Shown here: positions 1 to 64,000 of the stretch, piece after piece
How positions within the stretch are numbered: position 1 is the first letter of the stretch
Layout: each line of letters begins with the position of its first letter
From: Candidatus Margulisiibacteriota bacterium
GTDB taxonomy: Bacteria > Margulisbacteria > Marinamargulisbacteria > JBFWNS01
NCBI GenBank assembly: GCA_050250935.1
Contig: JBFWNS010000003.1
Location: forward strand, 96,001-160,000
Length of the DNA: 64,000 bases
Direction of reading: 5' to 3'
Program-made: the position numbers and the translations under genes
The notes under the pieces: generated by a model
The model's input: the letters and a program-made list of their open reading frames with translations, nothing else
Told to the model about the DNA's origin: nothing
The model's database searches: none

Positions 1-408
1 GATCGCGCGTTGTTTAAAGCCGATGCTGTCGTCAAAGTTGGCGGGCTGGCCTATCCATCGCGGGTAGAAGGCGAAATGGCTGTGGCCTATTTGGAAGAGA
101 CGAATCGCATTACGGTCAAACTCAGCAAAGCCATTGTTGGGGTTTATACCGAGTTGTTTGGCAACAAGGTTCACATCGCCGATGTGGATATTGCCCGGTT
201 CTACCGACCCGAATTCGAATTTCCTGGCCCCCAAACCCTTCAAACCACCATCAAACTGTCTGTTCCTGGGAATGCCTCCAAATTGATTGCGGTGAAATCC
301 CTGAACAAATCCCTTAAAATTGAACCTAAAAAAATCTCTGTGTTAACCCATTTCGAATTTTCAGAAAAACTGCCCGAAAAACCAAGCCCGAACGAAGCTT
401 TAAAATAA
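1..408 (+). CDS. Hypothetical protein, C-terminal part (5' truncated by window edge)
   Basis: Frame is open from base 1 to TAA at 406-408. Housekeeping-like codon style; no motif recognised. Confidence 0.6.
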   Translation, partial: DRALFKADAVVKVGGLAYPSRVEGEMAVAYLEETNRITVKLSKAIVGVYTELFGNKVHIADVDIARFYRPEFEFPGPQTLQTTIKLSVPGNASKLIAVKSLNKSLKIEPKKISVLTHFEFSEKLPEKPSPNEALK

Positions 409-426
409 AAAGGAGCCAACGTTAAA

Positions 427-3036
427 ATGTCGATAGCTTTTAAATTGATTGCGGGTGTTCGGGTTGGGGTATTACCCATGGGTTGGGATGATGCTTCGGT
501 GATTAGTCTTTCAGATTCGTTGAGAAGCCACGGCCCGTATTCTGGTTTTACAACTAGGGTTTTTGCTGAAGACTCTTTGCTTAGGCGTGAGTACCTCGGT
601 CTGGTTGCTGAAAAATATCCAGCTGAACTTTTTGATCGTCGAGAAACCAAGGGCGCAGAAAAATGGGATTTGAAGCAGTTTTTAGCAACTGTTGAAAAAG
701 ATCCTTATCAAGCCTTGACTCGGCTCATTCACCATATGGTTAATTCAATTTTGAAGCGGGACGAGTATTCGAAGTTGTTGGTAGAGTTGGGTACGAGGGA
801 TTCTATAAATGTCAAAAAATTTGTTAAAGATTTTGCAGAGGCTTGCCCCTTATTTCCGAAGTCGGTTTTCAGCGAATACAACCTAGGGCCTTCTTTGCAT
901 CAAGTTTGGCATCATGTTTCAGATTCTAATTCTAATCACTTTGTTTTATTGTTTTGTAATCCCCCAGTCTTCGATGCAAATACGGCATTCTTGATGGTGC
1001 AGAGGTTGCTTGAAAATCCTCTTGTTCCCTTTGCGACGGATGCTGAATTTTATGTTGCCCTGTTGCAGGTGTGTACCCAAGGTTCAGCAGATCAACTTGC
1101 TAGCTTTTTAGAAAAAACAAAAGATATTGTGGTTTCTCAATCTGGGGCTTCTGCTGGGACTGAAGTTGTGGTTTCCCCAGGTGCTGACTCGGATTCTCGG
1201 GATTTAAGTTCGACTATAGAGTCGTCTTCTGCCCCTCCTGCTGGTTCTTTAAATAGGCTTCAGAAGAATGGTAAGACCTTGTCGGTTTTAACTGTTTTAT
1301 GTGACTTGATTAAAACGAATCAAATGACTGATCAGGATAAAATTGGAGCTGTCCTGATGTTTCTTTTGAAGGAGTGTACAGTAAGTCCTCTTGCTAAACC
1401 ATTTTTCGCTCGAACTGGGCCTCTGTTTAATCGAATTCCCTTAGATCAATTTGTGAGCGTTTTTCTAGAGAGTGGGCATTCTGCGAGACAACCTGAACTC
1501 GCTTTGTTTGCACAATTGCCGGACCGAAACTTTTCAACAATTTTTACAAGGGATGCTGTTCAAGCGTTTAAAGTAAGGCACCCTGAGATTTTTAATGCAC
1601 TTGTTCAGCGCCAAATTGATGCTGAACGTAGGCTGATTTTGGCTTCTGAATTCCCTAATCACTGCGATTTTGAACTTCAATTCCCCAATGGCACTGCACG
1701 CCTTGACAGGACAATCTTATTCGGTCAACGTCTTTTGGAATTTCAAGAGAGGCACGAAAAACTGCAAGCGGAGGCTCAGAAACTAAATGGGGGTCTTTTA
1801 CATTTGAGTATTTTAATGAGTCAAGCTGCCCGTAAAGTTTTTGATGTTCGTAGAGAGTTGCTTCATGTTGATGTTACCGAACAAGATACGACTCGCCTAC
1901 AATCTGTGCTGACAGCCTTTGAAGCAGCGAAATTTGCTTATGAATCAAGTGCGAAGGATATTAGAGATGCTAAGTCTGAATTGTTGCGTTTGGAACGGGC
2001 CATTGAGCTTATTTGTACTAAAATGGATTCAGATGCCTTCCTAGCCAACCCCTTGTTCCAAGCGTTGGTGAGGCTGGATGAAAACCTTCAGCCAATTTTT
2101 GGTATTCCAGAAGCGGAAGCTCTCGTATCCGTTGCTAGTGAACAAGCGGCTGGGGCTTTACACCGTGATGCACCACCCAGCCCGCCAGCTGTAGCCGCTA
2201 CAGTTGCCGCTGCTGCGCCTGCTGATGGGGATGCTACTTCGCAAACATCATCTGAACCATCGTTACAGTCCGATTCTGCACATGGACAGGTTGTGTCAGA
2301 ACGATTTAGAAATCTCCAACTCCTTTTGAGAAATATTTGTTTTGAAACGAGCACTGATTTTTTGATGAGGCTAGCCCGAGTTTTGGTCGATGCGGGGTAC
2401 TCTGTGAATGATCTTACCGATTATGCCGGGGTTTTGTCGGGGGATAAAATCTGTGTGTGCATGGGACTACTGGAAAGAAATCGTAAGTTAAAAGGTGACA
2501 TTGATTCGCTCATCAACCAAATACAGCGTTTGGAGAAAGAGATAGCTCAGTATGATTTGGAGACTTCGCTTTTAGCTCAGCTTTTGCCCCTTCGAGAACA
2601 TGTCGGCAAGTTGAGTGATTCAGAAGGTTATATGACTAGGGATAATGTTGATGGGTTAAATCGTCAATTTTCTGAGTTGAAAGTACCCGATAAATACATT
2701 GCTTCTTCTACAACAAAAAATATCGATTTAAGCAATAAGTCTGAGTCTGAATTGATTGAGTTACTAGGACAATTAGTAGTCCAAAAGGAGGCGTTAGATA
2801 AACTAAAATTAGCGCAGTCACCGCGTGATGCAAGTTATAGTGATATTTGGCAAGTGACACAGGGACTAATTTTGGGATTGTGGATGCGTATTCCGCAGTC
2901 GCAGGTTCAGGCTGCCGCGGCGACTTTGCCAGCAATGGGTGTACATCCTCCTTTGAATCAGTTACCAAAATCTGCTGCTGTTGCTCGGGCCGCTGTCGCC
3001 GCTGCCACCGCCGCCGCCGCCGCCGCCCGGCGTTAA
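427..3036 (+). CDS. Large orphan protein (869 aa): helical/coiled-coil with Ser/Ala/Pro-rich linkers and poly-Ala-RR C-terminus; candidate secreted effector
   Basis: Long ORF with AAGGAG upstream. Heptad-like segments (LQAEAQKL..., IDSLINQIQRLEKEIAQYDLE). Ends KSAAVARAAVAAATAAAAAARR. No family recognised. Confidence 0.8.
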   Translation: MSIAFKLIAGVRVGVLPMGWDDASVISLSDSLRSHGPYSGFTTRVFAEDSLLRREYLGLVAEKYPAELFDRRETKGAEKWDLKQFLATVEKDPYQALTRLIHHMVNSILKRDEYSKLLVELGTRDSINVKKFVKDFAEACPLFPKSVFSEYNLGPSLHQVWHHVSDSNSNHFVLLFCNPPVFDANTAFLMVQRLLENPLVPFATDAEFYVALLQVCTQGSADQLASFLEKTKDIVVSQSGASAGTEVVVSPGADSDSRDLSSTIESSSAPPAGSLNRLQKNGKTLSVLTVLCDLIKTNQMTDQDKIGAVLMFLLKECTVSPLAKPFFARTGPLFNRIPLDQFVSVFLESGHSARQPELALFAQLPDRNFSTIFTRDAVQAFKVRHPEIFNALVQRQIDAERRLILASEFPNHCDFELQFPNGTARLDRTILFGQRLLEFQERHEKLQAEAQKLNGGLLHLSILMSQAARKVFDVRRELLHVDVTEQDTTRLQSVLTAFEAAKFAYESSAKDIRDAKSELLRLERAIELICTKMDSDAFLANPLFQALVRLDENLQPIFGIPEAEALVSVASEQAAGALHRDAPPSPPAVAATVAAAAPADGDATSQTSSEPSLQSDSAHGQVVSERFRNLQLLLRNICFETSTDFLMRLARVLVDAGYSVNDLTDYAGVLSGDKICVCMGLLERNRKLKGDIDSLINQIQRLEKEIAQYDLETSLLAQLLPLREHVGKLSDSEGYMTRDNVDGLNRQFSELKVPDKYIASSTTKNIDLSNKSESELIELLGQLVVQKEALDKLKLAQSPRDASYSDIWQVTQGLILGLWMRIPQSQVQAAAATLPAMGVHPPLNQLPKSAAVARAAVAAATAAAAAARR

Positions 3037-3114
3037 AGGAAGTATAGTGTTAAGTACGTGTTGGTAAGGTCTGTTTTAGAGTAAAAAATTTTGTTTTAGA
3101 GGAGTACATACATA

Positions 3115-5427
3115 ATGTTCATTCGAAAATTAATTGCGAGTCCGACGGTCCAGACGGTTCTTGAATTCAGAGACGATTTGGAGAGCGACTATGAACTTGC
3201 AATTGCTCAGTCTCGAACGGTCTTGGAGTTATTTAATGGTGCTTACGCTAGCCTTATTGCGGTTGGGAGCTTGGTTCAATCTAAAGTCGAATTTGTAGAT
3301 GTTGATCTTAATGAACACGCGCAGGGGCTTTTACAACCTAAATATGATGAGTTGTTAGTCTTTGTAGTTTCCCTTATGCAAAGTTTAGAAGCGATGCAAG
3401 AGGTCTTTGGAACAACAGATGCTGCTGAAGTCGCTACAAACGTTGCAAAAATCACAACTGCTTTGAGCGATATGGATCGGGTGTTAGGTCGCTTGACTAC
3501 TCCTCGAATAACGACTCGCGATGATTCTGCTGCGGGTTCAGCAGACGCTGAGTCTGTTGACGACGATTCTGATGCGGGTTCAGCAGAGCGTGTTGATGGC
3601 GATGATGATGTTTCTAGATCTTCTGGTGATGCTGGCACATCGCCCGATTTTCAGGATATTGCTAAAAGAGCGCAGCAATTTCTCCAGACGGTGGTTGATA
3701 ATATAGCTGGTTTGGTAAATAAACTGCTGCCCCCTGGAGCTGAACGAGCTGAACTTCTTGAACGCCTTCAAACCATTTTGACTTCTTTGAGTAAATGGAG
3801 CGGTGGTTTGGAAACAGTCTTGGGAAGAAATGACTTTTTTACAAACCCTGATGCGGTTGCTTCGGATTTAACCGCGTTGGATGCTGCACTTACACGCACA
3901 TCTAAAATCGCTGCAGTCCTTGGTGTTAAGCAACCAGATAGAGTTTTCACACGTGCAGAACAGGTGAGGGCCGATGCTGAAGGTGTTGAGAGTGAGGTAA
4001 CCGTCTTATTAGGTGGTCTTGAAACAATCAAAAAAATCGCTGCTGGTTTGGGCTTAGAAACTTCTGGTGAGACTCCCGCTGCCCAAGTGGCGAATCTTGC
4101 CACCCAAATTGATGGCCAGGTGACAGGGGTTAATAAAGACTTTGCCGACCTTTATGCGGTTACCGCAGAAAAAGCAGCCGTTGCTCTGAGGGCCGTGCTT
4201 GAAGAAGTAGTGGGTTCTACTGAGCTGTCTGGAAAAATCGATCAAGCTGTGGCGGCCGGTGTTCGTGCTCAAAATGCTCGATTGGAAATGATATCTGCAG
4301 AAAGAGAGATTGAGCAATTGCAAGCCCAATTAAGGGGTCTTCATGCTGATGAATCAAGTGCCGCTATTAGCGCTAATTTAGAGGCTGCCCAGACGAGGCT
4401 TTCTGATGCTGGAATAGTGGAACGTAGTGCTGTTCAAGCGAGTTTGGATGCAGGTGTTCAAACCGCTGCTGGGGTAACACATGCTGCTGCCGCCAAAAAA
4501 ATTGTTGATGCGTTGGTGCACGCCCAAGTCGCGAAAGAACGTGCTAATAGTGAGCCTACTATAGCGCGTCAGGCTGCAGAGGTTTCTGCAGAAGCGTCTC
4601 AAGCGGCATTGGAGGCTGTAAGGGGTCATTTGTCTAAAGACACGTTTGAGCAAAGGGATTCTATCAGAGGGCTTAAAGATTTGGTTAGGTATGCAATCAT
4701 TCTTACCAGAGGAGGTGATGCAAAAGGTCTGACCCCACTTCTTAGGGAAGTCGTTACTTTGTTGAACCAGAAAGATGTTGATTTGCAAGTTCTTCAAGGA
4801 GAGCTGGTTCGAGCCGAAACTGCCTTGGAAAGCGTTGAAACTGAATTAAGATCCGCATTACATAAAGATGAAACTGATAATACAGATGCACCTGCTCTTG
4901 CTACACAAGTCAATGCTAAGCTAAAAGAACTAGAAGACCGTTTAACAGACATCACGATTAAGCTGAAAGTACTTGCAGATAAAACACAAGGCGAGATAGA
5001 TCCACTTCTTGAAGAATTGGGTGTTCAAAAAGCCGCTGTAATAAGCTTGTTTGGGGTAACCCCAGCACAATTGGTAGAAGGACAATCAAATTATGAAGCT
5101 ATCCTTGCTAATCTGCAAACGCTGTATAGATCCACTTTTGGATCGGTAGCAGAAGTTCCAAAAACCAGAATAGCAATTTTGATGGCGTTGTTAACGGAGC
5201 TTAACCATCACGTGAAAGAGGTAAGAGAGTTTTTTGAAATCCCCGACTCTGATTCACTTTGTGGCGGTTTTTCTCGAGAGGTAGCTAAACTGACTCAGCA
5301 TAGTCAGCGCGTTCAGCGGGTAATGCTAAGGACTTCCGCGGTAGTGGGCGCATCAGCTGCTGTTTCAGCAGCTGTTGCTAAAGCTCGTAGTGCTGCGGCT
5401 TCCCCCGCTCGACCAAGTTTGTCTTGA
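3115..5427 (+). CDS. Large orphan Ala/Glu/Leu-rich coiled-coil protein (770 aa); candidate secreted effector
   Basis: GAGGAG upstream of ATG. Almost entirely helical composition, an acidic Asp/Ser linker, and an Ala-rich C-terminus. Confidence 0.8.
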   Translation: MFIRKLIASPTVQTVLEFRDDLESDYELAIAQSRTVLELFNGAYASLIAVGSLVQSKVEFVDVDLNEHAQGLLQPKYDELLVFVVSLMQSLEAMQEVFGTTDAAEVATNVAKITTALSDMDRVLGRLTTPRITTRDDSAAGSADAESVDDDSDAGSAERVDGDDDVSRSSGDAGTSPDFQDIAKRAQQFLQTVVDNIAGLVNKLLPPGAERAELLERLQTILTSLSKWSGGLETVLGRNDFFTNPDAVASDLTALDAALTRTSKIAAVLGVKQPDRVFTRAEQVRADAEGVESEVTVLLGGLETIKKIAAGLGLETSGETPAAQVANLATQIDGQVTGVNKDFADLYAVTAEKAAVALRAVLEEVVGSTELSGKIDQAVAAGVRAQNARLEMISAEREIEQLQAQLRGLHADESSAAISANLEAAQTRLSDAGIVERSAVQASLDAGVQTAAGVTHAAAAKKIVDALVHAQVAKERANSEPTIARQAAEVSAEASQAALEAVRGHLSKDTFEQRDSIRGLKDLVRYAIILTRGGDAKGLTPLLREVVTLLNQKDVDLQVLQGELVRAETALESVETELRSALHKDETDNTDAPALATQVNAKLKELEDRLTDITIKLKVLADKTQGEIDPLLEELGVQKAAVISLFGVTPAQLVEGQSNYEAILANLQTLYRSTFGSVAEVPKTRIAILMALLTELNHHVKEVREFFEIPDSDSLCGGFSREVAKLTQHSQRVQRVMLRTSAVVGASAAVSAAVAKARSAAASPARPSLS
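3523..3587 (+). repeat. Imperfect 23-nt direct repeat, 42-nt period, in frame
   Basis: gattctgctgcgggttcagcaga (3523-3545) and gattctgatgcgggttcagcaga (3565-3587), one mismatch. Encodes DSAAGSA/DSDAGSA. Confidence 0.85.
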
Positions 5428-5439
5428 TAAGCAAAGACA

Positions 5440-8400
5440 ATGCTTTGGTTTAAGCAGCTGGCTTTATCTTCTTTCGGTCTGCTTCCTGTTCGAAGGGAAG
5501 CAGGCCAGCTTGCTGCAATTTTGAAAGCTCATGGGCGTTTAGATCTTTTTCAAGCAGTCTTAGACAAGCGAACCTTTCACGATCTTCATGCATTTCTTTT
5601 AGACCAATTAACCCAGATTCCAAAACCCGAGACTCCTTCCAGTTTTTGGGCTGGGATAGAGGCTGATGATGAACCTAAAAGTATTGAGTATTTAGGACAG
5701 GTTGATGTTCATATGATGCTCGCCATCGACGTCCTAACCTGGTTTCTTAACAAAACCCTAAAACCTGACAGCCTGCAAAGCGTGTTGTCGTTGACCCTTC
5801 CAGATGCTGTCGAGGAAGGTGCTGCGGCCGTGGCTGGGGTTGCCCGTGCCGAAAGAACGCCTCGGATGCCGAGGAACTTGGATGCGATTCAATTTACGTT
5901 GGCCACTCGAGGGGTGTCTGGGGATGTTTATGCAACTTGTTTTCGCGCTAATCAGCAAGCTGTGGCGCGCTATGTAGAATATGGTCTTGGGCGTGATTTT
6001 TCTGCGGAATCGGCTCATTTTGAGGCTGAAATACACAGGCTTTGGGAAGGTCTTTTGAGCCACATGGACAACTATGCGGAAAACAGGTTGTCTGGACTTA
6101 AATTTTGTGTTGGCGACAATCCGATTCTGTTTGTCGATTTTTTGCTTACCTTTATTCAAGTGTGTCGAAAAGCATCTGGAACCAACAGGCGTAGTATCGT
6201 TGGAATTTCACCTGATGATATCTGGCATCAGGTTTTGATTGGTCATCGAAGTGAGCAGGCTATTCTTCGGCATCTTGCGGTTTTTTTAATCCATGAACCT
6301 TCTAGAAGCGTCCAAGATAGTGGCCACTTTTTAAAACGGCTTGTGGATCATGCGCTTAATGCCTTTGAAGGCTTATCTTCCGAAATGTGTGCGTGTTCGG
6401 TGGCACAATTGTCCAGCCACGAAAGACAGGCGACGCTTACATTTGGTCGTTTTTCTTCGCCTAAAAATAGACTTCAAGTTGGTCAATTTTTTGAGGGTTT
6501 TGAAAGAGATTGTCCTGTTTTGTTTAGACAACGCGTTGCTGAATTGGAAAGAACACTACAGAATATGCAAGCGCGGGTTATGGCACGCTATGAGGACTTG
6601 TGTCGTAAACTTAGTAAGGATGAAACAGACACTCATTTGCCTGGATCTCATTACTCGGCTTTGTTTGAGAAGTTGCAACAATTTGAAGGTGAATTTTTGA
6701 CGTTTCGCCAGGGTCTTATACCAGATGGTTTGAATAGCCTAGAAGCGTTTGAGGCTTTGTTCGAAGACCTTAACAGTCGTTTTGATTTGTTGTCGGGATT
6801 GGGAAATAAACTAGCGTCGACCGCTCCAATGAAAGACCTTGGTTCCCCAGTAGAACAGGATCGCTATTTTGAAGATTTGAGTAACCAATTGGCCACTTTT
6901 GACAAGAACCTTATTTCGGTTAGTTATCAAGCGTTTTTGAGACAGTTAAAGGCTCTAATGAAGTCTGTAGGAATTCCAGAACATCGTACTATCAAGATTG
7001 ACTGCTTGATATCTTCTACTAAGATGTCCCATGAAACTGATCGTCTTAGGTTGGGATACGTGTGTTATGTGGCAGAGGGGTTACGTTGTTGTTTAGCGGG
7101 GCAGGAGAACCTTAGGACCTTTTTGAGTTCTTTGGTTGAAGATAATCCTAGTGTTCAGCCTAAGGATTTTTCCCAGCCTACGGATTTATACAGCGTTGCT
7201 CAAGTGGCGCATTTGGTTGGAAAGGCTGATGGTTGTATACGCCAGTTGTTTGAAGATGTACGCGATAGGATAGATTCTTGTAAGCGTCATAATCAACGGT
7301 TGTCAATGCCCAGGTCCGCTGCTGCTGCTGCTGCTGCTACTTCTGCTGCAAGTAGAGTTGCCCATGCAACCGATCTTTATTTCGAGCTTAAGGCTCTTGA
7401 CCGGTTGGAGAGGGCTTTGGACAAACCGCTTTTGGAGATTTTACAGGAGTCCATGCCAGAGGTGGTGCTTGCGGCTTCTTCTGGGACTTCTCCCAGAGCT
7501 TCAGCTCGAGTGGCTGAAGCTGCGGCAAATGCTCAAGCCTTGTTGTCCCCTCGAGATGGGCTGCGTGTTGGCCTTTCTCCCCAAAGGGTTAGTCGTGAAG
7601 AGGTGTGCCGTGTTGCAACTTCGAAAAGGGCTGAACAGTATATTTTTTGTGCTTTTGTTTGCTTTTTGGGGGTAAAAGAACAGGTTGGTTTTAGTCATGT
7701 TCAGTTGCGCGACAAACGGTTAACCGATGGTGTCTTTAATTTGATGGCCAATGGCTTGGATGCTTTTTTAGGATGGGCTGAATCTTATGAGAGTGGAGCC
7801 TCATCCAGTTCGACGACTCCAAGAGAGTTGACGCCTTTTGCGTTAGGTCCCCGAGCAACGGCTGCTATAGAGGCTGCTCAGAAACGTGCCCTCCAGCCTT
7901 CGCCTCTTGCTGCTGCAACAGGCACGGTATCTGTTGACGGAGATGCAACAACCCCACCTTCTTCCCCTGTTTTAGGCGATTGGCGTGTAGCCCGTACAGC
8001 CGAGGATTCTGCTGCTGCCGAAAAGCGTCAGCTTCGAGAACAGCTCGAAGCGCTTCGTGAAAGTGCTAGATTTGTTGCTGGCCCTTCTTCGCCCTATGCA
8101 TCTCGTAGACTATCCTCTGGTTTCGCTTCTCCGTCCGATGGGACTCCAGATCGTGGAACGCCACGGTCTTTGGGGTCTGTTTTTGAAAGTCCGGCTTCTG
8201 CCGCGTCTGAAGATGGATGTAAAAGCTCTGGTTTGGTTCGTCGGCCTTCTTTGGTTTATCAGTCTTTTCACGCACTCCAATTGCGTAGAGCAGAAGCGCA
8301 AGCTACTCGGGGTTCTAAAGAAGTTTCAGCCGCAAGGGATAGAAGGGCTGCTGATGGCACTCAGGACCCAACTAGATATTCCCTGGAACCGCTGGATGGC

Positions 8401-9156
8401 TCTTCGGACGAGCGTATTAAAAGCCTCCAGGCCGCTGCAGAGGCGAGGCGCTTGACCGATGAGTCTCGTCTTTCGATTGACAGCGACGAGGGCGAGTGGA
8501 CTGCTCCAGCCAGCCCAGGTATTACATTTCGGAGACGAAGTGTATCGGATGGCGATCCCCGACGATCCGCAGGGACATCTCCCAGAGGTTCTGAGAGCTC
8601 TGCTCGAGTACGCAGTCTTTCTCGGGAAGAGATGATTCGAATTGTCAGAGACTCTGTGGCCCGTCATAGGCAAGAACAACCCGCTGATTCTGCACGAAGT
8701 GCAGTGGATAGCCTTCGTGGAGAACCACGGGAAGCGGTTGTTATGGAGATGGCAGAACGATATTTGTCGGCGTCTCTTGCGGGTCGAGAGCTTCCCCAGA
8801 CCTACGAGAATCTTTATTATACTCATGCTGCTGCTCGGGTTCTTACAGAGGATCGTAGACGAATACGATCCAGCGACCCTGAACAAACCCGGTCTAGCGG
8901 TGCCTCTTCTGCTCGCCCAAGCTCGAGTCAAAGTGCAGCGGCTGCAACCCGAGGTGTTGCGATGGCTGCGGCGGCACGCCATCATATTGGCCATCGTCTT
9001 GCGCCACCGCCTGCTGTTCGAGAACGAGATGGTTGGAATTCTTCGACCCGGTTAGGAAGTCAAATGGCTCAAAAATTGGACCGGCTTCATGTCAGGAGGA
9101 ATGGTGTTGATTCACCCCCTTCTGATTCTAGACCTGGAGGTAGATCTAAACGGTAA
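5440..9156 (+). CDS. Large orphan protein (1238 aa): helical N-terminal half, long Ser/Arg/Pro/Ala-rich disordered C-terminal half; candidate effector
   Basis: ORF starts 12 nt after the previous stop. C-terminal ~450 aa are low complexity with many [ST]P and RRxS motifs. Confidence 0.8.
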   Translation: MLWFKQLALSSFGLLPVRREAGQLAAILKAHGRLDLFQAVLDKRTFHDLHAFLLDQLTQIPKPETPSSFWAGIEADDEPKSIEYLGQVDVHMMLAIDVLTWFLNKTLKPDSLQSVLSLTLPDAVEEGAAAVAGVARAERTPRMPRNLDAIQFTLATRGVSGDVYATCFRANQQAVARYVEYGLGRDFSAESAHFEAEIHRLWEGLLSHMDNYAENRLSGLKFCVGDNPILFVDFLLTFIQVCRKASGTNRRSIVGISPDDIWHQVLIGHRSEQAILRHLAVFLIHEPSRSVQDSGHFLKRLVDHALNAFEGLSSEMCACSVAQLSSHERQATLTFGRFSSPKNRLQVGQFFEGFERDCPVLFRQRVAELERTLQNMQARVMARYEDLCRKLSKDETDTHLPGSHYSALFEKLQQFEGEFLTFRQGLIPDGLNSLEAFEALFEDLNSRFDLLSGLGNKLASTAPMKDLGSPVEQDRYFEDLSNQLATFDKNLISVSYQAFLRQLKALMKSVGIPEHRTIKIDCLISSTKMSHETDRLRLGYVCYVAEGLRCCLAGQENLRTFLSSLVEDNPSVQPKDFSQPTDLYSVAQVAHLVGKADGCIRQLFEDVRDRIDSCKRHNQRLSMPRSAAAAAAATSAASRVAHATDLYFELKALDRLERALDKPLLEILQESMPEVVLAASSGTSPRASARVAEAAANAQALLSPRDGLRVGLSPQRVSREEVCRVATSKRAEQYIFCAFVCFLGVKEQVGFSHVQLRDKRLTDGVFNLMANGLDAFLGWAESYESGASSSSTTPRELTPFALGPRATAAIEAAQKRALQPSPLAAATGTVSVDGDATTPPSSPVLGDWRVARTAEDSAAAEKRQLREQLEALRESARFVAGPSSPYASRRLSSGFASPSDGTPDRGTPRSLGSVFESPASAASEDGCKSSGLVRRPSLVYQSFHALQLRRAEAQATRGSKEVSAARDRRAADGTQDPTRYSLEPLDGSSDERIKSLQAAAEARRLTDESRLSIDSDEGEWTAPASPGITFRRRSVSDGDPRRSAGTSPRGSESSARVRSLSREEMIRIVRDSVARHRQEQPADSARSAVDSLRGEPREAVVMEMAERYLSASLAGRELPQTYENLYYTHAAARVLTEDRRRIRSSDPEQTRSSGASSARPSSSQSAAAATRGVAMAAAARHHIGHRLAPPPAVRERDGWNSSTRLGSQMAQKLDRLHVRRNGVDSPPSDSRPGGRSKR
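7318..7338 (+). repeat. (GCT)7 trinucleotide run encoding poly-Ala
   Basis: Seen directly. A (GCC)6 poly-Ala run also lies at 3010-3027. Confidence 0.9.
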
Positions 9157-9171
9157 GGACCCAGAACTCTA

Positions 9172-12084
9172 CTAAAAATTAACCTGAACCCGCCCCGTCC
9201 CGTCCCATAAGGCATAGCCTGGGTTGTTTTTGGATTCATGGTTCAGGGTCAGGCTAACCAGAACCCGGCGGTTTAAATCGAGGCTGACGCTGTTGTTCCA
9301 GGTTTGGGTAAGGGTGATGGCTTCGGGGCGGTTTTCAGTCAGAAGGCTGTATTTCGAGTTGAGTAGTAGGGCGCCAAATAGGCGTAAATCTACTTCGATT
9401 TCGGGTTTTTGAGACCTAAAATCGAGGCTGTTTTCGGTGTTGAGGCTTTCGCTATAGGCCAGCCGAACCGCAGAGCCGCCTCCCAATTCGATGCGGTCTG
9501 AAACCGTTAGGGTGTTTTTTAGTAGGCTGTTGGCGCTGGGTTCGGTTACGATGGTTTTTTCAGACTCTGCGCCCAAGCCGAAGAGCATGAAGCCCCATTG
9601 GTGGGTCAGCTCGCTTTTCAAATGATCGGCTTGGCTGTGGGTTAGGGTGTAGGTGGCGTTTTGGGTGCTGGCCAGGGCCCAGTCCCATTTTTGTTCGGTT
9701 TCGTATTGCACTTGAATTCGGGTTTGTGGGGTTAACGAGGTCTGGGCTTTGGCGATGTAGGTGGTGGTTTTTTGGGTGGCTTCCGAAAACGTCGCCAGGG
9801 GAAAATAGGCCAGCTGAAGCCGATCCTGGTTCTGAAGCCGGGCCGAAAAGGCCGTGGTTGCCCAAGCGCCAAATCCCGAGGTTAAATCCCATTGCTGTTC
9901 GGTGTTGTTATAGGCAAATTGACCCGAACTTTTGATTTTTTCTTGCTTGGCCTTCAGGTTGTATTTTAATCGAAGGGTTTTAAGGGGGTCTAGCGATGTT
10001 CGAACCTGATAATCCCATTTTTCGGTATCCGTGGCTTGATTGTTGTAGCTTTCGTTCAAACTTTCCAAATTCAAACTGCCATCCACCGTCAATCCCCCAA
10101 TGGGGCGATATTGGGTGTTGGCGTTGATCACGGTAATGGGCAGGACATTCGATTGCCGCCGAGACTCGATAAAGCCATCCAGATCCAAGGCCGTACTTTT
10201 CCAGCGGCTGGACAGTTTGGCCCCCGCTTCTTTGGCCGAGACATGGGCCAGGGTTTCTTGGTTTTTAAACCGACCCTCCATACTGACGGTGTTTTGATCG
10301 CCCAAAGGCAAACTATAGCCACTTTCGATTTGGGCAAAGGTATAGCTGTCTTGGGGGCTAATGCCCTGCCTTTGCTCGAGACTGGTGTTGGCCAACCATT
10401 GTCCAGGACCGATGGGGTGGGTCAGGGCCAGGGTTTCGGTAGATCTTGTGTAAAAGGTGCTGTTGCCCGTACTGGGAAGTTCAATATGGTCAAAAACCCG
10501 CACCGCGCTTTTGAGCTGTCCCTGCCACAGGGGGAAAGATACCCCTGCCAAAGATTCCGTTTCCCGTTGTGGGGTGCCGCCCAGGGTTTGGGATTGGGCG
10601 AAGCTTTTCAGCGAGAGTTGAACCGGTCCTGCTGTAGCGTCGCTTTCGATTCCCAAGTGGGTGTCGCCTGGACTAAATTGCCCGGCCGAAATGGGTCGAA
10701 AGGTTGTGCCATAACTTTTCCCGAAAACGAATAGTCGCACTGTATCGCCGGTGTAGCCCAATTTGATGGATCCGGCTTGCCCGTCTTCAACCACATTGGT
10801 GCTGGTGGTATCGGGTAAATAATGGGTTAGGCCGACTTCGCCTTCCGCTGTCCATCGCTCCCAGCTGTGTTTGTGGTGCACAATCAGTACATCGTTTTGG
10901 GCATAGGCTTGGGTATCGGGTTGCGAGGCCCGTTTCTGCAAATAGGTGATGCTGCTGTTGATCGATGGTGAAAACGAATAGCCATAGCCAAGCCCGATTA
11001 CCTGGTCTTTGTACAAGGCGTTTTCGCTGTCATAGGTTAAGGTGATTTCGTCTTCGGGAATCAAAATCCGTTTTAAAAATTTAATGCGACCAGTGGTGAA
11101 GTCGATTTCATAGTCCACGTCTTTTTGCTGCAAAACCCGGTTTAAATAGATTTTTTGAGAGTTGGGTACAACGGGTTTAAATTTAACTTCGTAGGGTCCT
11201 TGGCTGTTGTTACCATACTGCACTTCTTTTTTACCTTGTCCCCGGGGGTTGGACAAAATCAGCTTGGCATTATGATCCCCCAGCTTCAGTTTGGCTTGAA
11301 TCCCGTCGATTTGTTCTTGATAGGGCATCAGATCCAGTCGGCTAAAATCGGCTAAAAATTCCCCAAAAATCACATGGGCAAACTGGTTTTCAAGCTCAAT
11401 TCGGGTTTTGTTTTCCTCTTTGCTGGCCACCGATGATTGGTTAATTTCCACATTCACACTGGTGCCAAGGGCTTGCCCAATAGCCAGAAATTTCAGGGTT
11501 TCGGACCGGGTTAAGCCATTGCTAAATCCATCTGGGGCCTGGCCACTGCTTTTTTTGCCCTGAAATTCCACGGTTTTGTAGCCTGAAAAGGTCATGTTGG
11601 CCGACACAATTTTTTGGATGTAGGCAATGGGGTTGAGGGGTTCTGGCTCTGCCGTCCAATAGTCTTCTGCGTTGGGTAGGTTGGGTCGAGGGACCAACCC
11701 CAGTGTTTCCCAGCGATTGTCTAGATCATAGCCATAAATAGCGTTTTTTTTTTGAGCAAATAAAGGGGAAAGGGGTTCTGGGGCCAAGGCAGCCGAAACG
11801 GTTGGCGGGGTGGGGTTGTCTGCGGCCATTTCCAGAGGACTTTCTTCGATGTGTACTTGTTGGGACGCGTTTAAATGTTCATTAACGTGGTGGAGTTGGT
11901 GCTTGAGTTCCAAAATTCTGGGCAATACCTCGGCTTCGTTGGCCGTGGTCATTTGGGCTTCGAGGCTTTGAATGCTATAGACCAATTGTTTTTTCTGCCC
12001 TTCGAAGTTTTGGGCGATCAGGGCTGTTCCCCAAAAAAATATGCAGAGCACACCAATCAAAAGCCCCTTTTTTGAAACTTTCAT
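9172..12084 (-). CDS. Large outer-membrane beta-barrel protein (~970 aa) with a SprA-like internal segment
   Basis: Likely start ATG 12084 (MKVSKKGLLIGVLCIFFWGTALIA, signal peptide) overlaps the upstream stop (ATGA). Alternating beta-strand pattern, C-terminal VQVNF, and segment PNSQKIYLN...DVDYEIDFTTGRIKF. Confidence 0.7.
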   Translation of the reverse strand: MKVSKKGLLIGVLCIFFWGTALIAQNFEGQKKQLVYSIQSLEAQMTTANEAEVLPRILELKHQLHHVNEHLNASQQVHIEESPLEMAADNPTPPTVSAALAPEPLSPLFAQKKNAIYGYDLDNRWETLGLVPRPNLPNAEDYWTAEPEPLNPIAYIQKIVSANMTFSGYKTVEFQGKKSSGQAPDGFSNGLTRSETLKFLAIGQALGTSVNVEINQSSVASKEENKTRIELENQFAHVIFGEFLADFSRLDLMPYQEQIDGIQAKLKLGDHNAKLILSNPRGQGKKEVQYGNNSQGPYEVKFKPVVPNSQKIYLNRVLQQKDVDYEIDFTTGRIKFLKRILIPEDEITLTYDSENALYKDQVIGLGYGYSFSPSINSSITYLQKRASQPDTQAYAQNDVLIVHHKHSWERWTAEGEVGLTHYLPDTTSTNVVEDGQAGSIKLGYTGDTVRLFVFGKSYGTTFRPISAGQFSPGDTHLGIESDATAGPVQLSLKSFAQSQTLGGTPQRETESLAGVSFPLWQGQLKSAVRVFDHIELPSTGNSTFYTRSTETLALTHPIGPGQWLANTSLEQRQGISPQDSYTFAQIESGYSLPLGDQNTVSMEGRFKNQETLAHVSAKEAGAKLSSRWKSTALDLDGFIESRRQSNVLPITVINANTQYRPIGGLTVDGSLNLESLNESYNNQATDTEKWDYQVRTSLDPLKTLRLKYNLKAKQEKIKSSGQFAYNNTEQQWDLTSGFGAWATTAFSARLQNQDRLQLAYFPLATFSEATQKTTTYIAKAQTSLTPQTRIQVQYETEQKWDWALASTQNATYTLTHSQADHLKSELTHQWGFMLFGLGAESEKTIVTEPSANSLLKNTLTVSDRIELGGGSAVRLAYSESLNTENSLDFRSQKPEIEVDLRLFGALLLNSKYSLLTENRPEAITLTQTWNNSVSLDLNRRVLVSLTLNHESKNNPGYALWDGTGRVQVNF

Positions 12085-12953
12085 TGATTGATCAACTTGA
12101 GGACTTTGTTGTTTAAAGAATCGGTGACAAACAAGACCGATCCCCACCCAAACAAATCGCTGGGTTCTCCGGGAATGGCAACGGTTTGTAAATAGTCGCC
12201 CGAGGTTTGAAACTGCAGCAGGGCCCGTCCTGGTTTGTCGGCCACCCATAGGGTGCCATCGGTATTCAAAAACAGGGCTTGGGGGCCAACCAAATTTTGA
12301 GCCTCTGGGGCAGTCGAGAAGGCTTTTTGAAAAACCCCATAGGGCGTGTAACATTTCAGCTTGGTGTCGGATTCATCGGCCACCACAATCGATTGATCGG
12401 GCAAAACCACCACATCTTTTGGGAAATACAGCCTTTCCTTTTCCGATCCCCATTGCCCAAACTCGAATAAAAAGACCCCCGTACTGTCAAAAACCTGAAC
12501 CCTGTGGTTGCCCGTGTCGCAGCTATAGCGTCGCCCATAGGCATCGAGGGTAATCCCCTGAGGATGGTCATAGTCCCCTGCCGAAATCCCCAATTGACCG
12601 GAACTTTTAAGGTACACCCCTTCGTAGGTATAGGTGATGATTCGGTTGTTGTGGGTATCGGTTACCAACAACTGGCGGTTCAACAAAGCCAAGCCCGTGG
12701 GATGGTCCAGATTAAACAATCGATCGGGCAATCGTTGAAACTGATCAATCACCCGCAGGTCTTGGTCCAGGCGCAAAATACGGTTATTGCCAGAGTCGGC
12801 CACGTACAAATAGAAGCTGTCCCCTGTAATACCACTGGGCGCATTGAGACTGGTTTGTGTGGTGCCATACCGCCCCGTCTCTTGGGCGATTCGCCAGGTT
12901 GCCTGAATGGGAAGTGCCAATAGCAGCAATGCCAGTGTCAGTTTGAGTTTCAC
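12081..12953 (-). CDS. Secreted NHL-repeat beta-propeller protein
   Basis: Signal peptide, then repeated P-x-G-[IL]...[YLV]V[AT]D-x-x-N-x-R-[IV] units (YVADSGNNRI, LVTDTHNNRI, SCDTGNHRVQVFD). Confidence 0.9.
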   Translation of the reverse strand: MKLKLTLALLLLALPIQATWRIAQETGRYGTTQTSLNAPSGITGDSFYLYVADSGNNRILRLDQDLRVIDQFQRLPDRLFNLDHPTGLALLNRQLLVTDTHNNRIITYTYEGVYLKSSGQLGISAGDYDHPQGITLDAYGRRYSCDTGNHRVQVFDSTGVFLFEFGQWGSEKERLYFPKDVVVLPDQSIVVADESDTKLKCYTPYGVFQKAFSTAPEAQNLVGPQALFLNTDGTLWVADKPGRALLQFQTSGDYLQTVAIPGEPSDLFGWGSVLFVTDSLNNKVLKLINQ

Positions 12954-13888
12954 AGTTGTATCCCCACCATCAATCGGGATCCATCTTGATACCGCACCGC
13001 ACTGCTGCCCACATAGGCATAGTCGATGCTAAAGCCTTGCCAAGTTAACCCCAAGCCCCCGGTTAAATGGGTGGCCCCAGCGCCTGCACGAAACACGATC
13101 ATGTTGGCGAAGGTATAGTCGGCGGCAATGCTTCCTGTAATGCCCCGAAGGTTCGAAAGTGCCATGTCCCATTGCGTGTAGACCGTAAAATCGCCAAGTT
13201 GTTGGGCCAGCCCCACAACAGCGATGCGTTCGAATGTTTCAGCCGTACCTGTTTCCCAGTGGGTATAGGACAAGGCGTTTTTTAAATGGGCTCCCAAGGT
13301 TGTTTCCGAAGCCAGTTGATATTGAATGCCAGGGGTTAGTCCCAACCCATAGCTTCGGCCCTGCTCGACGTTGGTCATGGATTTGATAAACCCAATGCCA
13401 GAAAGTCCCACACTGCACTGGGCATTCACGGCATAGGCCACACTTCCCACCACAGCATGGGCGCCATAGGTGGACCAGGCGTTGGGTGCGATGTCTGTAT
13501 TCAACGAGGCATTTTCGGTTGGGGTTAAAGGAATGTCGGTCACCTGCAGCTCCATCCAGGTCAGGCCAAGGGTCCAGTCTTTACCAATAGGCAGAACGCC
13601 ATTTAAAGCAAATAGCCCGATGCCATCTCCCAATCCGTTTTGCATGGATTGCACGGTGGTTTTTGAAATACCCTGCAAGCCAGCGGGATTGTAAAGGCCA
13701 GCAGAGGGGTTTTGGGGTTTTGCCGTTACCGCCTCATGCAGGCCCAATGCCCCGGCAAAATAGCCAAGTCCCATCAAATCGAGATCGTGAACCGAGGCTG
13801 AAAGCGCAGTAACAGCTGTGCTCCACAGCAGGCAAAAACAAAGGGATAAAGCCCATTTTATGCGGTTTTTTTGGATTAAAAGGTTCAC
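12950..13888 (-). CDS. PorV/PorQ-family (FadL-like) outer-membrane protein
   Basis: Signal peptide; ALGLHEAVTA...SAGLYNPAGL N-terminal signature; C-terminal GLGL...FSIDYAY...RLMVGIQL. Confidence 0.75.
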   Translation of the reverse strand: MNLLIQKNRIKWALSLCFCLLWSTAVTALSASVHDLDLMGLGYFAGALGLHEAVTAKPQNPSAGLYNPAGLQGISKTTVQSMQNGLGDGIGLFALNGVLPIGKDWTLGLTWMELQVTDIPLTPTENASLNTDIAPNAWSTYGAHAVVGSVAYAVNAQCSVGLSGIGFIKSMTNVEQGRSYGLGLTPGIQYQLASETTLGAHLKNALSYTHWETGTAETFERIAVVGLAQQLGDFTVYTQWDMALSNLRGITGSIAADYTFANMIVFRAGAGATHLTGGLGLTWQGFSIDYAYVGSSAVRYQDGSRLMVGIQL

Positions 13889-13949
13889 TCAAATTCCATT
13901 TTGTGTGTGTGAAGTAAGGACAGAGGGCTGATGAAGAATCAGCTGGAGG

Positions 13950-13979
13950 ATCGTATCATTTTAAGTAACTGTCTGTAAA
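13950..13979 (-). promoter_or_regulatory. Putative sigma70-type promoter for the PorV-like operon
   Basis: Minus strand TTTACA-N18-TACGAT with TG extension. Confidence 0.35.
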
Positions 13980-14015
13980 TAGATATTCATTTTATAAAAA
14001 CATAACGTCGTATTG

Positions 14016-15002
14016 CTATAGCGAGGTGTTTAAAGAAAAAATGGCCTCTAGCCCCAAATGATCCGAGGCTGTTTGGAAGGTATCGATGCGATGTTTTTGT
14101 ATAAGGCTCAGGTGTTGGGGGTTGTAGAGAATTTGGCAGAGGGCGCGGTTGGGTGAATTGCTTGGAAAATCCAAAAACTCAGGGGTTGGGGGAAACGTTT
14201 TTTGGAGCCCCTTTTCAGTTAAAATAGCGAGTGTTTCGTCGTTGAAATAGTCAATATCGGGTTCGTCAGGGTATGTTTGGGCCTGGGTGGGTTCGACGGC
14301 ATTGAAGTCGCCGGCCAACAAGTCGCAGGGGTCTAGTTTTGGGGTCAAAGCCTGTGCTTGGGCCACTCGGGTGGGTTTATCAAACGCTTCTAAATGAACA
14401 TTCCCAAGAATCAGGGTTTTGTTCCTGATCTGAATCTCTAGTTTTTGAAAAACCCGATTCAGGTAAAAATGGTTGTACCAAAAGGGACGATTGATGGGCT
14501 TTTGCAAAACAACATGGGTTTGGTTGGTGATGGGAAATTTGGACAACACAATCTGCCCACCCCAGGTTGGCCCAAAGTGTCGCCAAATTTTGACTGTTAA
14601 AGGATAGGGCACCCAAAGCCGATTCCAGGTGGTTACAAAGGCCATATAGGGATACTTTAGCCGACGCTGAAGTTCGTGGTGTTGGGCTATAAATCCCGAT
14701 CGTTTTGCCGAAAAATCCACTTCTTGCAAACACACGATGTCGGGGTCTTCGGTCTGAATGGTTTGAATCATTTGGGATAAATTTTGATTGAGCGTGGTGT
14801 TTGAAACAGGTTCAATCAGCCCCGAAAGTCCGGCGCAAAATCCCAAATTCAGGTTCAAAATAGAGAAGAAATCGGGTGGCTCTGTTTTGGCTGGTGTTTC
14901 TGGCAGCTGGACAATGCCCGACGTGGGTCGATACCCAAAGGGCAAGGCCATTAACACGATCAGGCATAGAAGTCCCAAAACCATGGCCATTTCCATCCTC
15001 AT
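14016..15002 (-). CDS. Endonuclease/exonuclease/phosphatase family protein, membrane-anchored
   Basis: Motifs LNL, PDIVCLQEVD, LSKFPI, NVHL, AGDFN, SDHL; N-terminal hydrophobic anchor. Confidence 0.9.
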   Translation of the reverse strand: MRMEMAMVLGLLCLIVLMALPFGYRPTSGIVQLPETPAKTEPPDFFSILNLNLGFCAGLSGLIEPVSNTTLNQNLSQMIQTIQTEDPDIVCLQEVDFSAKRSGFIAQHHELQRRLKYPYMAFVTTWNRLWVPYPLTVKIWRHFGPTWGGQIVLSKFPITNQTHVVLQKPINRPFWYNHFYLNRVFQKLEIQIRNKTLILGNVHLEAFDKPTRVAQAQALTPKLDPCDLLAGDFNAVEPTQAQTYPDEPDIDYFNDETLAILTEKGLQKTFPPTPEFLDFPSNSPNRALCQILYNPQHLSLIQKHRIDTFQTASDHLGLEAIFSLNTSL

Positions 15003-15062
15003 AAATTACCACAATTCCTGTATACTATAGAATCATCATTCCATATTACGAGGGAGACATTT

Positions 15063-15800
15063 ATGCAATTGCGTTCTGCAAATCCGGCGCTCAAAGACGA
15101 TGCGTTTTTAGAAAGAACCTCTGGCGAGGCCATGACGGTTCAAGGTTCTATTAATAAGACTTTTATTTTGCTGTTGGTTGTCATTGCTGCGGCTTCTTTT
15201 ACCTGGAGCAAATTTTTGGCTGGTGGGGTTGCCAGTGTTAGCGTTTGGTTGTTGTTGGGCGTTATCGGTGGCTTTATTGCCGCCTTGGTGACCATCTTTA
15301 AAAAAGACATGGCTCCCATTACAGCTCCGATTTATGCTTTGTTTGAAGGGTTGTTCTTGGGTGCTGTTTCTTCCATGTTGGAAATGCAATACCCGGGGTT
15401 GGTCATTCAAGCAGTTGGCCTGACGTTTGGGACGGCCTTGTGTATGTTGGGTGCCTACCGCTCTGGCCTGATTCAGGTCAATGAAAAGTTTAAGCTGGGT
15501 TTATTGGCGGCAACAGGCGGGATTGCCTTGGTCTATTTGGTTGGATTTGTGTTGCAGTTTTTTGGGATGCCCTTGCCCTTGTTTGGCAACGGCATTATTG
15601 GCATTGGATTTAGCGTATTTGTGGTCGTGATTGCCGCGTTGAATTTGGTGATGGATTTTGATCTGATCGAAACCGGTGCTGCCAACGGTGCCCCCAAATA
15701 TATGGAATGGTACGGGGCCTTTGCCCTGATGGTGACCTTGATCTGGCTCTACATCGAAATTTTGCGTCTGTTGACCAAATTACGCAGTAGCAGGGACTAG
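15063..15800 (+). CDS. Bax inhibitor-1/YccA family membrane protein
   Basis: GAGGGAG RBS; about 7 TM segments; C-terminal LVMDFDLIE...EWYGAFALMVTLIWLYIEILRLL. Confidence 0.92.
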   Translation: MQLRSANPALKDDAFLERTSGEAMTVQGSINKTFILLLVVIAAASFTWSKFLAGGVASVSVWLLLGVIGGFIAALVTIFKKDMAPITAPIYALFEGLFLGAVSSMLEMQYPGLVIQAVGLTFGTALCMLGAYRSGLIQVNEKFKLGLLAATGGIALVYLVGFVLQFFGMPLPLFGNGIIGIGFSVFVVVIAALNLVMDFDLIETGAANGAPKYMEWYGAFALMVTLIWLYIEILRLLTKLRSSRD

Positions 15801-15852
15801 TCCGCTTCTTATATCTTGCGTCATTATTTTAGAAATGATATAGATAGTCGTC

Positions 15853-16314
15853 ATGGATATCTATGTCTGGGTCCTGGATTTTTGTAGTCTTCTGATTTTG
15901 GGCTATTTGTTTTGGACCGATTTGCGGGACTATCGTTTGCCCTATGTCCCGCAGGTCGGTCTTTTGTTGTTTTTGGGGGCTTCGCAATGGGTCAAGGGGC
16001 TTCCTTTTTATCCGTTAAGTATGGCTGTTGCAGCTTTTGGCATGACGGCTATTTTGCTTCTGGGGCAGTGGATTTTGAAAAAACCAGCCATGGGGTGGGG
16101 GGATGTCAGTTTGGCCACTGTTCTGGCCCTGACCTTGGATTGGATGTCCTTGGGCATCATGCTGGAGTTGTCTTTTGTGCTTGGGGCTGTGGTTGGCGTT
16201 GGGCTTTGGGCTACGAAGCGGCTGCCCGAGCACGGCGCGCTTCCTTTTGGGCCTTTTTTGATGGTGGCTTATGGCCTAACCCGACTGTGGTTTGTGGTCT
16301 ATGGCGGCTTCTAG
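15853..16314 (+). CDS. Prepilin peptidase (A24 family), short form
   Basis: Catalytic Asp motifs TDLRDYRLP and MGWGD; C-terminal LPFGPFL. Confidence 0.88.
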   Translation: MDIYVWVLDFCSLLILGYLFWTDLRDYRLPYVPQVGLLLFLGASQWVKGLPFYPLSMAVAAFGMTAILLLGQWILKKPAMGWGDVSLATVLALTLDWMSLGIMLELSFVLGAVVGVGLWATKRLPEHGALPFGPFLMVAYGLTRLWFVVYGGF

Positions 16315-16720
16315 TTCCAAAACTGGATATATTTTGTTGGAATGGATTGTGGTTTTAGCGCTTTTTGGTGTTTTGTGGATGGTTATGTTCAGTTCGGGCA
16401 CAAACGCTTCTCAAACACCCTCGTCTGCGTTGCTGGCCTTTGGGCTTTTGCATCACGCCAAGCAAGTGGCAACCACCACCGATACGGATGCGGAGGTTTC
16501 GGTTCAAAACAATGTCTTAACCCTCAGCTGCGGTGGAACCGCTATTGTGGTGCCGTCTACCGACACTGGTGTTTTCAAGATCAATGGTCAGGGGAAATTG
16601 GGGTATAAAGCGCTGCGTACGGCCAAATTTGCCGGCACCCTCTTTAAAAACGATCGGTCGTTGCTTTCCGAAGATGTTGGCGATGGTCATTTGCGGCTCA
16701 AAACCTATGTTGGCCCCTAG
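16301..16720 (+). CDS. Type IV pilin/pseudopilin-like protein
   Basis: Class III signal KTG|YILLEW followed by a hydrophobic helix; ATG at 16301. Confidence 0.75.
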   Translation: MAASSSKTGYILLEWIVVLALFGVLWMVMFSSGTNASQTPSSALLAFGLLHHAKQVATTTDTDAEVSVQNNVLTLSCGGTAIVVPSTDTGVFKINGQGKLGYKALRTAKFAGTLFKNDRSLLSEDVGDGHLRLKTYVGP

Positions 16721-16982
16721 AAACGGGTTTTTGCTATTGGAATGGCTGGTGTCGCTTGTCCTGCTCAGTGCTGCCATAGCCCTTACGGTGATGGTTGTGG
16801 CCACCTCCAATGCGGTTTTACACAAGACAGCCGCCCAGCAAAAAGACATCGAAACAGCACATGCTGTGGTTTTGGGTGTCGTTTCACCATCACCCGGAAT
16901 GGTCGTGTCCACTTCGTTTTTGGGTTCTCGGCCAATCATAAGGGTGACATTTAATAAACGTCACTTAGAATGGGTAAGGTGA
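16707..16982 (+). CDS. Type IV pilin/pseudopilin-like protein
   Basis: MLAPRNG|FLLLEW followed by a hydrophobic helix; start reassigned to ATG 16707. Confidence 0.75.
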   Translation: MLAPRNGFLLLEWLVSLVLLSAAIALTVMVVATSNAVLHKTAAQQKDIETAHAVVLGVVSPSPGMVVSTSFLGSRPIIRVTFNKRHLEWVR

Positions 16983-17371
16983 TGAAAATGCCAGTCCTAA
17001 AAAATGGGTATATGCTCTTGGAAATCTTGGTGGTCTTGGTCCTGACTGCTGTGGTGCTGCCCCTCTGTCTTACAGCCTTTATTCAAGTGGTAACAACCGT
17101 TCGAAAATCCCAGCTATCTTGGGTTCAATTGATCGAAAAAAATGATTGTTTGGAAGACCTGCATGCCGACTCCTTGCAACCCATTTCGGTTCAGTATCGG
17201 GTGATGGAAAATAGGTTAAAGCGCTATAAAAATAATGCCCTTAATTTCGACTATCCCCAACTGGAATCGGTGGTGGCGATTACAGCTTCGACACAAATGG
17301 ATTCGGTTCTGTTTAAGGTGACGTTTAAACATTCTGGGGAGATGATCGTTGCGTCACCGTCACAGCCCTAA
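16982..17371 (+). CDS. Type IV pilin/pseudopilin-like protein
   Basis: KNG|YMLLEILVVL class III signal. Start at 16982 or 16988. Confidence 0.78.
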   Translation: MKMPVLKNGYMLLEILVVLVLTAVVLPLCLTAFIQVVTTVRKSQLSWVQLIEKNDCLEDLHADSLQPISVQYRVMENRLKRYKNNALNFDYPQLESVVAITASTQMDSVLFKVTFKHSGEMIVASPSQP

Positions 17372-17759
17372 TGGCTTCTTTTTGATTGGGGTGATGGTTT
17401 TTGTGGCGGCTCTGTCGATTCAGTCGATGGTTTTGGTCTTTTTGGCCAAACGAGGTACCCAAATTGTGTCTCTCCATTATTGGGCCTGTAAGGTTCAATT
17501 ATTGGCCATTTCTGGTTTAAAGGTGGCCCCCGATGTTTGGGAATCCATACCCACGGCCAATGGCATGGTTACCAAGCCTTGGCTTTATGCAAACGATGGG
17601 GCTGGGCTTGTTTTGCCGGGGTTTGAGGGTCGTGTGGTGTTGTATAAACAAGGAAATGTGGTTTATGCCCATGCCCAAAGTGGGGTAGCGACTCAGGTTT
17701 GGAAGGGGGTGTATGGAGGGGGCCAAGAACCGGTTTTGCAAACCTTTTCCCGCTTTTAG
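17349..17759 (+). CDS. Pilin-like protein lacking Glu+5 (GspK/PilX/ComGG-type position)
   Basis: PNG|FFLIGVMVFV followed by a hydrophobic helix; last of four pilin-like genes; TTG start. Confidence 0.65.
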   Translation: MRHRHSPNGFFLIGVMVFVAALSIQSMVLVFLAKRGTQIVSLHYWACKVQLLAISGLKVAPDVWESIPTANGMVTKPWLYANDGAGLVLPGFEGRVVLYKQGNVVYAHAQSGVATQVWKGVYGGGQEPVLQTFSRF

Positions 17760-17781
17760 GCCCATGTGTTATGCTGGGCCT

Positions 17782-18519
17782 ATGCAATACAGGACCCTCT
17801 TTTTTTCGGCCTATGTTTGGTTTTTGATCGTGTTTGTGTTTGTGTGTCACTCCCTCATCATGGTGCCGTTACGGCTTATTATTAAAGATCATGCGGCGCT
17901 GGACTATGCCCTTGCCAAATGGTTTTTGAAAATGATGCTGCGGTTTTCGGGTCTTCGCTACAGTCTTAAGGGGTTGGAGCATATTCCGAAAGAAGCGCCC
18001 TTTATTTTGGTGTGTAATCACCAAAGCTTGTTGGACATTGCAGTGTTGATGGTGGGGCTTCCGATTCGGTTTTTCTTTTTTGCCAAGCAAGAATTGCGTA
18101 AAGTACCGTTGTTGGGGGCCAATATGGCCCATGAAGGGCATTTTTTTGTGGATCGTAGCAATCCGCATAAGGCCTCCGAGCAGTTGGCGGCTGTTAAAGC
18201 GGCCTTGGTTGGGGGTGGGGTGGTTTTGGTTTTTCCAGAAGGTACTCGGTCTTTTACCGAAGAATTGGGGGAATTTAAGCGGGGTGCTTTTGTGTTAGCG
18301 GCTCAAACAGGGTTGCCTGTCATTCCGATTTACTTGAATGGGACAAATCGGGTCCTTCGTAAAAAAAGTCTGGTTATTCATCGGGGGTCTGTATCCGTCA
18401 GTATTGGCGAGCCTATTCCCTATACCAAGGCCACCCAAAAAAGCGAAGAAAAGCCCCTTACCATCGCCCTGGCCGAACAGTGCCGGGAAGCCATTTTAAA
18501 ACTGAAAGCTGCAGGCTAG
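17782..18519 (+). CDS. plsC: 1-acyl-sn-glycerol-3-phosphate acyltransferase
   Basis: NHQSLLD, FAKQEL, FVDR and FPEGTRS motifs; start reassigned to ATG 17782. Confidence 0.92.
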   Translation: MQYRTLFFSAYVWFLIVFVFVCHSLIMVPLRLIIKDHAALDYALAKWFLKMMLRFSGLRYSLKGLEHIPKEAPFILVCNHQSLLDIAVLMVGLPIRFFFFAKQELRKVPLLGANMAHEGHFFVDRSNPHKASEQLAAVKAALVGGGVVLVFPEGTRSFTEELGEFKRGAFVLAAQTGLPVIPIYLNGTNRVLRKKSLVIHRGSVSVSIGEPIPYTKATQKSEEKPLTIALAEQCREAILKLKAAG

Positions 18520-18953
18520 CGCTTTTTTAGTTTTTTGGTCCATAGCAAGGATAGATCTTGCTCCATACGGCCCTGTTCTTGTTCCAGGGCTGCAAAAAAA
18601 TGCTGGTTAAACCCATCCATAATTTGGGCTGCGTCTTTGACCAGGCGTTTGCCGCTGGGCGTTAGCTTGACGGTTTTTGCTCTTGTGTCTGTAGGGTGAG
18701 TCCCAATTTTGACACATTTTTTTTGGGCGAGGGTTCGAATCACCTGCGACAGGACCATGTCGCTGCAATGGGCCACTTCTGCCAGCGTTTTTTGGGTGAT
18801 CGAGGTTTGGGGATTATCCAACTCGGATAGCGTGGAAAGTACGACATATTGCACGAAGGTCAGCTCGACCTTTTTAAGGGCCCTGCCGATGTCTTTTTTC
18901 CATAAATTGGCCAACTGCCAAATTAAAAATCCAAACCGAGATGCCTTTAACAC
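18516..18953 (-). CDS. MarR-family transcriptional regulator
   Basis: ELTFVQYVVL, ITQKTLAE, HPTDTRAKTVKLTPSG winged-helix signature. Confidence 0.92.
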   Translation of the reverse strand: MLKASRFGFLIWQLANLWKKDIGRALKKVELTFVQYVVLSTLSELDNPQTSITQKTLAEVAHCSDMVLSQVIRTLAQKKCVKIGTHPTDTRAKTVKLTPSGKRLVKDAAQIMDGFNQHFFAALEQEQGRMEQDLSLLWTKKLKKR

Positions 18954-19101
18954 GGGGGTCCCTTTTTTTATTAAGTTCGTTTAAATCGAAATAAAAATAA
19001 AAGCTAACAATCTAAGTATTGACCGATAATAGTAAATGCCTTTATTTTAATTGTTATTATTATCTATATATATACCATTTTTTGAAGGAAATTAAACCTT
19101 T

Positions 19102-19956
19102 ATGTTTCAAAAAAAGTTTCTGAGTTGCTCTGTGCCGGCTTTGCCTGTGGTAGTTAAACCTGTGTTAACGATGACCAAGCCCATTCTGTTTAGTGTTGAG
19201 GTCGGCAGTGTTGTGGTTGCAACAGACGGTTTTTACATTAAAACAAGTGGTGCAAAAATGGATTTTGTTCGGCGTGTTAATGATAGACCCTTGGGAATGG
19301 CTTCTGTTTCGGATGGGGTTGTTCTTATTTCTGCTAAAGGAGCAAGCTGTTATAAGTTTCAAGACAATGGATTGCGGTACAAAGGAGCTTTGGGTGTAAT
19401 TTCGAATCCGACTGCGATTGCATCTCATGGGGATTTTTTTTGTTTGGGAAGTCGTGACGAAGTTGTGCTTTACCAATTAAACAATTGTTCGGCTGCTGAA
19501 CAAAATCGTATTCCAGTTTCTTTGGGGGGGATTCAATTTTTGGCCATGCCGGACGAAAACACAGTGGTTGGAATTGTTCGTAAAGACGATTCCTCATATT
19601 CGTTGTTTGTTGCAAAGGAGCGTCGTGTTCAAGAAACGCCGATTGGTTTGTTTTTGGGTGAAAGTCCGACTTGCTTGGCTGTTTCTTTGGAAAAAAATGA
19701 AATTTCAGTAGGGATAGGGGAGTCCGTACTCCAGTACAAATTGGACAATCTGAACTTAACCGGATCCATTACTGTTAAAGCTGCCTCTGGGCTTGTTTAC
19801 GAGCGAAAGGGGCTTTTGATCGCAGACGAATTTGGCGTGTATTGTTTTGAAACGCGAGAAAGGTTGTCTAATGAACCTTCGAAATTGCATCTGTCTGATA
19901 ATGGGGTTATTTTAATTTCCAATCAAAATAGTCTTTTTTTATACCCTCAAAGCTAG
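19102..19956 (+). CDS. Orphan beta-rich protein (possible degenerate WD40/beta-propeller)
   Basis: Repeated short beta-strand units (PTAIASHGDFFCLG, PTCLAVSLEKNEISVG); AT-rich upstream region. Confidence 0.6.
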   Translation: MFQKKFLSCSVPALPVVVKPVLTMTKPILFSVEVGSVVVATDGFYIKTSGAKMDFVRRVNDRPLGMASVSDGVVLISAKGASCYKFQDNGLRYKGALGVISNPTAIASHGDFFCLGSRDEVVLYQLNNCSAAEQNRIPVSLGGIQFLAMPDENTVVGIVRKDDSSYSLFVAKERRVQETPIGLFLGESPTCLAVSLEKNEISVGIGESVLQYKLDNLNLTGSITVKAASGLVYERKGLLIADEFGVYCFETRERLSNEPSKLHLSDNGVILISNQNSLFLYPQS

Positions 19957-19992
19957 TTCAAAGTAATCGTTTATTGAAATAGTCTTGATTAC

Positions 19993-20017
19993 AAGCCGCA
20001 CACCCATGTGGCTTTTT
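19993..20017 (+). terminator. Possible intrinsic terminator
   Basis: AAGCCGCA-caccca-TGTGGCTT hairpin followed by T run, downstream of 19956. Confidence 0.5.
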
Positions 20018-20086
20018 ATGCTTGTCTCATTTATATTTTGATGATAATTATTATTAATATTAAATAAAAAATGACTATCAATATAA

Positions 20087-23000
20087 ATGCATAAACTGAT
20101 TTCGACTTCTGTGGATGCTCTGGCAACGACGAGTTCTTTGCCCTGTATGGGCTATCTTCGCAACACTGTAGCTCGTGTGGCGACCATAGCTCGGCAATTA
20201 AAGGCTGTTGGATTTCATGAAGATTCTAAAACCGAGGCCAGACGGTTATTCCAAGAAAAGGGGCCCGAAATTGAATCTGCTGTCCAATTGCTTCATGATT
20301 CACTGCCTCGGTTCACCGAAGCTTGGAATTCAGTTCAGCTTATATTTCGAAATGCAGATCGCTTTTTTTTGGAGCCCGGTTTTGAAAGAACTTTGACGCT
20401 AAGGCTTAAAATAGCGACTCACTTTCCAAAGAACTTTGATATTAATCCCGATTTATTAAGGCAGCTTGAAAAATGTGTGGTGGGCTTTAAGGGCCAGGTT
20501 ACCGATGAACTGCCACTTGTTTGTGAGCGACCAGAATATCTGGTTGAAATGGTTACCCTCCTGACTTGGGCGATTTTGCCGGATCTTTCTCTTGCCCCTT
20601 CTCAAAGAAAGGAGCTGGTGGAGTGGCTTGCCTGTAATTTGAAATTTCAAAAAATGAAGCATGCTTGCGGTTCGGGATTGCTGGAAAATAGTACTCGGAA
20701 TCGCAGAATGGTGTCTGATTTAAAAGTGAAGCTTAGTGAACAAACGGCAAAATGTACTTCAATTTTGAAAACGCTGGAAGCACGTTTGAAACACGTTGGG
20801 TTTGGGCTTAATGCATTAAACTTAGAGGTTTTAGATACAAGTTTGAAGTCTGAAGATCCAATAGATATCCGCAGCCAACTATGTGGTGCAGTCCTTGCTT
20901 TTTTTAGGGCATTTTTTCACAAATTTCCAGATACGTCGTTTGATGACTACCGATTGGATTTTCGAGTCCGCCAAGAGGCTTGGCTTGGGAATTTGGCAGG
21001 GGTTTTGGCGGGTCATTCTGGCTGTGATATGGCCCTGTATGGGCTTCCGGCCCGCGAATTTTCTAGGGTCGATTTACATGCCTTAATGGATTTTGTTGCG
21101 GGTTGCGGTCGGGTTTTGTCTTTTTCTGGGTTTTGTTCAGACTCCGTTGTTCTTTCTAAGCAACAACTGACAAAAATACAGCAACATATTAATGAACTTG
21201 AAAAAACTTGGGGATCGTTTTTTAGGGCAATTGGAGACTGGATTCATAATGTTGAAATGCCCTTTGGTGGGTTTTCGAAACGAACAATGGACATTCAAAA
21301 TGACTTAATTGCGCTGATGGCCTACATGGCCAATCACCATACCTTGTTTCAGGTTCCCGTAATGATAGGGGTCTTAGACGTTACACAATCGAATCGATCA
21401 TATGTTGTTTTGGCTTTTTCTGGAGGGCCTCAAAAAAGTATTGATCTTCAAAATTTGTTAGTGGAAACAGGTGTTTGTCGACTTTTGGAAGAAGTGTATC
21501 GATGTCAGATTGTTTTTGCGCCCCCAGTCACAAATAACGATCATTTTCAGGTGTTTCCTTCGCTTCGGGTGGGTCAAAAGAAAGATCCTGTAACGGTTGA
21601 AGAGCACAATGGCCTGGTGTGTGCGATGGATAAATTGTGGGCTCAATTGGCGATGATGAATGCTGAAGAACCGTGCCGAGTTAACGGGGTTATTGAGAGT
21701 TGGTATTCCCTTCAGCCTGGGAAAGCTCAGACGACTGCCCAGGCCAAGCCCCGCAGGCGTCTCGATCAGGTTGGGCAGTCACCAACCATGCCAGATTCCC
21801 CGGTTACGGTGGTTCAGCCAGCCCAATCGCCGAGTGCGGTGCAAGCCGGTTCTTCCTCCCCAGTTTTGGTGCTGGCACAGTCTCCCTATCCGATGGGTCC
21901 CCAGAGAACTCGTGGCTCTTTTACTGGTGTGAACTCCTTTTCCCCGGTTATTTGGCGCCGCTCTGAAGAATCAAAAAAAACGGTTGTTCAGAATGCTTTC
22001 GATCATGAGAATTTTTATAGTCCCACTCATCCAGTTTGTCTTTCGGTTCTTACTAAGGCTAGGGCTAACATGCGCCGCCTTACGGAAGATGGAGACCGAG
22101 TACTTCATTCTGCGGCAGATAACTGCCCTGGGTGTAAACTTAATTCTATGCGTATCGCAGCCCGTGTTCGGCAAGAAGCTGTTTCAGAATCTCCGTCAGT
22201 TTTGGTTCAAGTGCCTGTTACGCCGCCAAGGGCGGCTAGGGCTTTCCCGGTTTCACTCTCTACGCCGCCAGATGCCTTAAGTCCGCCAACTGATGTTCCG
22301 CCACCCCGCCCCTTTGGACCCTATAGTAGAAGGCTAGATGTTGGACATAACGCTTTCGTTCGATCTGCAGCCCAACTACGCGACAATGCGAGTCGTGAGG
22401 AGCCAAGGTTTGATCGATATTCTAGGCTTGATTCAGCCATTAAGGCTTTTCATACCCAAGCTACATCGATACGTGCAAAGTCCCTAACCTCTGATAAATT
22501 AAGGGATTTTGCAGAAGCCGTTGCCAGGCTTTTAAGCGAGCTAAATTCCATCGCCGATTTGGATTATAAGGGTGATAGGCGTTGTTGTGTTTGTGCAGAC
22601 GCTGTTCTTGACTGCTTCGAAGATATTCAGCTTGCAAATTGTTCTGATATTGAGGATGTTTTATTTACTCATCTGAATAGAAAGTTGGATGATGTGGGGC
22701 ATCAAAAATTCGGTGCTTACATTAAGGACCTCCTTACTCCTTTAACTCGAGTCCTAAATGAGCTAGGAACAAAGGACGTTTTAGCGGAACTTCAAGCGTC
22801 TTTTGGCGATGCTGATGCTGAATTGGCATTGTATGAACAGCTTAATGCTAGAAAAATGGCCGATTTAGCTCGAGAAAGAGAGACCGTTTTTGAGCGTATC
22901 AAGGCGAAATCTTCGCCTGAAGATTTTGAAGCTCTTGCAGCAGTGTTTTCTGAAGCGGACTTTTGGAATTTCGATTTTGAAGAGGTTCTTCGTAGGGCGA

Positions 23001-23098
23001 GTGGCCTCTGTTTGCCAAGCGTTGTTGACGAGTTGTATGGGTTGTTTTTGCGTTTATCAGAATTGAATAGGGCATTGGGAGTTCAAAGCACTCTCTAA
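20087..23098 (+). CDS. Large orphan protein (1003 aa) with Ser/Pro-rich inserts; candidate effector
   Basis: Long ORF; helical N- and C-terminal regions; central LAFSG / CAMD / NCPGC motifs. Confidence 0.75.
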   Translation: MHKLISTSVDALATTSSLPCMGYLRNTVARVATIARQLKAVGFHEDSKTEARRLFQEKGPEIESAVQLLHDSLPRFTEAWNSVQLIFRNADRFFLEPGFERTLTLRLKIATHFPKNFDINPDLLRQLEKCVVGFKGQVTDELPLVCERPEYLVEMVTLLTWAILPDLSLAPSQRKELVEWLACNLKFQKMKHACGSGLLENSTRNRRMVSDLKVKLSEQTAKCTSILKTLEARLKHVGFGLNALNLEVLDTSLKSEDPIDIRSQLCGAVLAFFRAFFHKFPDTSFDDYRLDFRVRQEAWLGNLAGVLAGHSGCDMALYGLPAREFSRVDLHALMDFVAGCGRVLSFSGFCSDSVVLSKQQLTKIQQHINELEKTWGSFFRAIGDWIHNVEMPFGGFSKRTMDIQNDLIALMAYMANHHTLFQVPVMIGVLDVTQSNRSYVVLAFSGGPQKSIDLQNLLVETGVCRLLEEVYRCQIVFAPPVTNNDHFQVFPSLRVGQKKDPVTVEEHNGLVCAMDKLWAQLAMMNAEEPCRVNGVIESWYSLQPGKAQTTAQAKPRRRLDQVGQSPTMPDSPVTVVQPAQSPSAVQAGSSSPVLVLAQSPYPMGPQRTRGSFTGVNSFSPVIWRRSEESKKTVVQNAFDHENFYSPTHPVCLSVLTKARANMRRLTEDGDRVLHSAADNCPGCKLNSMRIAARVRQEAVSESPSVLVQVPVTPPRAARAFPVSLSTPPDALSPPTDVPPPRPFGPYSRRLDVGHNAFVRSAAQLRDNASREEPRFDRYSRLDSAIKAFHTQATSIRAKSLTSDKLRDFAEAVARLLSELNSIADLDYKGDRRCCVCADAVLDCFEDIQLANCSDIEDVLFTHLNRKLDDVGHQKFGAYIKDLLTPLTRVLNELGTKDVLAELQASFGDADAELALYEQLNARKMADLARERETVFERIKAKSSPEDFEALAAVFSEADFWNFDFEEVLRRASGLCLPSVVDELYGLFLRLSELNRALGVQSTL

Positions 23099-23174
23099 GC
23101 GAATTGTCGCGAGGCCTCTCTTGGGTTAGAATAAGGCCTTCGTTGACCTTACTCTTTTTTAGAAAAGGATGCGT

Positions 23175-26100
23175 ATGACAATTATTGACCAAACCCTCTC
23201 TGCCTTACCCAAAGATTCCCTCTTAACCCAATTTGCCACCCTCTATTTAAATGCCATCGCACCACGGTGGATTAAAGACTATGATGCGAAATCGTTGTCT
23301 GATTTTGTTCAAGAGCGGTTTTCTTTTTTTAAAACGGCCTTGGCCAAAGGGCGGGATTTTAGGGTTGTGCCTTTGCCCGGAGACAATCCTTTCGAAAAAC
23401 GATTTGTATTCGAATTTGTTTGTCCCGATGCCATGTTTTTGCTGGCGACTTTCGAAGAACTTTTTGCCGAAAACAATCTTAAAATTCTACGGCGTTTGCA
23501 TCCCATTATGGGGGTTGTTGAAGATAAAAAAGGCGTTTCTGCGATCGAAGCCCCTCAGGAAGGCGGCCGTTTGGTTTCGGTGACCTACATCGAATTTGAA
23601 GGCTTGGAAGACGAAGCCCATCTGGATGCCCTCGTTGCCCGAATTGGGATTCATTTGAATGCCATTCAAAAGGCCTTCCAAGACAAACCGGCGATTTTAA
23701 AGCAAATCGAGGTTCTTAAACAGCAGATTTCTGCAAACAAAACCCTCAAATTGGCCGAACCCAAAGAAGAATGGGAAAACCTCTTGGATTGGCTCAAAGA
23801 TTATAATTTTTCGTTTTATGGCTATGGAGCTTTTTCGCATACCGGTAAGTCTGTTGGGTTTGATGCCAAATCTGGCTTGGGTATTTTGGCCAAGGACTAT
23901 CTGAAAACCGATCCATTTGAATTGGAAAAAAACCTTTTGGCCCATACCCAGAAAGCCCATGTGCCCACGAGTCCCTTTGTGTTTGATACGATTCAGGTTA
24001 AAAGTCCAATTCAACGTTTCGAAAACTTAATGAGGCTTAGTTTGACGGTTACGGAAGGCAAAACCACCGTAACCCATGTGTTTTTGGGGCTGCTTAAACG
24101 GACTTCGTTGTTGGTTAAAAACATCGAAACTCCGCTGATTCACTTAAAAATGGCGGCTATTTTTAAAGCCAAACAAATGTTGCCTGGCAGCTACGACTAT
24201 AATTCTGTTATTAAGCTGTTTACCACCATTCCCAAGTTCGAATCCTTCCGAACCTCTGCTTCGGAATTGTTGGAAATGGTCGAAGATTTACTGTCCATTA
24301 CCAACCCCAACGAGGTCTATTGTTTTACCCGTACCCATCAGTCCGGCATGTTCCCCTTGATGGTGGTGATTCCCAATTCGCTGTTTACCGTTGAAACCAT
24401 TCAAAAAATCAAAACCTTTTTGCTAGAAACCATTCCCCATAAATCCGTGGAAATGATCGAAATGAATGGCGAAGAACAAGGTCGTTTGCAGTTCTATTTC
24501 GAATTGTCGGGCGATGCTTCGACGCTGGCCATTGATCACATTGAAAACGAGGTTCGAGAGCGGGTAAAACCCTGGGACGAAAAATTGCGCGATGTGTTGT
24601 ATCAGGCCTATCCGGGTACGGTTGGCAAGCAATTGTATGCCTTTTATGTTCAGGCCTTTCCCGATCACCACCGTGTTCGCAGAACCCCCCAAGAAACACT
24701 TCGCGATATTCACTTTCTAGAAAAGCTGGCCAACGAAAATCGGGTTCAATTTAATTTGCTGCCTTTTCATCAACCCCATTCCTATCTGCACGGCAAAGTT
24801 TCGACCCTGTCGATCTACAGCCGCGAAAAAATCGATTTGATTACCATCATGCCCATTTTGCAAAACTTGGGGCTGTATGTGTTCGATGAAATTACAACCC
24901 GAATTGGGGCAACGGATAACACCATTGCCTATATTCACAGTTTCCGTGTGACCGATCAAAACAAAGAAAAATTGGATGAAACAGTTCTGAAATCCCTAAT
25001 TGTGGATTTGCTCACTGAAATTTTCCGCAATCGAACCAGCAATGATCCGCTTAATGCCTTGGCGATTAGTGCTCAGTTGAATTGGCGAGCCATTAATGTC
25101 TTGCAACTGTATCGCAACTTATATGTTCAGCTTCGTTCGCCTTATACCCGAGACAGAATCAATGCAACCATCTTGAAATACCCCAATGCCTCGGCACTGT
25201 TGTTTTCGTATTTCGAGCATAAATTTTCGACAATGGCCCATTTTGGGGCTCAAAAAGAGCGGTTGGAAAAGGGCTTGCCCCGTGTTAAACAGGCCTTTTT
25301 GGACAGCCTCCATGCGGTTAGCGATGTAACCGACGATTTGATTTTACAACGCTTGTTTAACTTGATTGATCATACCCTGCGGACCAATTTTTATATTCCC
25401 AAAACCAATGGCGATACGTTTATTTCCATTAAATTGGATTCTCAGCAGCTTAAGCAAATGCCCGCCCCTGCGCCATTTAGAGAAATGTTTGTGTACGATG
25501 TTGGGTTCGAAGGCACCCATTTGCGGTTCGGTAAAGTGGCCCGCGGTGGTCTTCGTTGGTCCGATCGGTTGGATGATTTTAGAACTGAAATTCTAGGCCT
25601 GGTTAAAACCCAACAAACCAAAAACGTGGTAATTGTTCCGGTTGGATCCAAAGGCGGATTTGTTCTTAAAAAATCCCCTTTAACCCGAGAAGAAGCCGGT
25701 GCAGAATCTGAAAAACAATACCGCAACTTTATTCGCGCCTTGTTGGATATTACGGATTCTGTGAACGGTAAAGGCGATGTGGTTCATCCCAGCCATGTGT
25801 TGATGTACGACGAAGCCGATCCCTATTTGGTGGTTGCTGCCGACAAAGGCACTGCCAATTTCTCTGATTTGGCCAACGATATTGCCCAAGACTATGGGTT
25901 TTGGTTGGGCGATGCGTTTGCTTCTGGCGGCTCGATTGGGTATAACCACAAAAAAGTCGGGATCACCGCGCGGGGTGCTTGGGAATGTGTGACCCTGCAT
26001 TTTAGCGAATTGGGTAAGGACATTGCCAAAGAATCCATCACCGTTGCTGGGATTGGGGATATGTCTGGAGACGTGTTTGGTAATGGCATGTTGTTAAGCA

Positions 26101-27902
26101 ACAAGCTGAAACTTCAAGCGGCCTTTAACCACGCTCATATTTTCTTGGATCCAGACCCCGACATGAAAAAAAGTTTTGATGAACGGTATCGGCTCTTCCA
26201 TTTGCCCCGCTCGTCTTGGACCGATTACAACGAAAAACTCATTAGCAAAGGCGGCGGTATTTTTGACCGTAAAGCCAAGGAAATTCGTCTGTCTGAAGAA
26301 GTAAAACGCCTGTTAGAAGTCAAAGAAGATGTTTTGACGGGTGAGGATGTGATTAAAGCCATCCTGAAAATGAAAGTCGAATTGCTGTGGTTTGGTGGGA
26401 TTGGAACCTATATCAAAGCCACAGCCCAAACCAACACCGAAGTTGGGGATATGGCCAACGATGCGGTTCGAATCGATGCCAAAGAATGCCGGGCTCTGGT
26501 TATTGGCGAAGGCGCCAATTTGGGGCTTACCCAGTCTGCGCGTATCGAATTCTCTCGTTTGGGTGGCAAATTAAACACCGATGCAATCGACAACTCTGCA
26601 GGTGTTAACATGTCCGACTACGAAGTTAACATCAAGATTTTGTTGCAACGGATGCTTGAAGAAAAACAACTCAAATCCATGGACGATCGCAATGCTTTCT
26701 TGGAAGCGGCAACCGACGAAGTCACCGAATTGGTGCTGTTGAACAATCAAGGTCAGCATCGCTTGTTGTCGATGGATGCTTTGCGGTCTGTGAAGCAGTT
26801 TTCGGCTTTCGCCAAGCTGATTCAATCGTTGATTGCTTCTGGCCAATTGAATGCCAAAACCGAAACCATTCCCGATGCAACCGAATTGGAGCAGTTTCAT
26901 TTGCTAAAACAGCCCATTCCAAGGCCGATTTTGGCGGTGATTCAAGCTTATGTCAAAATGGCTGTTTTCAACGAATTGTCGGTTTCGACAGTGGTTCAAG
27001 ATCCCGAGTTGAATGGGGTGTATGAATCTTATTTCCCCAAAACCTTCTTGAAAAAATTTGGAACCCACATGAGCAAGCACCGTCTTCGCAACGAAATTAT
27101 TGCGACGGCCTTGACCAATAAAATTGTCAATCAAGCTGGAATTACCTTCTATTTCCAAGCGCAACAGCTGACGGGATGTTCCTATGCCGAAATTACACGG
27201 GCCTATTTGGTGGTGGATGCCGCGTTAAATGGCGAAGCGTTGCGCAAGTCTTTGTTAAACAGCGAGGTTCATGACGCCGATTTGTATGCAGCTTGGGTAG
27301 ACTACGAAACCGTGTTAGCCCTTCTGGTCATGGAAATGCTTCAAATGCGTAAATTTGAATTGAATTTTAATCAGATCAAAAAGCTGTCTTCGGTCTTCTC
27401 ACATTTGCACAAAGAAGTTTCTAAAAAAGAAGGCTCTGCGGTAAAGTCCTGGAAAAAAATGGGCTTTGATGAAGGCTTGTCCAAGACCTTGGCCTGTTTG
27501 TCTCAGTTACCAACGGCTGTGGATGTGGTCACCTTGGTCGAAGAAGACGGTCTTAGCATCGAACAAGCCTTAAAGTTGGTTTTACAACTGGATGACTTGT
27601 TTGATTTTGATTGGTTGGAAGCCAAATTGCATCAGGTTCATCCCCAAAATCAATGGGATGTGGCCCAACGGGAAGCCCTTCGCCAGCAATTGCGAAATGC
27701 GAAATTGGGCTTGGCTGGGTATTTAAAAGACACCATGGGTAAAAAAACCTTGCTGGCAGCCACGGTCAAAGAGATTCATCATGCCTTTAAAACCTCGAAC
27801 CCAGAGGCCTTAAAGCGGTATTTGGATACCCTGCAGGAACTTAAGTCGGGGGCTGTGGATTTGACGGCACTTTCGGTGGCGATTTCAAGGATTCAATTTT
27901 AA
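23175..27902 (+). CDS. gdhB: Large NAD-specific glutamate dehydrogenase
   Basis: ~1575 aa; HLRFGKVARGGLRWSDR, YLVVAADKGTA, DAFASGGS, GITARGAW, GDMSGDVFGNG, TDAIDNSAGV. Confidence 0.97.
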   Translation: MTIIDQTLSALPKDSLLTQFATLYLNAIAPRWIKDYDAKSLSDFVQERFSFFKTALAKGRDFRVVPLPGDNPFEKRFVFEFVCPDAMFLLATFEELFAENNLKILRRLHPIMGVVEDKKGVSAIEAPQEGGRLVSVTYIEFEGLEDEAHLDALVARIGIHLNAIQKAFQDKPAILKQIEVLKQQISANKTLKLAEPKEEWENLLDWLKDYNFSFYGYGAFSHTGKSVGFDAKSGLGILAKDYLKTDPFELEKNLLAHTQKAHVPTSPFVFDTIQVKSPIQRFENLMRLSLTVTEGKTTVTHVFLGLLKRTSLLVKNIETPLIHLKMAAIFKAKQMLPGSYDYNSVIKLFTTIPKFESFRTSASELLEMVEDLLSITNPNEVYCFTRTHQSGMFPLMVVIPNSLFTVETIQKIKTFLLETIPHKSVEMIEMNGEEQGRLQFYFELSGDASTLAIDHIENEVRERVKPWDEKLRDVLYQAYPGTVGKQLYAFYVQAFPDHHRVRRTPQETLRDIHFLEKLANENRVQFNLLPFHQPHSYLHGKVSTLSIYSREKIDLITIMPILQNLGLYVFDEITTRIGATDNTIAYIHSFRVTDQNKEKLDETVLKSLIVDLLTEIFRNRTSNDPLNALAISAQLNWRAINVLQLYRNLYVQLRSPYTRDRINATILKYPNASALLFSYFEHKFSTMAHFGAQKERLEKGLPRVKQAFLDSLHAVSDVTDDLILQRLFNLIDHTLRTNFYIPKTNGDTFISIKLDSQQLKQMPAPAPFREMFVYDVGFEGTHLRFGKVARGGLRWSDRLDDFRTEILGLVKTQQTKNVVIVPVGSKGGFVLKKSPLTREEAGAESEKQYRNFIRALLDITDSVNGKGDVVHPSHVLMYDEADPYLVVAADKGTANFSDLANDIAQDYGFWLGDAFASGGSIGYNHKKVGITARGAWECVTLHFSELGKDIAKESITVAGIGDMSGDVFGNGMLLSNKLKLQAAFNHAHIFLDPDPDMKKSFDERYRLFHLPRSSWTDYNEKLISKGGGIFDRKAKEIRLSEEVKRLLEVKEDVLTGEDVIKAILKMKVELLWFGGIGTYIKATAQTNTEVGDMANDAVRIDAKECRALVIGEGANLGLTQSARIEFSRLGGKLNTDAIDNSAGVNMSDYEVNIKILLQRMLEEKQLKSMDDRNAFLEAATDEVTELVLLNNQGQHRLLSMDALRSVKQFSAFAKLIQSLIASGQLNAKTETIPDATELEQFHLLKQPIPRPILAVIQAYVKMAVFNELSVSTVVQDPELNGVYESYFPKTFLKKFGTHMSKHRLRNEIIATALTNKIVNQAGITFYFQAQQLTGCSYAEITRAYLVVDAALNGEALRKSLLNSEVHDADLYAAWVDYETVLALLVMEMLQMRKFELNFNQIKKLSSVFSHLHKEVSKKEGSAVKSWKKMGFDEGLSKTLACLSQLPTAVDVVTLVEEDGLSIEQALKLVLQLDDLFDFDWLEAKLHQVHPQNQWDVAQREALRQQLRNAKLGLAGYLKDTMGKKTLLAATVKEIHHAFKTSNPEALKRYLDTLQELKSGAVDLTALSVAISRIQF

Positions 27903-27907
27903 TTTTT

Positions 27908-29236
27908 ATGTCTAAATCTGTTTTTATTGAAACCTATGGTTGCCAGATGAATGCCTACGACACCGAGTTGATTCGTAGCATTCTCAAAAAAGAAAATTTT
28001 ACGTTTTCAGAGCAAGAAACAGAAGCGGATATTGTGATGCTGAACACCTGTTCGGTTCGGGACAATGCGAACCGCAAGGTCTACAACCGCATTCACGAAA
28101 TTCGGCATGCAAGGCACGGGGCCCCTGTCATGATTGGGGTATTGGGCTGTATGGCTACCAATTTTCGCCAGGCCTTGCTGGATAATCCCAAATTGGGGAT
28201 CGATTTTATTGCAGGGCCAGATAGCTACAAACAATTGCCGCATTTGATTGAAGAAGTTTCTGGAACCGGTAAAAAACAGTTTGATGTGACGCTGTCCGAA
28301 TTCGAGACGTATTCCGATGTTCTGCCCACCCGTTTGGATGGGGTGAATGCCTGGATTGCGGTGATGCGTGGCTGTAATAATTTTTGCTCGTTTTGCGTAG
28401 TGCCCTTTACCCGAGGTCGGGAACGCAGTCGGGACCCAGAAAATGTGGTCGAAGAAGTTCGCAAACTGGTGGCCCAAGGGTTTTCCCAAGTGACGTTGTT
28501 GGGTCAGAATGTCAATTCGTATCGCTCTGGAGATAACGATTTTGCTGATCTGATGGCTAGGGTCAGCGATGTTCCAGGGATTCGGCGCATTCGTTTTACC
28601 TCGCCACACCCCAAAGATTTTCCTACCAAGTTTTTGAATGTCATGAAAGAACGGGACAACATTTGTAAACAGATTCATTTGCCCCTACAAGCTGGAAGTA
28701 CCCGTGTGTTGGACAAAATGAACCGGACCTATACCAAAGAAGAGTTTTTGGATCTGGTGGCCCACATTCGCGATTTAATGCCTGATATTGCCTTGTCCAC
28801 CGATGTGATTGTGGGTTTTCCCACCGAAACAGATGCTGAATTCGAAGACACGTTGGATGTGATGGAGCGGGTCCAATTTGATTCTGCCTTTATGTTTAAA
28901 TATTCCGAACGCGAGCTCACTTTGGCGTCTCGACGTTTTCCAGACGATGTGCCCGAAGCCATTAAAACCGAGCGTATCGTTCGCTTAAACGAACTTCAAA
29001 AGCGCCACTGTTTGGCCAAAAATTCGGCGTATATTGGTAAAGAACTAGAGGTTTTAATCGAGGCCGATACCACCAAAAAAGCCGCCAAAAAAGGCGTTGC
29101 CGAAATCCAAGGGCGTACCGATTCGAACAAGTTGGTTATTTTGCCAGGAGAGGCCGGTTTTGCGGTTGGTGCCTACGAAAAAGTGCGTATCACCGAAGCA
29201 ACCCCCAATGTTTTAAGAGGAGTCCCCCTATGTTAA
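27908..29236 (+). CDS. miaB: tRNA-2-methylthio-N6-dimethylallyladenosine synthase
   Basis: TYGCQMN, NTCSVR, radical SAM CNNFCSFC, LLGQNVN, C-terminal TRAM domain. Confidence 0.95.
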   Translation: MSKSVFIETYGCQMNAYDTELIRSILKKENFTFSEQETEADIVMLNTCSVRDNANRKVYNRIHEIRHARHGAPVMIGVLGCMATNFRQALLDNPKLGIDFIAGPDSYKQLPHLIEEVSGTGKKQFDVTLSEFETYSDVLPTRLDGVNAWIAVMRGCNNFCSFCVVPFTRGRERSRDPENVVEEVRKLVAQGFSQVTLLGQNVNSYRSGDNDFADLMARVSDVPGIRRIRFTSPHPKDFPTKFLNVMKERDNICKQIHLPLQAGSTRVLDKMNRTYTKEEFLDLVAHIRDLMPDIALSTDVIVGFPTETDAEFEDTLDVMERVQFDSAFMFKYSERELTLASRRFPDDVPEAIKTERIVRLNELQKRHCLAKNSAYIGKELEVLIEADTTKKAAKKGVAEIQGRTDSNKLVILPGEAGFAVGAYEKVRITEATPNVLRGVPLC

Positions 29237-29694
29237 CGGTTGGTCAAAGCGCCCCTGCTTTTGTGTTGCCCGACGAGACGGGTAAGTCGGTGTCCTTGTC
29301 CGATTTTCAGGGTAAAAAAGTGGTTTTGTTTTTTTATCCCAAAGACGACACCCCAGGATGCACCCGGGAATCCATCGGATTTACCCAAGCCAAAGCCGAT
29401 TTCGAAGCCGCTGGCGCTGTGGTTTTGGGTGTTTCGAAAGACAGTGTTAAATCCCACGGTGCTTTTTGTACAAAACACGCCCTGACGGTGACCTTGCTCA
29501 GCGACGAGTCCTTGGACATGATCAAAGCCTACGGGGTTTGGCAAGAAAAGACGAATTACGGCAAAACCAGCATGGGCATTGTTCGAACCACGGTGCTTTT
29601 GGACGAAAAAGGCCAGTTTTTAAAGGTTTGGTCTTCTGTTAAAGTCGATGGCCATGTTGAGGCTGTTTTGGCCGAAGTTAAACGACACGCATGA
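29230..29694 (+). CDS. bcp: Peroxiredoxin Bcp/PrxQ
   Basis: [29 protein letters not shown]. Confidence 0.95.
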
Positions 29695-30245
29695 ATCTGG
29701 AAAAAGCCGCAGACAGCTATTTACAGTTACTAACCGAAATGGGTGAAGACCCGTCCCGCGAAGGGTTGGAAGATACGCCTGTTCGTGCTGCAAAAGCCTT
29801 GGCTTATCTGACCAAAGGGTATGGGGAAACCGTAGAATCTGTGGTTAAAGAGGCTGTTTTCGAATCTGACATGGACGAGATGGTAATCGTTAAAGACATC
29901 GAGCTGTATTCGATGTGCGAGCATCATTTGTTGCCTTTTTTTGGCAAATGTCATGTGTCCTATATTCCCAATGGCAAGGTGCTGGGGCTGTCTAAAGTGG
30001 CCCGAATTGTGGATGTTTTTGCAAGGCGGCTCCAAATTCAAGAAGGATTGACCCGAGAAATAGCTGATGCAATTTTAAAGTCCACTGGGGCTTTGGGAGT
30101 AGGGGTTGTGATCGAAGCCCAGCATCTGTGCATGATGATGCGGGGTGTGGAAAAACAAAATGCCTCCATGACCACTTCGTGTATGCTGGGGATTTTTCGC
30201 AGCAACCAAGCCACCCGCAATGAATTTTTAAACCTGCTCAAGTAG
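29691..30245 (+). CDS. folE: GTP cyclohydrolase I
   Basis: [37 protein letters not shown]. Confidence 0.97.
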
Positions 30246-31175
30246 ATGTTTTTAACCCTGAATCGTAAATTTGAATTGTCGGCCTCGCGTCGGTATGCGC
30301 CGCATCCCGATGTGTTGCCCAGCGATACCACAGGCCGCTATGGTTCTGGGCAAAATTATAGGGTTTATTTTGTGTTTCATGGGCCTGTGGATCCGAAAAC
30401 CGGCATGGTTCAAGAATTGTCGATTTTGAAACGGCGTCTGGAAGCCGAAGTTATCTCGGTCTATGACCATCATTTTTTGAATGATTTGATCGAAGGCAAC
30501 CCCACGCCAGAGCGCTTTGCCCAGCGGCTTCTGGCCGATGCTCAGCGGGCTTTGGTGGGGCAGGGCGTTGCTGTGGTGGCTTGTCATGTGGACGAGGACG
30601 GTTCTCTGGCGGCCACGGCCTATGCTGATGGGCGGGTAGAGCGACATTGGACCCACCAAATCGGTGGAGCGATTGAGCGAACCACGTTTTTAGGGACGCC
30701 AGATGCCCAAACCGGACTGATTGCCTGTGTTGTCCCGCTGAGAATGGTGCACTGGGATGGACGCCAAGGGACAGGGATTGCAGATGGGAAACGATTCTGT
30801 GTGGCAGGACGGTTTTTTTCGGCCACCCACCATTTGCACCGTGCCGGCTGCACCGAGGCAGAGGATGGCCAACTGTTTGGAAAGTGCAGCCGGCCCCATG
30901 GTCACCGGTTTTATGTAGAAGCCACTTTCGACAGTGATCGGGTGGATGCGGGCCGGGTATCGGATTGGGTGGATGCGGTTGCCTTGTCTTGGTCGGGTCG
31001 GGATTTGGGCGACGAAGTGCCTGAATTTTCGAATCGAATGGTTACCTGCGAATCGATTGTGACGGTACTGTGGGAAAGTGCCCTTTCCGAGTTGGGAGAG
31101 CCGGTTCGGCTTCGATTCCAAGAAACCTTTAACAACCGGTTTGCTGCCAGGCCCCAGGATGTGTTCCGTGTCTAG
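30246..31175 (+). CDS. Tandem two-domain 6-pyruvoyl-tetrahydropterin synthase/QueD-like protein
   Basis: Two T-fold units. First has GPVDPKTGMV, YDHHFLN, PTPE. Second has FSATHHLH, CSRPHGH, TCESI, LRFQET. Confidence 0.8.
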   Translation: MFLTLNRKFELSASRRYAPHPDVLPSDTTGRYGSGQNYRVYFVFHGPVDPKTGMVQELSILKRRLEAEVISVYDHHFLNDLIEGNPTPERFAQRLLADAQRALVGQGVAVVACHVDEDGSLAATAYADGRVERHWTHQIGGAIERTTFLGTPDAQTGLIACVVPLRMVHWDGRQGTGIADGKRFCVAGRFFSATHHLHRAGCTEAEDGQLFGKCSRPHGHRFYVEATFDSDRVDAGRVSDWVDAVALSWSGRDLGDEVPEFSNRMVTCESIVTVLWESALSELGEPVRLRFQETFNNRFAARPQDVFRV

Positions 31176-31521
31176 TACCCTTTGGATTCGAGATTTTACG
31201 GTGTCTTGCATTGTGGGGGTTCATCCCCACGAACGCACCGAGCCCCAGCCCTTGATCCTGAGTTTGGGCTTGGATCTGGACATTACCCAGGCCGCAAAAA
31301 CCGACGATTTGGCCCACACCTTCGACTATGATGCCCTGACCCAATCCATTGGTTCTTGGCTGGTCCAAACCCATTTTAATTTAATCGAAACCGTTGCGGT
31401 GCGCTTGGCAGACTTTGTTTTGACCACTTGCCCAAACCTAACCCAAGTTGCAGTCGTCGTCGAAAAACCCAAAGCCCTTGCCCACGCCAAGGTCTCGGTC
31501 CACTATACCCAATCCCGGTGA
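31159..31521 (+). CDS. folB: Dihydroneopterin aldolase
   Basis: IVGVHPHER, DDLAHTFDY, FNLIETVA, VEKPKA. Start at ATG 31159 or GTG 31168. Confidence 0.92.
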   Translation: MCSVSSTLWIRDFTVSCIVGVHPHERTEPQPLILSLGLDLDITQAAKTDDLAHTFDYDALTQSIGSWLVQTHFNLIETVAVRLADFVLTTCPNLTQVAVVVEKPKALAHAKVSVHYTQSR

Positions 31522-32330
31522 TTAAACTGACCTTTATCCCCCAAACCGAGCTTGAAAAAGCGACCCTCGAAGCCCAGTGCGAGGCGATGGGGGCCCTATG
31601 GACCGAAGAATCCGGCAATAGCCTAATGGCCTTTTTTGATGCCCTCCCAGAAGGCCATCCTTTTGGCGAGCCTCAAATCGAGACAGTTAATCCCACCGAT
31701 TGGAAAACCGTGTGGGGTAAACATTTTGAATCCTTTGACTGGGTAGAGGGCTGGCAAGTTTGTTCGATAGGAACAGCTGTATCTGCGCCCAAGACCCTTT
31801 TGATTGACGCGGCAGATGCTTTTGGGGATGGCAAACATCCCACCACAACCTTGTGCGCAGCTGCTTTGATTGGGGTTTTGGAAGGTCGCAATAGTCTTTC
31901 AAACTTTGGCTTATTGGATGTCGGAACTGGAACAGGCATCTTGTCTATTTTGGGGTGGAAATTGGGGGTGAAAAACCCAGTGGGGTTGGATTGCGATGCT
32001 GAGGCCATTGAACGTGCCCTTCAAAATGCAAAAGCTAATGGTTGGCATACCCCCGATTTTCGGTGTCAGTTGCTTGCCGATGTCCCTGAAGAGGTTCTTT
32101 TCGATGCCATTGTGGCCAATATTAACAGCGCGATTCTCGAGCCTCTGTTGCCAGAGATATCCCAACGGCTAAAGCCTGGGGGCGTGGCGATTTTAAGCGG
32201 TGTTGGCCTACAGTGGGCCGATGCTTTTGTTCAAAAAATAGGCGAAGCCGGTCTTGGGGTGATGGATCAAACGGCGTCTGAAGGCTGGCTGTGTTTTAAA
32301 ACAACAAGGCTTTCAGATCTTCAAAATTAA
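31518..32330 (+). CDS. prmA: Ribosomal protein L11 methyltransferase
   Basis: DWKTVW, AFGDGKHPTT, LDVGTGTGILS, IVANI, ILSG. GTG start overlaps the folB stop. Confidence 0.88.
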   Translation: MIKLTFIPQTELEKATLEAQCEAMGALWTEESGNSLMAFFDALPEGHPFGEPQIETVNPTDWKTVWGKHFESFDWVEGWQVCSIGTAVSAPKTLLIDAADAFGDGKHPTTTLCAAALIGVLEGRNSLSNFGLLDVGTGTGILSILGWKLGVKNPVGLDCDAEAIERALQNAKANGWHTPDFRCQLLADVPEEVLFDAIVANINSAILEPLLPEISQRLKPGGVAILSGVGLQWADAFVQKIGEAGLGVMDQTASEGWLCFKTTRLSDLQN

Positions 32331-34992
32331 TGGTTTTTTCGTTTAAGCCATCCACATCAACCAATTCGCCCAAGAGTTGCCGCTTGGATTCTTGAAGCTC
32401 TTGGATTTTTTCTTCGATGGTGCCTTCGCTGATAAATTTATAGACAAAAACCTTGTTCATTTGTCCGATGCGGTGAACCCGGTCTGTGGCTTGGGCTTCG
32501 ACAGCGGGGTTCCACCAGGGATCCAAATGAATCACGTAATCCGCCGAGGTCAAGTTAATGCCCATTCCCCCAGCTTTCAGGGAAATCATAAACAGGGTAG
32601 GGTCTTCGGTGTTTTGGAAGCGGTCCACGGCATCCATTCGGTTTTTGCCGGTGACACTACCGTCGATGCGCTCGTAGCGAACGCTGTTCTTTTTGGCCCA
32701 GTCGGCCAGAATGTCGAGCATTTTGGTAAATTGACTAAAGAGTACAATTTTATGGCCTTCATCCAACAGCTCGAGAATGGTTTCGGTGGCCGTATCGAAT
32801 TTTCCGGATTCGGTAAATTGGTTTTGGAATTCGGTTAACAAGCCGGGGTGAATACAAACTTGGCGCAATTTTAACAACGAGGTTAACACATGCAGCCGCT
32901 CGCGTTGACCCTTGCCATTTTGAATGCCCTTGCGAACCGCATCCAACACGGTTTGATACAACATTTCTTGGCTTTTCGTCAGCGGGCAAGACACAATGAT
33001 TTCTGTTTTTTCTGGCAAAGAATCCAAAACTTCCCGTTTTTCGCGTCTTAAAATAAAGGGTTTAATTTTGAGTTTTAACTGATCCAGCTGCTCTTGCTTA
33101 ACCATTACATCAAAGGCCGATCGGGTGCCCAAATAGCCGGGCATAACCGTATCAAACAGGTTCCAAATGTCCTGGAGGTGGTTTTCGATGGGGGTTCCTG
33201 TCATAACCAGTTTAAAGGGGGCCGGAACCGCCTTAACCGCTTTGGAAACATGGGTGTCGGGGTTTTTAATGGCTTGGGCTTCGTCGATAATCATGGCCTG
33301 CCAAGGAATCGCGCTGAACAGCTCCAAATCGTTTTTCAAAATCCCAAACGAGGTGACGACAATGTCTGCGGTGTTAAACGATTTAACCAAACTGCTGCGA
33401 TTGGATCCGCTATAAATCACACATTTTTGATTCGGTAAAAAATGCTGGGATTCTTTTTTCCAGTTGTAGAGTACGTTGGTGGGTCCTACCACCAGGACGG
33501 GGCCCTTGCCTTGAATTCGAGAAATAAAGGCTAGAACCTGAACTGTTTTACCCAAGCCCATGTCGTCGGCCAAAATGCCGCCAAACCCAGCGTTGTGTAA
33601 AAATCCGATCCAGTTGACCCCAAATTGTTGGTAATCCCGCAGCTCGCCTTTAAAGGCTTTTGCAGGTAAATACTGATTTTTGCCGTGTTTGAGCCCTTCA
33701 ATGAGTTCCTGAAGGTCTTTGTTTTCGGTTTTGGCTTGGGTGCTGGCCAACAGGGGTAAAATTTCGGCTTTTGAAAATGATTTTCCGGTTTTAAGGGCCC
33801 CAAAGGCTTGAAGGGTTTTCAGTTGATCTTGAGAGGACTGGGTCAACCGAACATAGCCTTTTTTGGTTTCGATGTAGCCTTGGTTTTGAATCATCAAGCG
33901 GGCGATTTCTTGAAGTGAAAACGTTTCGCCTTCGATGGTGCAGTTGGGTTCGAAGAAGAACCAATTTTTTTCGCTGCTGTCGATTTTAAATTCAAGGCTT
34001 CCAGGTTCGTCCAACACCACCAATTCGGGGGCGTTAATCTGAATAATCCAGCCACGTTCTTTTAAAACGGGAACCACTTCATCCAAAAACCGGGCCATAT
34101 CGCCTGGGCTTTGAAGCAAGAAGGGCAGCTCGTTTTCGTTAAATAGCGCAATTAAATCTTGCTGATAAATGGCTTCAAGATCCGTCATCCGTTCGTGGCG
34201 TTTGCCCAAATCTTCGACCCAGGGCTGGTTGTAGTCGGACCCAATCACAGCTCGTCCGTATTGATAGTACAAGGTGGGCTGCATAATGGTGCCGGCCATT
34301 TCGACTTTCATCAGCGGAACGGGTGGGGTTTCTTGGGGCAAAATACTGCTGATTTTGGCTTCCAGAACCCATTTTAGGTTTTTCTTGTTGGGTTGATAGA
34401 TGGATTGAATAAACTGAATGGCGGCTTCTTGCTCGTATTTAATGATGTCTTTGTCCATGAAGCGCATCAAGAAGTTTTCGAGGGCCGATGGCGGATTGTG
34501 AATCAAAGCGCCCTGGCAAAAACAAAATAGATCTCGTTCAAATTTAAAGGTTAGCCAGCTCAGCGGGTCTTGGCGAAACCGGTCGATATGCGACATGGAA
34601 CAGATTAAATTTTTCCCCCGTTGGCTGATGATGACTTCCAAGGGCAGCGGGGGATGGGTTCGCAGGGGCTGAACCAAATTGTGGCGTTTCCATTTAAGGG
34701 TAATGCCCAATTCTTTGGCCCGCTTGAAAAACAATGCCATCTCTGAATCCGTGGCAACAGCCAAGATATAGCGCTCGTCCCATTGTACTTTCTTTAGGAA
34801 TTTCGCAAGCGAAAAGCAAAAGTCAGCATCCTTGGGGTGGAGAGCCGTTTCGTTTTGGTGGAGGAATGTCATCAAGGACGACAAGGACAAGTTAAGGGGT
34901 TTGTCTTTCCAAACCGCTTCTACAGGAATGAATAACTTGCCAGATCGTCCAAAGAAGAATTCGAAAATAAATTGAATTCGTTGTATGGACAT
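32296..34992 (-). CDS. SNF2-family helicase/ATPase
   Basis: LRDYQ, GILADDMGLGKT, DEAQ, TGTPIEN, FSQF, GINLTSAD, WWNPAVEAQATDRVHRIGQ. Confidence 0.95.
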   Translation of the reverse strand: MSIQRIQFIFEFFFGRSGKLFIPVEAVWKDKPLNLSLSSLMTFLHQNETALHPKDADFCFSLAKFLKKVQWDERYILAVATDSEMALFFKRAKELGITLKWKRHNLVQPLRTHPPLPLEVIISQRGKNLICSMSHIDRFRQDPLSWLTFKFERDLFCFCQGALIHNPPSALENFLMRFMDKDIIKYEQEAAIQFIQSIYQPNKKNLKWVLEAKISSILPQETPPVPLMKVEMAGTIMQPTLYYQYGRAVIGSDYNQPWVEDLGKRHERMTDLEAIYQQDLIALFNENELPFLLQSPGDMARFLDEVVPVLKERGWIIQINAPELVVLDEPGSLEFKIDSSEKNWFFFEPNCTIEGETFSLQEIARLMIQNQGYIETKKGYVRLTQSSQDQLKTLQAFGALKTGKSFSKAEILPLLASTQAKTENKDLQELIEGLKHGKNQYLPAKAFKGELRDYQQFGVNWIGFLHNAGFGGILADDMGLGKTVQVLAFISRIQGKGPVLVVGPTNVLYNWKKESQHFLPNQKCVIYSGSNRSSLVKSFNTADIVVTSFGILKNDLELFSAIPWQAMIIDEAQAIKNPDTHVSKAVKAVPAPFKLVMTGTPIENHLQDIWNLFDTVMPGYLGTRSAFDVMVKQEQLDQLKLKIKPFILRREKREVLDSLPEKTEIIVSCPLTKSQEMLYQTVLDAVRKGIQNGKGQRERLHVLTSLLKLRQVCIHPGLLTEFQNQFTESGKFDTATETILELLDEGHKIVLFSQFTKMLDILADWAKKNSVRYERIDGSVTGKNRMDAVDRFQNTEDPTLFMISLKAGGMGINLTSADYVIHLDPWWNPAVEAQATDRVHRIGQMNKVFVYKFISEGTIEEKIQELQESKRQLLGELVDVDGLNEKTINFEDLKALLF

Positions 34993-35030
34993 AAACTAAG
35001 TTGCGCTTATATTAGCGCAGCTTTTGACAT

Positions 35031-35059
35031 AAAAAAAGGCCCTAATTACAGGGCCTTTT
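35031..35059 (-). terminator. Intrinsic terminator of the 63-aa gene
   Basis: Perfect stem AAAAGGCCCT-aattac-AGGGCCTTTT ending in a T7 run on the minus strand, about 10 nt after the stop. Confidence 0.85.
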
Positions 35060-35069
35060 CGAACTCACA

Positions 35070-35261
35070 TTATTTGGATTTTGCTGCGGGGGGGTTGTCT
35101 TTTTGAAGTTGTTGACTGGCCATTTTGCCCAGATTTTGCTGGTCTTGTGCGGCCTTGTTAATGGTTTGATTCACTTTTTGCTGAAACATCGAACCCCAGG
35201 CATTGTCCATGTCCATCATTTTAATGGAACGCACTTTGAGTTCGTCATCGTTGTCTGCCAT
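35070..35261 (-). CDS. Small orphan Gln/Met-rich protein (63 aa)
   Basis: Strong RBS (AAGGAG), own terminator and a candidate promoter; fills the intergenic gap. Confidence 0.75.
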   Translation of the reverse strand: MADNDDELKVRSIKMMDMDNAWGSMFQQKVNQTINKAAQDQQNLGKMASQQLQKDNPPAAKSK

Positions 35262-35373
35262 TTTGCTCTCCTTTTGTGCTGTTTGTGTTCAAACCGCTAA
35301 AAGTTGGTGGGCTGTTATGCAACCCCCATGCATAGGGTGTTCCCCGCTGGAGAATCCCTTAAACATATCTTTT

Positions 35374-35400
35374 TCATCGGCCAAACGGGATTAAAACTTG
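35374..35400 (-). promoter_or_regulatory. Putative sigma28 (FliA)-type promoter for the 63-aa gene
   Basis: Minus strand CAAG-N15-GCCGATGA versus consensus TAAA-N15-GCCGATAA. Confidence 0.45.
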
Positions 35401-35466
35401 CATGAAATTTTTCTTGTGTTTATTCTGAGCTCTAAGTTTCTTAATTTTGGACTCTGGAGATACCAT

Positions 35467-36693
35467 ATGATGCTTCCGATTCGCCGTAAAACCCCGTCTG
35501 TTGCTGTTGGTTCTGTTTTGATTGGAGGCGATCATCCTGTCATGGTTCAATCCATGACCAATACCCCCACTGCAGATGTTAAAACCACGGTTAAGCAAAT
35601 TCGGGATCTGGCTGATGCTGGTTCGGAAGTGGTTCGGATTACGGTTAATGATTTCGAAGCCATGGCTGCTGTTCCTACCATCGTCAAAACCTTGGCCGAT
35701 GCTGGGTATTCCGTCCCCATTGTTGGGGATTTTCATTACAACGGTCACATTCTATTAAGAAAGTATCCTGAAGGCGCTGCAGCTTTGGGCAAATACCGCA
35801 TCAACCCAGGGAATGTTGGCAAAGGCAAAAGCCACGACGACAACTTTGCCACCATGATTGGCATTGCCAATGACCACAATAAACCTGTTCGTATTGGGGT
35901 GAATTGGGGTTCACTTGACCAAGAGCTTTTCACCGACATGATGGACGAAAATGCCAAACTTAAAGAGCCCAAAACCTTCAAAGAAGTCATTATCGATGCC
36001 ATGGTCAAAAGTGCCTTGGACAGCGCAGCCTATGCCGAAAAATTGGGAATGCCCAAAGATAAAATTGTACTCAGTGTGAAAATGTCTGAATTGCAGGACA
36101 TGGTGCAGGTGTATCAGGTTTTGGCCAAACAATGCGATTATGTGTTGCATTTGGGTTTAACCGAAGCCGGTGGCAGCACCAAAGGCATTGCAGCCAGTTC
36201 GGCTGCCCTGGCCATTTTGCTTCAGCAAGGCATTGGCGACACCATTCGCATGTCGTTGACGCCAGAACCTGGTGTGGGGCGGGAATTGGAAGTAAAGGCC
36301 TGTAAAGCCCTGTTGCAATCCATGGGCCTTCGCTATTTTATGCCAGCCGTTACCAGCTGTCCTGGCTGCGGGCGCACCAACAGCAACAAGTTTGTGGATC
36401 TGGCCAAAGACGTTGGGGTTTACATCGAACAACGCATGCCCACTTGGAAAACCCAATATCCTGGTGTTGAAAGATTATCGGTGGCTGTCATGGGCTGCGT
36501 GGTGAATGGCCCCGGCGAAAGCAAATATGCCGACATTGGTATCAGCTTGCCAGGTAGTTCCGAAAAACCCTCGATTCCGGTGTTTGTGGATGGCAAACTG
36601 CACATTAACTATAAATCGTCGGACGATGTGAAGACGCTATTTTTGGAGCTATTGGAAAGCTACATTCACAATCGGTTTAAAGTGGTTGTGTAG
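35467..36693 (+). CDS. ispG: HMBPP synthase (GcpE)
   Basis: [62 protein letters not shown] before ATG 35467. Confidence 0.97.
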
Positions 36694-36743
36694 AAGCTGT
36701 CTTAATATTTTTTAAGCTCAAAACCTTTAGGCCCCAGCGGGGA

Positions 36744-36770
36744 GGGAAGCCAAACTTGATTTGGCTTCCC
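36744..36770. terminator. 11-bp perfect hairpin between convergent ispG and ilvN
   Basis: GGGAAGCCAAA-cttga-TTTGGCTTCCC; no adjacent U-tract. Confidence 0.5.
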
Positions 36771-36801
36771 GATACAAAAATGCTTGCCATTTTTGTTTAT
36801 A

Positions 36802-37314
36802 TTAGGTCTTTTCTTTGCCCCGAGCCATCACGACTTTGCCGGTTCGAATCAGTTCTAAAATGCCGTAGTGATGCAAAAAGTTGATCATGGCATCGAGTTT
36901 TTCGGTGCTGCCGGTGGCTTGGATTACCAAGGAATTGTTGGTTAGGTCCACGGTTTGGGCTTTGAAATGCGAGATGATTTGAAGGATTTCAGACCGGTTT
37001 TCGTCGGTGGTTTGCACTTTAATGAGGGCCAGTTCTTTTTCAACGGAATGGCCTTTGATGTGTTCGCTGGCATGGACCACGTCGACCAATTTGCTGGCTT
37101 GTTTGATAATTTGTTCCAAAATGCCGGGGTTGCCCTTGGCGGTAATCGTCATTCGTGAAAAGCGGCCATCCAAGGTGGGGGAGACCACCAGCGATTCGAT
37201 GTTAAAGCCACGGCGGGAAAAAATCAGAGAAATACGTAGCAAAACACCGGGTTTATTGGCCACCAGCAAGCTAATGGTATGGATGTCTGGGGTTGCTTTA
37301 AGTAGGCTCGTCAT
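36802..37314 (-). CDS. ilvN: Acetolactate synthase small subunit
   Basis: NKPGVLLRISLIFSRRGFNIESL ACT domain; ELIRTG. Confidence 0.96.
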   Translation of the reverse strand: MTSLLKATPDIHTISLLVANKPGVLLRISLIFSRRGFNIESLVVSPTLDGRFSRMTITAKGNPGILEQIIKQASKLVDVVHASEHIKGHSVEKELALIKVQTTDENRSEILQIISHFKAQTVDLTNNSLVIQATGSTEKLDAMINFLHHYGILELIRTGKVVMARGKEKT

Positions 37315-37316
37315 GG

Positions 37317-39035
37317 CTAGGTGCTCCCTTTGGGTTTTTCAAGTTTGATTTTAGGGGGATCAATAATCATGTCGTCGGTGGTACCGCCGGCGGGAATCAT
37401 GGGGAATACGTTGTCTTCTTTAATAACCTCGGCGTGAATGATGCAGGGACCTTTGTAGTCCAGGGCTTTGGAGAGCACTTTTTTAACATCGGCGGGTCGT
37501 TTAATGCGAAAGCCCTTCATGCCGTAGGCTTCGCCCAATTTTACAAAATCGGGGTTTCCTTCCAAATCTACGCCAGAGAGTCGGTCGTCATAGAACAATT
37601 GCTGCCATTGGCGCACCATGCCCAAATATTTGTTATCAATCACCAAGATTTTAACGGGTAGTTTGTGAATGACGGCTGTGGAGAGTTCAAAACTGGTCAT
37701 CTGAAAACCGCCGTCCCCAACCACGGCCACAACCGTAGCATCGGGTTTGGCAAACTGTGCTCCGATGGCAGCGGGAAATCCATAGCCCATGGTTCCGGCG
37801 CCACCCGAGGTAATCCAGGTATTGGGTTCATGGGTTTTGCAAAATTGGGCCGCCCACATTTGGTGCTGCCCCACATCGGTGGTGATGATGGCTTCGCCTT
37901 TGGTGAGTTTGTATAGTTCATCCAAAACGTGTTGGGCCTTTAAGCCGCCATGAATCTTATAAGAGAGCGGATAACGCTTTTTATTTTGTTCGATTTCTTT
38001 GAGCCATTCTTTGGTGTCGAGTTTTTCAACCAAAGGCAGAAGCTCTTGTAAAACCACTTTGGCATCGCCAACCACGCTGGCATCGGGGACCACGATTTTG
38101 TTGATTTCGGCAGGATCGATGTCGATGTGCAGCTTTTTGGCGTTGGGGCAGAACCGCTCGATTTTGGCCGGTGTAATGCGGTCATCCCAACGAGAGCCAA
38201 TAGAAAAAATCAAATCGCAATTGGACACGGCTTTGTTGGCATAAGCCGTTCCGTGCATGCCCAACATGCCCAAGGCCAATTTATGGTTTTCGGGAAAGCC
38301 ACCTTTGCCAAGCAAGGTGTTCACAACGGGGGCTTGCAGTTTTTCGGCCAAGGTCATGAGTTCGGCTTCGGCGTTGGCAATTAAAACACCATGGCCGGCT
38401 AAAATGAGTGGCTTTTTGGATCCCTTTAACAGGGCTGCCAATTTAAGGATGTCTTTTTTATTGCCTTGTTCTGGAAAGGTGTAGCCGGGTAAATCCATTT
38501 TGACGTCCACCAATGACGCCGTACAAGGCGCACTGGTAATGTCCTTGGGCAAATCGATGACTACCGGTCCAGGTCGGCCAGAGCTTGCAATGTGAAAGGC
38601 TTCTTCAACAACCCGGGGAATGTCGTTGGGGTCTTTCACCAAATAGCTGTGTTTAACGATGGGCGCTGTGATGCCAAACACGTCGGCTTCTTGGAAGGCG
38701 TCTTTGCCCAAAGCGGGGGTAATGGTTTGTCCACACAGAACCACCATGGGAATCGAGTCCATTTGTGCTGTAATAATACCGGTGACGGTGTTGGTTGCTC
38801 CGGGTCCGCTGGTTACCAAAACCACGCCGGGTTTTCCACTGGCACGGGCATAGCCGTCTGCGATGTGGGTTGCCCCTTGTTCGTGACGGACCAAAACCAA
38901 TTTAATGGAAGAATCATATAAAGCATCGAAAATTGGAATCGCTGCGCCGCCTGGATATCCGAAAATATGATCGACACCGCGTTTTTCTAGGCATTTAATT
39001 AAAGCTTCTGCGCCATTTATCTGTTTTTTTGTCAT
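37317..39035 (-). CDS. ilvB: Acetolactate synthase large subunit
   Basis: FGYPGGA, RHEQGA, TSGPGATN, FQEAD, TDVGQHQMW, GDGGFQM. Confidence 0.97.
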   Translation of the reverse strand: MTKKQINGAEALIKCLEKRGVDHIFGYPGGAAIPIFDALYDSSIKLVLVRHEQGATHIADGYARASGKPGVVLVTSGPGATNTVTGIITAQMDSIPMVVLCGQTITPALGKDAFQEADVFGITAPIVKHSYLVKDPNDIPRVVEEAFHIASSGRPGPVVIDLPKDITSAPCTASLVDVKMDLPGYTFPEQGNKKDILKLAALLKGSKKPLILAGHGVLIANAEAELMTLAEKLQAPVVNTLLGKGGFPENHKLALGMLGMHGTAYANKAVSNCDLIFSIGSRWDDRITPAKIERFCPNAKKLHIDIDPAEINKIVVPDASVVGDAKVVLQELLPLVEKLDTKEWLKEIEQNKKRYPLSYKIHGGLKAQHVLDELYKLTKGEAIITTDVGQHQMWAAQFCKTHEPNTWITSGGAGTMGYGFPAAIGAQFAKPDATVVAVVGDGGFQMTSFELSTAVIHKLPVKILVIDNKYLGMVRQWQQLFYDDRLSGVDLEGNPDFVKLGEAYGMKGFRIKRPADVKKVLSKALDYKGPCIIHAEVIKEDNVFPMIPAGGTTDDMIIDPPKIKLEKPKGST

Positions 39036-39161
39036 TTTTAAACCTCGAAATTTCAGTTGCTATAAAGTTTATCATTTTATGCTTGATTTTCAAGTCTCTG
39101 TTTTTGATTTGATCTAAATCTTTGTTTTATTTTGCCTGTTTTTTGTGCTATGCTTTCTCGT

Positions 39162-39572
39162 ATGCACTTTTTATCCAGCCAAACGGTTAAAATGTATGAT
39201 ACGGATGCGGCAGGAATTTTGTATTTTGCCAATCAGTTTCGATTTGCCCATGATGCCTTCGAAGAATTGATGGCTTCTGAAGGGCTGTCTTTTCAACGAC
39301 TGTTTGACCACGAGCCCTATATTTTTGTAATTGTGCACGCAGAATCCGACTATTTTTCTTCTTTGAAGGTGGGGGATGGAATTCAGGTTAAAACCTGGAT
39401 TTCTTATATTGGCGAAAGTTCTTTTCATATTAGCTATGACGTTTTTAAAGGCGAGGTGCTGACGGGCCGGGCCAAAACGGTGCACGTGTGCATTGGCAAA
39501 GCGTCCCGAGCCAAGCAGTCTTTACCCGACGAAATTCGGGCTTTGTTGAACAAATACGCAGTGCTGGGCTAA
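39162..39572 (+). CDS. Hotdog-fold thioesterase, possibly DHNA-CoA thioesterase of menaquinone synthesis
   Basis: DTDAAGILYFAN...HDAFE 4-HBT-like motif; men genes lie in the window. Confidence 0.8.
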   Translation: MHFLSSQTVKMYDTDAAGILYFANQFRFAHDAFEELMASEGLSFQRLFDHEPYIFVIVHAESDYFSSLKVGDGIQVKTWISYIGESSFHISYDVFKGEVLTGRAKTVHVCIGKASRAKQSLPDEIRALLNKYAVLG

Positions 39573-39586
39573 ACTTACAAACTCCC

Positions 39587-40864
39587 ATGACACATTCTTC
39601 TCCCTGGCTTTCCAAAATAAGACACCGCCAAGATGATATTATTCATTGGATTTTGGAGTTGGAAAAACACAACCCCTTGCCCATTTATTCGTCGGTAGAT
39701 ATCCGCGATTCCGGCTATAAAGCCGCGGTGATCGATACGAATTTGTTTCCGGCTGGGTTTAACAATTTGTGCCATTTGTCTTTGGAATTTGGGGCCAAGG
39801 TTTTTAAAGAAGCCATGTTGCGCCGTGTTCCAGGTGCAAAACGGGTCTTGGTTGTGGCCGAAGAACATACCCGAAACCCTTGGTATATTGAAAATGTACG
39901 CAGTTTGGTGGGCATGGTTTCGGCTGCAGGCTTCGATTGTTTGGCGGCAACATTCATGGATTCGGAATTTGCTTTTTGCGAAACCAGTGAGTCTATTTTG
40001 TTGGATGGGGCCAGTGGGCAACCCTTTGAAATGTTTTGCCTGAAACAACTGCTGGCCAAACACCGTTCTGGCGAGATTCATTTTGATGCAGTTTTACTGA
40101 ACAACGATTTAACCGCTGGGATTCCCGAAATGTTGGCCGATTTGGAAATTCCCATGTTTCCTTCAAAATCGGCAGGTTGGCATTCCCGCTTAAAATCCAC
40201 CCACTTTACCTATTCGAACACGATGCTGGACGAATTGGCTTATAAATTGGGTGTGGATTCTTGGTTTTTTTCTTGTTTCCACGCATCCGTGGCCGATGTG
40301 AATGTGAATGAGTCCCAAGACAGACTGCGCTTGGCAGACGAAGCTTCGGGGCTATTTGCTAAAATCCGCGAAAAACATGCTTTACATGGCATCGACGATA
40401 AACCCCTGATTTTTTTGAAGTCCGATTCTGGCACCTATGGCATGGGTGTGATGCCCATCGAGGATCCCAATGATATCTTGGACTTAAATCGCAAAGCCCG
40501 AAACCAGCTGTACAAAGGGAAGGGCTCCCAGGTGATTCAGCGCTTTTTGCTTCAAGAAGGGATTCCGACCTTGTCTTCGGTGGACAATGCCATTAGCGAG
40601 CCTTGTATTTATCAGATCGACAATCAGTTTGTGGGTGGGTTTTATCGGGTTAATTCCCAAAAATCGGGGCGGGAGAATTTGAATTCTCAGGGTATGTTTT
40701 TTAAGAAAATGTGTGCGTCATCAACCGATTCTCACTGTTTAAAAGAAGATTGTGGTGCGCCGCCCAGCGAATCTTTGGATGGGTATTGCATTTTGGCCAA
40801 AATTGCTGGCATTGCGGCGGCTCGCGAAATTCGAGATTTAGAAACCACCCCTCCTGCTCAATGA
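39587..40864 (+). CDS. gshA: Glutamate--cysteine ligase (ATP-grasp type GshA)
   Basis: PIYSSVDIRDSGYKAAVIDTNLFPAGFNNL, EEHTRN, GWHSRLKS, GTYGMG, GGFYR, ENLNS; coupled to gshB. Confidence 0.9.
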   Translation: MTHSSPWLSKIRHRQDDIIHWILELEKHNPLPIYSSVDIRDSGYKAAVIDTNLFPAGFNNLCHLSLEFGAKVFKEAMLRRVPGAKRVLVVAEEHTRNPWYIENVRSLVGMVSAAGFDCLAATFMDSEFAFCETSESILLDGASGQPFEMFCLKQLLAKHRSGEIHFDAVLLNNDLTAGIPEMLADLEIPMFPSKSAGWHSRLKSTHFTYSNTMLDELAYKLGVDSWFFSCFHASVADVNVNESQDRLRLADEASGLFAKIREKHALHGIDDKPLIFLKSDSGTYGMGVMPIEDPNDILDLNRKARNQLYKGKGSQVIQRFLLQEGIPTLSSVDNAISEPCIYQIDNQFVGGFYRVNSQKSGRENLNSQGMFFKKMCASSTDSHCLKEDCGAPPSESLDGYCILAKIAGIAAAREIRDLETTPPAQ

Positions 40865-41787
40865 ATATCGTTTTTTTAATGGATCCCCTCCCTACCATTA
40901 AGCCAAACAAAGACACCAGTTTTGCCTTGATGTTGGCTGCCCACAAAAGAGGCCATTCGGTTTTTTTCTTGGGCAATACGAACCTGTATTATGCCAATCA
41001 AGGCATTCAATTTAGGGTGAATCGGGTGGTTCCCATCGATAGATCCGAAAATCCCTTCGAGGTTTTCCCCGAACAGCATCTGGGACAAGACGCGGTGGAT
41101 GTGGTTTTTATTCGAACCGATCCTCCCTTTGATGACCGCTATTTGATGAATACCTGGCTTTTGGATCGCCTGCCTGACCGGGTTAAGGTGGTTAACAATC
41201 CCACTGGTGTTCGGACCGTCAACGAAAAGCTCTGGGCGCTTCAATTTACCGATTTGATTCCCGAGACTACGGTGACCTGTAAAAAAGCGGTTTACGCCGA
41301 TTTTTTGGCCCATCATAAAACCATTATTGCGAAACCCACGGGTGGGTATGGCGGGTCTGCTGTGTTTAAGGTTCAACAGGGCGAAACCAATGCCTCGGTT
41401 ATTTTTGAATCCTTGTCGGCTGGCGAAACCCAAGAGGTGATTCTACAACCCTACATTCCCGAGGCTGATATCGGCGATAAACGGATTTTGCTTTTAAACG
41501 GCGAGCCCTTGGGGGCGGTGTTACGGGTTCATGCCCCTGGCGAGCACCGCAATAATTTTTTTGCTGGCGGTCATCCCGAGCCTGTTGGTATTACCCCCAG
41601 AGATTGGGAAATTATTAAAACCCTAAAACCAAAGCTGTTGGAACTTGGGCTTTATTTTGTGGGAATCGATGTGATCGGCGACTATTTAATCGAAGTGAAT
41701 GTGACCTCCCCAACCTGTATCCGAGAAATGGAAGCCATTTCTGGAGAGGATTTGGCGGGGAGGGTTGTTGACGCTTTAACTATCTAA
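40861..41787 (+). CDS. gshB: Glutathione synthetase
   Basis: FLMDP, KDTS, RTDPPFD, NEKL, GDKRI, GIDVIG, EVNVTSPT; ATGA overlap with gshA. Confidence 0.96.
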   Translation: MNIVFLMDPLPTIKPNKDTSFALMLAAHKRGHSVFFLGNTNLYYANQGIQFRVNRVVPIDRSENPFEVFPEQHLGQDAVDVVFIRTDPPFDDRYLMNTWLLDRLPDRVKVVNNPTGVRTVNEKLWALQFTDLIPETTVTCKKAVYADFLAHHKTIIAKPTGGYGGSAVFKVQQGETNASVIFESLSAGETQEVILQPYIPEADIGDKRILLLNGEPLGAVLRVHAPGEHRNNFFAGGHPEPVGITPRDWEIIKTLKPKLLELGLYFVGIDVIGDYLIEVNVTSPTCIREMEAISGEDLAGRVVDALTI

Positions 41788-41791
41788 ATTT

Positions 41792-42946
41792 TTAGCTATC
41801 TAGGCTGGATAATAACGCTTTTGCTTCTTCGATAACGGGAACAATAATAGCTAGGCCAGCGCCAATACGCCCTGCGCGCCAGCCTAATCCTTTTAAGAGT
41901 GCCAGAGGCCCCTCTTCTTTAACAATTTTATTGAACGCTTTGAGTGATTCTTTCAATTCGGCCAATAAGAAGTTCCTTTTCCAGGGTTCAGGGTTTGTCC
42001 TTGAAAGTTCTTGTAGAATGGTTTTAATTCGATTGAAGGGTTGGGTGATGGTGGCTGCGCCAAGTCCAGCAATGGCTCCACCCAGTGCGTTTCGGGTTGT
42101 TTGTGGATCTAGAAAAGGGACATAGTGTTGAAGGGTTGAATTTTGAATGGGTAGCCTTTTTCCAACCTCGGGTCCAAGAACGGCTGCGGCTGCCCCGTAG
42201 GGGATTTCTCTTCCTAGAATGGGGCCTACTCCCACTAAAAGTCCAGAGACACCTATGCGTTTGTATTGAGACCTCAGTGTGGTCCAGGCGGATACCTTTT
42301 TGTCCAGCAATTGCATGGTGTTGACCAATTCGCTGATTGTTGAAAACGCAGATCCGCCGACACCTGCAAAAAAGGCCGACGCAAGTTTCCATTGGGGTGT
42401 CATTGGCCTGTTGTCCTTGTATAAGGAGTCATGTAAATGCTCCACTGCATGTTGTGAAGCTTTAATGGCTGAAATATAAGCTGGGCGCAGTAAAAGTTGG
42501 ATAGGAAGTCCTCGGTAAAGCACCGAAATGCCTTCCTTTTTCACAATTTGAGGCATAGAAAGAGTGCGGTATTTTTCTAAAAGTCGGAGTGTTTGGAGAT
42601 TGTTGAATGGGGACCCTGTGGCTAAAAGTTCGGCTATACCCCCACATGATGCCGCGGCAACCGTGATGCTTAAAGGCGTTCTTCTGGTTTTTGAAGCTGG
42701 TGTGTTTGTAGGGATGCCAGCCGCTTCGAGGGCGTCGGCCTCTGTTCTGGTTAAAGGGTGGGGGTGTTTTAGATCAGCGTGATGAAGGGAAGGTGGTGGC
42801 GCAATGGGTGCCGGTGTCTTTGCGGGTGCTGGCGAAGCTGTGGGTGTAGGTGCTTTGTCTTTGGGTTGTCTAGACACTGCAACGGCGGTGCCAAGGGCTC
42901 CTACTGTTGCTACGGCTGCGGCCGTTCTTACTACTCTTGCTAACAT
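41792..42946 (-). CDS. Mitochondrial carrier family (SLC25/Solcar)-like protein with ~90-aa N-terminal extension
   Basis: Three ~100-aa repeats: PFNNLQTLR...KEGISVLYRG; ISELVNTMQ...IGVSGLLVG...REIPY; PFNRIKTILQ...EEGPLALLKG...RAGR. Bacterial RBS AAGGAG; no introns. Confidence 0.88.
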   Translation of the reverse strand: MLARVVRTAAAVATVGALGTAVAVSRQPKDKAPTPTASPAPAKTPAPIAPPPSLHHADLKHPHPLTRTEADALEAAGIPTNTPASKTRRTPLSITVAAASCGGIAELLATGSPFNNLQTLRLLEKYRTLSMPQIVKKEGISVLYRGLPIQLLLRPAYISAIKASQHAVEHLHDSLYKDNRPMTPQWKLASAFFAGVGGSAFSTISELVNTMQLLDKKVSAWTTLRSQYKRIGVSGLLVGVGPILGREIPYGAAAAVLGPEVGKRLPIQNSTLQHYVPFLDPQTTRNALGGAIAGLGAATITQPFNRIKTILQELSRTNPEPWKRNFLLAELKESLKAFNKIVKEEGPLALLKGLGWRAGRIGAGLAIIVPVIEEAKALLSSLDS

Positions 42947-43068
42947 TCGATCTCCTTGCGACGGGGTGGGGTTTTTGTAAGGGAAACTGGGGATGGTTTA
43001 AGGTTTTATAATTATCGGTATAATAAGAGAAAGAATTTCAACTTTTTCATTTCAGGGAAAGAAAATAT

Positions 43069-44643
43069 ATGGGAATTACCCTTAATCAACAAGGTTCTTA
43101 TTTAAAAAGCTGCCGCCAATTATTGTCCGAGTTGTCTTGGGGCAGTGGCGTCGAGAACTATGTTCTAAATAAAATTCCGTTTTCCTATGTGAATGGCTTG
43201 GATATGGCTGATCGGTTTGTGAAAACCTATGTTGCCCATGTGCAGCAAACTTTTAGAAATGCTTGGCCCAATGAACGATTTTTGGTGACTTTGGTTGGCG
43301 GGGGCAATGGGCTCTTGGCCAAGGCCTTTGTTCAAGGGCTAAAGCAGCAAGATCCCTTGCTTTTGGCCCAAACCGATATTTTGGTTTTGGAGCCACGGCG
43401 GGCGTTGGTGGACGCTTGCAAGACGGTGTTGCGGGATTATCCCCAGGTTCGGGTTCAACAATTTGTGTTTGATAGTCCCTTGGAAAAGCCCACCCTGGTT
43501 ATTTTTAATGGGAGCATCAGCAGTTGGCCGGCGTCGTTGTTCGAGGTTCAGGATGGCGTTTTGTCTGAACTGCATGTTCGAACAGAACTGGACGAGGATG
43601 CCATGGCCACCGAGTTGGAAGGGGGATTCCCCAAATCCTTGGATGCTTTTGAAATTGCCGAACGCTTAAGCCATTTTGATCGTATTCAAAGCCGGTCGTT
43701 TATTGACGAGGTGATGCCCTATTTGACCGATCATTTTTATGCAGTGCCTGCAACTTTGCTCATTCCACCAGAGCTAAAACAGTGGCTGGTGAACCGGGAC
43801 GAGCCCATTCGGTTTAGTTTGTCTAAAATTGCGCTTAATGTGTTGGATCAATTTTTTGCCTTGGATACCAGCTTGATTTTGATCCAAGATTTTGGTTTTG
43901 TGTTGGAATCGGCGAATCAGTCGTTTCGGGCCAGTACGCAACTGGGATCGACGATCTTTTTCCCCATTTGGTTTCCGTTGTACAAACACTGGGGGCAATC
44001 GCGGGGTTATCAGTCTTGGGCAACCCACAACAGCGCAGGTAGTGCCCAGGTTTTGGCTTTAACGCCTGCTTCGGTTCCTCAAATGACACCAGTTTTTGAA
44101 CAGGCTTTTTCTGAATTGGGAATTCGTCCTTTGGTGACGGCTTTGGCACGCTTGTCTGCGAAAGCCTCTAAAAAAGATTATTTGGCCCAGTTGGAGATTG
44201 AATTTTCCAAGTTGCCTTCGCTGTTGGCCAAAGACTATGCTTTTCATGTTAGTGTTGCCTGCGACTTGATCGCCAAACAAGGCTATGACGAGGCGTTGTC
44301 GTTGCTTGAACCCTTTATTCGTGACCACGAACCCTTTGCGATTTCGGCCCTATTTTTGATGGGCTATTGCCACGAGCAGAACAAACAATTGGAAAATGCC
44401 GAATGGTTCTACAAACAATGCTCGGGTGCTGCCCCAGATTTTTTTCCCGCGCTTGATGCTTTACTTCGGGTGTTGTGGGAAAAAGAAGACCATGCCGCTT
44501 GCGTTCCCCTCATCAAAAAAATGATGGGTTTTTCTGCTGCAAATCTGCGGTCGCTTTTGGGTAAACTTGGGGTTTGCTATTTAAAGCTGAATCAAGCCCA
44601 AAAAGCCGAAGATGTGCTGGCTTGGATGGCCAAGGGGCGCTAG
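43069..44643 (+). CDS. Protein with a degenerate SAM-methyltransferase-like N-terminal region and C-terminal TPR repeats
   Basis: GGGNGLLAKAF glycine loop and ILIQDFG; TPR-like ALFLMGYCHEQNKQLENAEWFY and LGVCYLKLNQAQKA. Confidence 0.55.
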   Translation: MGITLNQQGSYLKSCRQLLSELSWGSGVENYVLNKIPFSYVNGLDMADRFVKTYVAHVQQTFRNAWPNERFLVTLVGGGNGLLAKAFVQGLKQQDPLLLAQTDILVLEPRRALVDACKTVLRDYPQVRVQQFVFDSPLEKPTLVIFNGSISSWPASLFEVQDGVLSELHVRTELDEDAMATELEGGFPKSLDAFEIAERLSHFDRIQSRSFIDEVMPYLTDHFYAVPATLLIPPELKQWLVNRDEPIRFSLSKIALNVLDQFFALDTSLILIQDFGFVLESANQSFRASTQLGSTIFFPIWFPLYKHWGQSRGYQSWATHNSAGSAQVLALTPASVPQMTPVFEQAFSELGIRPLVTALARLSAKASKKDYLAQLEIEFSKLPSLLAKDYAFHVSVACDLIAKQGYDEALSLLEPFIRDHEPFAISALFLMGYCHEQNKQLENAEWFYKQCSGAAPDFFPALDALLRVLWEKEDHAACVPLIKKMMGFSAANLRSLLGKLGVCYLKLNQAQKAEDVLAWMAKGR

Positions 44644-45965
44644 GCTTTTTTGTCTCGGTGACCTTTGAAAAAGAGCCGAATGGGCACCCCTTCGAGTTCG
44701 CCAAAATAGTCGCGAAGACGCCGTTCTAGAAACCGCAAATAGTCGTCTTTGACGTTTTCCGTATGGTTTACAAAAAACACAAAGCTGGGCGGAGCTACCT
44801 CGGTTTGGGTGGCGTAATAGATGGTGACTTTTTTGCCATATTTGGCTGGCGGTGGGTTTCGCTTAACCACTTGCTCGACGAAGTTGTTCAGCTGGGGGGT
44901 GGGAATGCGGCGTTGGCTGCGGGTGATGATGCTGGGAATCAAGTCCAAAACTTTCGAAATATTTTTGCTGTCCTTGGCCGATCCAAATACCATGGGATAG
45001 TTTACCAGGGCGGGAAACAAGGCCTCGGCTTCGGCCTTCATGTGGGCTTGTTTGTCGGGGGTAATCAGGTCGCATTTGTTGATGAAGACAATCATGTTGC
45101 GGTGTTCGTCTAGTACCTTGCGAATGATTTTTCGGTCTTGTTCTTCCAAATAGTTTTCGCTGGAAAGCACGACCACGACAATGTCGCTGGCAGCAATGGC
45201 TTTGCTGGCCCGAACCACCGAATAAAATTCCAAGCCATCTTCAACATTGGCTTTTTTGCGCATGCCTGCTGTGTCCACAAAGACATAGGTGTTGCCGTGG
45301 GTTTTGAAAAAGACATCAGCACTGTCCCGGGTGGTGCCCGCTGTTTCGTCGACAATCATGACGTCTTTTCGGACAATGGCGTTGATTAAAGACGATTTTC
45401 CCGCATTCGGTCTTCCCACCAAAGCAATGCGATAGGTGGTTTTGAAGACGTCGGTTTCGGGCTCTGGAAACCCCTGGGTTAAGCTAGAAAGCAATAGCGC
45501 CACACCCTTGCCTTGGGTGGCCGAAATGGGAAGGGCTTCGCCAAAACCCAGTTTCAAAAATTCGCTTAAAGCCAGTTGATCGGTGTTGCTGTCGGCCTTG
45601 TTGGCCACCAAGGTGACTTTGTCTTGAAAAGGATACAGCTGTTTGGCTATGTCTTTGTCTGTCGGTAAAAGCCCGGCTTGGCAGTCTACCACCAAAATAA
45701 TACGGTCCACTTCTGCAAGTTTTTGAACAATTTTTTCTTCAACTTTATCTTGCAATTTGGGATTGTGTTTTTCCAGCATTAAGCCAGCACTATCCACCAA
45801 GAAAAAGGATTTTTTCTGCCAAGAAACGGGGTAAGACACCAGGTCACGGGTAATGCCAGGTTGGTCCAGGGTAATGGCTTTTTTGGACTTGGTAATGTGG
45901 TTAATGAGGGTAGATTTGCCAACGTTTGGTCGGCCAATAATTAAAATTTCTGGGATATGGGTCAT
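44640..45965 (-). CDS. der: Ribosome biogenesis GTPase Der (EngA)
   Basis: Two G domains (GRPNVGKS, GRPNAGKS; DSAG/DTAG; NKAD/NKCD) and a KH-like C-terminus. Confidence 0.96.
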   Translation of the reverse strand: MTHIPEILIIGRPNVGKSTLINHITKSKKAITLDQPGITRDLVSYPVSWQKKSFFLVDSAGLMLEKHNPKLQDKVEEKIVQKLAEVDRIILVVDCQAGLLPTDKDIAKQLYPFQDKVTLVANKADSNTDQLALSEFLKLGFGEALPISATQGKGVALLLSSLTQGFPEPETDVFKTTYRIALVGRPNAGKSSLINAIVRKDVMIVDETAGTTRDSADVFFKTHGNTYVFVDTAGMRKKANVEDGLEFYSVVRASKAIAASDIVVVVLSSENYLEEQDRKIIRKVLDEHRNMIVFINKCDLITPDKQAHMKAEAEALFPALVNYPMVFGSAKDSKNISKVLDLIPSIITRSQRRIPTPQLNNFVEQVVKRNPPPAKYGKKVTIYYATQTEVAPPSFVFFVNHTENVKDDYLRFLERRLRDYFGELEGVPIRLFFKGHRDKKA

Positions 45966-46576
45966 GGGAGTTTCAGTATCGGCATCGGAATGAAGCCGCC
46001 TTCGCTAAAATTTAAAAGTCCAATCTGGATGCCAGACAGCTTTTTTTCGGAAAAATTGATCAGGCCAAACTGGATGCCATAGGTTTGAATGGCCGTATTC
46101 AGAAGGCCAATTTGGAGGCCTAGGTTGTCCCCCGCGCTATTCCAGGCGGCGAATTGGGGGCCATGGCTTTTGTTTGTGGCGCTGTTGTACAGGAGGCTAA
46201 GGCTGGGGGAATTGGCGTTTTTTGCAAGTTGAATCAAGCCCAAATGAAGGCCAAAGGTGTCTTCGGAGGCGTTTAACAAGCCAAGCCGAAATCCAAAACT
46301 TTTGGGAGCGATGTTGACCAAACCCAGTTCAATACCCACTTGTTTTTCGGTGGTTTCGTTGTAAATGCCCAGGTCGATTCCTGTCATAAAGCCAACTTTG
46401 CCATAGGGTAAATTGATTCTTAGCCCCTTCACCATTTGGGGTTGGGGGATGGCCATGCCATCAAAAACAGAGAATTGAAGCGGGGCCGCATTGGCTTCGG
46501 CCATCGGTTCTTTGTAGCCAAGCGCAAAGAGTGGGACGTGGCAAAGTAGCAAAAGCGCAATTATAAACCGTTTCAT
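45962..46576 (-). CDS. Exported repeat protein (LA_2272-like G-x-Q-x-G-L-x-N repeats)
   Basis: Signal peptide MKRFIIALLLL; repeats GIELGLVN, GFRLGLLN, GLQIGLLN, GIQFGLIN, GIQIGLLN. Confidence 0.75.
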   Translation of the reverse strand: MKRFIIALLLLCHVPLFALGYKEPMAEANAAPLQFSVFDGMAIPQPQMVKGLRINLPYGKVGFMTGIDLGIYNETTEKQVGIELGLVNIAPKSFGFRLGLLNASEDTFGLHLGLIQLAKNANSPSLSLLYNSATNKSHGPQFAAWNSAGDNLGLQIGLLNTAIQTYGIQFGLINFSEKKLSGIQIGLLNFSEGGFIPMPILKLP

Positions 46577-46590
46577 GGGGCCCAAGTATA

Positions 46591-47976
46591 TCAGAACAGG
46601 GGGTCTTTGGGTAATTGGGCGCGAAACCACTCGCGCTTGGGTTTGAGTCCGAATGCCAGCTCTTCGGGGTAAGGAAAAAAGTGTTTGGGGATTTTAAAGG
46701 GAGGCAGGTGTTTGGCCAAGGCTTGTTTAAGGGCTTGGCTGTCTAAGGGGGTTTGTAACACCCAAGCTACCGGGACCTGTCCGTATCGGGGATGGGGAAC
46801 GGGTAGGACAACCGCTTTTTGAACGCCGGGTAGGGCCAAGAGGGCGGTTTCGATTTCTTCTGGGTAGCAATTTTCGCCCCCGCTGATGAACTGGTTGTCC
46901 TTTCGCCCCGTAATGACCAAGCGGCCAGAATGGGTAAAGTGTCCCATGTCTCCCGTTCTGAACCAGCCATTTTCGTCGATTGGGCAGTCTATTTTTCCGG
47001 AATCTTGAAGATATCCCAGAAACAAGGTGTTGCCTTTGACGCCCATTTCACCATCTTCGTATCGGTGAATGTGTCGGTGTTCGAGCACCGTGCCGCTGGT
47101 AATGGGGTGGGCCAGAGCCGATTGTTCTAAGCTGACCAAGGCCGTGGTTTCGGTGAGCCCATAGGTGGTAAACAAGGGAAACCCTGCTCGTACCCCTTCT
47201 TCGATGCGTTGGGTCACAATGGGGCCTCCGCCAACCAAAACCGATTTTAAAGGGGTTTTCCAGGGGGCATCGGGGTTGGCCAACAGGTCTAGCAGTTGCG
47301 GATGCACAATCGAAATGTGGTTGGGGTTGTATCGGGCCAGCGCATCAATTATGGGTTCTTTTTGGGCTGGGACGATGAGGGCTCCTCCGGTTAAAAACGT
47401 ACGAAACAAAGCCCCTAAACCGCTGACATGATAAAGCGGCAAAGAAAGCAAGGTCGTGTCGTTCTGGCTAATATTTAAAACGGGAATGGCTCCCAAAGCG
47501 CTGTAGAGACAATTTTGCCAGCTCAGTAAAACGGCTTTGGGGGATCCTGTGCTTCCCGAGGTGGTCAAACAAAGGGCTGGTTCGGTCTCTGTAAAAGAAA
47601 CACTTTGATGCAAGGGGTCGCAGGGAAAATGCACCGGTGGCAGTTGGGTTGTTTTTTCGAGAATGTCGCTTAAGGCTTGTTGTCCCAATGTAGGGTTTAA
47701 AAGCAAAGCACATTTTCGAAGCCTAAAGCTGGCAAAAAGTCCCACAAAAGTGGTGTAGGGAATTGGTGTTGCTGTTAAAAAGGCTGTCATCCCTGCTTCG
47801 GTTTGGTGTTTGAGGGTGTCGCAGGTGGCGAGAATGTCTTCGTTAAATTTGTTGTAGGAAATGGGTTGGTTTTGGTGAATCAGAGCAGTCGCCAAAGGGG
47901 TTTCTTTGGCCCAATACGCAATGGGGCACCAGGCTTCTTCGAGAATACGATTAGGAGAGTCTGTCGAGATGTCCAT
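46591..47976 (-). CDS. menE: O-succinylbenzoate--CoA ligase
   Basis: TSGSTGSPK, YGLTET, GWFRTGDMG, GRKDNQFISGGEN; follows menA-menC. Confidence 0.9.
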   Translation of the reverse strand: MDISTDSPNRILEEAWCPIAYWAKETPLATALIHQNQPISYNKFNEDILATCDTLKHQTEAGMTAFLTATPIPYTTFVGLFASFRLRKCALLLNPTLGQQALSDILEKTTQLPPVHFPCDPLHQSVSFTETEPALCLTTSGSTGSPKAVLLSWQNCLYSALGAIPVLNISQNDTTLLSLPLYHVSGLGALFRTFLTGGALIVPAQKEPIIDALARYNPNHISIVHPQLLDLLANPDAPWKTPLKSVLVGGGPIVTQRIEEGVRAGFPLFTTYGLTETTALVSLEQSALAHPITSGTVLEHRHIHRYEDGEMGVKGNTLFLGYLQDSGKIDCPIDENGWFRTGDMGHFTHSGRLVITGRKDNQFISGGENCYPEEIETALLALPGVQKAVVLPVPHPRYGQVPVAWVLQTPLDSQALKQALAKHLPPFKIPKHFFPYPEELAFGLKPKREWFRAQLPKDPLF

Positions 47977-48877
47977 GTGTTTCTCCAATGAATGGGGGAT
48001 GATCGGGATTGTGGATCCAGGCGCCCAGTCCCGAACAAGTGGTTGGGGCCAACACCTGGGCAATCTGAAGCAGAAATTCCGTTTCCACCTGGGTTTCGTA
48101 CCCCGAACTGATGATGGGGTCTATCCCATTGTTTTTGAGATGTGGAAGTTTATTTTTGAGTTCTTGAAGCCCCCCTTGTAGTGCTGCTCGAACAATAAGG
48201 GCTTTGATGGCACCCGAGTTCAAAATCTCGGGTTGGAATGGGGATTCGTCCAGGGCAAAACGGCGTCCGGTTTTCCGATAAAGTCGCAGAGTGTCGGTGC
48301 TATTGGGGGTGGGTTCTTCGATATAGTCGATGTTTAAATCGAGGGTCTTTTGGCAAAAAAACAAGGCCTCTTCATAGGTCCAGCCTTGGTTGGCATCCAG
48401 ACGAAAGTGGGCAGGATGTTGGGTGCTTAGGTTTTTGAGGAGTTCAATTTCTGTTTGAGGGTCAAGCCGTCCCACCTTCAATTTAAAGGTTCGAAATCCC
48501 TGTTTCCATTTGGCTTTGAATTGGCTTTGGATGGATTCGGCGTCGCCAGATAGTAGGGCATGAATGGGAACGGGTTGGGTCTGGCGTGGGGCCTCAAAAA
48601 AATCGGCGAGGCTAGACTGATGGTTGATCCAAGCCCATTCCAAAGCGAATCGAAGGGTGGATGGCAAGGCTTTGGACAAGCTGTTTGGATGCTGAAGGGG
48701 GCCCTGGTTTTGGATCAGCTCCAACAACTGTTCGGGCGTTTCTGGGGACAACCCTGGCAAAGGCGAGAGTTCCAACAGATGTTTGTTCAGTTGCCAATAC
48801 AGTCCTTCGCGGTGGTGAATCCAGTGACCTCCCACCGGCAGGGCCTGGGGCAAAGGAATGGAAAACCGCGACATCAT
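47951..48877 (-). CDS. menC: O-succinylbenzoate synthase
   Basis: Enolase-superfamily motifs KLKVG, RLDAN, YIEEP, ALDES; REGL...ELSPLPG N-terminus. Confidence 0.88.
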   Translation of the reverse strand: MMSRFSIPLPQALPVGGHWIHHREGLYWQLNKHLLELSPLPGLSPETPEQLLELIQNQGPLQHPNSLSKALPSTLRFALEWAWINHQSSLADFFEAPRQTQPVPIHALLSGDAESIQSQFKAKWKQGFRTFKLKVGRLDPQTEIELLKNLSTQHPAHFRLDANQGWTYEEALFFCQKTLDLNIDYIEEPTPNSTDTLRLYRKTGRRFALDESPFQPEILNSGAIKALIVRAALQGGLQELKNKLPHLKNNGIDPIISSGYETQVETEFLLQIAQVLAPTTCSGLGAWIHNPDHPPFIGETHGHLDRLS

Positions 48878-48878
48878 G

Positions 48879-49739
48879 TTACTGCAGTGCCCAGGCAATA
48901 CTGGTCAGGGCTGTGAAGAGCAACAACAATTGCCCTGTTCTGGCCAACGCTTGGTTCAAAATAGCCCCTTCTTGTCGCCAAACCCAGTTCAAAATGGGAA
49001 GGGCGGGGATCAGGGTTAAAAGCGGTAGCGCATGAACGGGGGTTGGATGGATCAAAAAAGGAATGGCGCTGCCCAGAACCAAGGCCAGGGTGATTTCGAG
49101 TCTTGCTGTCCTTTTTCCGAATCGCACAGCCAGGGTTTTTTTATGGGCTATACGGTCTTGTTGGAGGTCTCGAAGGTTATTAATCGCCAAAATAGCCACT
49201 GAAAATAGGCCTGGGGCCAATCCTAAAAGCCAAGCTTCGGGGCTCCATGAACCGCTTTGAACATACACAGTCCCGGCAACGGCAATCGGGCCAAAGAAAA
49301 TCAGGACAAACAAATCTCCCAATCCCATATAGGCCAGGGGGAAGGGGCCGCCGGTGTACAAAATTCCACAGACAATGGACAGCAGGCCAATCATTAAAAT
49401 GGGGAGTCCGCCCACTGCAACCAAATACAAACCAAAGCAAGCTGCGATTCCAAAGGCAGCAATAAAGGCGTTTTTCATGTGCTGGGGCTTGATGAGTCCC
49501 GCTTGGGTGGCCCGGGTTGGGCCGATGCGATCGGCGGTGTCGGCGCCTTTGATAAAGTCAAAATAGTCGTTGGCAAAATTGGTGCCAATTTGAATAAACA
49601 GTGCAGCCAACGCGGCGGCCAACCAAGGCCAAAGCGCAAAAACATGGTGGTGCCAGGCCAGGATACCGCCAAGAATAACCGGGCAAATTCCTGCCCAAAG
49701 GGTTTTGGGTCGACAGGCTAAGAGTAGGGGGTGAATCAT
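48879..49739 (-). CDS. menA: 1,4-dihydroxy-2-naphthoate polyprenyltransferase
   Basis: RPKTL, NFANDYFDFIKGAD, YTGGPFPL, NNLRDLQQDRIAHKKTLAV. Confidence 0.96.
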   Translation of the reverse strand: MIHPLLLACRPKTLWAGICPVILGGILAWHHHVFALWPWLAAALAALFIQIGTNFANDYFDFIKGADTADRIGPTRATQAGLIKPQHMKNAFIAAFGIAACFGLYLVAVGGLPILMIGLLSIVCGILYTGGPFPLAYMGLGDLFVLIFFGPIAVAGTVYVQSGSWSPEAWLLGLAPGLFSVAILAINNLRDLQQDRIAHKKTLAVRFGKRTARLEITLALVLGSAIPFLIHPTPVHALPLLTLIPALPILNWVWRQEGAILNQALARTGQLLLLFTALTSIAWALQ

Positions 49740-49745
49740 GGTCCT

Positions 49746-49774
49746 AGTGTACTGGGTGGTTACCAGCCTCTCAA
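49746..49774 (-). promoter_or_regulatory. Sigma70-type promoter for menA-menC-menE, probably leaderless
   Basis: TTGAGA-N17-TACACT, with 6 nt between the -10 box and the ATG. Confidence 0.6.
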
Positions 49775-49793
49775 GGGGATGTTAAACTTGGCT

Positions 49794-51305
49794 ATGCCAA
49801 ACCAGTATGTGGATAAGATTTTGAAGGCCCATGTTTATGATGTGGCCAAAGAAACGCCTTTGGATTTTGCACCGGTTTTATCAACCCGATTGGACAACAA
49901 GGTGTTTCTTAAAAGGGAAGATTTACAGCCTGTTTTTTCGTTTAAACTCCGAGGTGCTTATAACAAAATGGCCAGTTTAACCGAAGCTCAAAAAAAGCAG
50001 GGTGTCATCGCAGCCTCTGCAGGGAACCATGCCCAAGGTGTGGCTTTGGCGGCCCAAAAACTAGGCGTTCATGCGTTGATTGTAATGCCCAAAACGTCGC
50101 CGCCGATCAAAGTAAAAGCGGTGCAACGGTTTGGGGCCAAAACCGAATTGGTAGGGGATACCTTTGACGAAGCCTATGCCCATGCCATGGCCTTGGCCAA
50201 AGAAAAAAACTTTGTGTTTATTCCTCCCTACGATGATCCTGAAATCATTGCTGGCCAGGGTACCGTTGCCATGGAAATTTTAAAACAACACCCTGATCCC
50301 ATCGATGCCATTTTTGTCCCGGTTGGTGGCGGTGGTCTGATTGCCGGTATTTCGGCCTATGTTAAATATGTCAGACCCGAAATTAGGGTGATTGGTGTTG
50401 AACCAGTCGATGCGGCTTGTTTGTATGAAGCCTTAAAACACAACAAGCGTGTGGCCTTGGATCAGGTTGGCTTATTTGCCGATGGGGTTGCCGTTAGACA
50501 AATTGGCGAAGAACCGTTTCGGGTTGCCAAGCAATGCGTCGACGAAGTGATTTTGGTCAGTTCCGATGAAATCTGTGCCGCAGTGAAGGACATTTTTGAC
50601 AATACCCGATCCATTGCCGAACCTTCGGGAGCTGTGGCTTTGGCCGGTCTTAAAAAATACGTTCATCGCGATAAATTGGCTGGCAAAACCCTGGTGGCCA
50701 TCGACAGTGGGGCCAACGTGAATTTTGACAGGTTGCGCCACATTGCCGAGCGGGCCGAGTTGGGCGAACGTCGCGAGGCCCTTTTGGCTGTTACCATTGC
50801 CGAAAAGCCAGGTAGTTTTCGATCGTTTTGCAAAACCTTGGGAAAACGAGCTTTAACCGAATTTAATTATCGGCTCTCGGATCCGGGTAATGCCTATGTG
50901 TTTGTCGGGGTTGAATTGTCCAAAGGAGATGTGGAAAAAGATGCGATTGTTCAGGCTTTGGAAGCGGCCGACTATCCCGTCTTGGATATGACGGACAACG
51001 AAATGGCCAAACTGCACATTCGACACATGGTGGGAGGACGTATTCCGGTTCAAGACGAGAGATTGTTTCGGTTTGAGTTTCCAGAACGCCCGGGCGCCTT
51101 GCTGAACTTTTTGAATCATTTGGGACAGAACTGGAACATCAGCTTGTTCCATTATCGCAATCAAGGGGCTGCCTATGGCCGTGTTTTGGTGGGCATTCAA
51201 GTGCCGGCCAAAGACAACCCCCATTTCGAAACTTTTTTAAAAAATCTGGCCTATCCCTTTACCGAAGAAAGCGATAACCCAGCCTACGCTATTTTTCTGA
51301 AATAG
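49794..51305 (+). CDS. ilvA: Threonine ammonia-lyase, biosynthetic
   Basis: KREDLQPVFSFKLRGA, SAGNHAQG, PVGGGGL, and C-terminal regulatory domains (FPERPGAL). Confidence 0.97.
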   Translation: MPNQYVDKILKAHVYDVAKETPLDFAPVLSTRLDNKVFLKREDLQPVFSFKLRGAYNKMASLTEAQKKQGVIAASAGNHAQGVALAAQKLGVHALIVMPKTSPPIKVKAVQRFGAKTELVGDTFDEAYAHAMALAKEKNFVFIPPYDDPEIIAGQGTVAMEILKQHPDPIDAIFVPVGGGGLIAGISAYVKYVRPEIRVIGVEPVDAACLYEALKHNKRVALDQVGLFADGVAVRQIGEEPFRVAKQCVDEVILVSSDEICAAVKDIFDNTRSIAEPSGAVALAGLKKYVHRDKLAGKTLVAIDSGANVNFDRLRHIAERAELGERREALLAVTIAEKPGSFRSFCKTLGKRALTEFNYRLSDPGNAYVFVGVELSKGDVEKDAIVQALEAADYPVLDMTDNEMAKLHIRHMVGGRIPVQDERLFRFEFPERPGALLNFLNHLGQNWNISLFHYRNQGAAYGRVLVGIQVPAKDNPHFETFLKNLAYPFTEESDNPAYAIFLK

Positions 51306-51308
51306 CAG

Positions 51309-52655
51309 CTAAAACAGCCCTGTTTTTTTCAGTAACGATGTGGCTTGGTCGGGGGTTGGGGCTTCTGCGAAAATTCGGACAATGGGCTCTGTATTGGAGG
51401 CTCGAATTTGAACCCAAGCTTTGTCGAAGCTGAACTTTAGGCCATCTTGTCGGTCGATGGTCGCCGGTTCTGCGGCCAGGTTGGCTTCTACTTTGGCAAT
51501 CAGGGTTTTGACTTGATCCATGGTTTCTACAGCAACTTTTTCCCGAAGCAGGGTATAGGCGGGATAGGTGCCCACAATGTCGGAAACCGTTTTTTGAGAG
51601 GTTGCCAGATAGCTGAGGGCCACAACCATGCCGGTTAAACTGTCTCTGCCCCAGCCAACTTTGGGGAAAATAACCCCGCCGTTGCCTTCGCCACCAACTG
51701 GGGCTTGAAGGTCTCGAATGCCTTGGGTGACGTTGGTTTCGCCGATTTTGGTATAGTGAACACTAGCCCCGTGTCGTTTTGCGATGGCTTCGATCACCAA
51801 AGAAGTGGACAGGTTCACCACCACTTTTTTGGGTTCGGTGGTCAGGGTATTCAGCAAATAGTCGACGCAAAAACCCAGGGAATAATCTTCCCCAATAAAG
51901 CGTCCTTTTTCATCCAAAATCACCAACCGATCGGCGTCGGCGTCTTGGATAAACCCGATGTCGTAGCGTCCAGATTGGGCTTGATCCAGAATTTGGCCCA
52001 GGTTTTTTTGAAGGGGTTCGGGGTCGTGGGCAAACAGACCGTTGCCTTCGGCATTGATGATGGTTGCTTTAACCTTTAGCTTTTCGAATAGAATCGGATT
52101 GGCCAAGCATCCGGTGCCGTTGTTGGGGTCCACAATCGCGCTAAGGCCTGCCTCTTGGATGGGTTTGGGGTCGATGATCGAGAGAATGTGGTCGATGTGT
52201 TTTTCCAAGGCTGTTGTGTCCACGGATACACTGCCCACGGCTGTCCACGGTTGGAAGGTGCTGGGTTGTTTGGCAATCGCTTGGAAAGCCTCGTATTCGG
52301 TGGGTGTCAAAAAAGAGCCGGAATGGTTCATCAACTTTATCCCATTCCAAATGGCGGGATTATGCGATGCTGTAATGATGACGCCGCCTTGGGCCGAATA
52401 GTGGCGGATCATTTGTTGGACGGTTGGGGTGGGGACTTTGCCAATGTCGATCACCTTGCAGCCAACCGCAGTTAACCCGGCAATGACGGCACTTTTGTAG
52501 ACATCATGCGAGGTTCGGGTGTCGCCACCGACAATCAGGGTTCCGCCAGCCAAATAGCGGCCAAAAGCAATGCCTGTTTCCAAGGCAACTTGTGGGGTTA
52601 AGGTGTCCCCAACCACCCCGCGAATACCGGAAATGGACTCGATGAGTTTGGACAT
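51309..52655 (-). CDS. Phosphohexomutase (phosphoglucosamine mutase/phosphomannomutase family)
   Basis: SGIRG, ITASHNP, DADADR, GGEGNG, RASNTEP. Confidence 0.93.
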   Translation of the reverse strand: MSKLIESISGIRGVVGDTLTPQVALETGIAFGRYLAGGTLIVGGDTRTSHDVYKSAVIAGLTAVGCKVIDIGKVPTPTVQQMIRHYSAQGGVIITASHNPAIWNGIKLMNHSGSFLTPTEYEAFQAIAKQPSTFQPWTAVGSVSVDTTALEKHIDHILSIIDPKPIQEAGLSAIVDPNNGTGCLANPILFEKLKVKATIINAEGNGLFAHDPEPLQKNLGQILDQAQSGRYDIGFIQDADADRLVILDEKGRFIGEDYSLGFCVDYLLNTLTTEPKKVVVNLSTSLVIEAIAKRHGASVHYTKIGETNVTQGIRDLQAPVGGEGNGGVIFPKVGWGRDSLTGMVVALSYLATSQKTVSDIVGTYPAYTLLREKVAVETMDQVKTLIAKVEANLAAEPATIDRQDGLKFSFDKAWVQIRASNTEPIVRIFAEAPTPDQATSLLKKTGLF

Positions 52656-52664
52656 GGCTTTTCC

Positions 52665-53069
52665 TTAGTTTCTAAAAAAGTTTTGAATTTCGCGGGTGGC
52701 GCTTTCTGGACTGTCCGAGGCGTGGATAATGTTTAAAGAAATATGGCTTCCAAAATCCCCACGAATACTGCCAGGTTGCGCTTCGAGTGGGTTGGTGGGC
52801 CCAACCATGGTTCGAACAGCGGCAATCACATTGTCCCCTTCAATAATCATGGCAACAATAGGTCCCGAGGTTAAATGGGCTTTTAAGCCAGGGTAAAAGG
52901 GTTTTTGTAGGTGTTCATAATAATGCAGATCCGCCATGGCGTCGGTCATGGTTAGCATTTCCAAGGCGGCGACTTTAAAACCCTTGTCTTCGAATCGACT
53001 AACGATGCGTCCGGTAAGGCCGCGGGCAACCCCTTCGGGTTTAATAAATACCAATGTTTGTTCTACCAT
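52665..53069 (-). CDS. ndk: Nucleoside diphosphate kinase
   Basis: IKPEG, SGPIVAM, PGSIRGDF, NIIHASDS. Confidence 0.97.
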   Translation of the reverse strand: MVEQTLVFIKPEGVARGLTGRIVSRFEDKGFKVAALEMLTMTDAMADLHYYEHLQKPFYPGLKAHLTSGPIVAMIIEGDNVIAAVRTMVGPTNPLEAQPGSIRGDFGSHISLNIIHASDSPESATREIQNFFRN

Positions 53070-54439
53070 CCAAATTGCTCCTTAAGTCTGTTCAGTTGAA
53101 ATTGCACCTGTGTAAAGGCGGTTGCGCCATAGCCATTTTTACTGGCAATAGCGGCTTCTAAATTAAAAATGCCCATCACATCGTTCTCGATGGTGGGGGC
53201 AAGGGTTTTGAGCTCTTCGAAGCTGAGGTCTTCGAGGGTTTTGTTCTGCTCGACCGCATACTGAACCACGTGTCCCGTAATTTCGTGGGCGTCTCGGAAG
53301 GGGGTCCCTTTTTTGACCAAATAGTCGGCAAAATCGGTGGCCAAGCTATAGCCTGCAGAGGCCGCTTGTCGAAGCTTTTGGGTATCGAATTGGACGGTTT
53401 TCAGCATGGCACTGAGGCATTCCAGAGAATCCGATACCGTGTCAAACGCATCAAACAAAAGGGGTTTGTCTTCTTGAAGGTCCCGGTTATAGGTTAAAGG
53501 CAAACTTTTGATGATGTGGGTTAGGGCCGTCAAATTCCCCAGAACACGACCTGATTTTCCCCGAATCAATTCGGCGATGTCGGGGTTTTTCTTTTGGGGC
53601 ATAATCGAGCTGCCGGTGGTGAATTCGTCGCCAATGTCGATGAAGCCCATAATGGGGGAACTCCACAAAATTAGCTCTTCACAAAGCCGGGTTAAATGCG
53701 TCATGCAAACAGAAGCGGCACCCATAAAATCGAGCATAAAATCGCGGTCGGCCACGGCATCCATGCTGTTGTGGGAGAGGCTTGAAAAACCCAGTTCTCG
53801 GGCCACAAACTGGCGGTCCAAACCATAGTTGTTGCCGGCCAATGCCCCAGCACCCAGGGTGCAGACATCGGCACTGTCGTGGGCGGCTTTAAATCGGGTT
53901 AAGTCTCGGTTTAACATTTCGACATAGGCCAACAAATGATGGGCAAGCACCACAGGTTGAGCCGTTTGAAAATGGGTAAACCCGGGCATGATGGCGTCTT
54001 TGTAATTGCTGGCCAATTGCCAAAGGGTATGAATGGCGGTTTTCAAATTGGCCATTACGGTTAAGGATGCATGCTTAACAAACAGCCTGCTATCGGTAAT
54101 AACTTGATCGTTTCGGGATTTTCCGGTGTGAATTTTTTTGCCCAAATCGCCCAAGGTTTCGGTTAAATTGCGTTCGATGCAGCTGTGAATGTCTTCGTCG
54201 TTTTTAAACAAAGTGGGGTCTTGGTTGTCGAATCGGGTTTTGAGGGCGTCAATGGCTGTTTCCAAATGACCGATTTCATCGTCGGTCAAAAACCCTGCTT
54301 GGTGCAAGGATTTGGCATGGGCCAGATTCAAGGCCAAATCGTAAGGATAAAGTCGAGAATCGATGGTAAACGAATAACTGAAGGCTACAGCACGAGCATC
54401 CAACGGTTTTTTAAAACGACCTCCCCACAAATTAGCCAT
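53063..54439 (-). CDS. argH: Argininosuccinate lyase
   Basis: LWGGRF, HTGKSRNDQV, GSSIMPQKKNPD, YNRDLQEDK. Confidence 0.97.
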   Translation of the reverse strand: MANLWGGRFKKPLDARAVAFSYSFTIDSRLYPYDLALNLAHAKSLHQAGFLTDDEIGHLETAIDALKTRFDNQDPTLFKNDEDIHSCIERNLTETLGDLGKKIHTGKSRNDQVITDSRLFVKHASLTVMANLKTAIHTLWQLASNYKDAIMPGFTHFQTAQPVVLAHHLLAYVEMLNRDLTRFKAAHDSADVCTLGAGALAGNNYGLDRQFVARELGFSSLSHNSMDAVADRDFMLDFMGAASVCMTHLTRLCEELILWSSPIMGFIDIGDEFTTGSSIMPQKKNPDIAELIRGKSGRVLGNLTALTHIIKSLPLTYNRDLQEDKPLLFDAFDTVSDSLECLSAMLKTVQFDTQKLRQAASAGYSLATDFADYLVKKGTPFRDAHEITGHVVQYAVEQNKTLEDLSFEELKTLAPTIENDVMGIFNLEAAIASKNGYGATAFTQVQFQLNRLKEQFGW

Positions 54440-55634
54440 GGTGTTGTACCTGAGAGGCTACTTTTTGAGGTAGACCCCACAATCTGCAGAAGGCTTCGCC
54501 GTCACCGTGATTGAAGGTGTCTTCTTTGTCGTAGGTGGCCAAGTGTTTGTTGTACAGCGAGTAGTCGGATTTTCGGCCCACGGGCGTGCAATTGCCTTTG
54601 TAGAGCTCCAAACGAATGGTGCCCGATACATAGGCTTGGGTTGCGTTCATAAAGGCGTCCAAATGAGACCGTAATGGCGAGAACCATTGGCCGTTGTAGA
54701 TCAGGCGCGAATAGGTTTGAGACAAGGTGTCTTTTAGGGCAATGGTGTCTCGGTCTAACACCATATTTTCTAGCTCGCGGTGGGCCAGATACAGCACTGT
54801 ACCGCCTGGGCACTCGTAGACTTCCCGGGATTTGATACCGACCAATCGGTCTTCGATTAAATCCACCAAGCCAATGCCGTGTTTGCCTGCGATGGTGTTG
54901 AGCTTGGCAATCAAATCTACACGAGAGAGCTTTTCGCCATTCACGGCTACGGGCAAGCCTTGTTCGAAAGTGATTTCCACAGATTCTGTTTGATCTGGGG
55001 CTTCTTGGGGTAGGGTGGTCATAGAATAGATTTCTGCTGGGGGTTTTTCCCAAGGATCTTCCAAAATGCCACATTCGATGGCGCAACCCCAGAGGTTAAT
55101 GTCGATGGAAAAGGGCTTTGCTTTCGAGGCCACAACGGGAATGTTTTTGGCCATGGCATAGTCGATTTCTTCTTCTCTGGACTTGAATTCCCATTCGCGA
55201 ACGGGGGCAATGATTTTGAGTCCTGGGGCTTTGGCCATAAAGGTTAAATCGAAGCGAACTTGGTCGTTGCCTTTTCCGGTACAGCCGTGGGCCAGGGCAT
55301 CGGCACCTTTGGCCAGTGCAACCGCTGCCATTTTTTCGGCAATCAAGGGGCGTCCCAGTGCGGTTGCGAGGAGGTATTTGTTTTCATAAAGGGCATTGGC
55401 TTTGAGGGCTGGATAGATAAAATCTTTAATGAAGGTGTCTTTTAAATCCTCAACAATAATTTCGGATGCGCCAGACTTAAGGGCTTTGGCTTTGAGAGCC
55501 TCGAAATCTTCGCCTTGGCCAAGGTCTGCTGCAAACGCGATAATTTCGCAGCCATATTTGTCTTTGATCCAGGGAATACACACCGAGGTATCAAGGCCGC
55601 CAGAATAGGCAAGAACAACTTTTTTAATCGACAT
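54432..55634 (-). CDS. argG: Argininosuccinate synthase
   Basis: LAYSGGLDTS, HGCTGKGNDQVRF, GIKSREVYE. Confidence 0.97.
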   Translation of the reverse strand: MSIKKVVLAYSGGLDTSVCIPWIKDKYGCEIIAFAADLGQGEDFEALKAKALKSGASEIIVEDLKDTFIKDFIYPALKANALYENKYLLATALGRPLIAEKMAAVALAKGADALAHGCTGKGNDQVRFDLTFMAKAPGLKIIAPVREWEFKSREEEIDYAMAKNIPVVASKAKPFSIDINLWGCAIECGILEDPWEKPPAEIYSMTTLPQEAPDQTESVEITFEQGLPVAVNGEKLSRVDLIAKLNTIAGKHGIGLVDLIEDRLVGIKSREVYECPGGTVLYLAHRELENMVLDRDTIALKDTLSQTYSRLIYNGQWFSPLRSHLDAFMNATQAYVSGTIRLELYKGNCTPVGRKSDYSLYNKHLATYDKEDTFNHGDGEAFCRLWGLPQKVASQVQHHG

Positions 55635-55710
55635 AACAGGGAATCTCCAAGCATAAAAAGATGGTAAGGTTCGGGTTCAAAGAATAGCAAAAAGTAGGGT
55701 TTAGGGGAAG

Positions 55711-56931
55711 CTAGCTTAGCTTGGATGCGTAAACCTTGGTTTTGGAAAAAATCCCTTTGAAATAAGGCAACACCAAAAAGGCTTCCTGGTTTTTTTGATC
55801 CCAGTCCTGTCCCGTTAAGGTTCGAATCCAAATGGGGGTGTGGTGATGGTGTTCTTGGGTTGGGGTTAAAAAGACAATTTCCTCAAGATTCAACGTTGCG
55901 AGTGGGCGTTTGACCTGAACCGTTATTTGCTTGTTTTTGATGACATCCACCACCTCGCCCATTAACAAAGCGTCGTCGATGGGAATGGGTTTTTGTCGAA
56001 TTTGATCGGTTTGATTGGCCTTAAAAAATCCAGGGCGCAGTGGTCGGTTGGCTATGGTTTCCAATTGTTCTTTTAAAGATGCATTGGGCTCCCAAGTGTT
56101 GGGGCTAAGCTGCCAACGGTCGTGTTCAATGCGGTAGGCGTTTAGGGCTGTTTCCAAATAAGCCAAGGATTCGCCTCTGGCGTCCACCAACCATCTTTGG
56201 AGGGGTAGTTGACTTAGGGTGTCAATTTGTCCAATCAAGCACCGGTCAAAATACAAAAACATAAAATGGCCATGGGGATTGTCGTAAAAGGGAAAGGCAC
56301 GGCCGGGATAGTCCAGATCTTCGGCCAAAGCGCGAAGGGTTTCTGGGGTATCGGCATCGATGGGTTTTTCCCCCCTAAGCGGTTGAAAGCCAGCCATGTA
56401 TCGGCGATTGGAATATTGAATCAGCATGGGGCCATGAACTTGAACTTCCAAATGGCAGGCTAAAGGGGGAAGGGCTGCAATGGCTTTGGCTGGCTGTTCG
56501 TTGGTTAGGACCAGGGTTTGAACCTGCTTTGCATAATGTCCGAGGCTTTCGATGTTGTTGTTTCCCGTTTCCGTGGCCAAATCGATTTTAAAGGAGGGGT
56601 GATGGCGCTGAACGTAGGTCATCACACCAATGTCTTGAACCCGAACAGTCGAAATGCTTGCTTTTTGGGCTGTTTGAAGCGCTTGGTCGATGGAGCCAAA
56701 ATGCCGGTTATGGGCCATCAGGTCGATGTTAATGGCCAAATCGACTTCGGGATGCTGGGCACGAGCGATGTTTGCAAGATCCAGGAATTTGTCGAAGTTG
56801 GGGCAGGCAAAATCGTTGTGGAAGCTGCGAACCGAAACCTTGGAATCTTCCAAAATAAGGTGGGTGGCTCCCGATGCCAAGGCAACCTGGAGGGTTTCTT
56901 GAGTGTTACAAAAGGTCGACAGTTGGATCAC
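55711..56931 (-). CDS. U32 peptidase-family protein (RNA-hydroxylase-like), Cys-poor variant
   Basis: VQDIG, TGNNN, LEVQVHGPMLIQYS.R, VDAR; C-terminal beta domain. Confidence 0.75.
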   Translation of the reverse strand: MIQLSTFCNTQETLQVALASGATHLILEDSKVSVRSFHNDFACPNFDKFLDLANIARAQHPEVDLAINIDLMAHNRHFGSIDQALQTAQKASISTVRVQDIGVMTYVQRHHPSFKIDLATETGNNNIESLGHYAKQVQTLVLTNEQPAKAIAALPPLACHLEVQVHGPMLIQYSNRRYMAGFQPLRGEKPIDADTPETLRALAEDLDYPGRAFPFYDNPHGHFMFLYFDRCLIGQIDTLSQLPLQRWLVDARGESLAYLETALNAYRIEHDRWQLSPNTWEPNASLKEQLETIANRPLRPGFFKANQTDQIRQKPIPIDDALLMGEVVDVIKNKQITVQVKRPLATLNLEEIVFLTPTQEHHHHTPIWIRTLTGQDWDQKNQEAFLVLPYFKGIFSKTKVYASKLS

Positions 56932-56932
56932 G

Positions 56933-58177
56933 CTAGCGAATTTGTCCTTGGCCTTCTACGATGTATTTGTAGGTTGTCATTTCGGTGATGCCCATAGGGC
57001 CTCGGGCATGAAGTTTTTGGGTGGAAATCCCAATTTCTGCGCCAAATCCAAATTCCCCGCCATCGGTAAAACGAGTCGAGGCATTCACCATGACGGCCGC
57101 TGCATCCACTTGGTTTTTAAACTGCTCAATGCTGTCCAAATTTTTGCTTAAAATGGCTTCGGTGTGTCGGGTGCCATAGCGGTCGATGTGGGCAATAGCC
57201 TTGTTTACCGAATCCACGATTTTGATGGCAATGATCAGGTCCAAATATTCGGTTTTCCAGTCCTCTTCTGTGGCGGGTTCAAGACTAACATCCAAGGCTC
57301 GGCTGCGGTCGCAGGCACGAATGGTAACACCTTGTTCTTTGAGTGCCGCAACCAATGTGGGTAAAAATCGAGAGGCAATGCTTTGGTGAATCAAGACCGT
57401 TTCCAAGGCATTGCAAACCGAAGGGCGTTGGGTTTTTCCGTTCAAAACGATGGCAATGGCCTTTTCAAGGTCGGCCGATTCATCAACATAAACGTGGCAA
57501 TTGCCGACGCCGGTTTCAATCACGGGTACTGTGGCTTGCTTGATTACGTTTTGAATCAAATCTGCGCCGCCTCTGGGAATAATCACATCCAAAAGCCCAT
57601 TCATGCGGGAAAATTCCACCACACTTTCCCGGCGGGTGTCTTCGAGTAATTGTAAACAATCGGGATTGATGCCAGTTTCAAACAAGGCCGATCGCAATGC
57701 ATCGACAATGGCCCGGTTCGAGCGATAGGCAGTGGAACTGCCACGAAGAACGGCAGCGTTATTGGTTTTAAGGGTCAGCGCGGCGGCATCGGCTGTTACA
57801 TTGGGACGGGCTTCGTAAATCATGCCAACAACGCCCATTGGAACCCGGACTTTTAAGATTTGTAATCCGTTGGGTCGTTTCCATCCCCCCATGATTTCGC
57901 CAATGGGATCGGGTAAGTCGCGAATGTCCAAAATGCTGTCTGCAATGGCTTTTAGGCGGCTGGGGTTCAGCATTAATCGGTCTAATAAAGCCTCGGAGTG
58001 GCCTTTGGATTTCCCCTCTTCAATATCGAGGTTGTTGGCCAATAAAATGGCTTCTTGGTGCTCCAAAAGGGCTGCGGCCATGGCGGTTAATCCAGCTTCT
58101 TTTTGGTTGGCACCCAAGCTTCGAAGGGATTTTGAGGCTTCAAAGGCCAGCTGACATTGTTCCAAAACGGTTTTCAT
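56933..58177 (-). CDS. proA: Gamma-glutamyl phosphate reductase
   Basis: IYEARPNVT, IPRGG, GNCH, CNALET, NASTRFTDGGEFG, HARGP. Confidence 0.97.
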   Translation of the reverse strand: MKTVLEQCQLAFEASKSLRSLGANQKEAGLTAMAAALLEHQEAILLANNLDIEEGKSKGHSEALLDRLMLNPSRLKAIADSILDIRDLPDPIGEIMGGWKRPNGLQILKVRVPMGVVGMIYEARPNVTADAAALTLKTNNAAVLRGSSTAYRSNRAIVDALRSALFETGINPDCLQLLEDTRRESVVEFSRMNGLLDVIIPRGGADLIQNVIKQATVPVIETGVGNCHVYVDESADLEKAIAIVLNGKTQRPSVCNALETVLIHQSIASRFLPTLVAALKEQGVTIRACDRSRALDVSLEPATEEDWKTEYLDLIIAIKIVDSVNKAIAHIDRYGTRHTEAILSKNLDSIEQFKNQVDAAAVMVNASTRFTDGGEFGFGAEIGISTQKLHARGPMGITEMTTYKYIVEGQGQIR

Positions 58178-58935
58178 GAGCGTAAAATCCTTGTTCCAGT
58201 GGGTTTTCCAGCGAAGATGTCGGCAATAACCGTGGCGTTTCGGCCATTGGCAATATAGACCTCGATACCTGCATCGGTGGCGTCTTTGGCCGATTTCAGT
58301 TTAGAGGTCATGCCGCCGCGGCTTCGGCCATTGGAAACATCTTCGGCCAATTTTAGGGTGTTGGGACCAATTTTTAGTTCGGGCAATAGGGTTGCTTTGG
58401 CATCGAGTTTGGGATTGCTGCTAAACACCCCATCAATGTCGGTTAACAACAAGAGTCTTCCTGCTTGAATCAGCTTGGCAACCAAAGATGATAATTCGTC
58501 GTTGTCCCCAAATTTGGCTCCGATTTCGTCGGTGGCCACGCTGTCGTTTTCGTTGATGATGGGAATGACGTTGCACATCAGCAAGGTGTTGATGGTGTTG
58601 AGTGCGTTTTCTTTGGCGATGGGATGGGACAAGACATCTTTGGTTAGCAAAATCTGGCCCACTTCCAGCCCATGACGTCCAAAAAACTCAATGTATTCCC
58701 GCATCAAAAGCCCTTGGCCAACGGCGGCTGCGGCTTGTTTTTGGGGAATACTGGTGGCGCAAATGTGCATGCGTTCCGATCCACAGGTAATGGCCCCGGA
58801 GGTGACAACAATAAACCGATGACCGGCCTTGTGAAGTGCGGCGATTTGATCGATAAGACCTCGTAGATTGTTCAGATCCAATCGGCCTTCGTTGGTGGTT
58901 AGCAAGTTGGTTCCGATTTTGACGATGGTTAGCAT
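58174..58935 (-). CDS. proB: Glutamate 5-kinase (no PUA domain)
   Basis: IVKIGT, TSGA, AAVGQ, INEND, FGDNDELS, GGMTSK. Confidence 0.95.
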   Translation of the reverse strand: MLTIVKIGTNLLTTNEGRLDLNNLRGLIDQIAALHKAGHRFIVVTSGAITCGSERMHICATSIPQKQAAAAVGQGLLMREYIEFFGRHGLEVGQILLTKDVLSHPIAKENALNTINTLLMCNVIPIINENDSVATDEIGAKFGDNDELSSLVAKLIQAGRLLLLTDIDGVFSSNPKLDAKATLLPELKIGPNTLKLAEDVSNGRSRGGMTSKLKSAKDATDAGIEVYIANGRNATVIADIFAGKPTGTRILRS

Positions 58936-58945
58936 AAAGGGTCCT

Positions 58946-64000: not shown

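What the first reader, a model, noticed from the sequence alone, without database searches (positions are those of the whole stretch)
41792..42946. Bacterially encoded mitochondrial carrier (SLC25) protein
Seen: three Solcar-like repeats with Px[DE]xx[KR]-type and [DE]Gxxxx[YWF][KR]G-type signatures (P113FNNLQ/E138GISVLYRG; I204SELVN/G232VSGLLVG; P303FNRIK/E345GPLALLKG). The gene is intronless, has an AAGGAG RBS and lies 4 nt from the gshB stop. Known: this family is essentially eukaryotic, and the rare bacterial cases such as Legionella LncP are secreted effectors that insert in host mitochondria. R246-E247 at contact point II is the pattern of amino-acid/SAM-type carriers rather than ADP/ATP carriers. 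Inference: acquired from a eukaryote and used to tap or perturb host mitochondrial metabolites.
Basis: partly seen in the sequence, partly recalled or inferred. Interest (0 to 1): 0.9.

Follow-up and report, generated by a model that had tools for sequence, protein, structure and literature searches.

The report
Mitochondrial carrier effector candidate in Margulisbacteria
An uncultured relative of cyanobacteria carries six genes for a transporter type normally found in mitochondria; this one shares a promoter with many host-manipulation-like genes, so it is probably exported into a host cell, and about half of its bacterial class has such transporters.

The parts
41792..42946 (-). SLC25/mitochondrial carrier gene, 384 aa
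41792..42694 (-). Carrier domain (about residues 85-384): three repeats, six long helices; E206 and K308 remain of the matrix network; candidate substrate residues R154, K162, R246, E247, R360
   Evidence: residue roles by alignment and recalled carrier numbering
42695..42946 (-). N-terminal leader (residues 1-84): Arg-containing start, Ala/Val/Gly/Thr stretch 9-25, then a Pro/Thr/Ala-rich low-confidence linker; candidate export or targeting signal
   Evidence: function inferred
42952..42957 (-). Ribosome-binding site AAGGAG, 5 nt before the ATG
43012..43040 (-). Sigma28-like two-box promoter, TGAAA-N18-CGATAA, ending 65 nt before the ATG
   Evidence: link to the FliA-like sigma inferred
40861..41787 (+). 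gshB, glutathione synthetase; convergent neighbour, not part of the unit
39488..40864 (+). gshA, glutamate-cysteine ligase; neighbour
43069..44643 (+). Divergent neighbour: SAM-methyltransferase-like protein with TPR repeats

Best explanation
A Marinamargulisbacterium that lives in or on a eukaryotic cell (probably a protist) took this carrier from a eukaryote and uses it as an effector. Steps: (1) shown: it is a true SLC25-fold gene in a bacterial chromosome; (2) shown as sequence, inferred as function: it is transcribed from a sigma28-like promoter shared with a set of effector-like genes; (3) inferred: the FliA-like sigma of the basal-body cluster reads this promoter, and the filament-less flagellar type III gate exports these proteins in place of flagellin, the N-terminal leader serving as signal; (4) inferred by analogy with LncP: the host imports it into the mitochondrial inner membrane; (5) inferred from residues: with both gates weakened it works as a uniporter or leak for an anionic amino-acid-type solute (R-E at contact II, R154/K162 at contact I, R360 at contact III), draining or upsetting mitochondrial pools.
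For: Promoter: TG[CA]AA-N-CGATA[AT] occurs 42 times at spacer 17 (37 intergenic) and 16 times at spacer 18 (11 intergenic), against 2-12 times (0-3 intergenic) at the other nine spacers from 12 to 22; a stricter pattern gives 45 sites against 0 for the reversed control in G000 and is present in 55 of 55 class genomes. A matrix trained on 44 sites without the four carrier sites scores 4 of 6 carriers above 21 bits; 59 of 1634 called genes score 16 or more; p 2e-5, or 4e-4 without the query. Of 59 other proteins behind promoter sites, 41 have no Pfam hit; hits include Myb (E 9e-25), two F-boxes (one with armadillo repeats), two Ser/Thr kinases, an ADP-ribosyltransferase, PP2C, MORN and an ABC1 kinase. 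Machine: FlhA, FlhB, FliP, FliR, FliM, FliN, FliF, FlgF/G/A/H/I, FliH/I/J and a FliA-like sigma are present; flagellin and FliD are not found in G000 with ringing controls; in the class FlhA is in 49 of 55, flagellin in 1 of 55, FlgK in 0 of 55. VirB4 and VipB not found, controls ringing. 0 of 45 class carriers have a Sec-like leader by my heuristic; 21 of 45 have Pro/Ser/Thr-rich starts at or above the 95th percentile of G000 proteins. Codon use is atypical (CAI 0.56, 0.2nd percentile; all six carriers at or below the 10th). Lifestyle: 'Ca. Ruthmannia eludens' of this class is intracellular with tubular links to the host vacuole (PMC6784892 passages); its authors found no canonical secretion system, yet its table shows FliM, FliI, FlhA and the flagellar sigma expressed and no flagellin among 21 'flagell' rows (supplements). 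One class genome came from a sorted protist cell (PMC6349859 supplement 11). Filament-less basal bodies are a proposed secretion route in Buchnera (PMC13468123 passages).
Against: No export, localisation or transport was tested, and no host is known for this genome. Only 2 of 37 carriers from other class genomes score 16 or more for the promoter, about the background rate, so the link is not class-wide. The -10 hexamer was chosen after I saw it upstream of the query. The FliA-like protein scores below the family cut-off (124 against 189.6 bits). G000 has a MotA/MotB-like pair, and the machine is phylum-wide (135 of 146) while carriers are confined to one class, so it may do something else or carry an unrecognised filament; a published supplement calls Margulisbacteria motile by polar flagella. 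The promoter set also holds 5 of 59 Sec-like proteins. The query lacks the K-type N-terminal tag of 27 of 59 set members, and its Ala-rich stretch with an AVA motif could be an unusual signal peptide; no trained predictor was available. The DotH/IcmK search had a silent control. The R. eludens table names no mitochondrial carrier.
Confidence: 0.5

Rival explanations
1. The carrier works in the bacterium's own inner membrane and imports host or environmental metabolites, standing in for the TLC-type translocases that other symbionts use.
For: TLC not found in 0 of 55 class genomes (control silent). The leader has two Arg, an uncharged 17-residue stretch and an AVA motif. Some class carriers sit at a fixed place beside housekeeping genes, for example next to a thiG-like gene in G005, G025 and G034 (gene names recalled from the translations). 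Earlier notes of this scan favour this reading for signal-peptide-bearing carriers in other phyla.
Against: The stretch is weak for a Sec signal: mean hydropathy 1.78 with one L/I/F/W, whereas only 9 of 362 G000 proteins with a hydrophobic start have two or fewer. 0 of 45 class carriers pass the Sec heuristic. It shares a promoter with Myb, F-box and kinase genes, which have no use in a bacterial membrane. Weak gates would leak in an energised membrane (inference from PMC12410006 section 18).
Confidence: 0.2
2. It is exported but is not a working mitochondrial transporter: it acts as a decoy, leak or binding scaffold, or goes to another membrane (symbiont vacuole, peroxisome, ER contact), as debated for Legionella Lpg1137.
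For: Four of six matrix-network charges are lost and a Pro replaces the acid of the helix 4 cytoplasmic motif. Paralogues are far more decayed, two of five below the Pfam cut-off. Lpg1137 is a carrier homologue linked to syntaxin 17 cleavage (PMC5621508, part 1 of 3 read).
Against: The losses look paired rather than random (E206 and K308 kept, the other positions polar), contact residues are kept, and several changes are shared with intact eukaryotic subfamily members. The fold is predicted with high confidence.
Confidence: 0.22
3. It is a glutathione carrier tied to the adjacent gshA-gshB genes.
For: It lies 4 nt from gshB; many of the best hits look like SLC25A39/40 (one is so named; motif recalled); a tree with the query held to them is not rejected (AU p 0.44).
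Against: Convergent genes with a separate promoter; no carrier in the flanks (up to 1.5 kb, some cut by contig ends) of gshB in 24 of 24 other class loci examined, of 34 genomes with gshB. The protist/Legionella profile scores 122 bits against 94 for the A39/40-like one.
Confidence: 0.05
4. Assembly chimera or eukaryotic contamination.
For: Best database hits are eukaryotic; codon use is atypical.
Against: Bacterial flanks, RBS and genome-typical promoter; flat depth and a bridging contig from a second sample; six paralogues on four large contigs; no close eukaryotic relative (best 25-34% identity among the top hits).
Confidence: 0.02

Closest known systems
LncP of Legionella pneumophila (PMC3252375)
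   Same: Bacterial chromosomal SLC25 carrier of presumed eukaryotic origin, several paralogues in some genomes; proposed fate in the host mitochondrial inner membrane.
   Different: LncP goes through Dot/Icm and carries ATP/GTP. Here DotH/IcmK and VirB4 were not found, the candidate route is a flagellum-type type III gate, contact II is R-E, there is an 84-residue leader, and the phylum is Margulisbacteria. Export is shown for LncP, only inferred here.
Lpg1137 of L. pneumophila (PMC5621508; Pfam SLC25_like)
   Same: Degenerate carrier fold in a bacterium.
   Different: The query scores strongly with Mito_carr and only E 0.27 with SLC25_like on one repeat; it keeps contact-point residues.
Uncharacterised protist carrier subfamily (P0115 Phytophthora nicotianae, P0077/P0167 on intron-bearing contigs, P0008 Legionella sp.)
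   Same: Best profile score (122 bits, next 98); same branch at SH-aLRT 99; shared traits: no basic residue in the helix 3 motif, Pro at the end of helix 4, GxxWRxxR-like helix 6, and a helix 2 segment close to P0077.
   Different: Only 25-26% identical; further loss of the helix 5 acid and helix 1 base; long branch; no donor can be named.
Eukaryotic SLC25 carriers with solved structures (UCP1 8g8w/8hbv, ADP/ATP carrier 1okc/4c9h/6gci)
   Different: Weak matrix and cytoplasmic networks; bacterial gene with RBS and promoter; fold likeness says nothing on substrate.
Buchnera flagellar basal body without filament and its secreted protein SyeA (PMC13468123)
   Same: Basal body and type III gate kept, filament lost, proposed use as a secretion system.
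   Different: Here FlgK is also not found, a FliA-like sigma and a MotA/MotB-like pair remain, and dozens of eukaryote-like or orphan genes share one promoter.
Carrier genes of Babela massiliensis and Neorickettsia sennetsu (PMC4378268, PMC3252375 passages)
   Same: SLC25 genes in intracellular bacteria with unknown substrate.
   Different: Other phyla; Babela also has TLC translocases, which were not found here.

Membership tests
SLC25 / mitochondrial carrier family | Pfam Mito_carr above the curated cut-off | tested here: met
   78.8 bits against 22.3
SLC25 / mitochondrial carrier family | Three ~100-residue repeats | tested here: met
   Each repeat alone hits Mito_carr, E 0.012, 0.0016, 4e-14; two are below the cut-off; threefold helix pattern in the model
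SLC25 / mitochondrial carrier family | Six-helix carrier fold | tested here: met
SLC25 / mitochondrial carrier family | Full Px[DE]xx[KR] matrix network and [YF][DE]xx[KR] cytoplasmic network | tested here: not met
   Only E206 and K308 remain; helix 4 motif broken by P259; helix 6 keeps E373/K376. Eukaryotic members of the same subfamily also deviate, so this lowers 'canonical exchanger', not family membership
SLC25 / mitochondrial carrier family | Contact points on helices 2, 4, 6 | tested here: met
   R154/K162, R246-E247, R360 align with the contact positions (concept from PMC12410006; numbering recalled)
SLC25 / mitochondrial carrier family | Solute transport across a membrane | not testable with these tools
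   Needs proteoliposome assays
LncP-type Dot/Icm carrier effector | Dot/Icm type IVB system in the genome | tested here: inconclusive
   PF12293 in 0 of 55 genomes but the control was silent; VirB4 not found with a ringing control
LncP-type Dot/Icm carrier effector | Nucleotide-carrier binding site | tested here: not met
   Contact II is R-E, not the G-[IVLM] of nucleotide carriers (recalled)
LncP-type Dot/Icm carrier effector | Translocation into host cells and TIM22-dependent import | not testable with these tools
   Experimental
Substrate of a flagellum-derived type III export system | Export gate, ATPase complex, MS and C rings present | tested here: met
   FliQ and FliG were not scanned
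Substrate of a flagellum-derived type III export system | Filament and junction genes missing | tested here: met
   Flagellin_N, FliD_C, FlgK_D1 not found with ringing controls; genome 95.85% complete
Substrate of a flagellum-derived type III export system | Stator missing | tested here: not met
   MotA/MotB-like pair at G000:C2:21716-23255
Substrate of a flagellum-derived type III export system | Sigma28-type promoter | tested here: met
   which sigma reads it is inferred
Substrate of a flagellum-derived type III export system | N-terminal export signal that works | not testable with these tools
   Low-confidence Pro/Thr-rich leader present; function untested
SLC25A39/40 (Mtm1) glutathione carriers | Groups with and scores best against this subfamily | tested here: inconclusive
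   Profile 94 against 122 bits; tree places it elsewhere but AU p 0.44 does not reject

The most novel reading that the evidence does not exclude
Marinamargulisbacteria, a class beside Cyanobacteria mostly treated as planktonic and flagellated, are broadly eukaryote-associated bacteria that turned a flagellar basal body into an effector injector. Its sigma28 regulon has swapped flagellin for dozens of effectors, among them sets of mitochondrial carriers taken repeatedly from hosts and other proteins with presequence-like leaders, which remodel host mitochondrial transport. It would be a type III route for six-helix carrier effectors, independent of Legionella's Dot/Icm route, and would supply the secretion system reported missing in 'Ca. 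Ruthmannia eludens'.
Probability: 0.35. Interest if true: 0.9.

Novelty: new variant of a known kind. Interest (0 to 1): 0.74.

Why it matters
Bacterial mitochondrial carriers are known from a few intracellular lineages, with one tested case (LncP). Finding them in about half of a whole uncultured class, six in one genome, marks that class as shaped by life with eukaryotes. The shared promoter gives a concrete, testable list of about 59 candidate effectors and points to a filament-less flagellar machine as their exit, which answers an open point in the only described symbiont of the class (no canonical secretion system found). The protein also offers a natural weakly gated carrier from an uncharacterised protist subfamily for transport studies.

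Full report

Organism and distribution. The genome (1.95 Mb, 95.85% complete) belongs with Ca. Marinamargulisbacteria: the closest named ispG hits (65-77% identity) carry that name, against 60% or less for most other phyla. It encodes six carriers: the query, three on C4, one on C8, one on C2; four pass the Pfam cut-off, two fall below it. Pfam finds matches in 24 of 146 phylum genomes, all 24 among the 55 of this class, none among the other 91. A profile of 19 class carriers finds 25 of 55 (its members match by construction) and adds G011, G025 and G048, giving 27 of 55. A few matches are fragments (G009, G023, G033), many genomes are incomplete, and kin are not independent. The flanks I read are bacterial (names recalled from translations). 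Best local alignments among the class carriers are mostly 23-34% identical, one tandem pair 41%.

Subfamily and binding site. The best hits among 1.84 billion representatives are eukaryote-type carriers, 215 at E 0.001 or better, the top ones near 30% identity. Against ten small profiles built from those hits the query scores 122 bits with a group that holds a Phytophthora protein, a Legionella sp. protein and unnamed sequences, and 98 or less with the rest. A quick IQ-TREE run on 58 rows puts it on that branch at SH-aLRT 99. It shares the group's odd traits, and a helix 2 segment with P0077/P0167, whose contigs look eukaryotic with interrupted genes. The AU tests reject neither one clade for the class carriers (p 0.15) nor grouping with SLC25A39/40-like proteins (p 0.44), so donor and number of transfers are open. 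Of six matrix-network charges only E206 and K308 remain, which by the recalled pairing form one bridge; the helix 4 cytoplasmic motif is broken by P259, helix 6 keeps E373/K376. R154/K162, R246-E247 and R360 sit at the contact points. A review states that strong networks enforce exchange and prevent leak (PMC12410006, passages and section 18); weak ones therefore suggest uniport or leak of an anionic amino-acid-type solute. This is inference.

Promoter and gene set. Upstream of the query lies TGAAA-N18-CGATAA (43012-43040, minus), like a sigma28 promoter (consensus recalled). Taking all 206 intergenic CGATA[AT] sites, a second box appears at a fixed distance. The two-box pattern occurs 42 times at spacer 17 and 16 times at 18, mostly intergenic, against 2-12 at other spacers; a stricter form gives 45 sites against 0 for the reversed control, and occurs in 55 of 55 class genomes, in most far above control. 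A matrix trained without the carrier sites marks 59 of 1634 genes of my own gene calling, among them 4 of 6 carriers (p 2e-5, 4e-4 without the query). Of 59 non-carrier proteins behind such sites, 41 have no Pfam hit; the rest include Myb, two F-boxes, two Ser/Thr kinases, an ADP-ribosyltransferase, PP2C, MORN and an ABC1 kinase, but also ordinary enzymes. 27 of 59 begin with a short K-[x]-[IVLF]-[ASP] tag against 62 of 1575 others (pattern drawn from the set, so descriptive). The query lacks that tag; its start resembles three other set members with Arg-rich, acid-poor starts. Against generality: 2 of 37 carriers from other genomes have the promoter.

Export route. G000 has the flagellar export gate, ATPase complex, rings, rods and a FliA-like sigma, a MotA/MotB-like pair and one secretin, but no flagellin or FliD match. 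In the class FlhA is in 49 of 55, flagellin in 1 of 55, FlgK in 0 of 55; in the phylum FlhA is in 135 and flagellin in 15 of 146, and most flagellin-bearing genomes have two FlhA matches. VirB4 and VipB were not found; DotH/IcmK and TLC were not found but their controls were silent. By a simple hydropathy rule 0 of 45 class carriers have a Sec-like leader. Since sigma28 normally drives late type III substrates (established knowledge), the simplest reading is that this promoter set is the cargo of the filament-less machine.

Literature. No paper holds both 'Margulisbacteria' and 'mitochondrial carrier'; 'Margulisbacteria' with 'type III secretion' lists three papers on other topics (listing only); further searches listed nothing on this link. 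Subscription papers are not covered. Read: PMC3252375 (abstract, introduction, first results and passages) for LncP; PMC5621508 (part 1 of 3) for Lpg1137; PMC4378268 (passage) for Babela; PMC13468123 (passages) for Buchnera; PMC6784892 (passages and supplement searches): R. eludens is intracellular, no canonical secretion system was found, FliM, FliI, FlhA and the flagellar sigma are expressed, and none of 21 'flagell' rows is a flagellin; PMC6349859 (passages, supplements 1-12 of 29 searched): one genome came from a sorted protist, and the phylum is called motile by polar flagella; files 13-29 were not searched and could list carriers. PMC12644861 and 10.1101/2025.05.29.656868 gave no relevant passage.

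Earlier notes of this scan. 31 findings in at least 30 genomes concern bacterial or viral carriers, none with the word Margulisbacteria. Notes on a filament-less flagellar machine, a sigma28-like promoter and shared N-terminal tags in other Margulisbacteria gave me leads; they are unchecked and are not counted as support.

Verdict. A real and genome-resident SLC25 carrier; a new variant of the LncP kind. Most likely an effector exported by a flagellum-type type III gate into a host mitochondrial inner membrane (0.5); rivals are an exported non-transporting or non-mitochondrial role (0.22), own-membrane transport (0.2), glutathione transport (0.05) and artefact (0.02). Interest 0.74.

Noticed in passing
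window 427-9156, 19102-19956, 20087-23098: Five large orphan proteins without a Pfam hit above cut-off that start with the K-type tag seen in the promoter set; candidate effectors.
   Followed up: partly
G000:C3:6511-7428 (L154): Protein with repeated Myb DNA-binding domains (E 9e-25) behind the same promoter; a eukaryote-type transcription factor domain in a bacterium.
   Followed up: no
G000:C2:236878-238185 (L128:3379-4686): HMG-CoA lyase-like protein (E 1e-6 to solved lyases) divergent from the C2 carrier, with an Arg/Ala/Ser-rich start that looks like a mitochondrial presequence (by eye).
   Followed up: partly
G000:C1:446313-446927 and C5:5511-6116: Two small promoter-set proteins with Arg-rich leaders like the query's and an HGT motif that recalls PARP-like ADP-ribosyltransferases (recalled motif; no Pfam hit).
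   Followed up: partly
G000:C5:133078-139374 (L135:5078-11374): Run of orphan genes near the export gate, two small and three larger helical-looking; possible needle, tip or translocon parts; four of them scanned in both Pfam and NCBIfam without a hit above cut-off.
   Followed up: partly
L109, L113, L017 (G005, G025, G034): Compact 205-237 aa carriers at a conserved place beside a thiG-like gene; may be vertically inherited and used differently from the query.
   Followed up: no
L015 (G008:C2): Tandem pair of carriers, 41% identical, both with long Pro-rich leaders.
   Followed up: no
G057-G069 (other classes of the phylum): Genomes with flagellin carry two FlhA matches, so a true flagellum and the filament-less machine seem to coexist there.
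   Followed up: no
G000:C1:468292-471609 (L141): 1105-aa promoter-set protein with a phosphoenolpyruvate carboxylase-like domain (E 1.8e-15).
   Followed up: no
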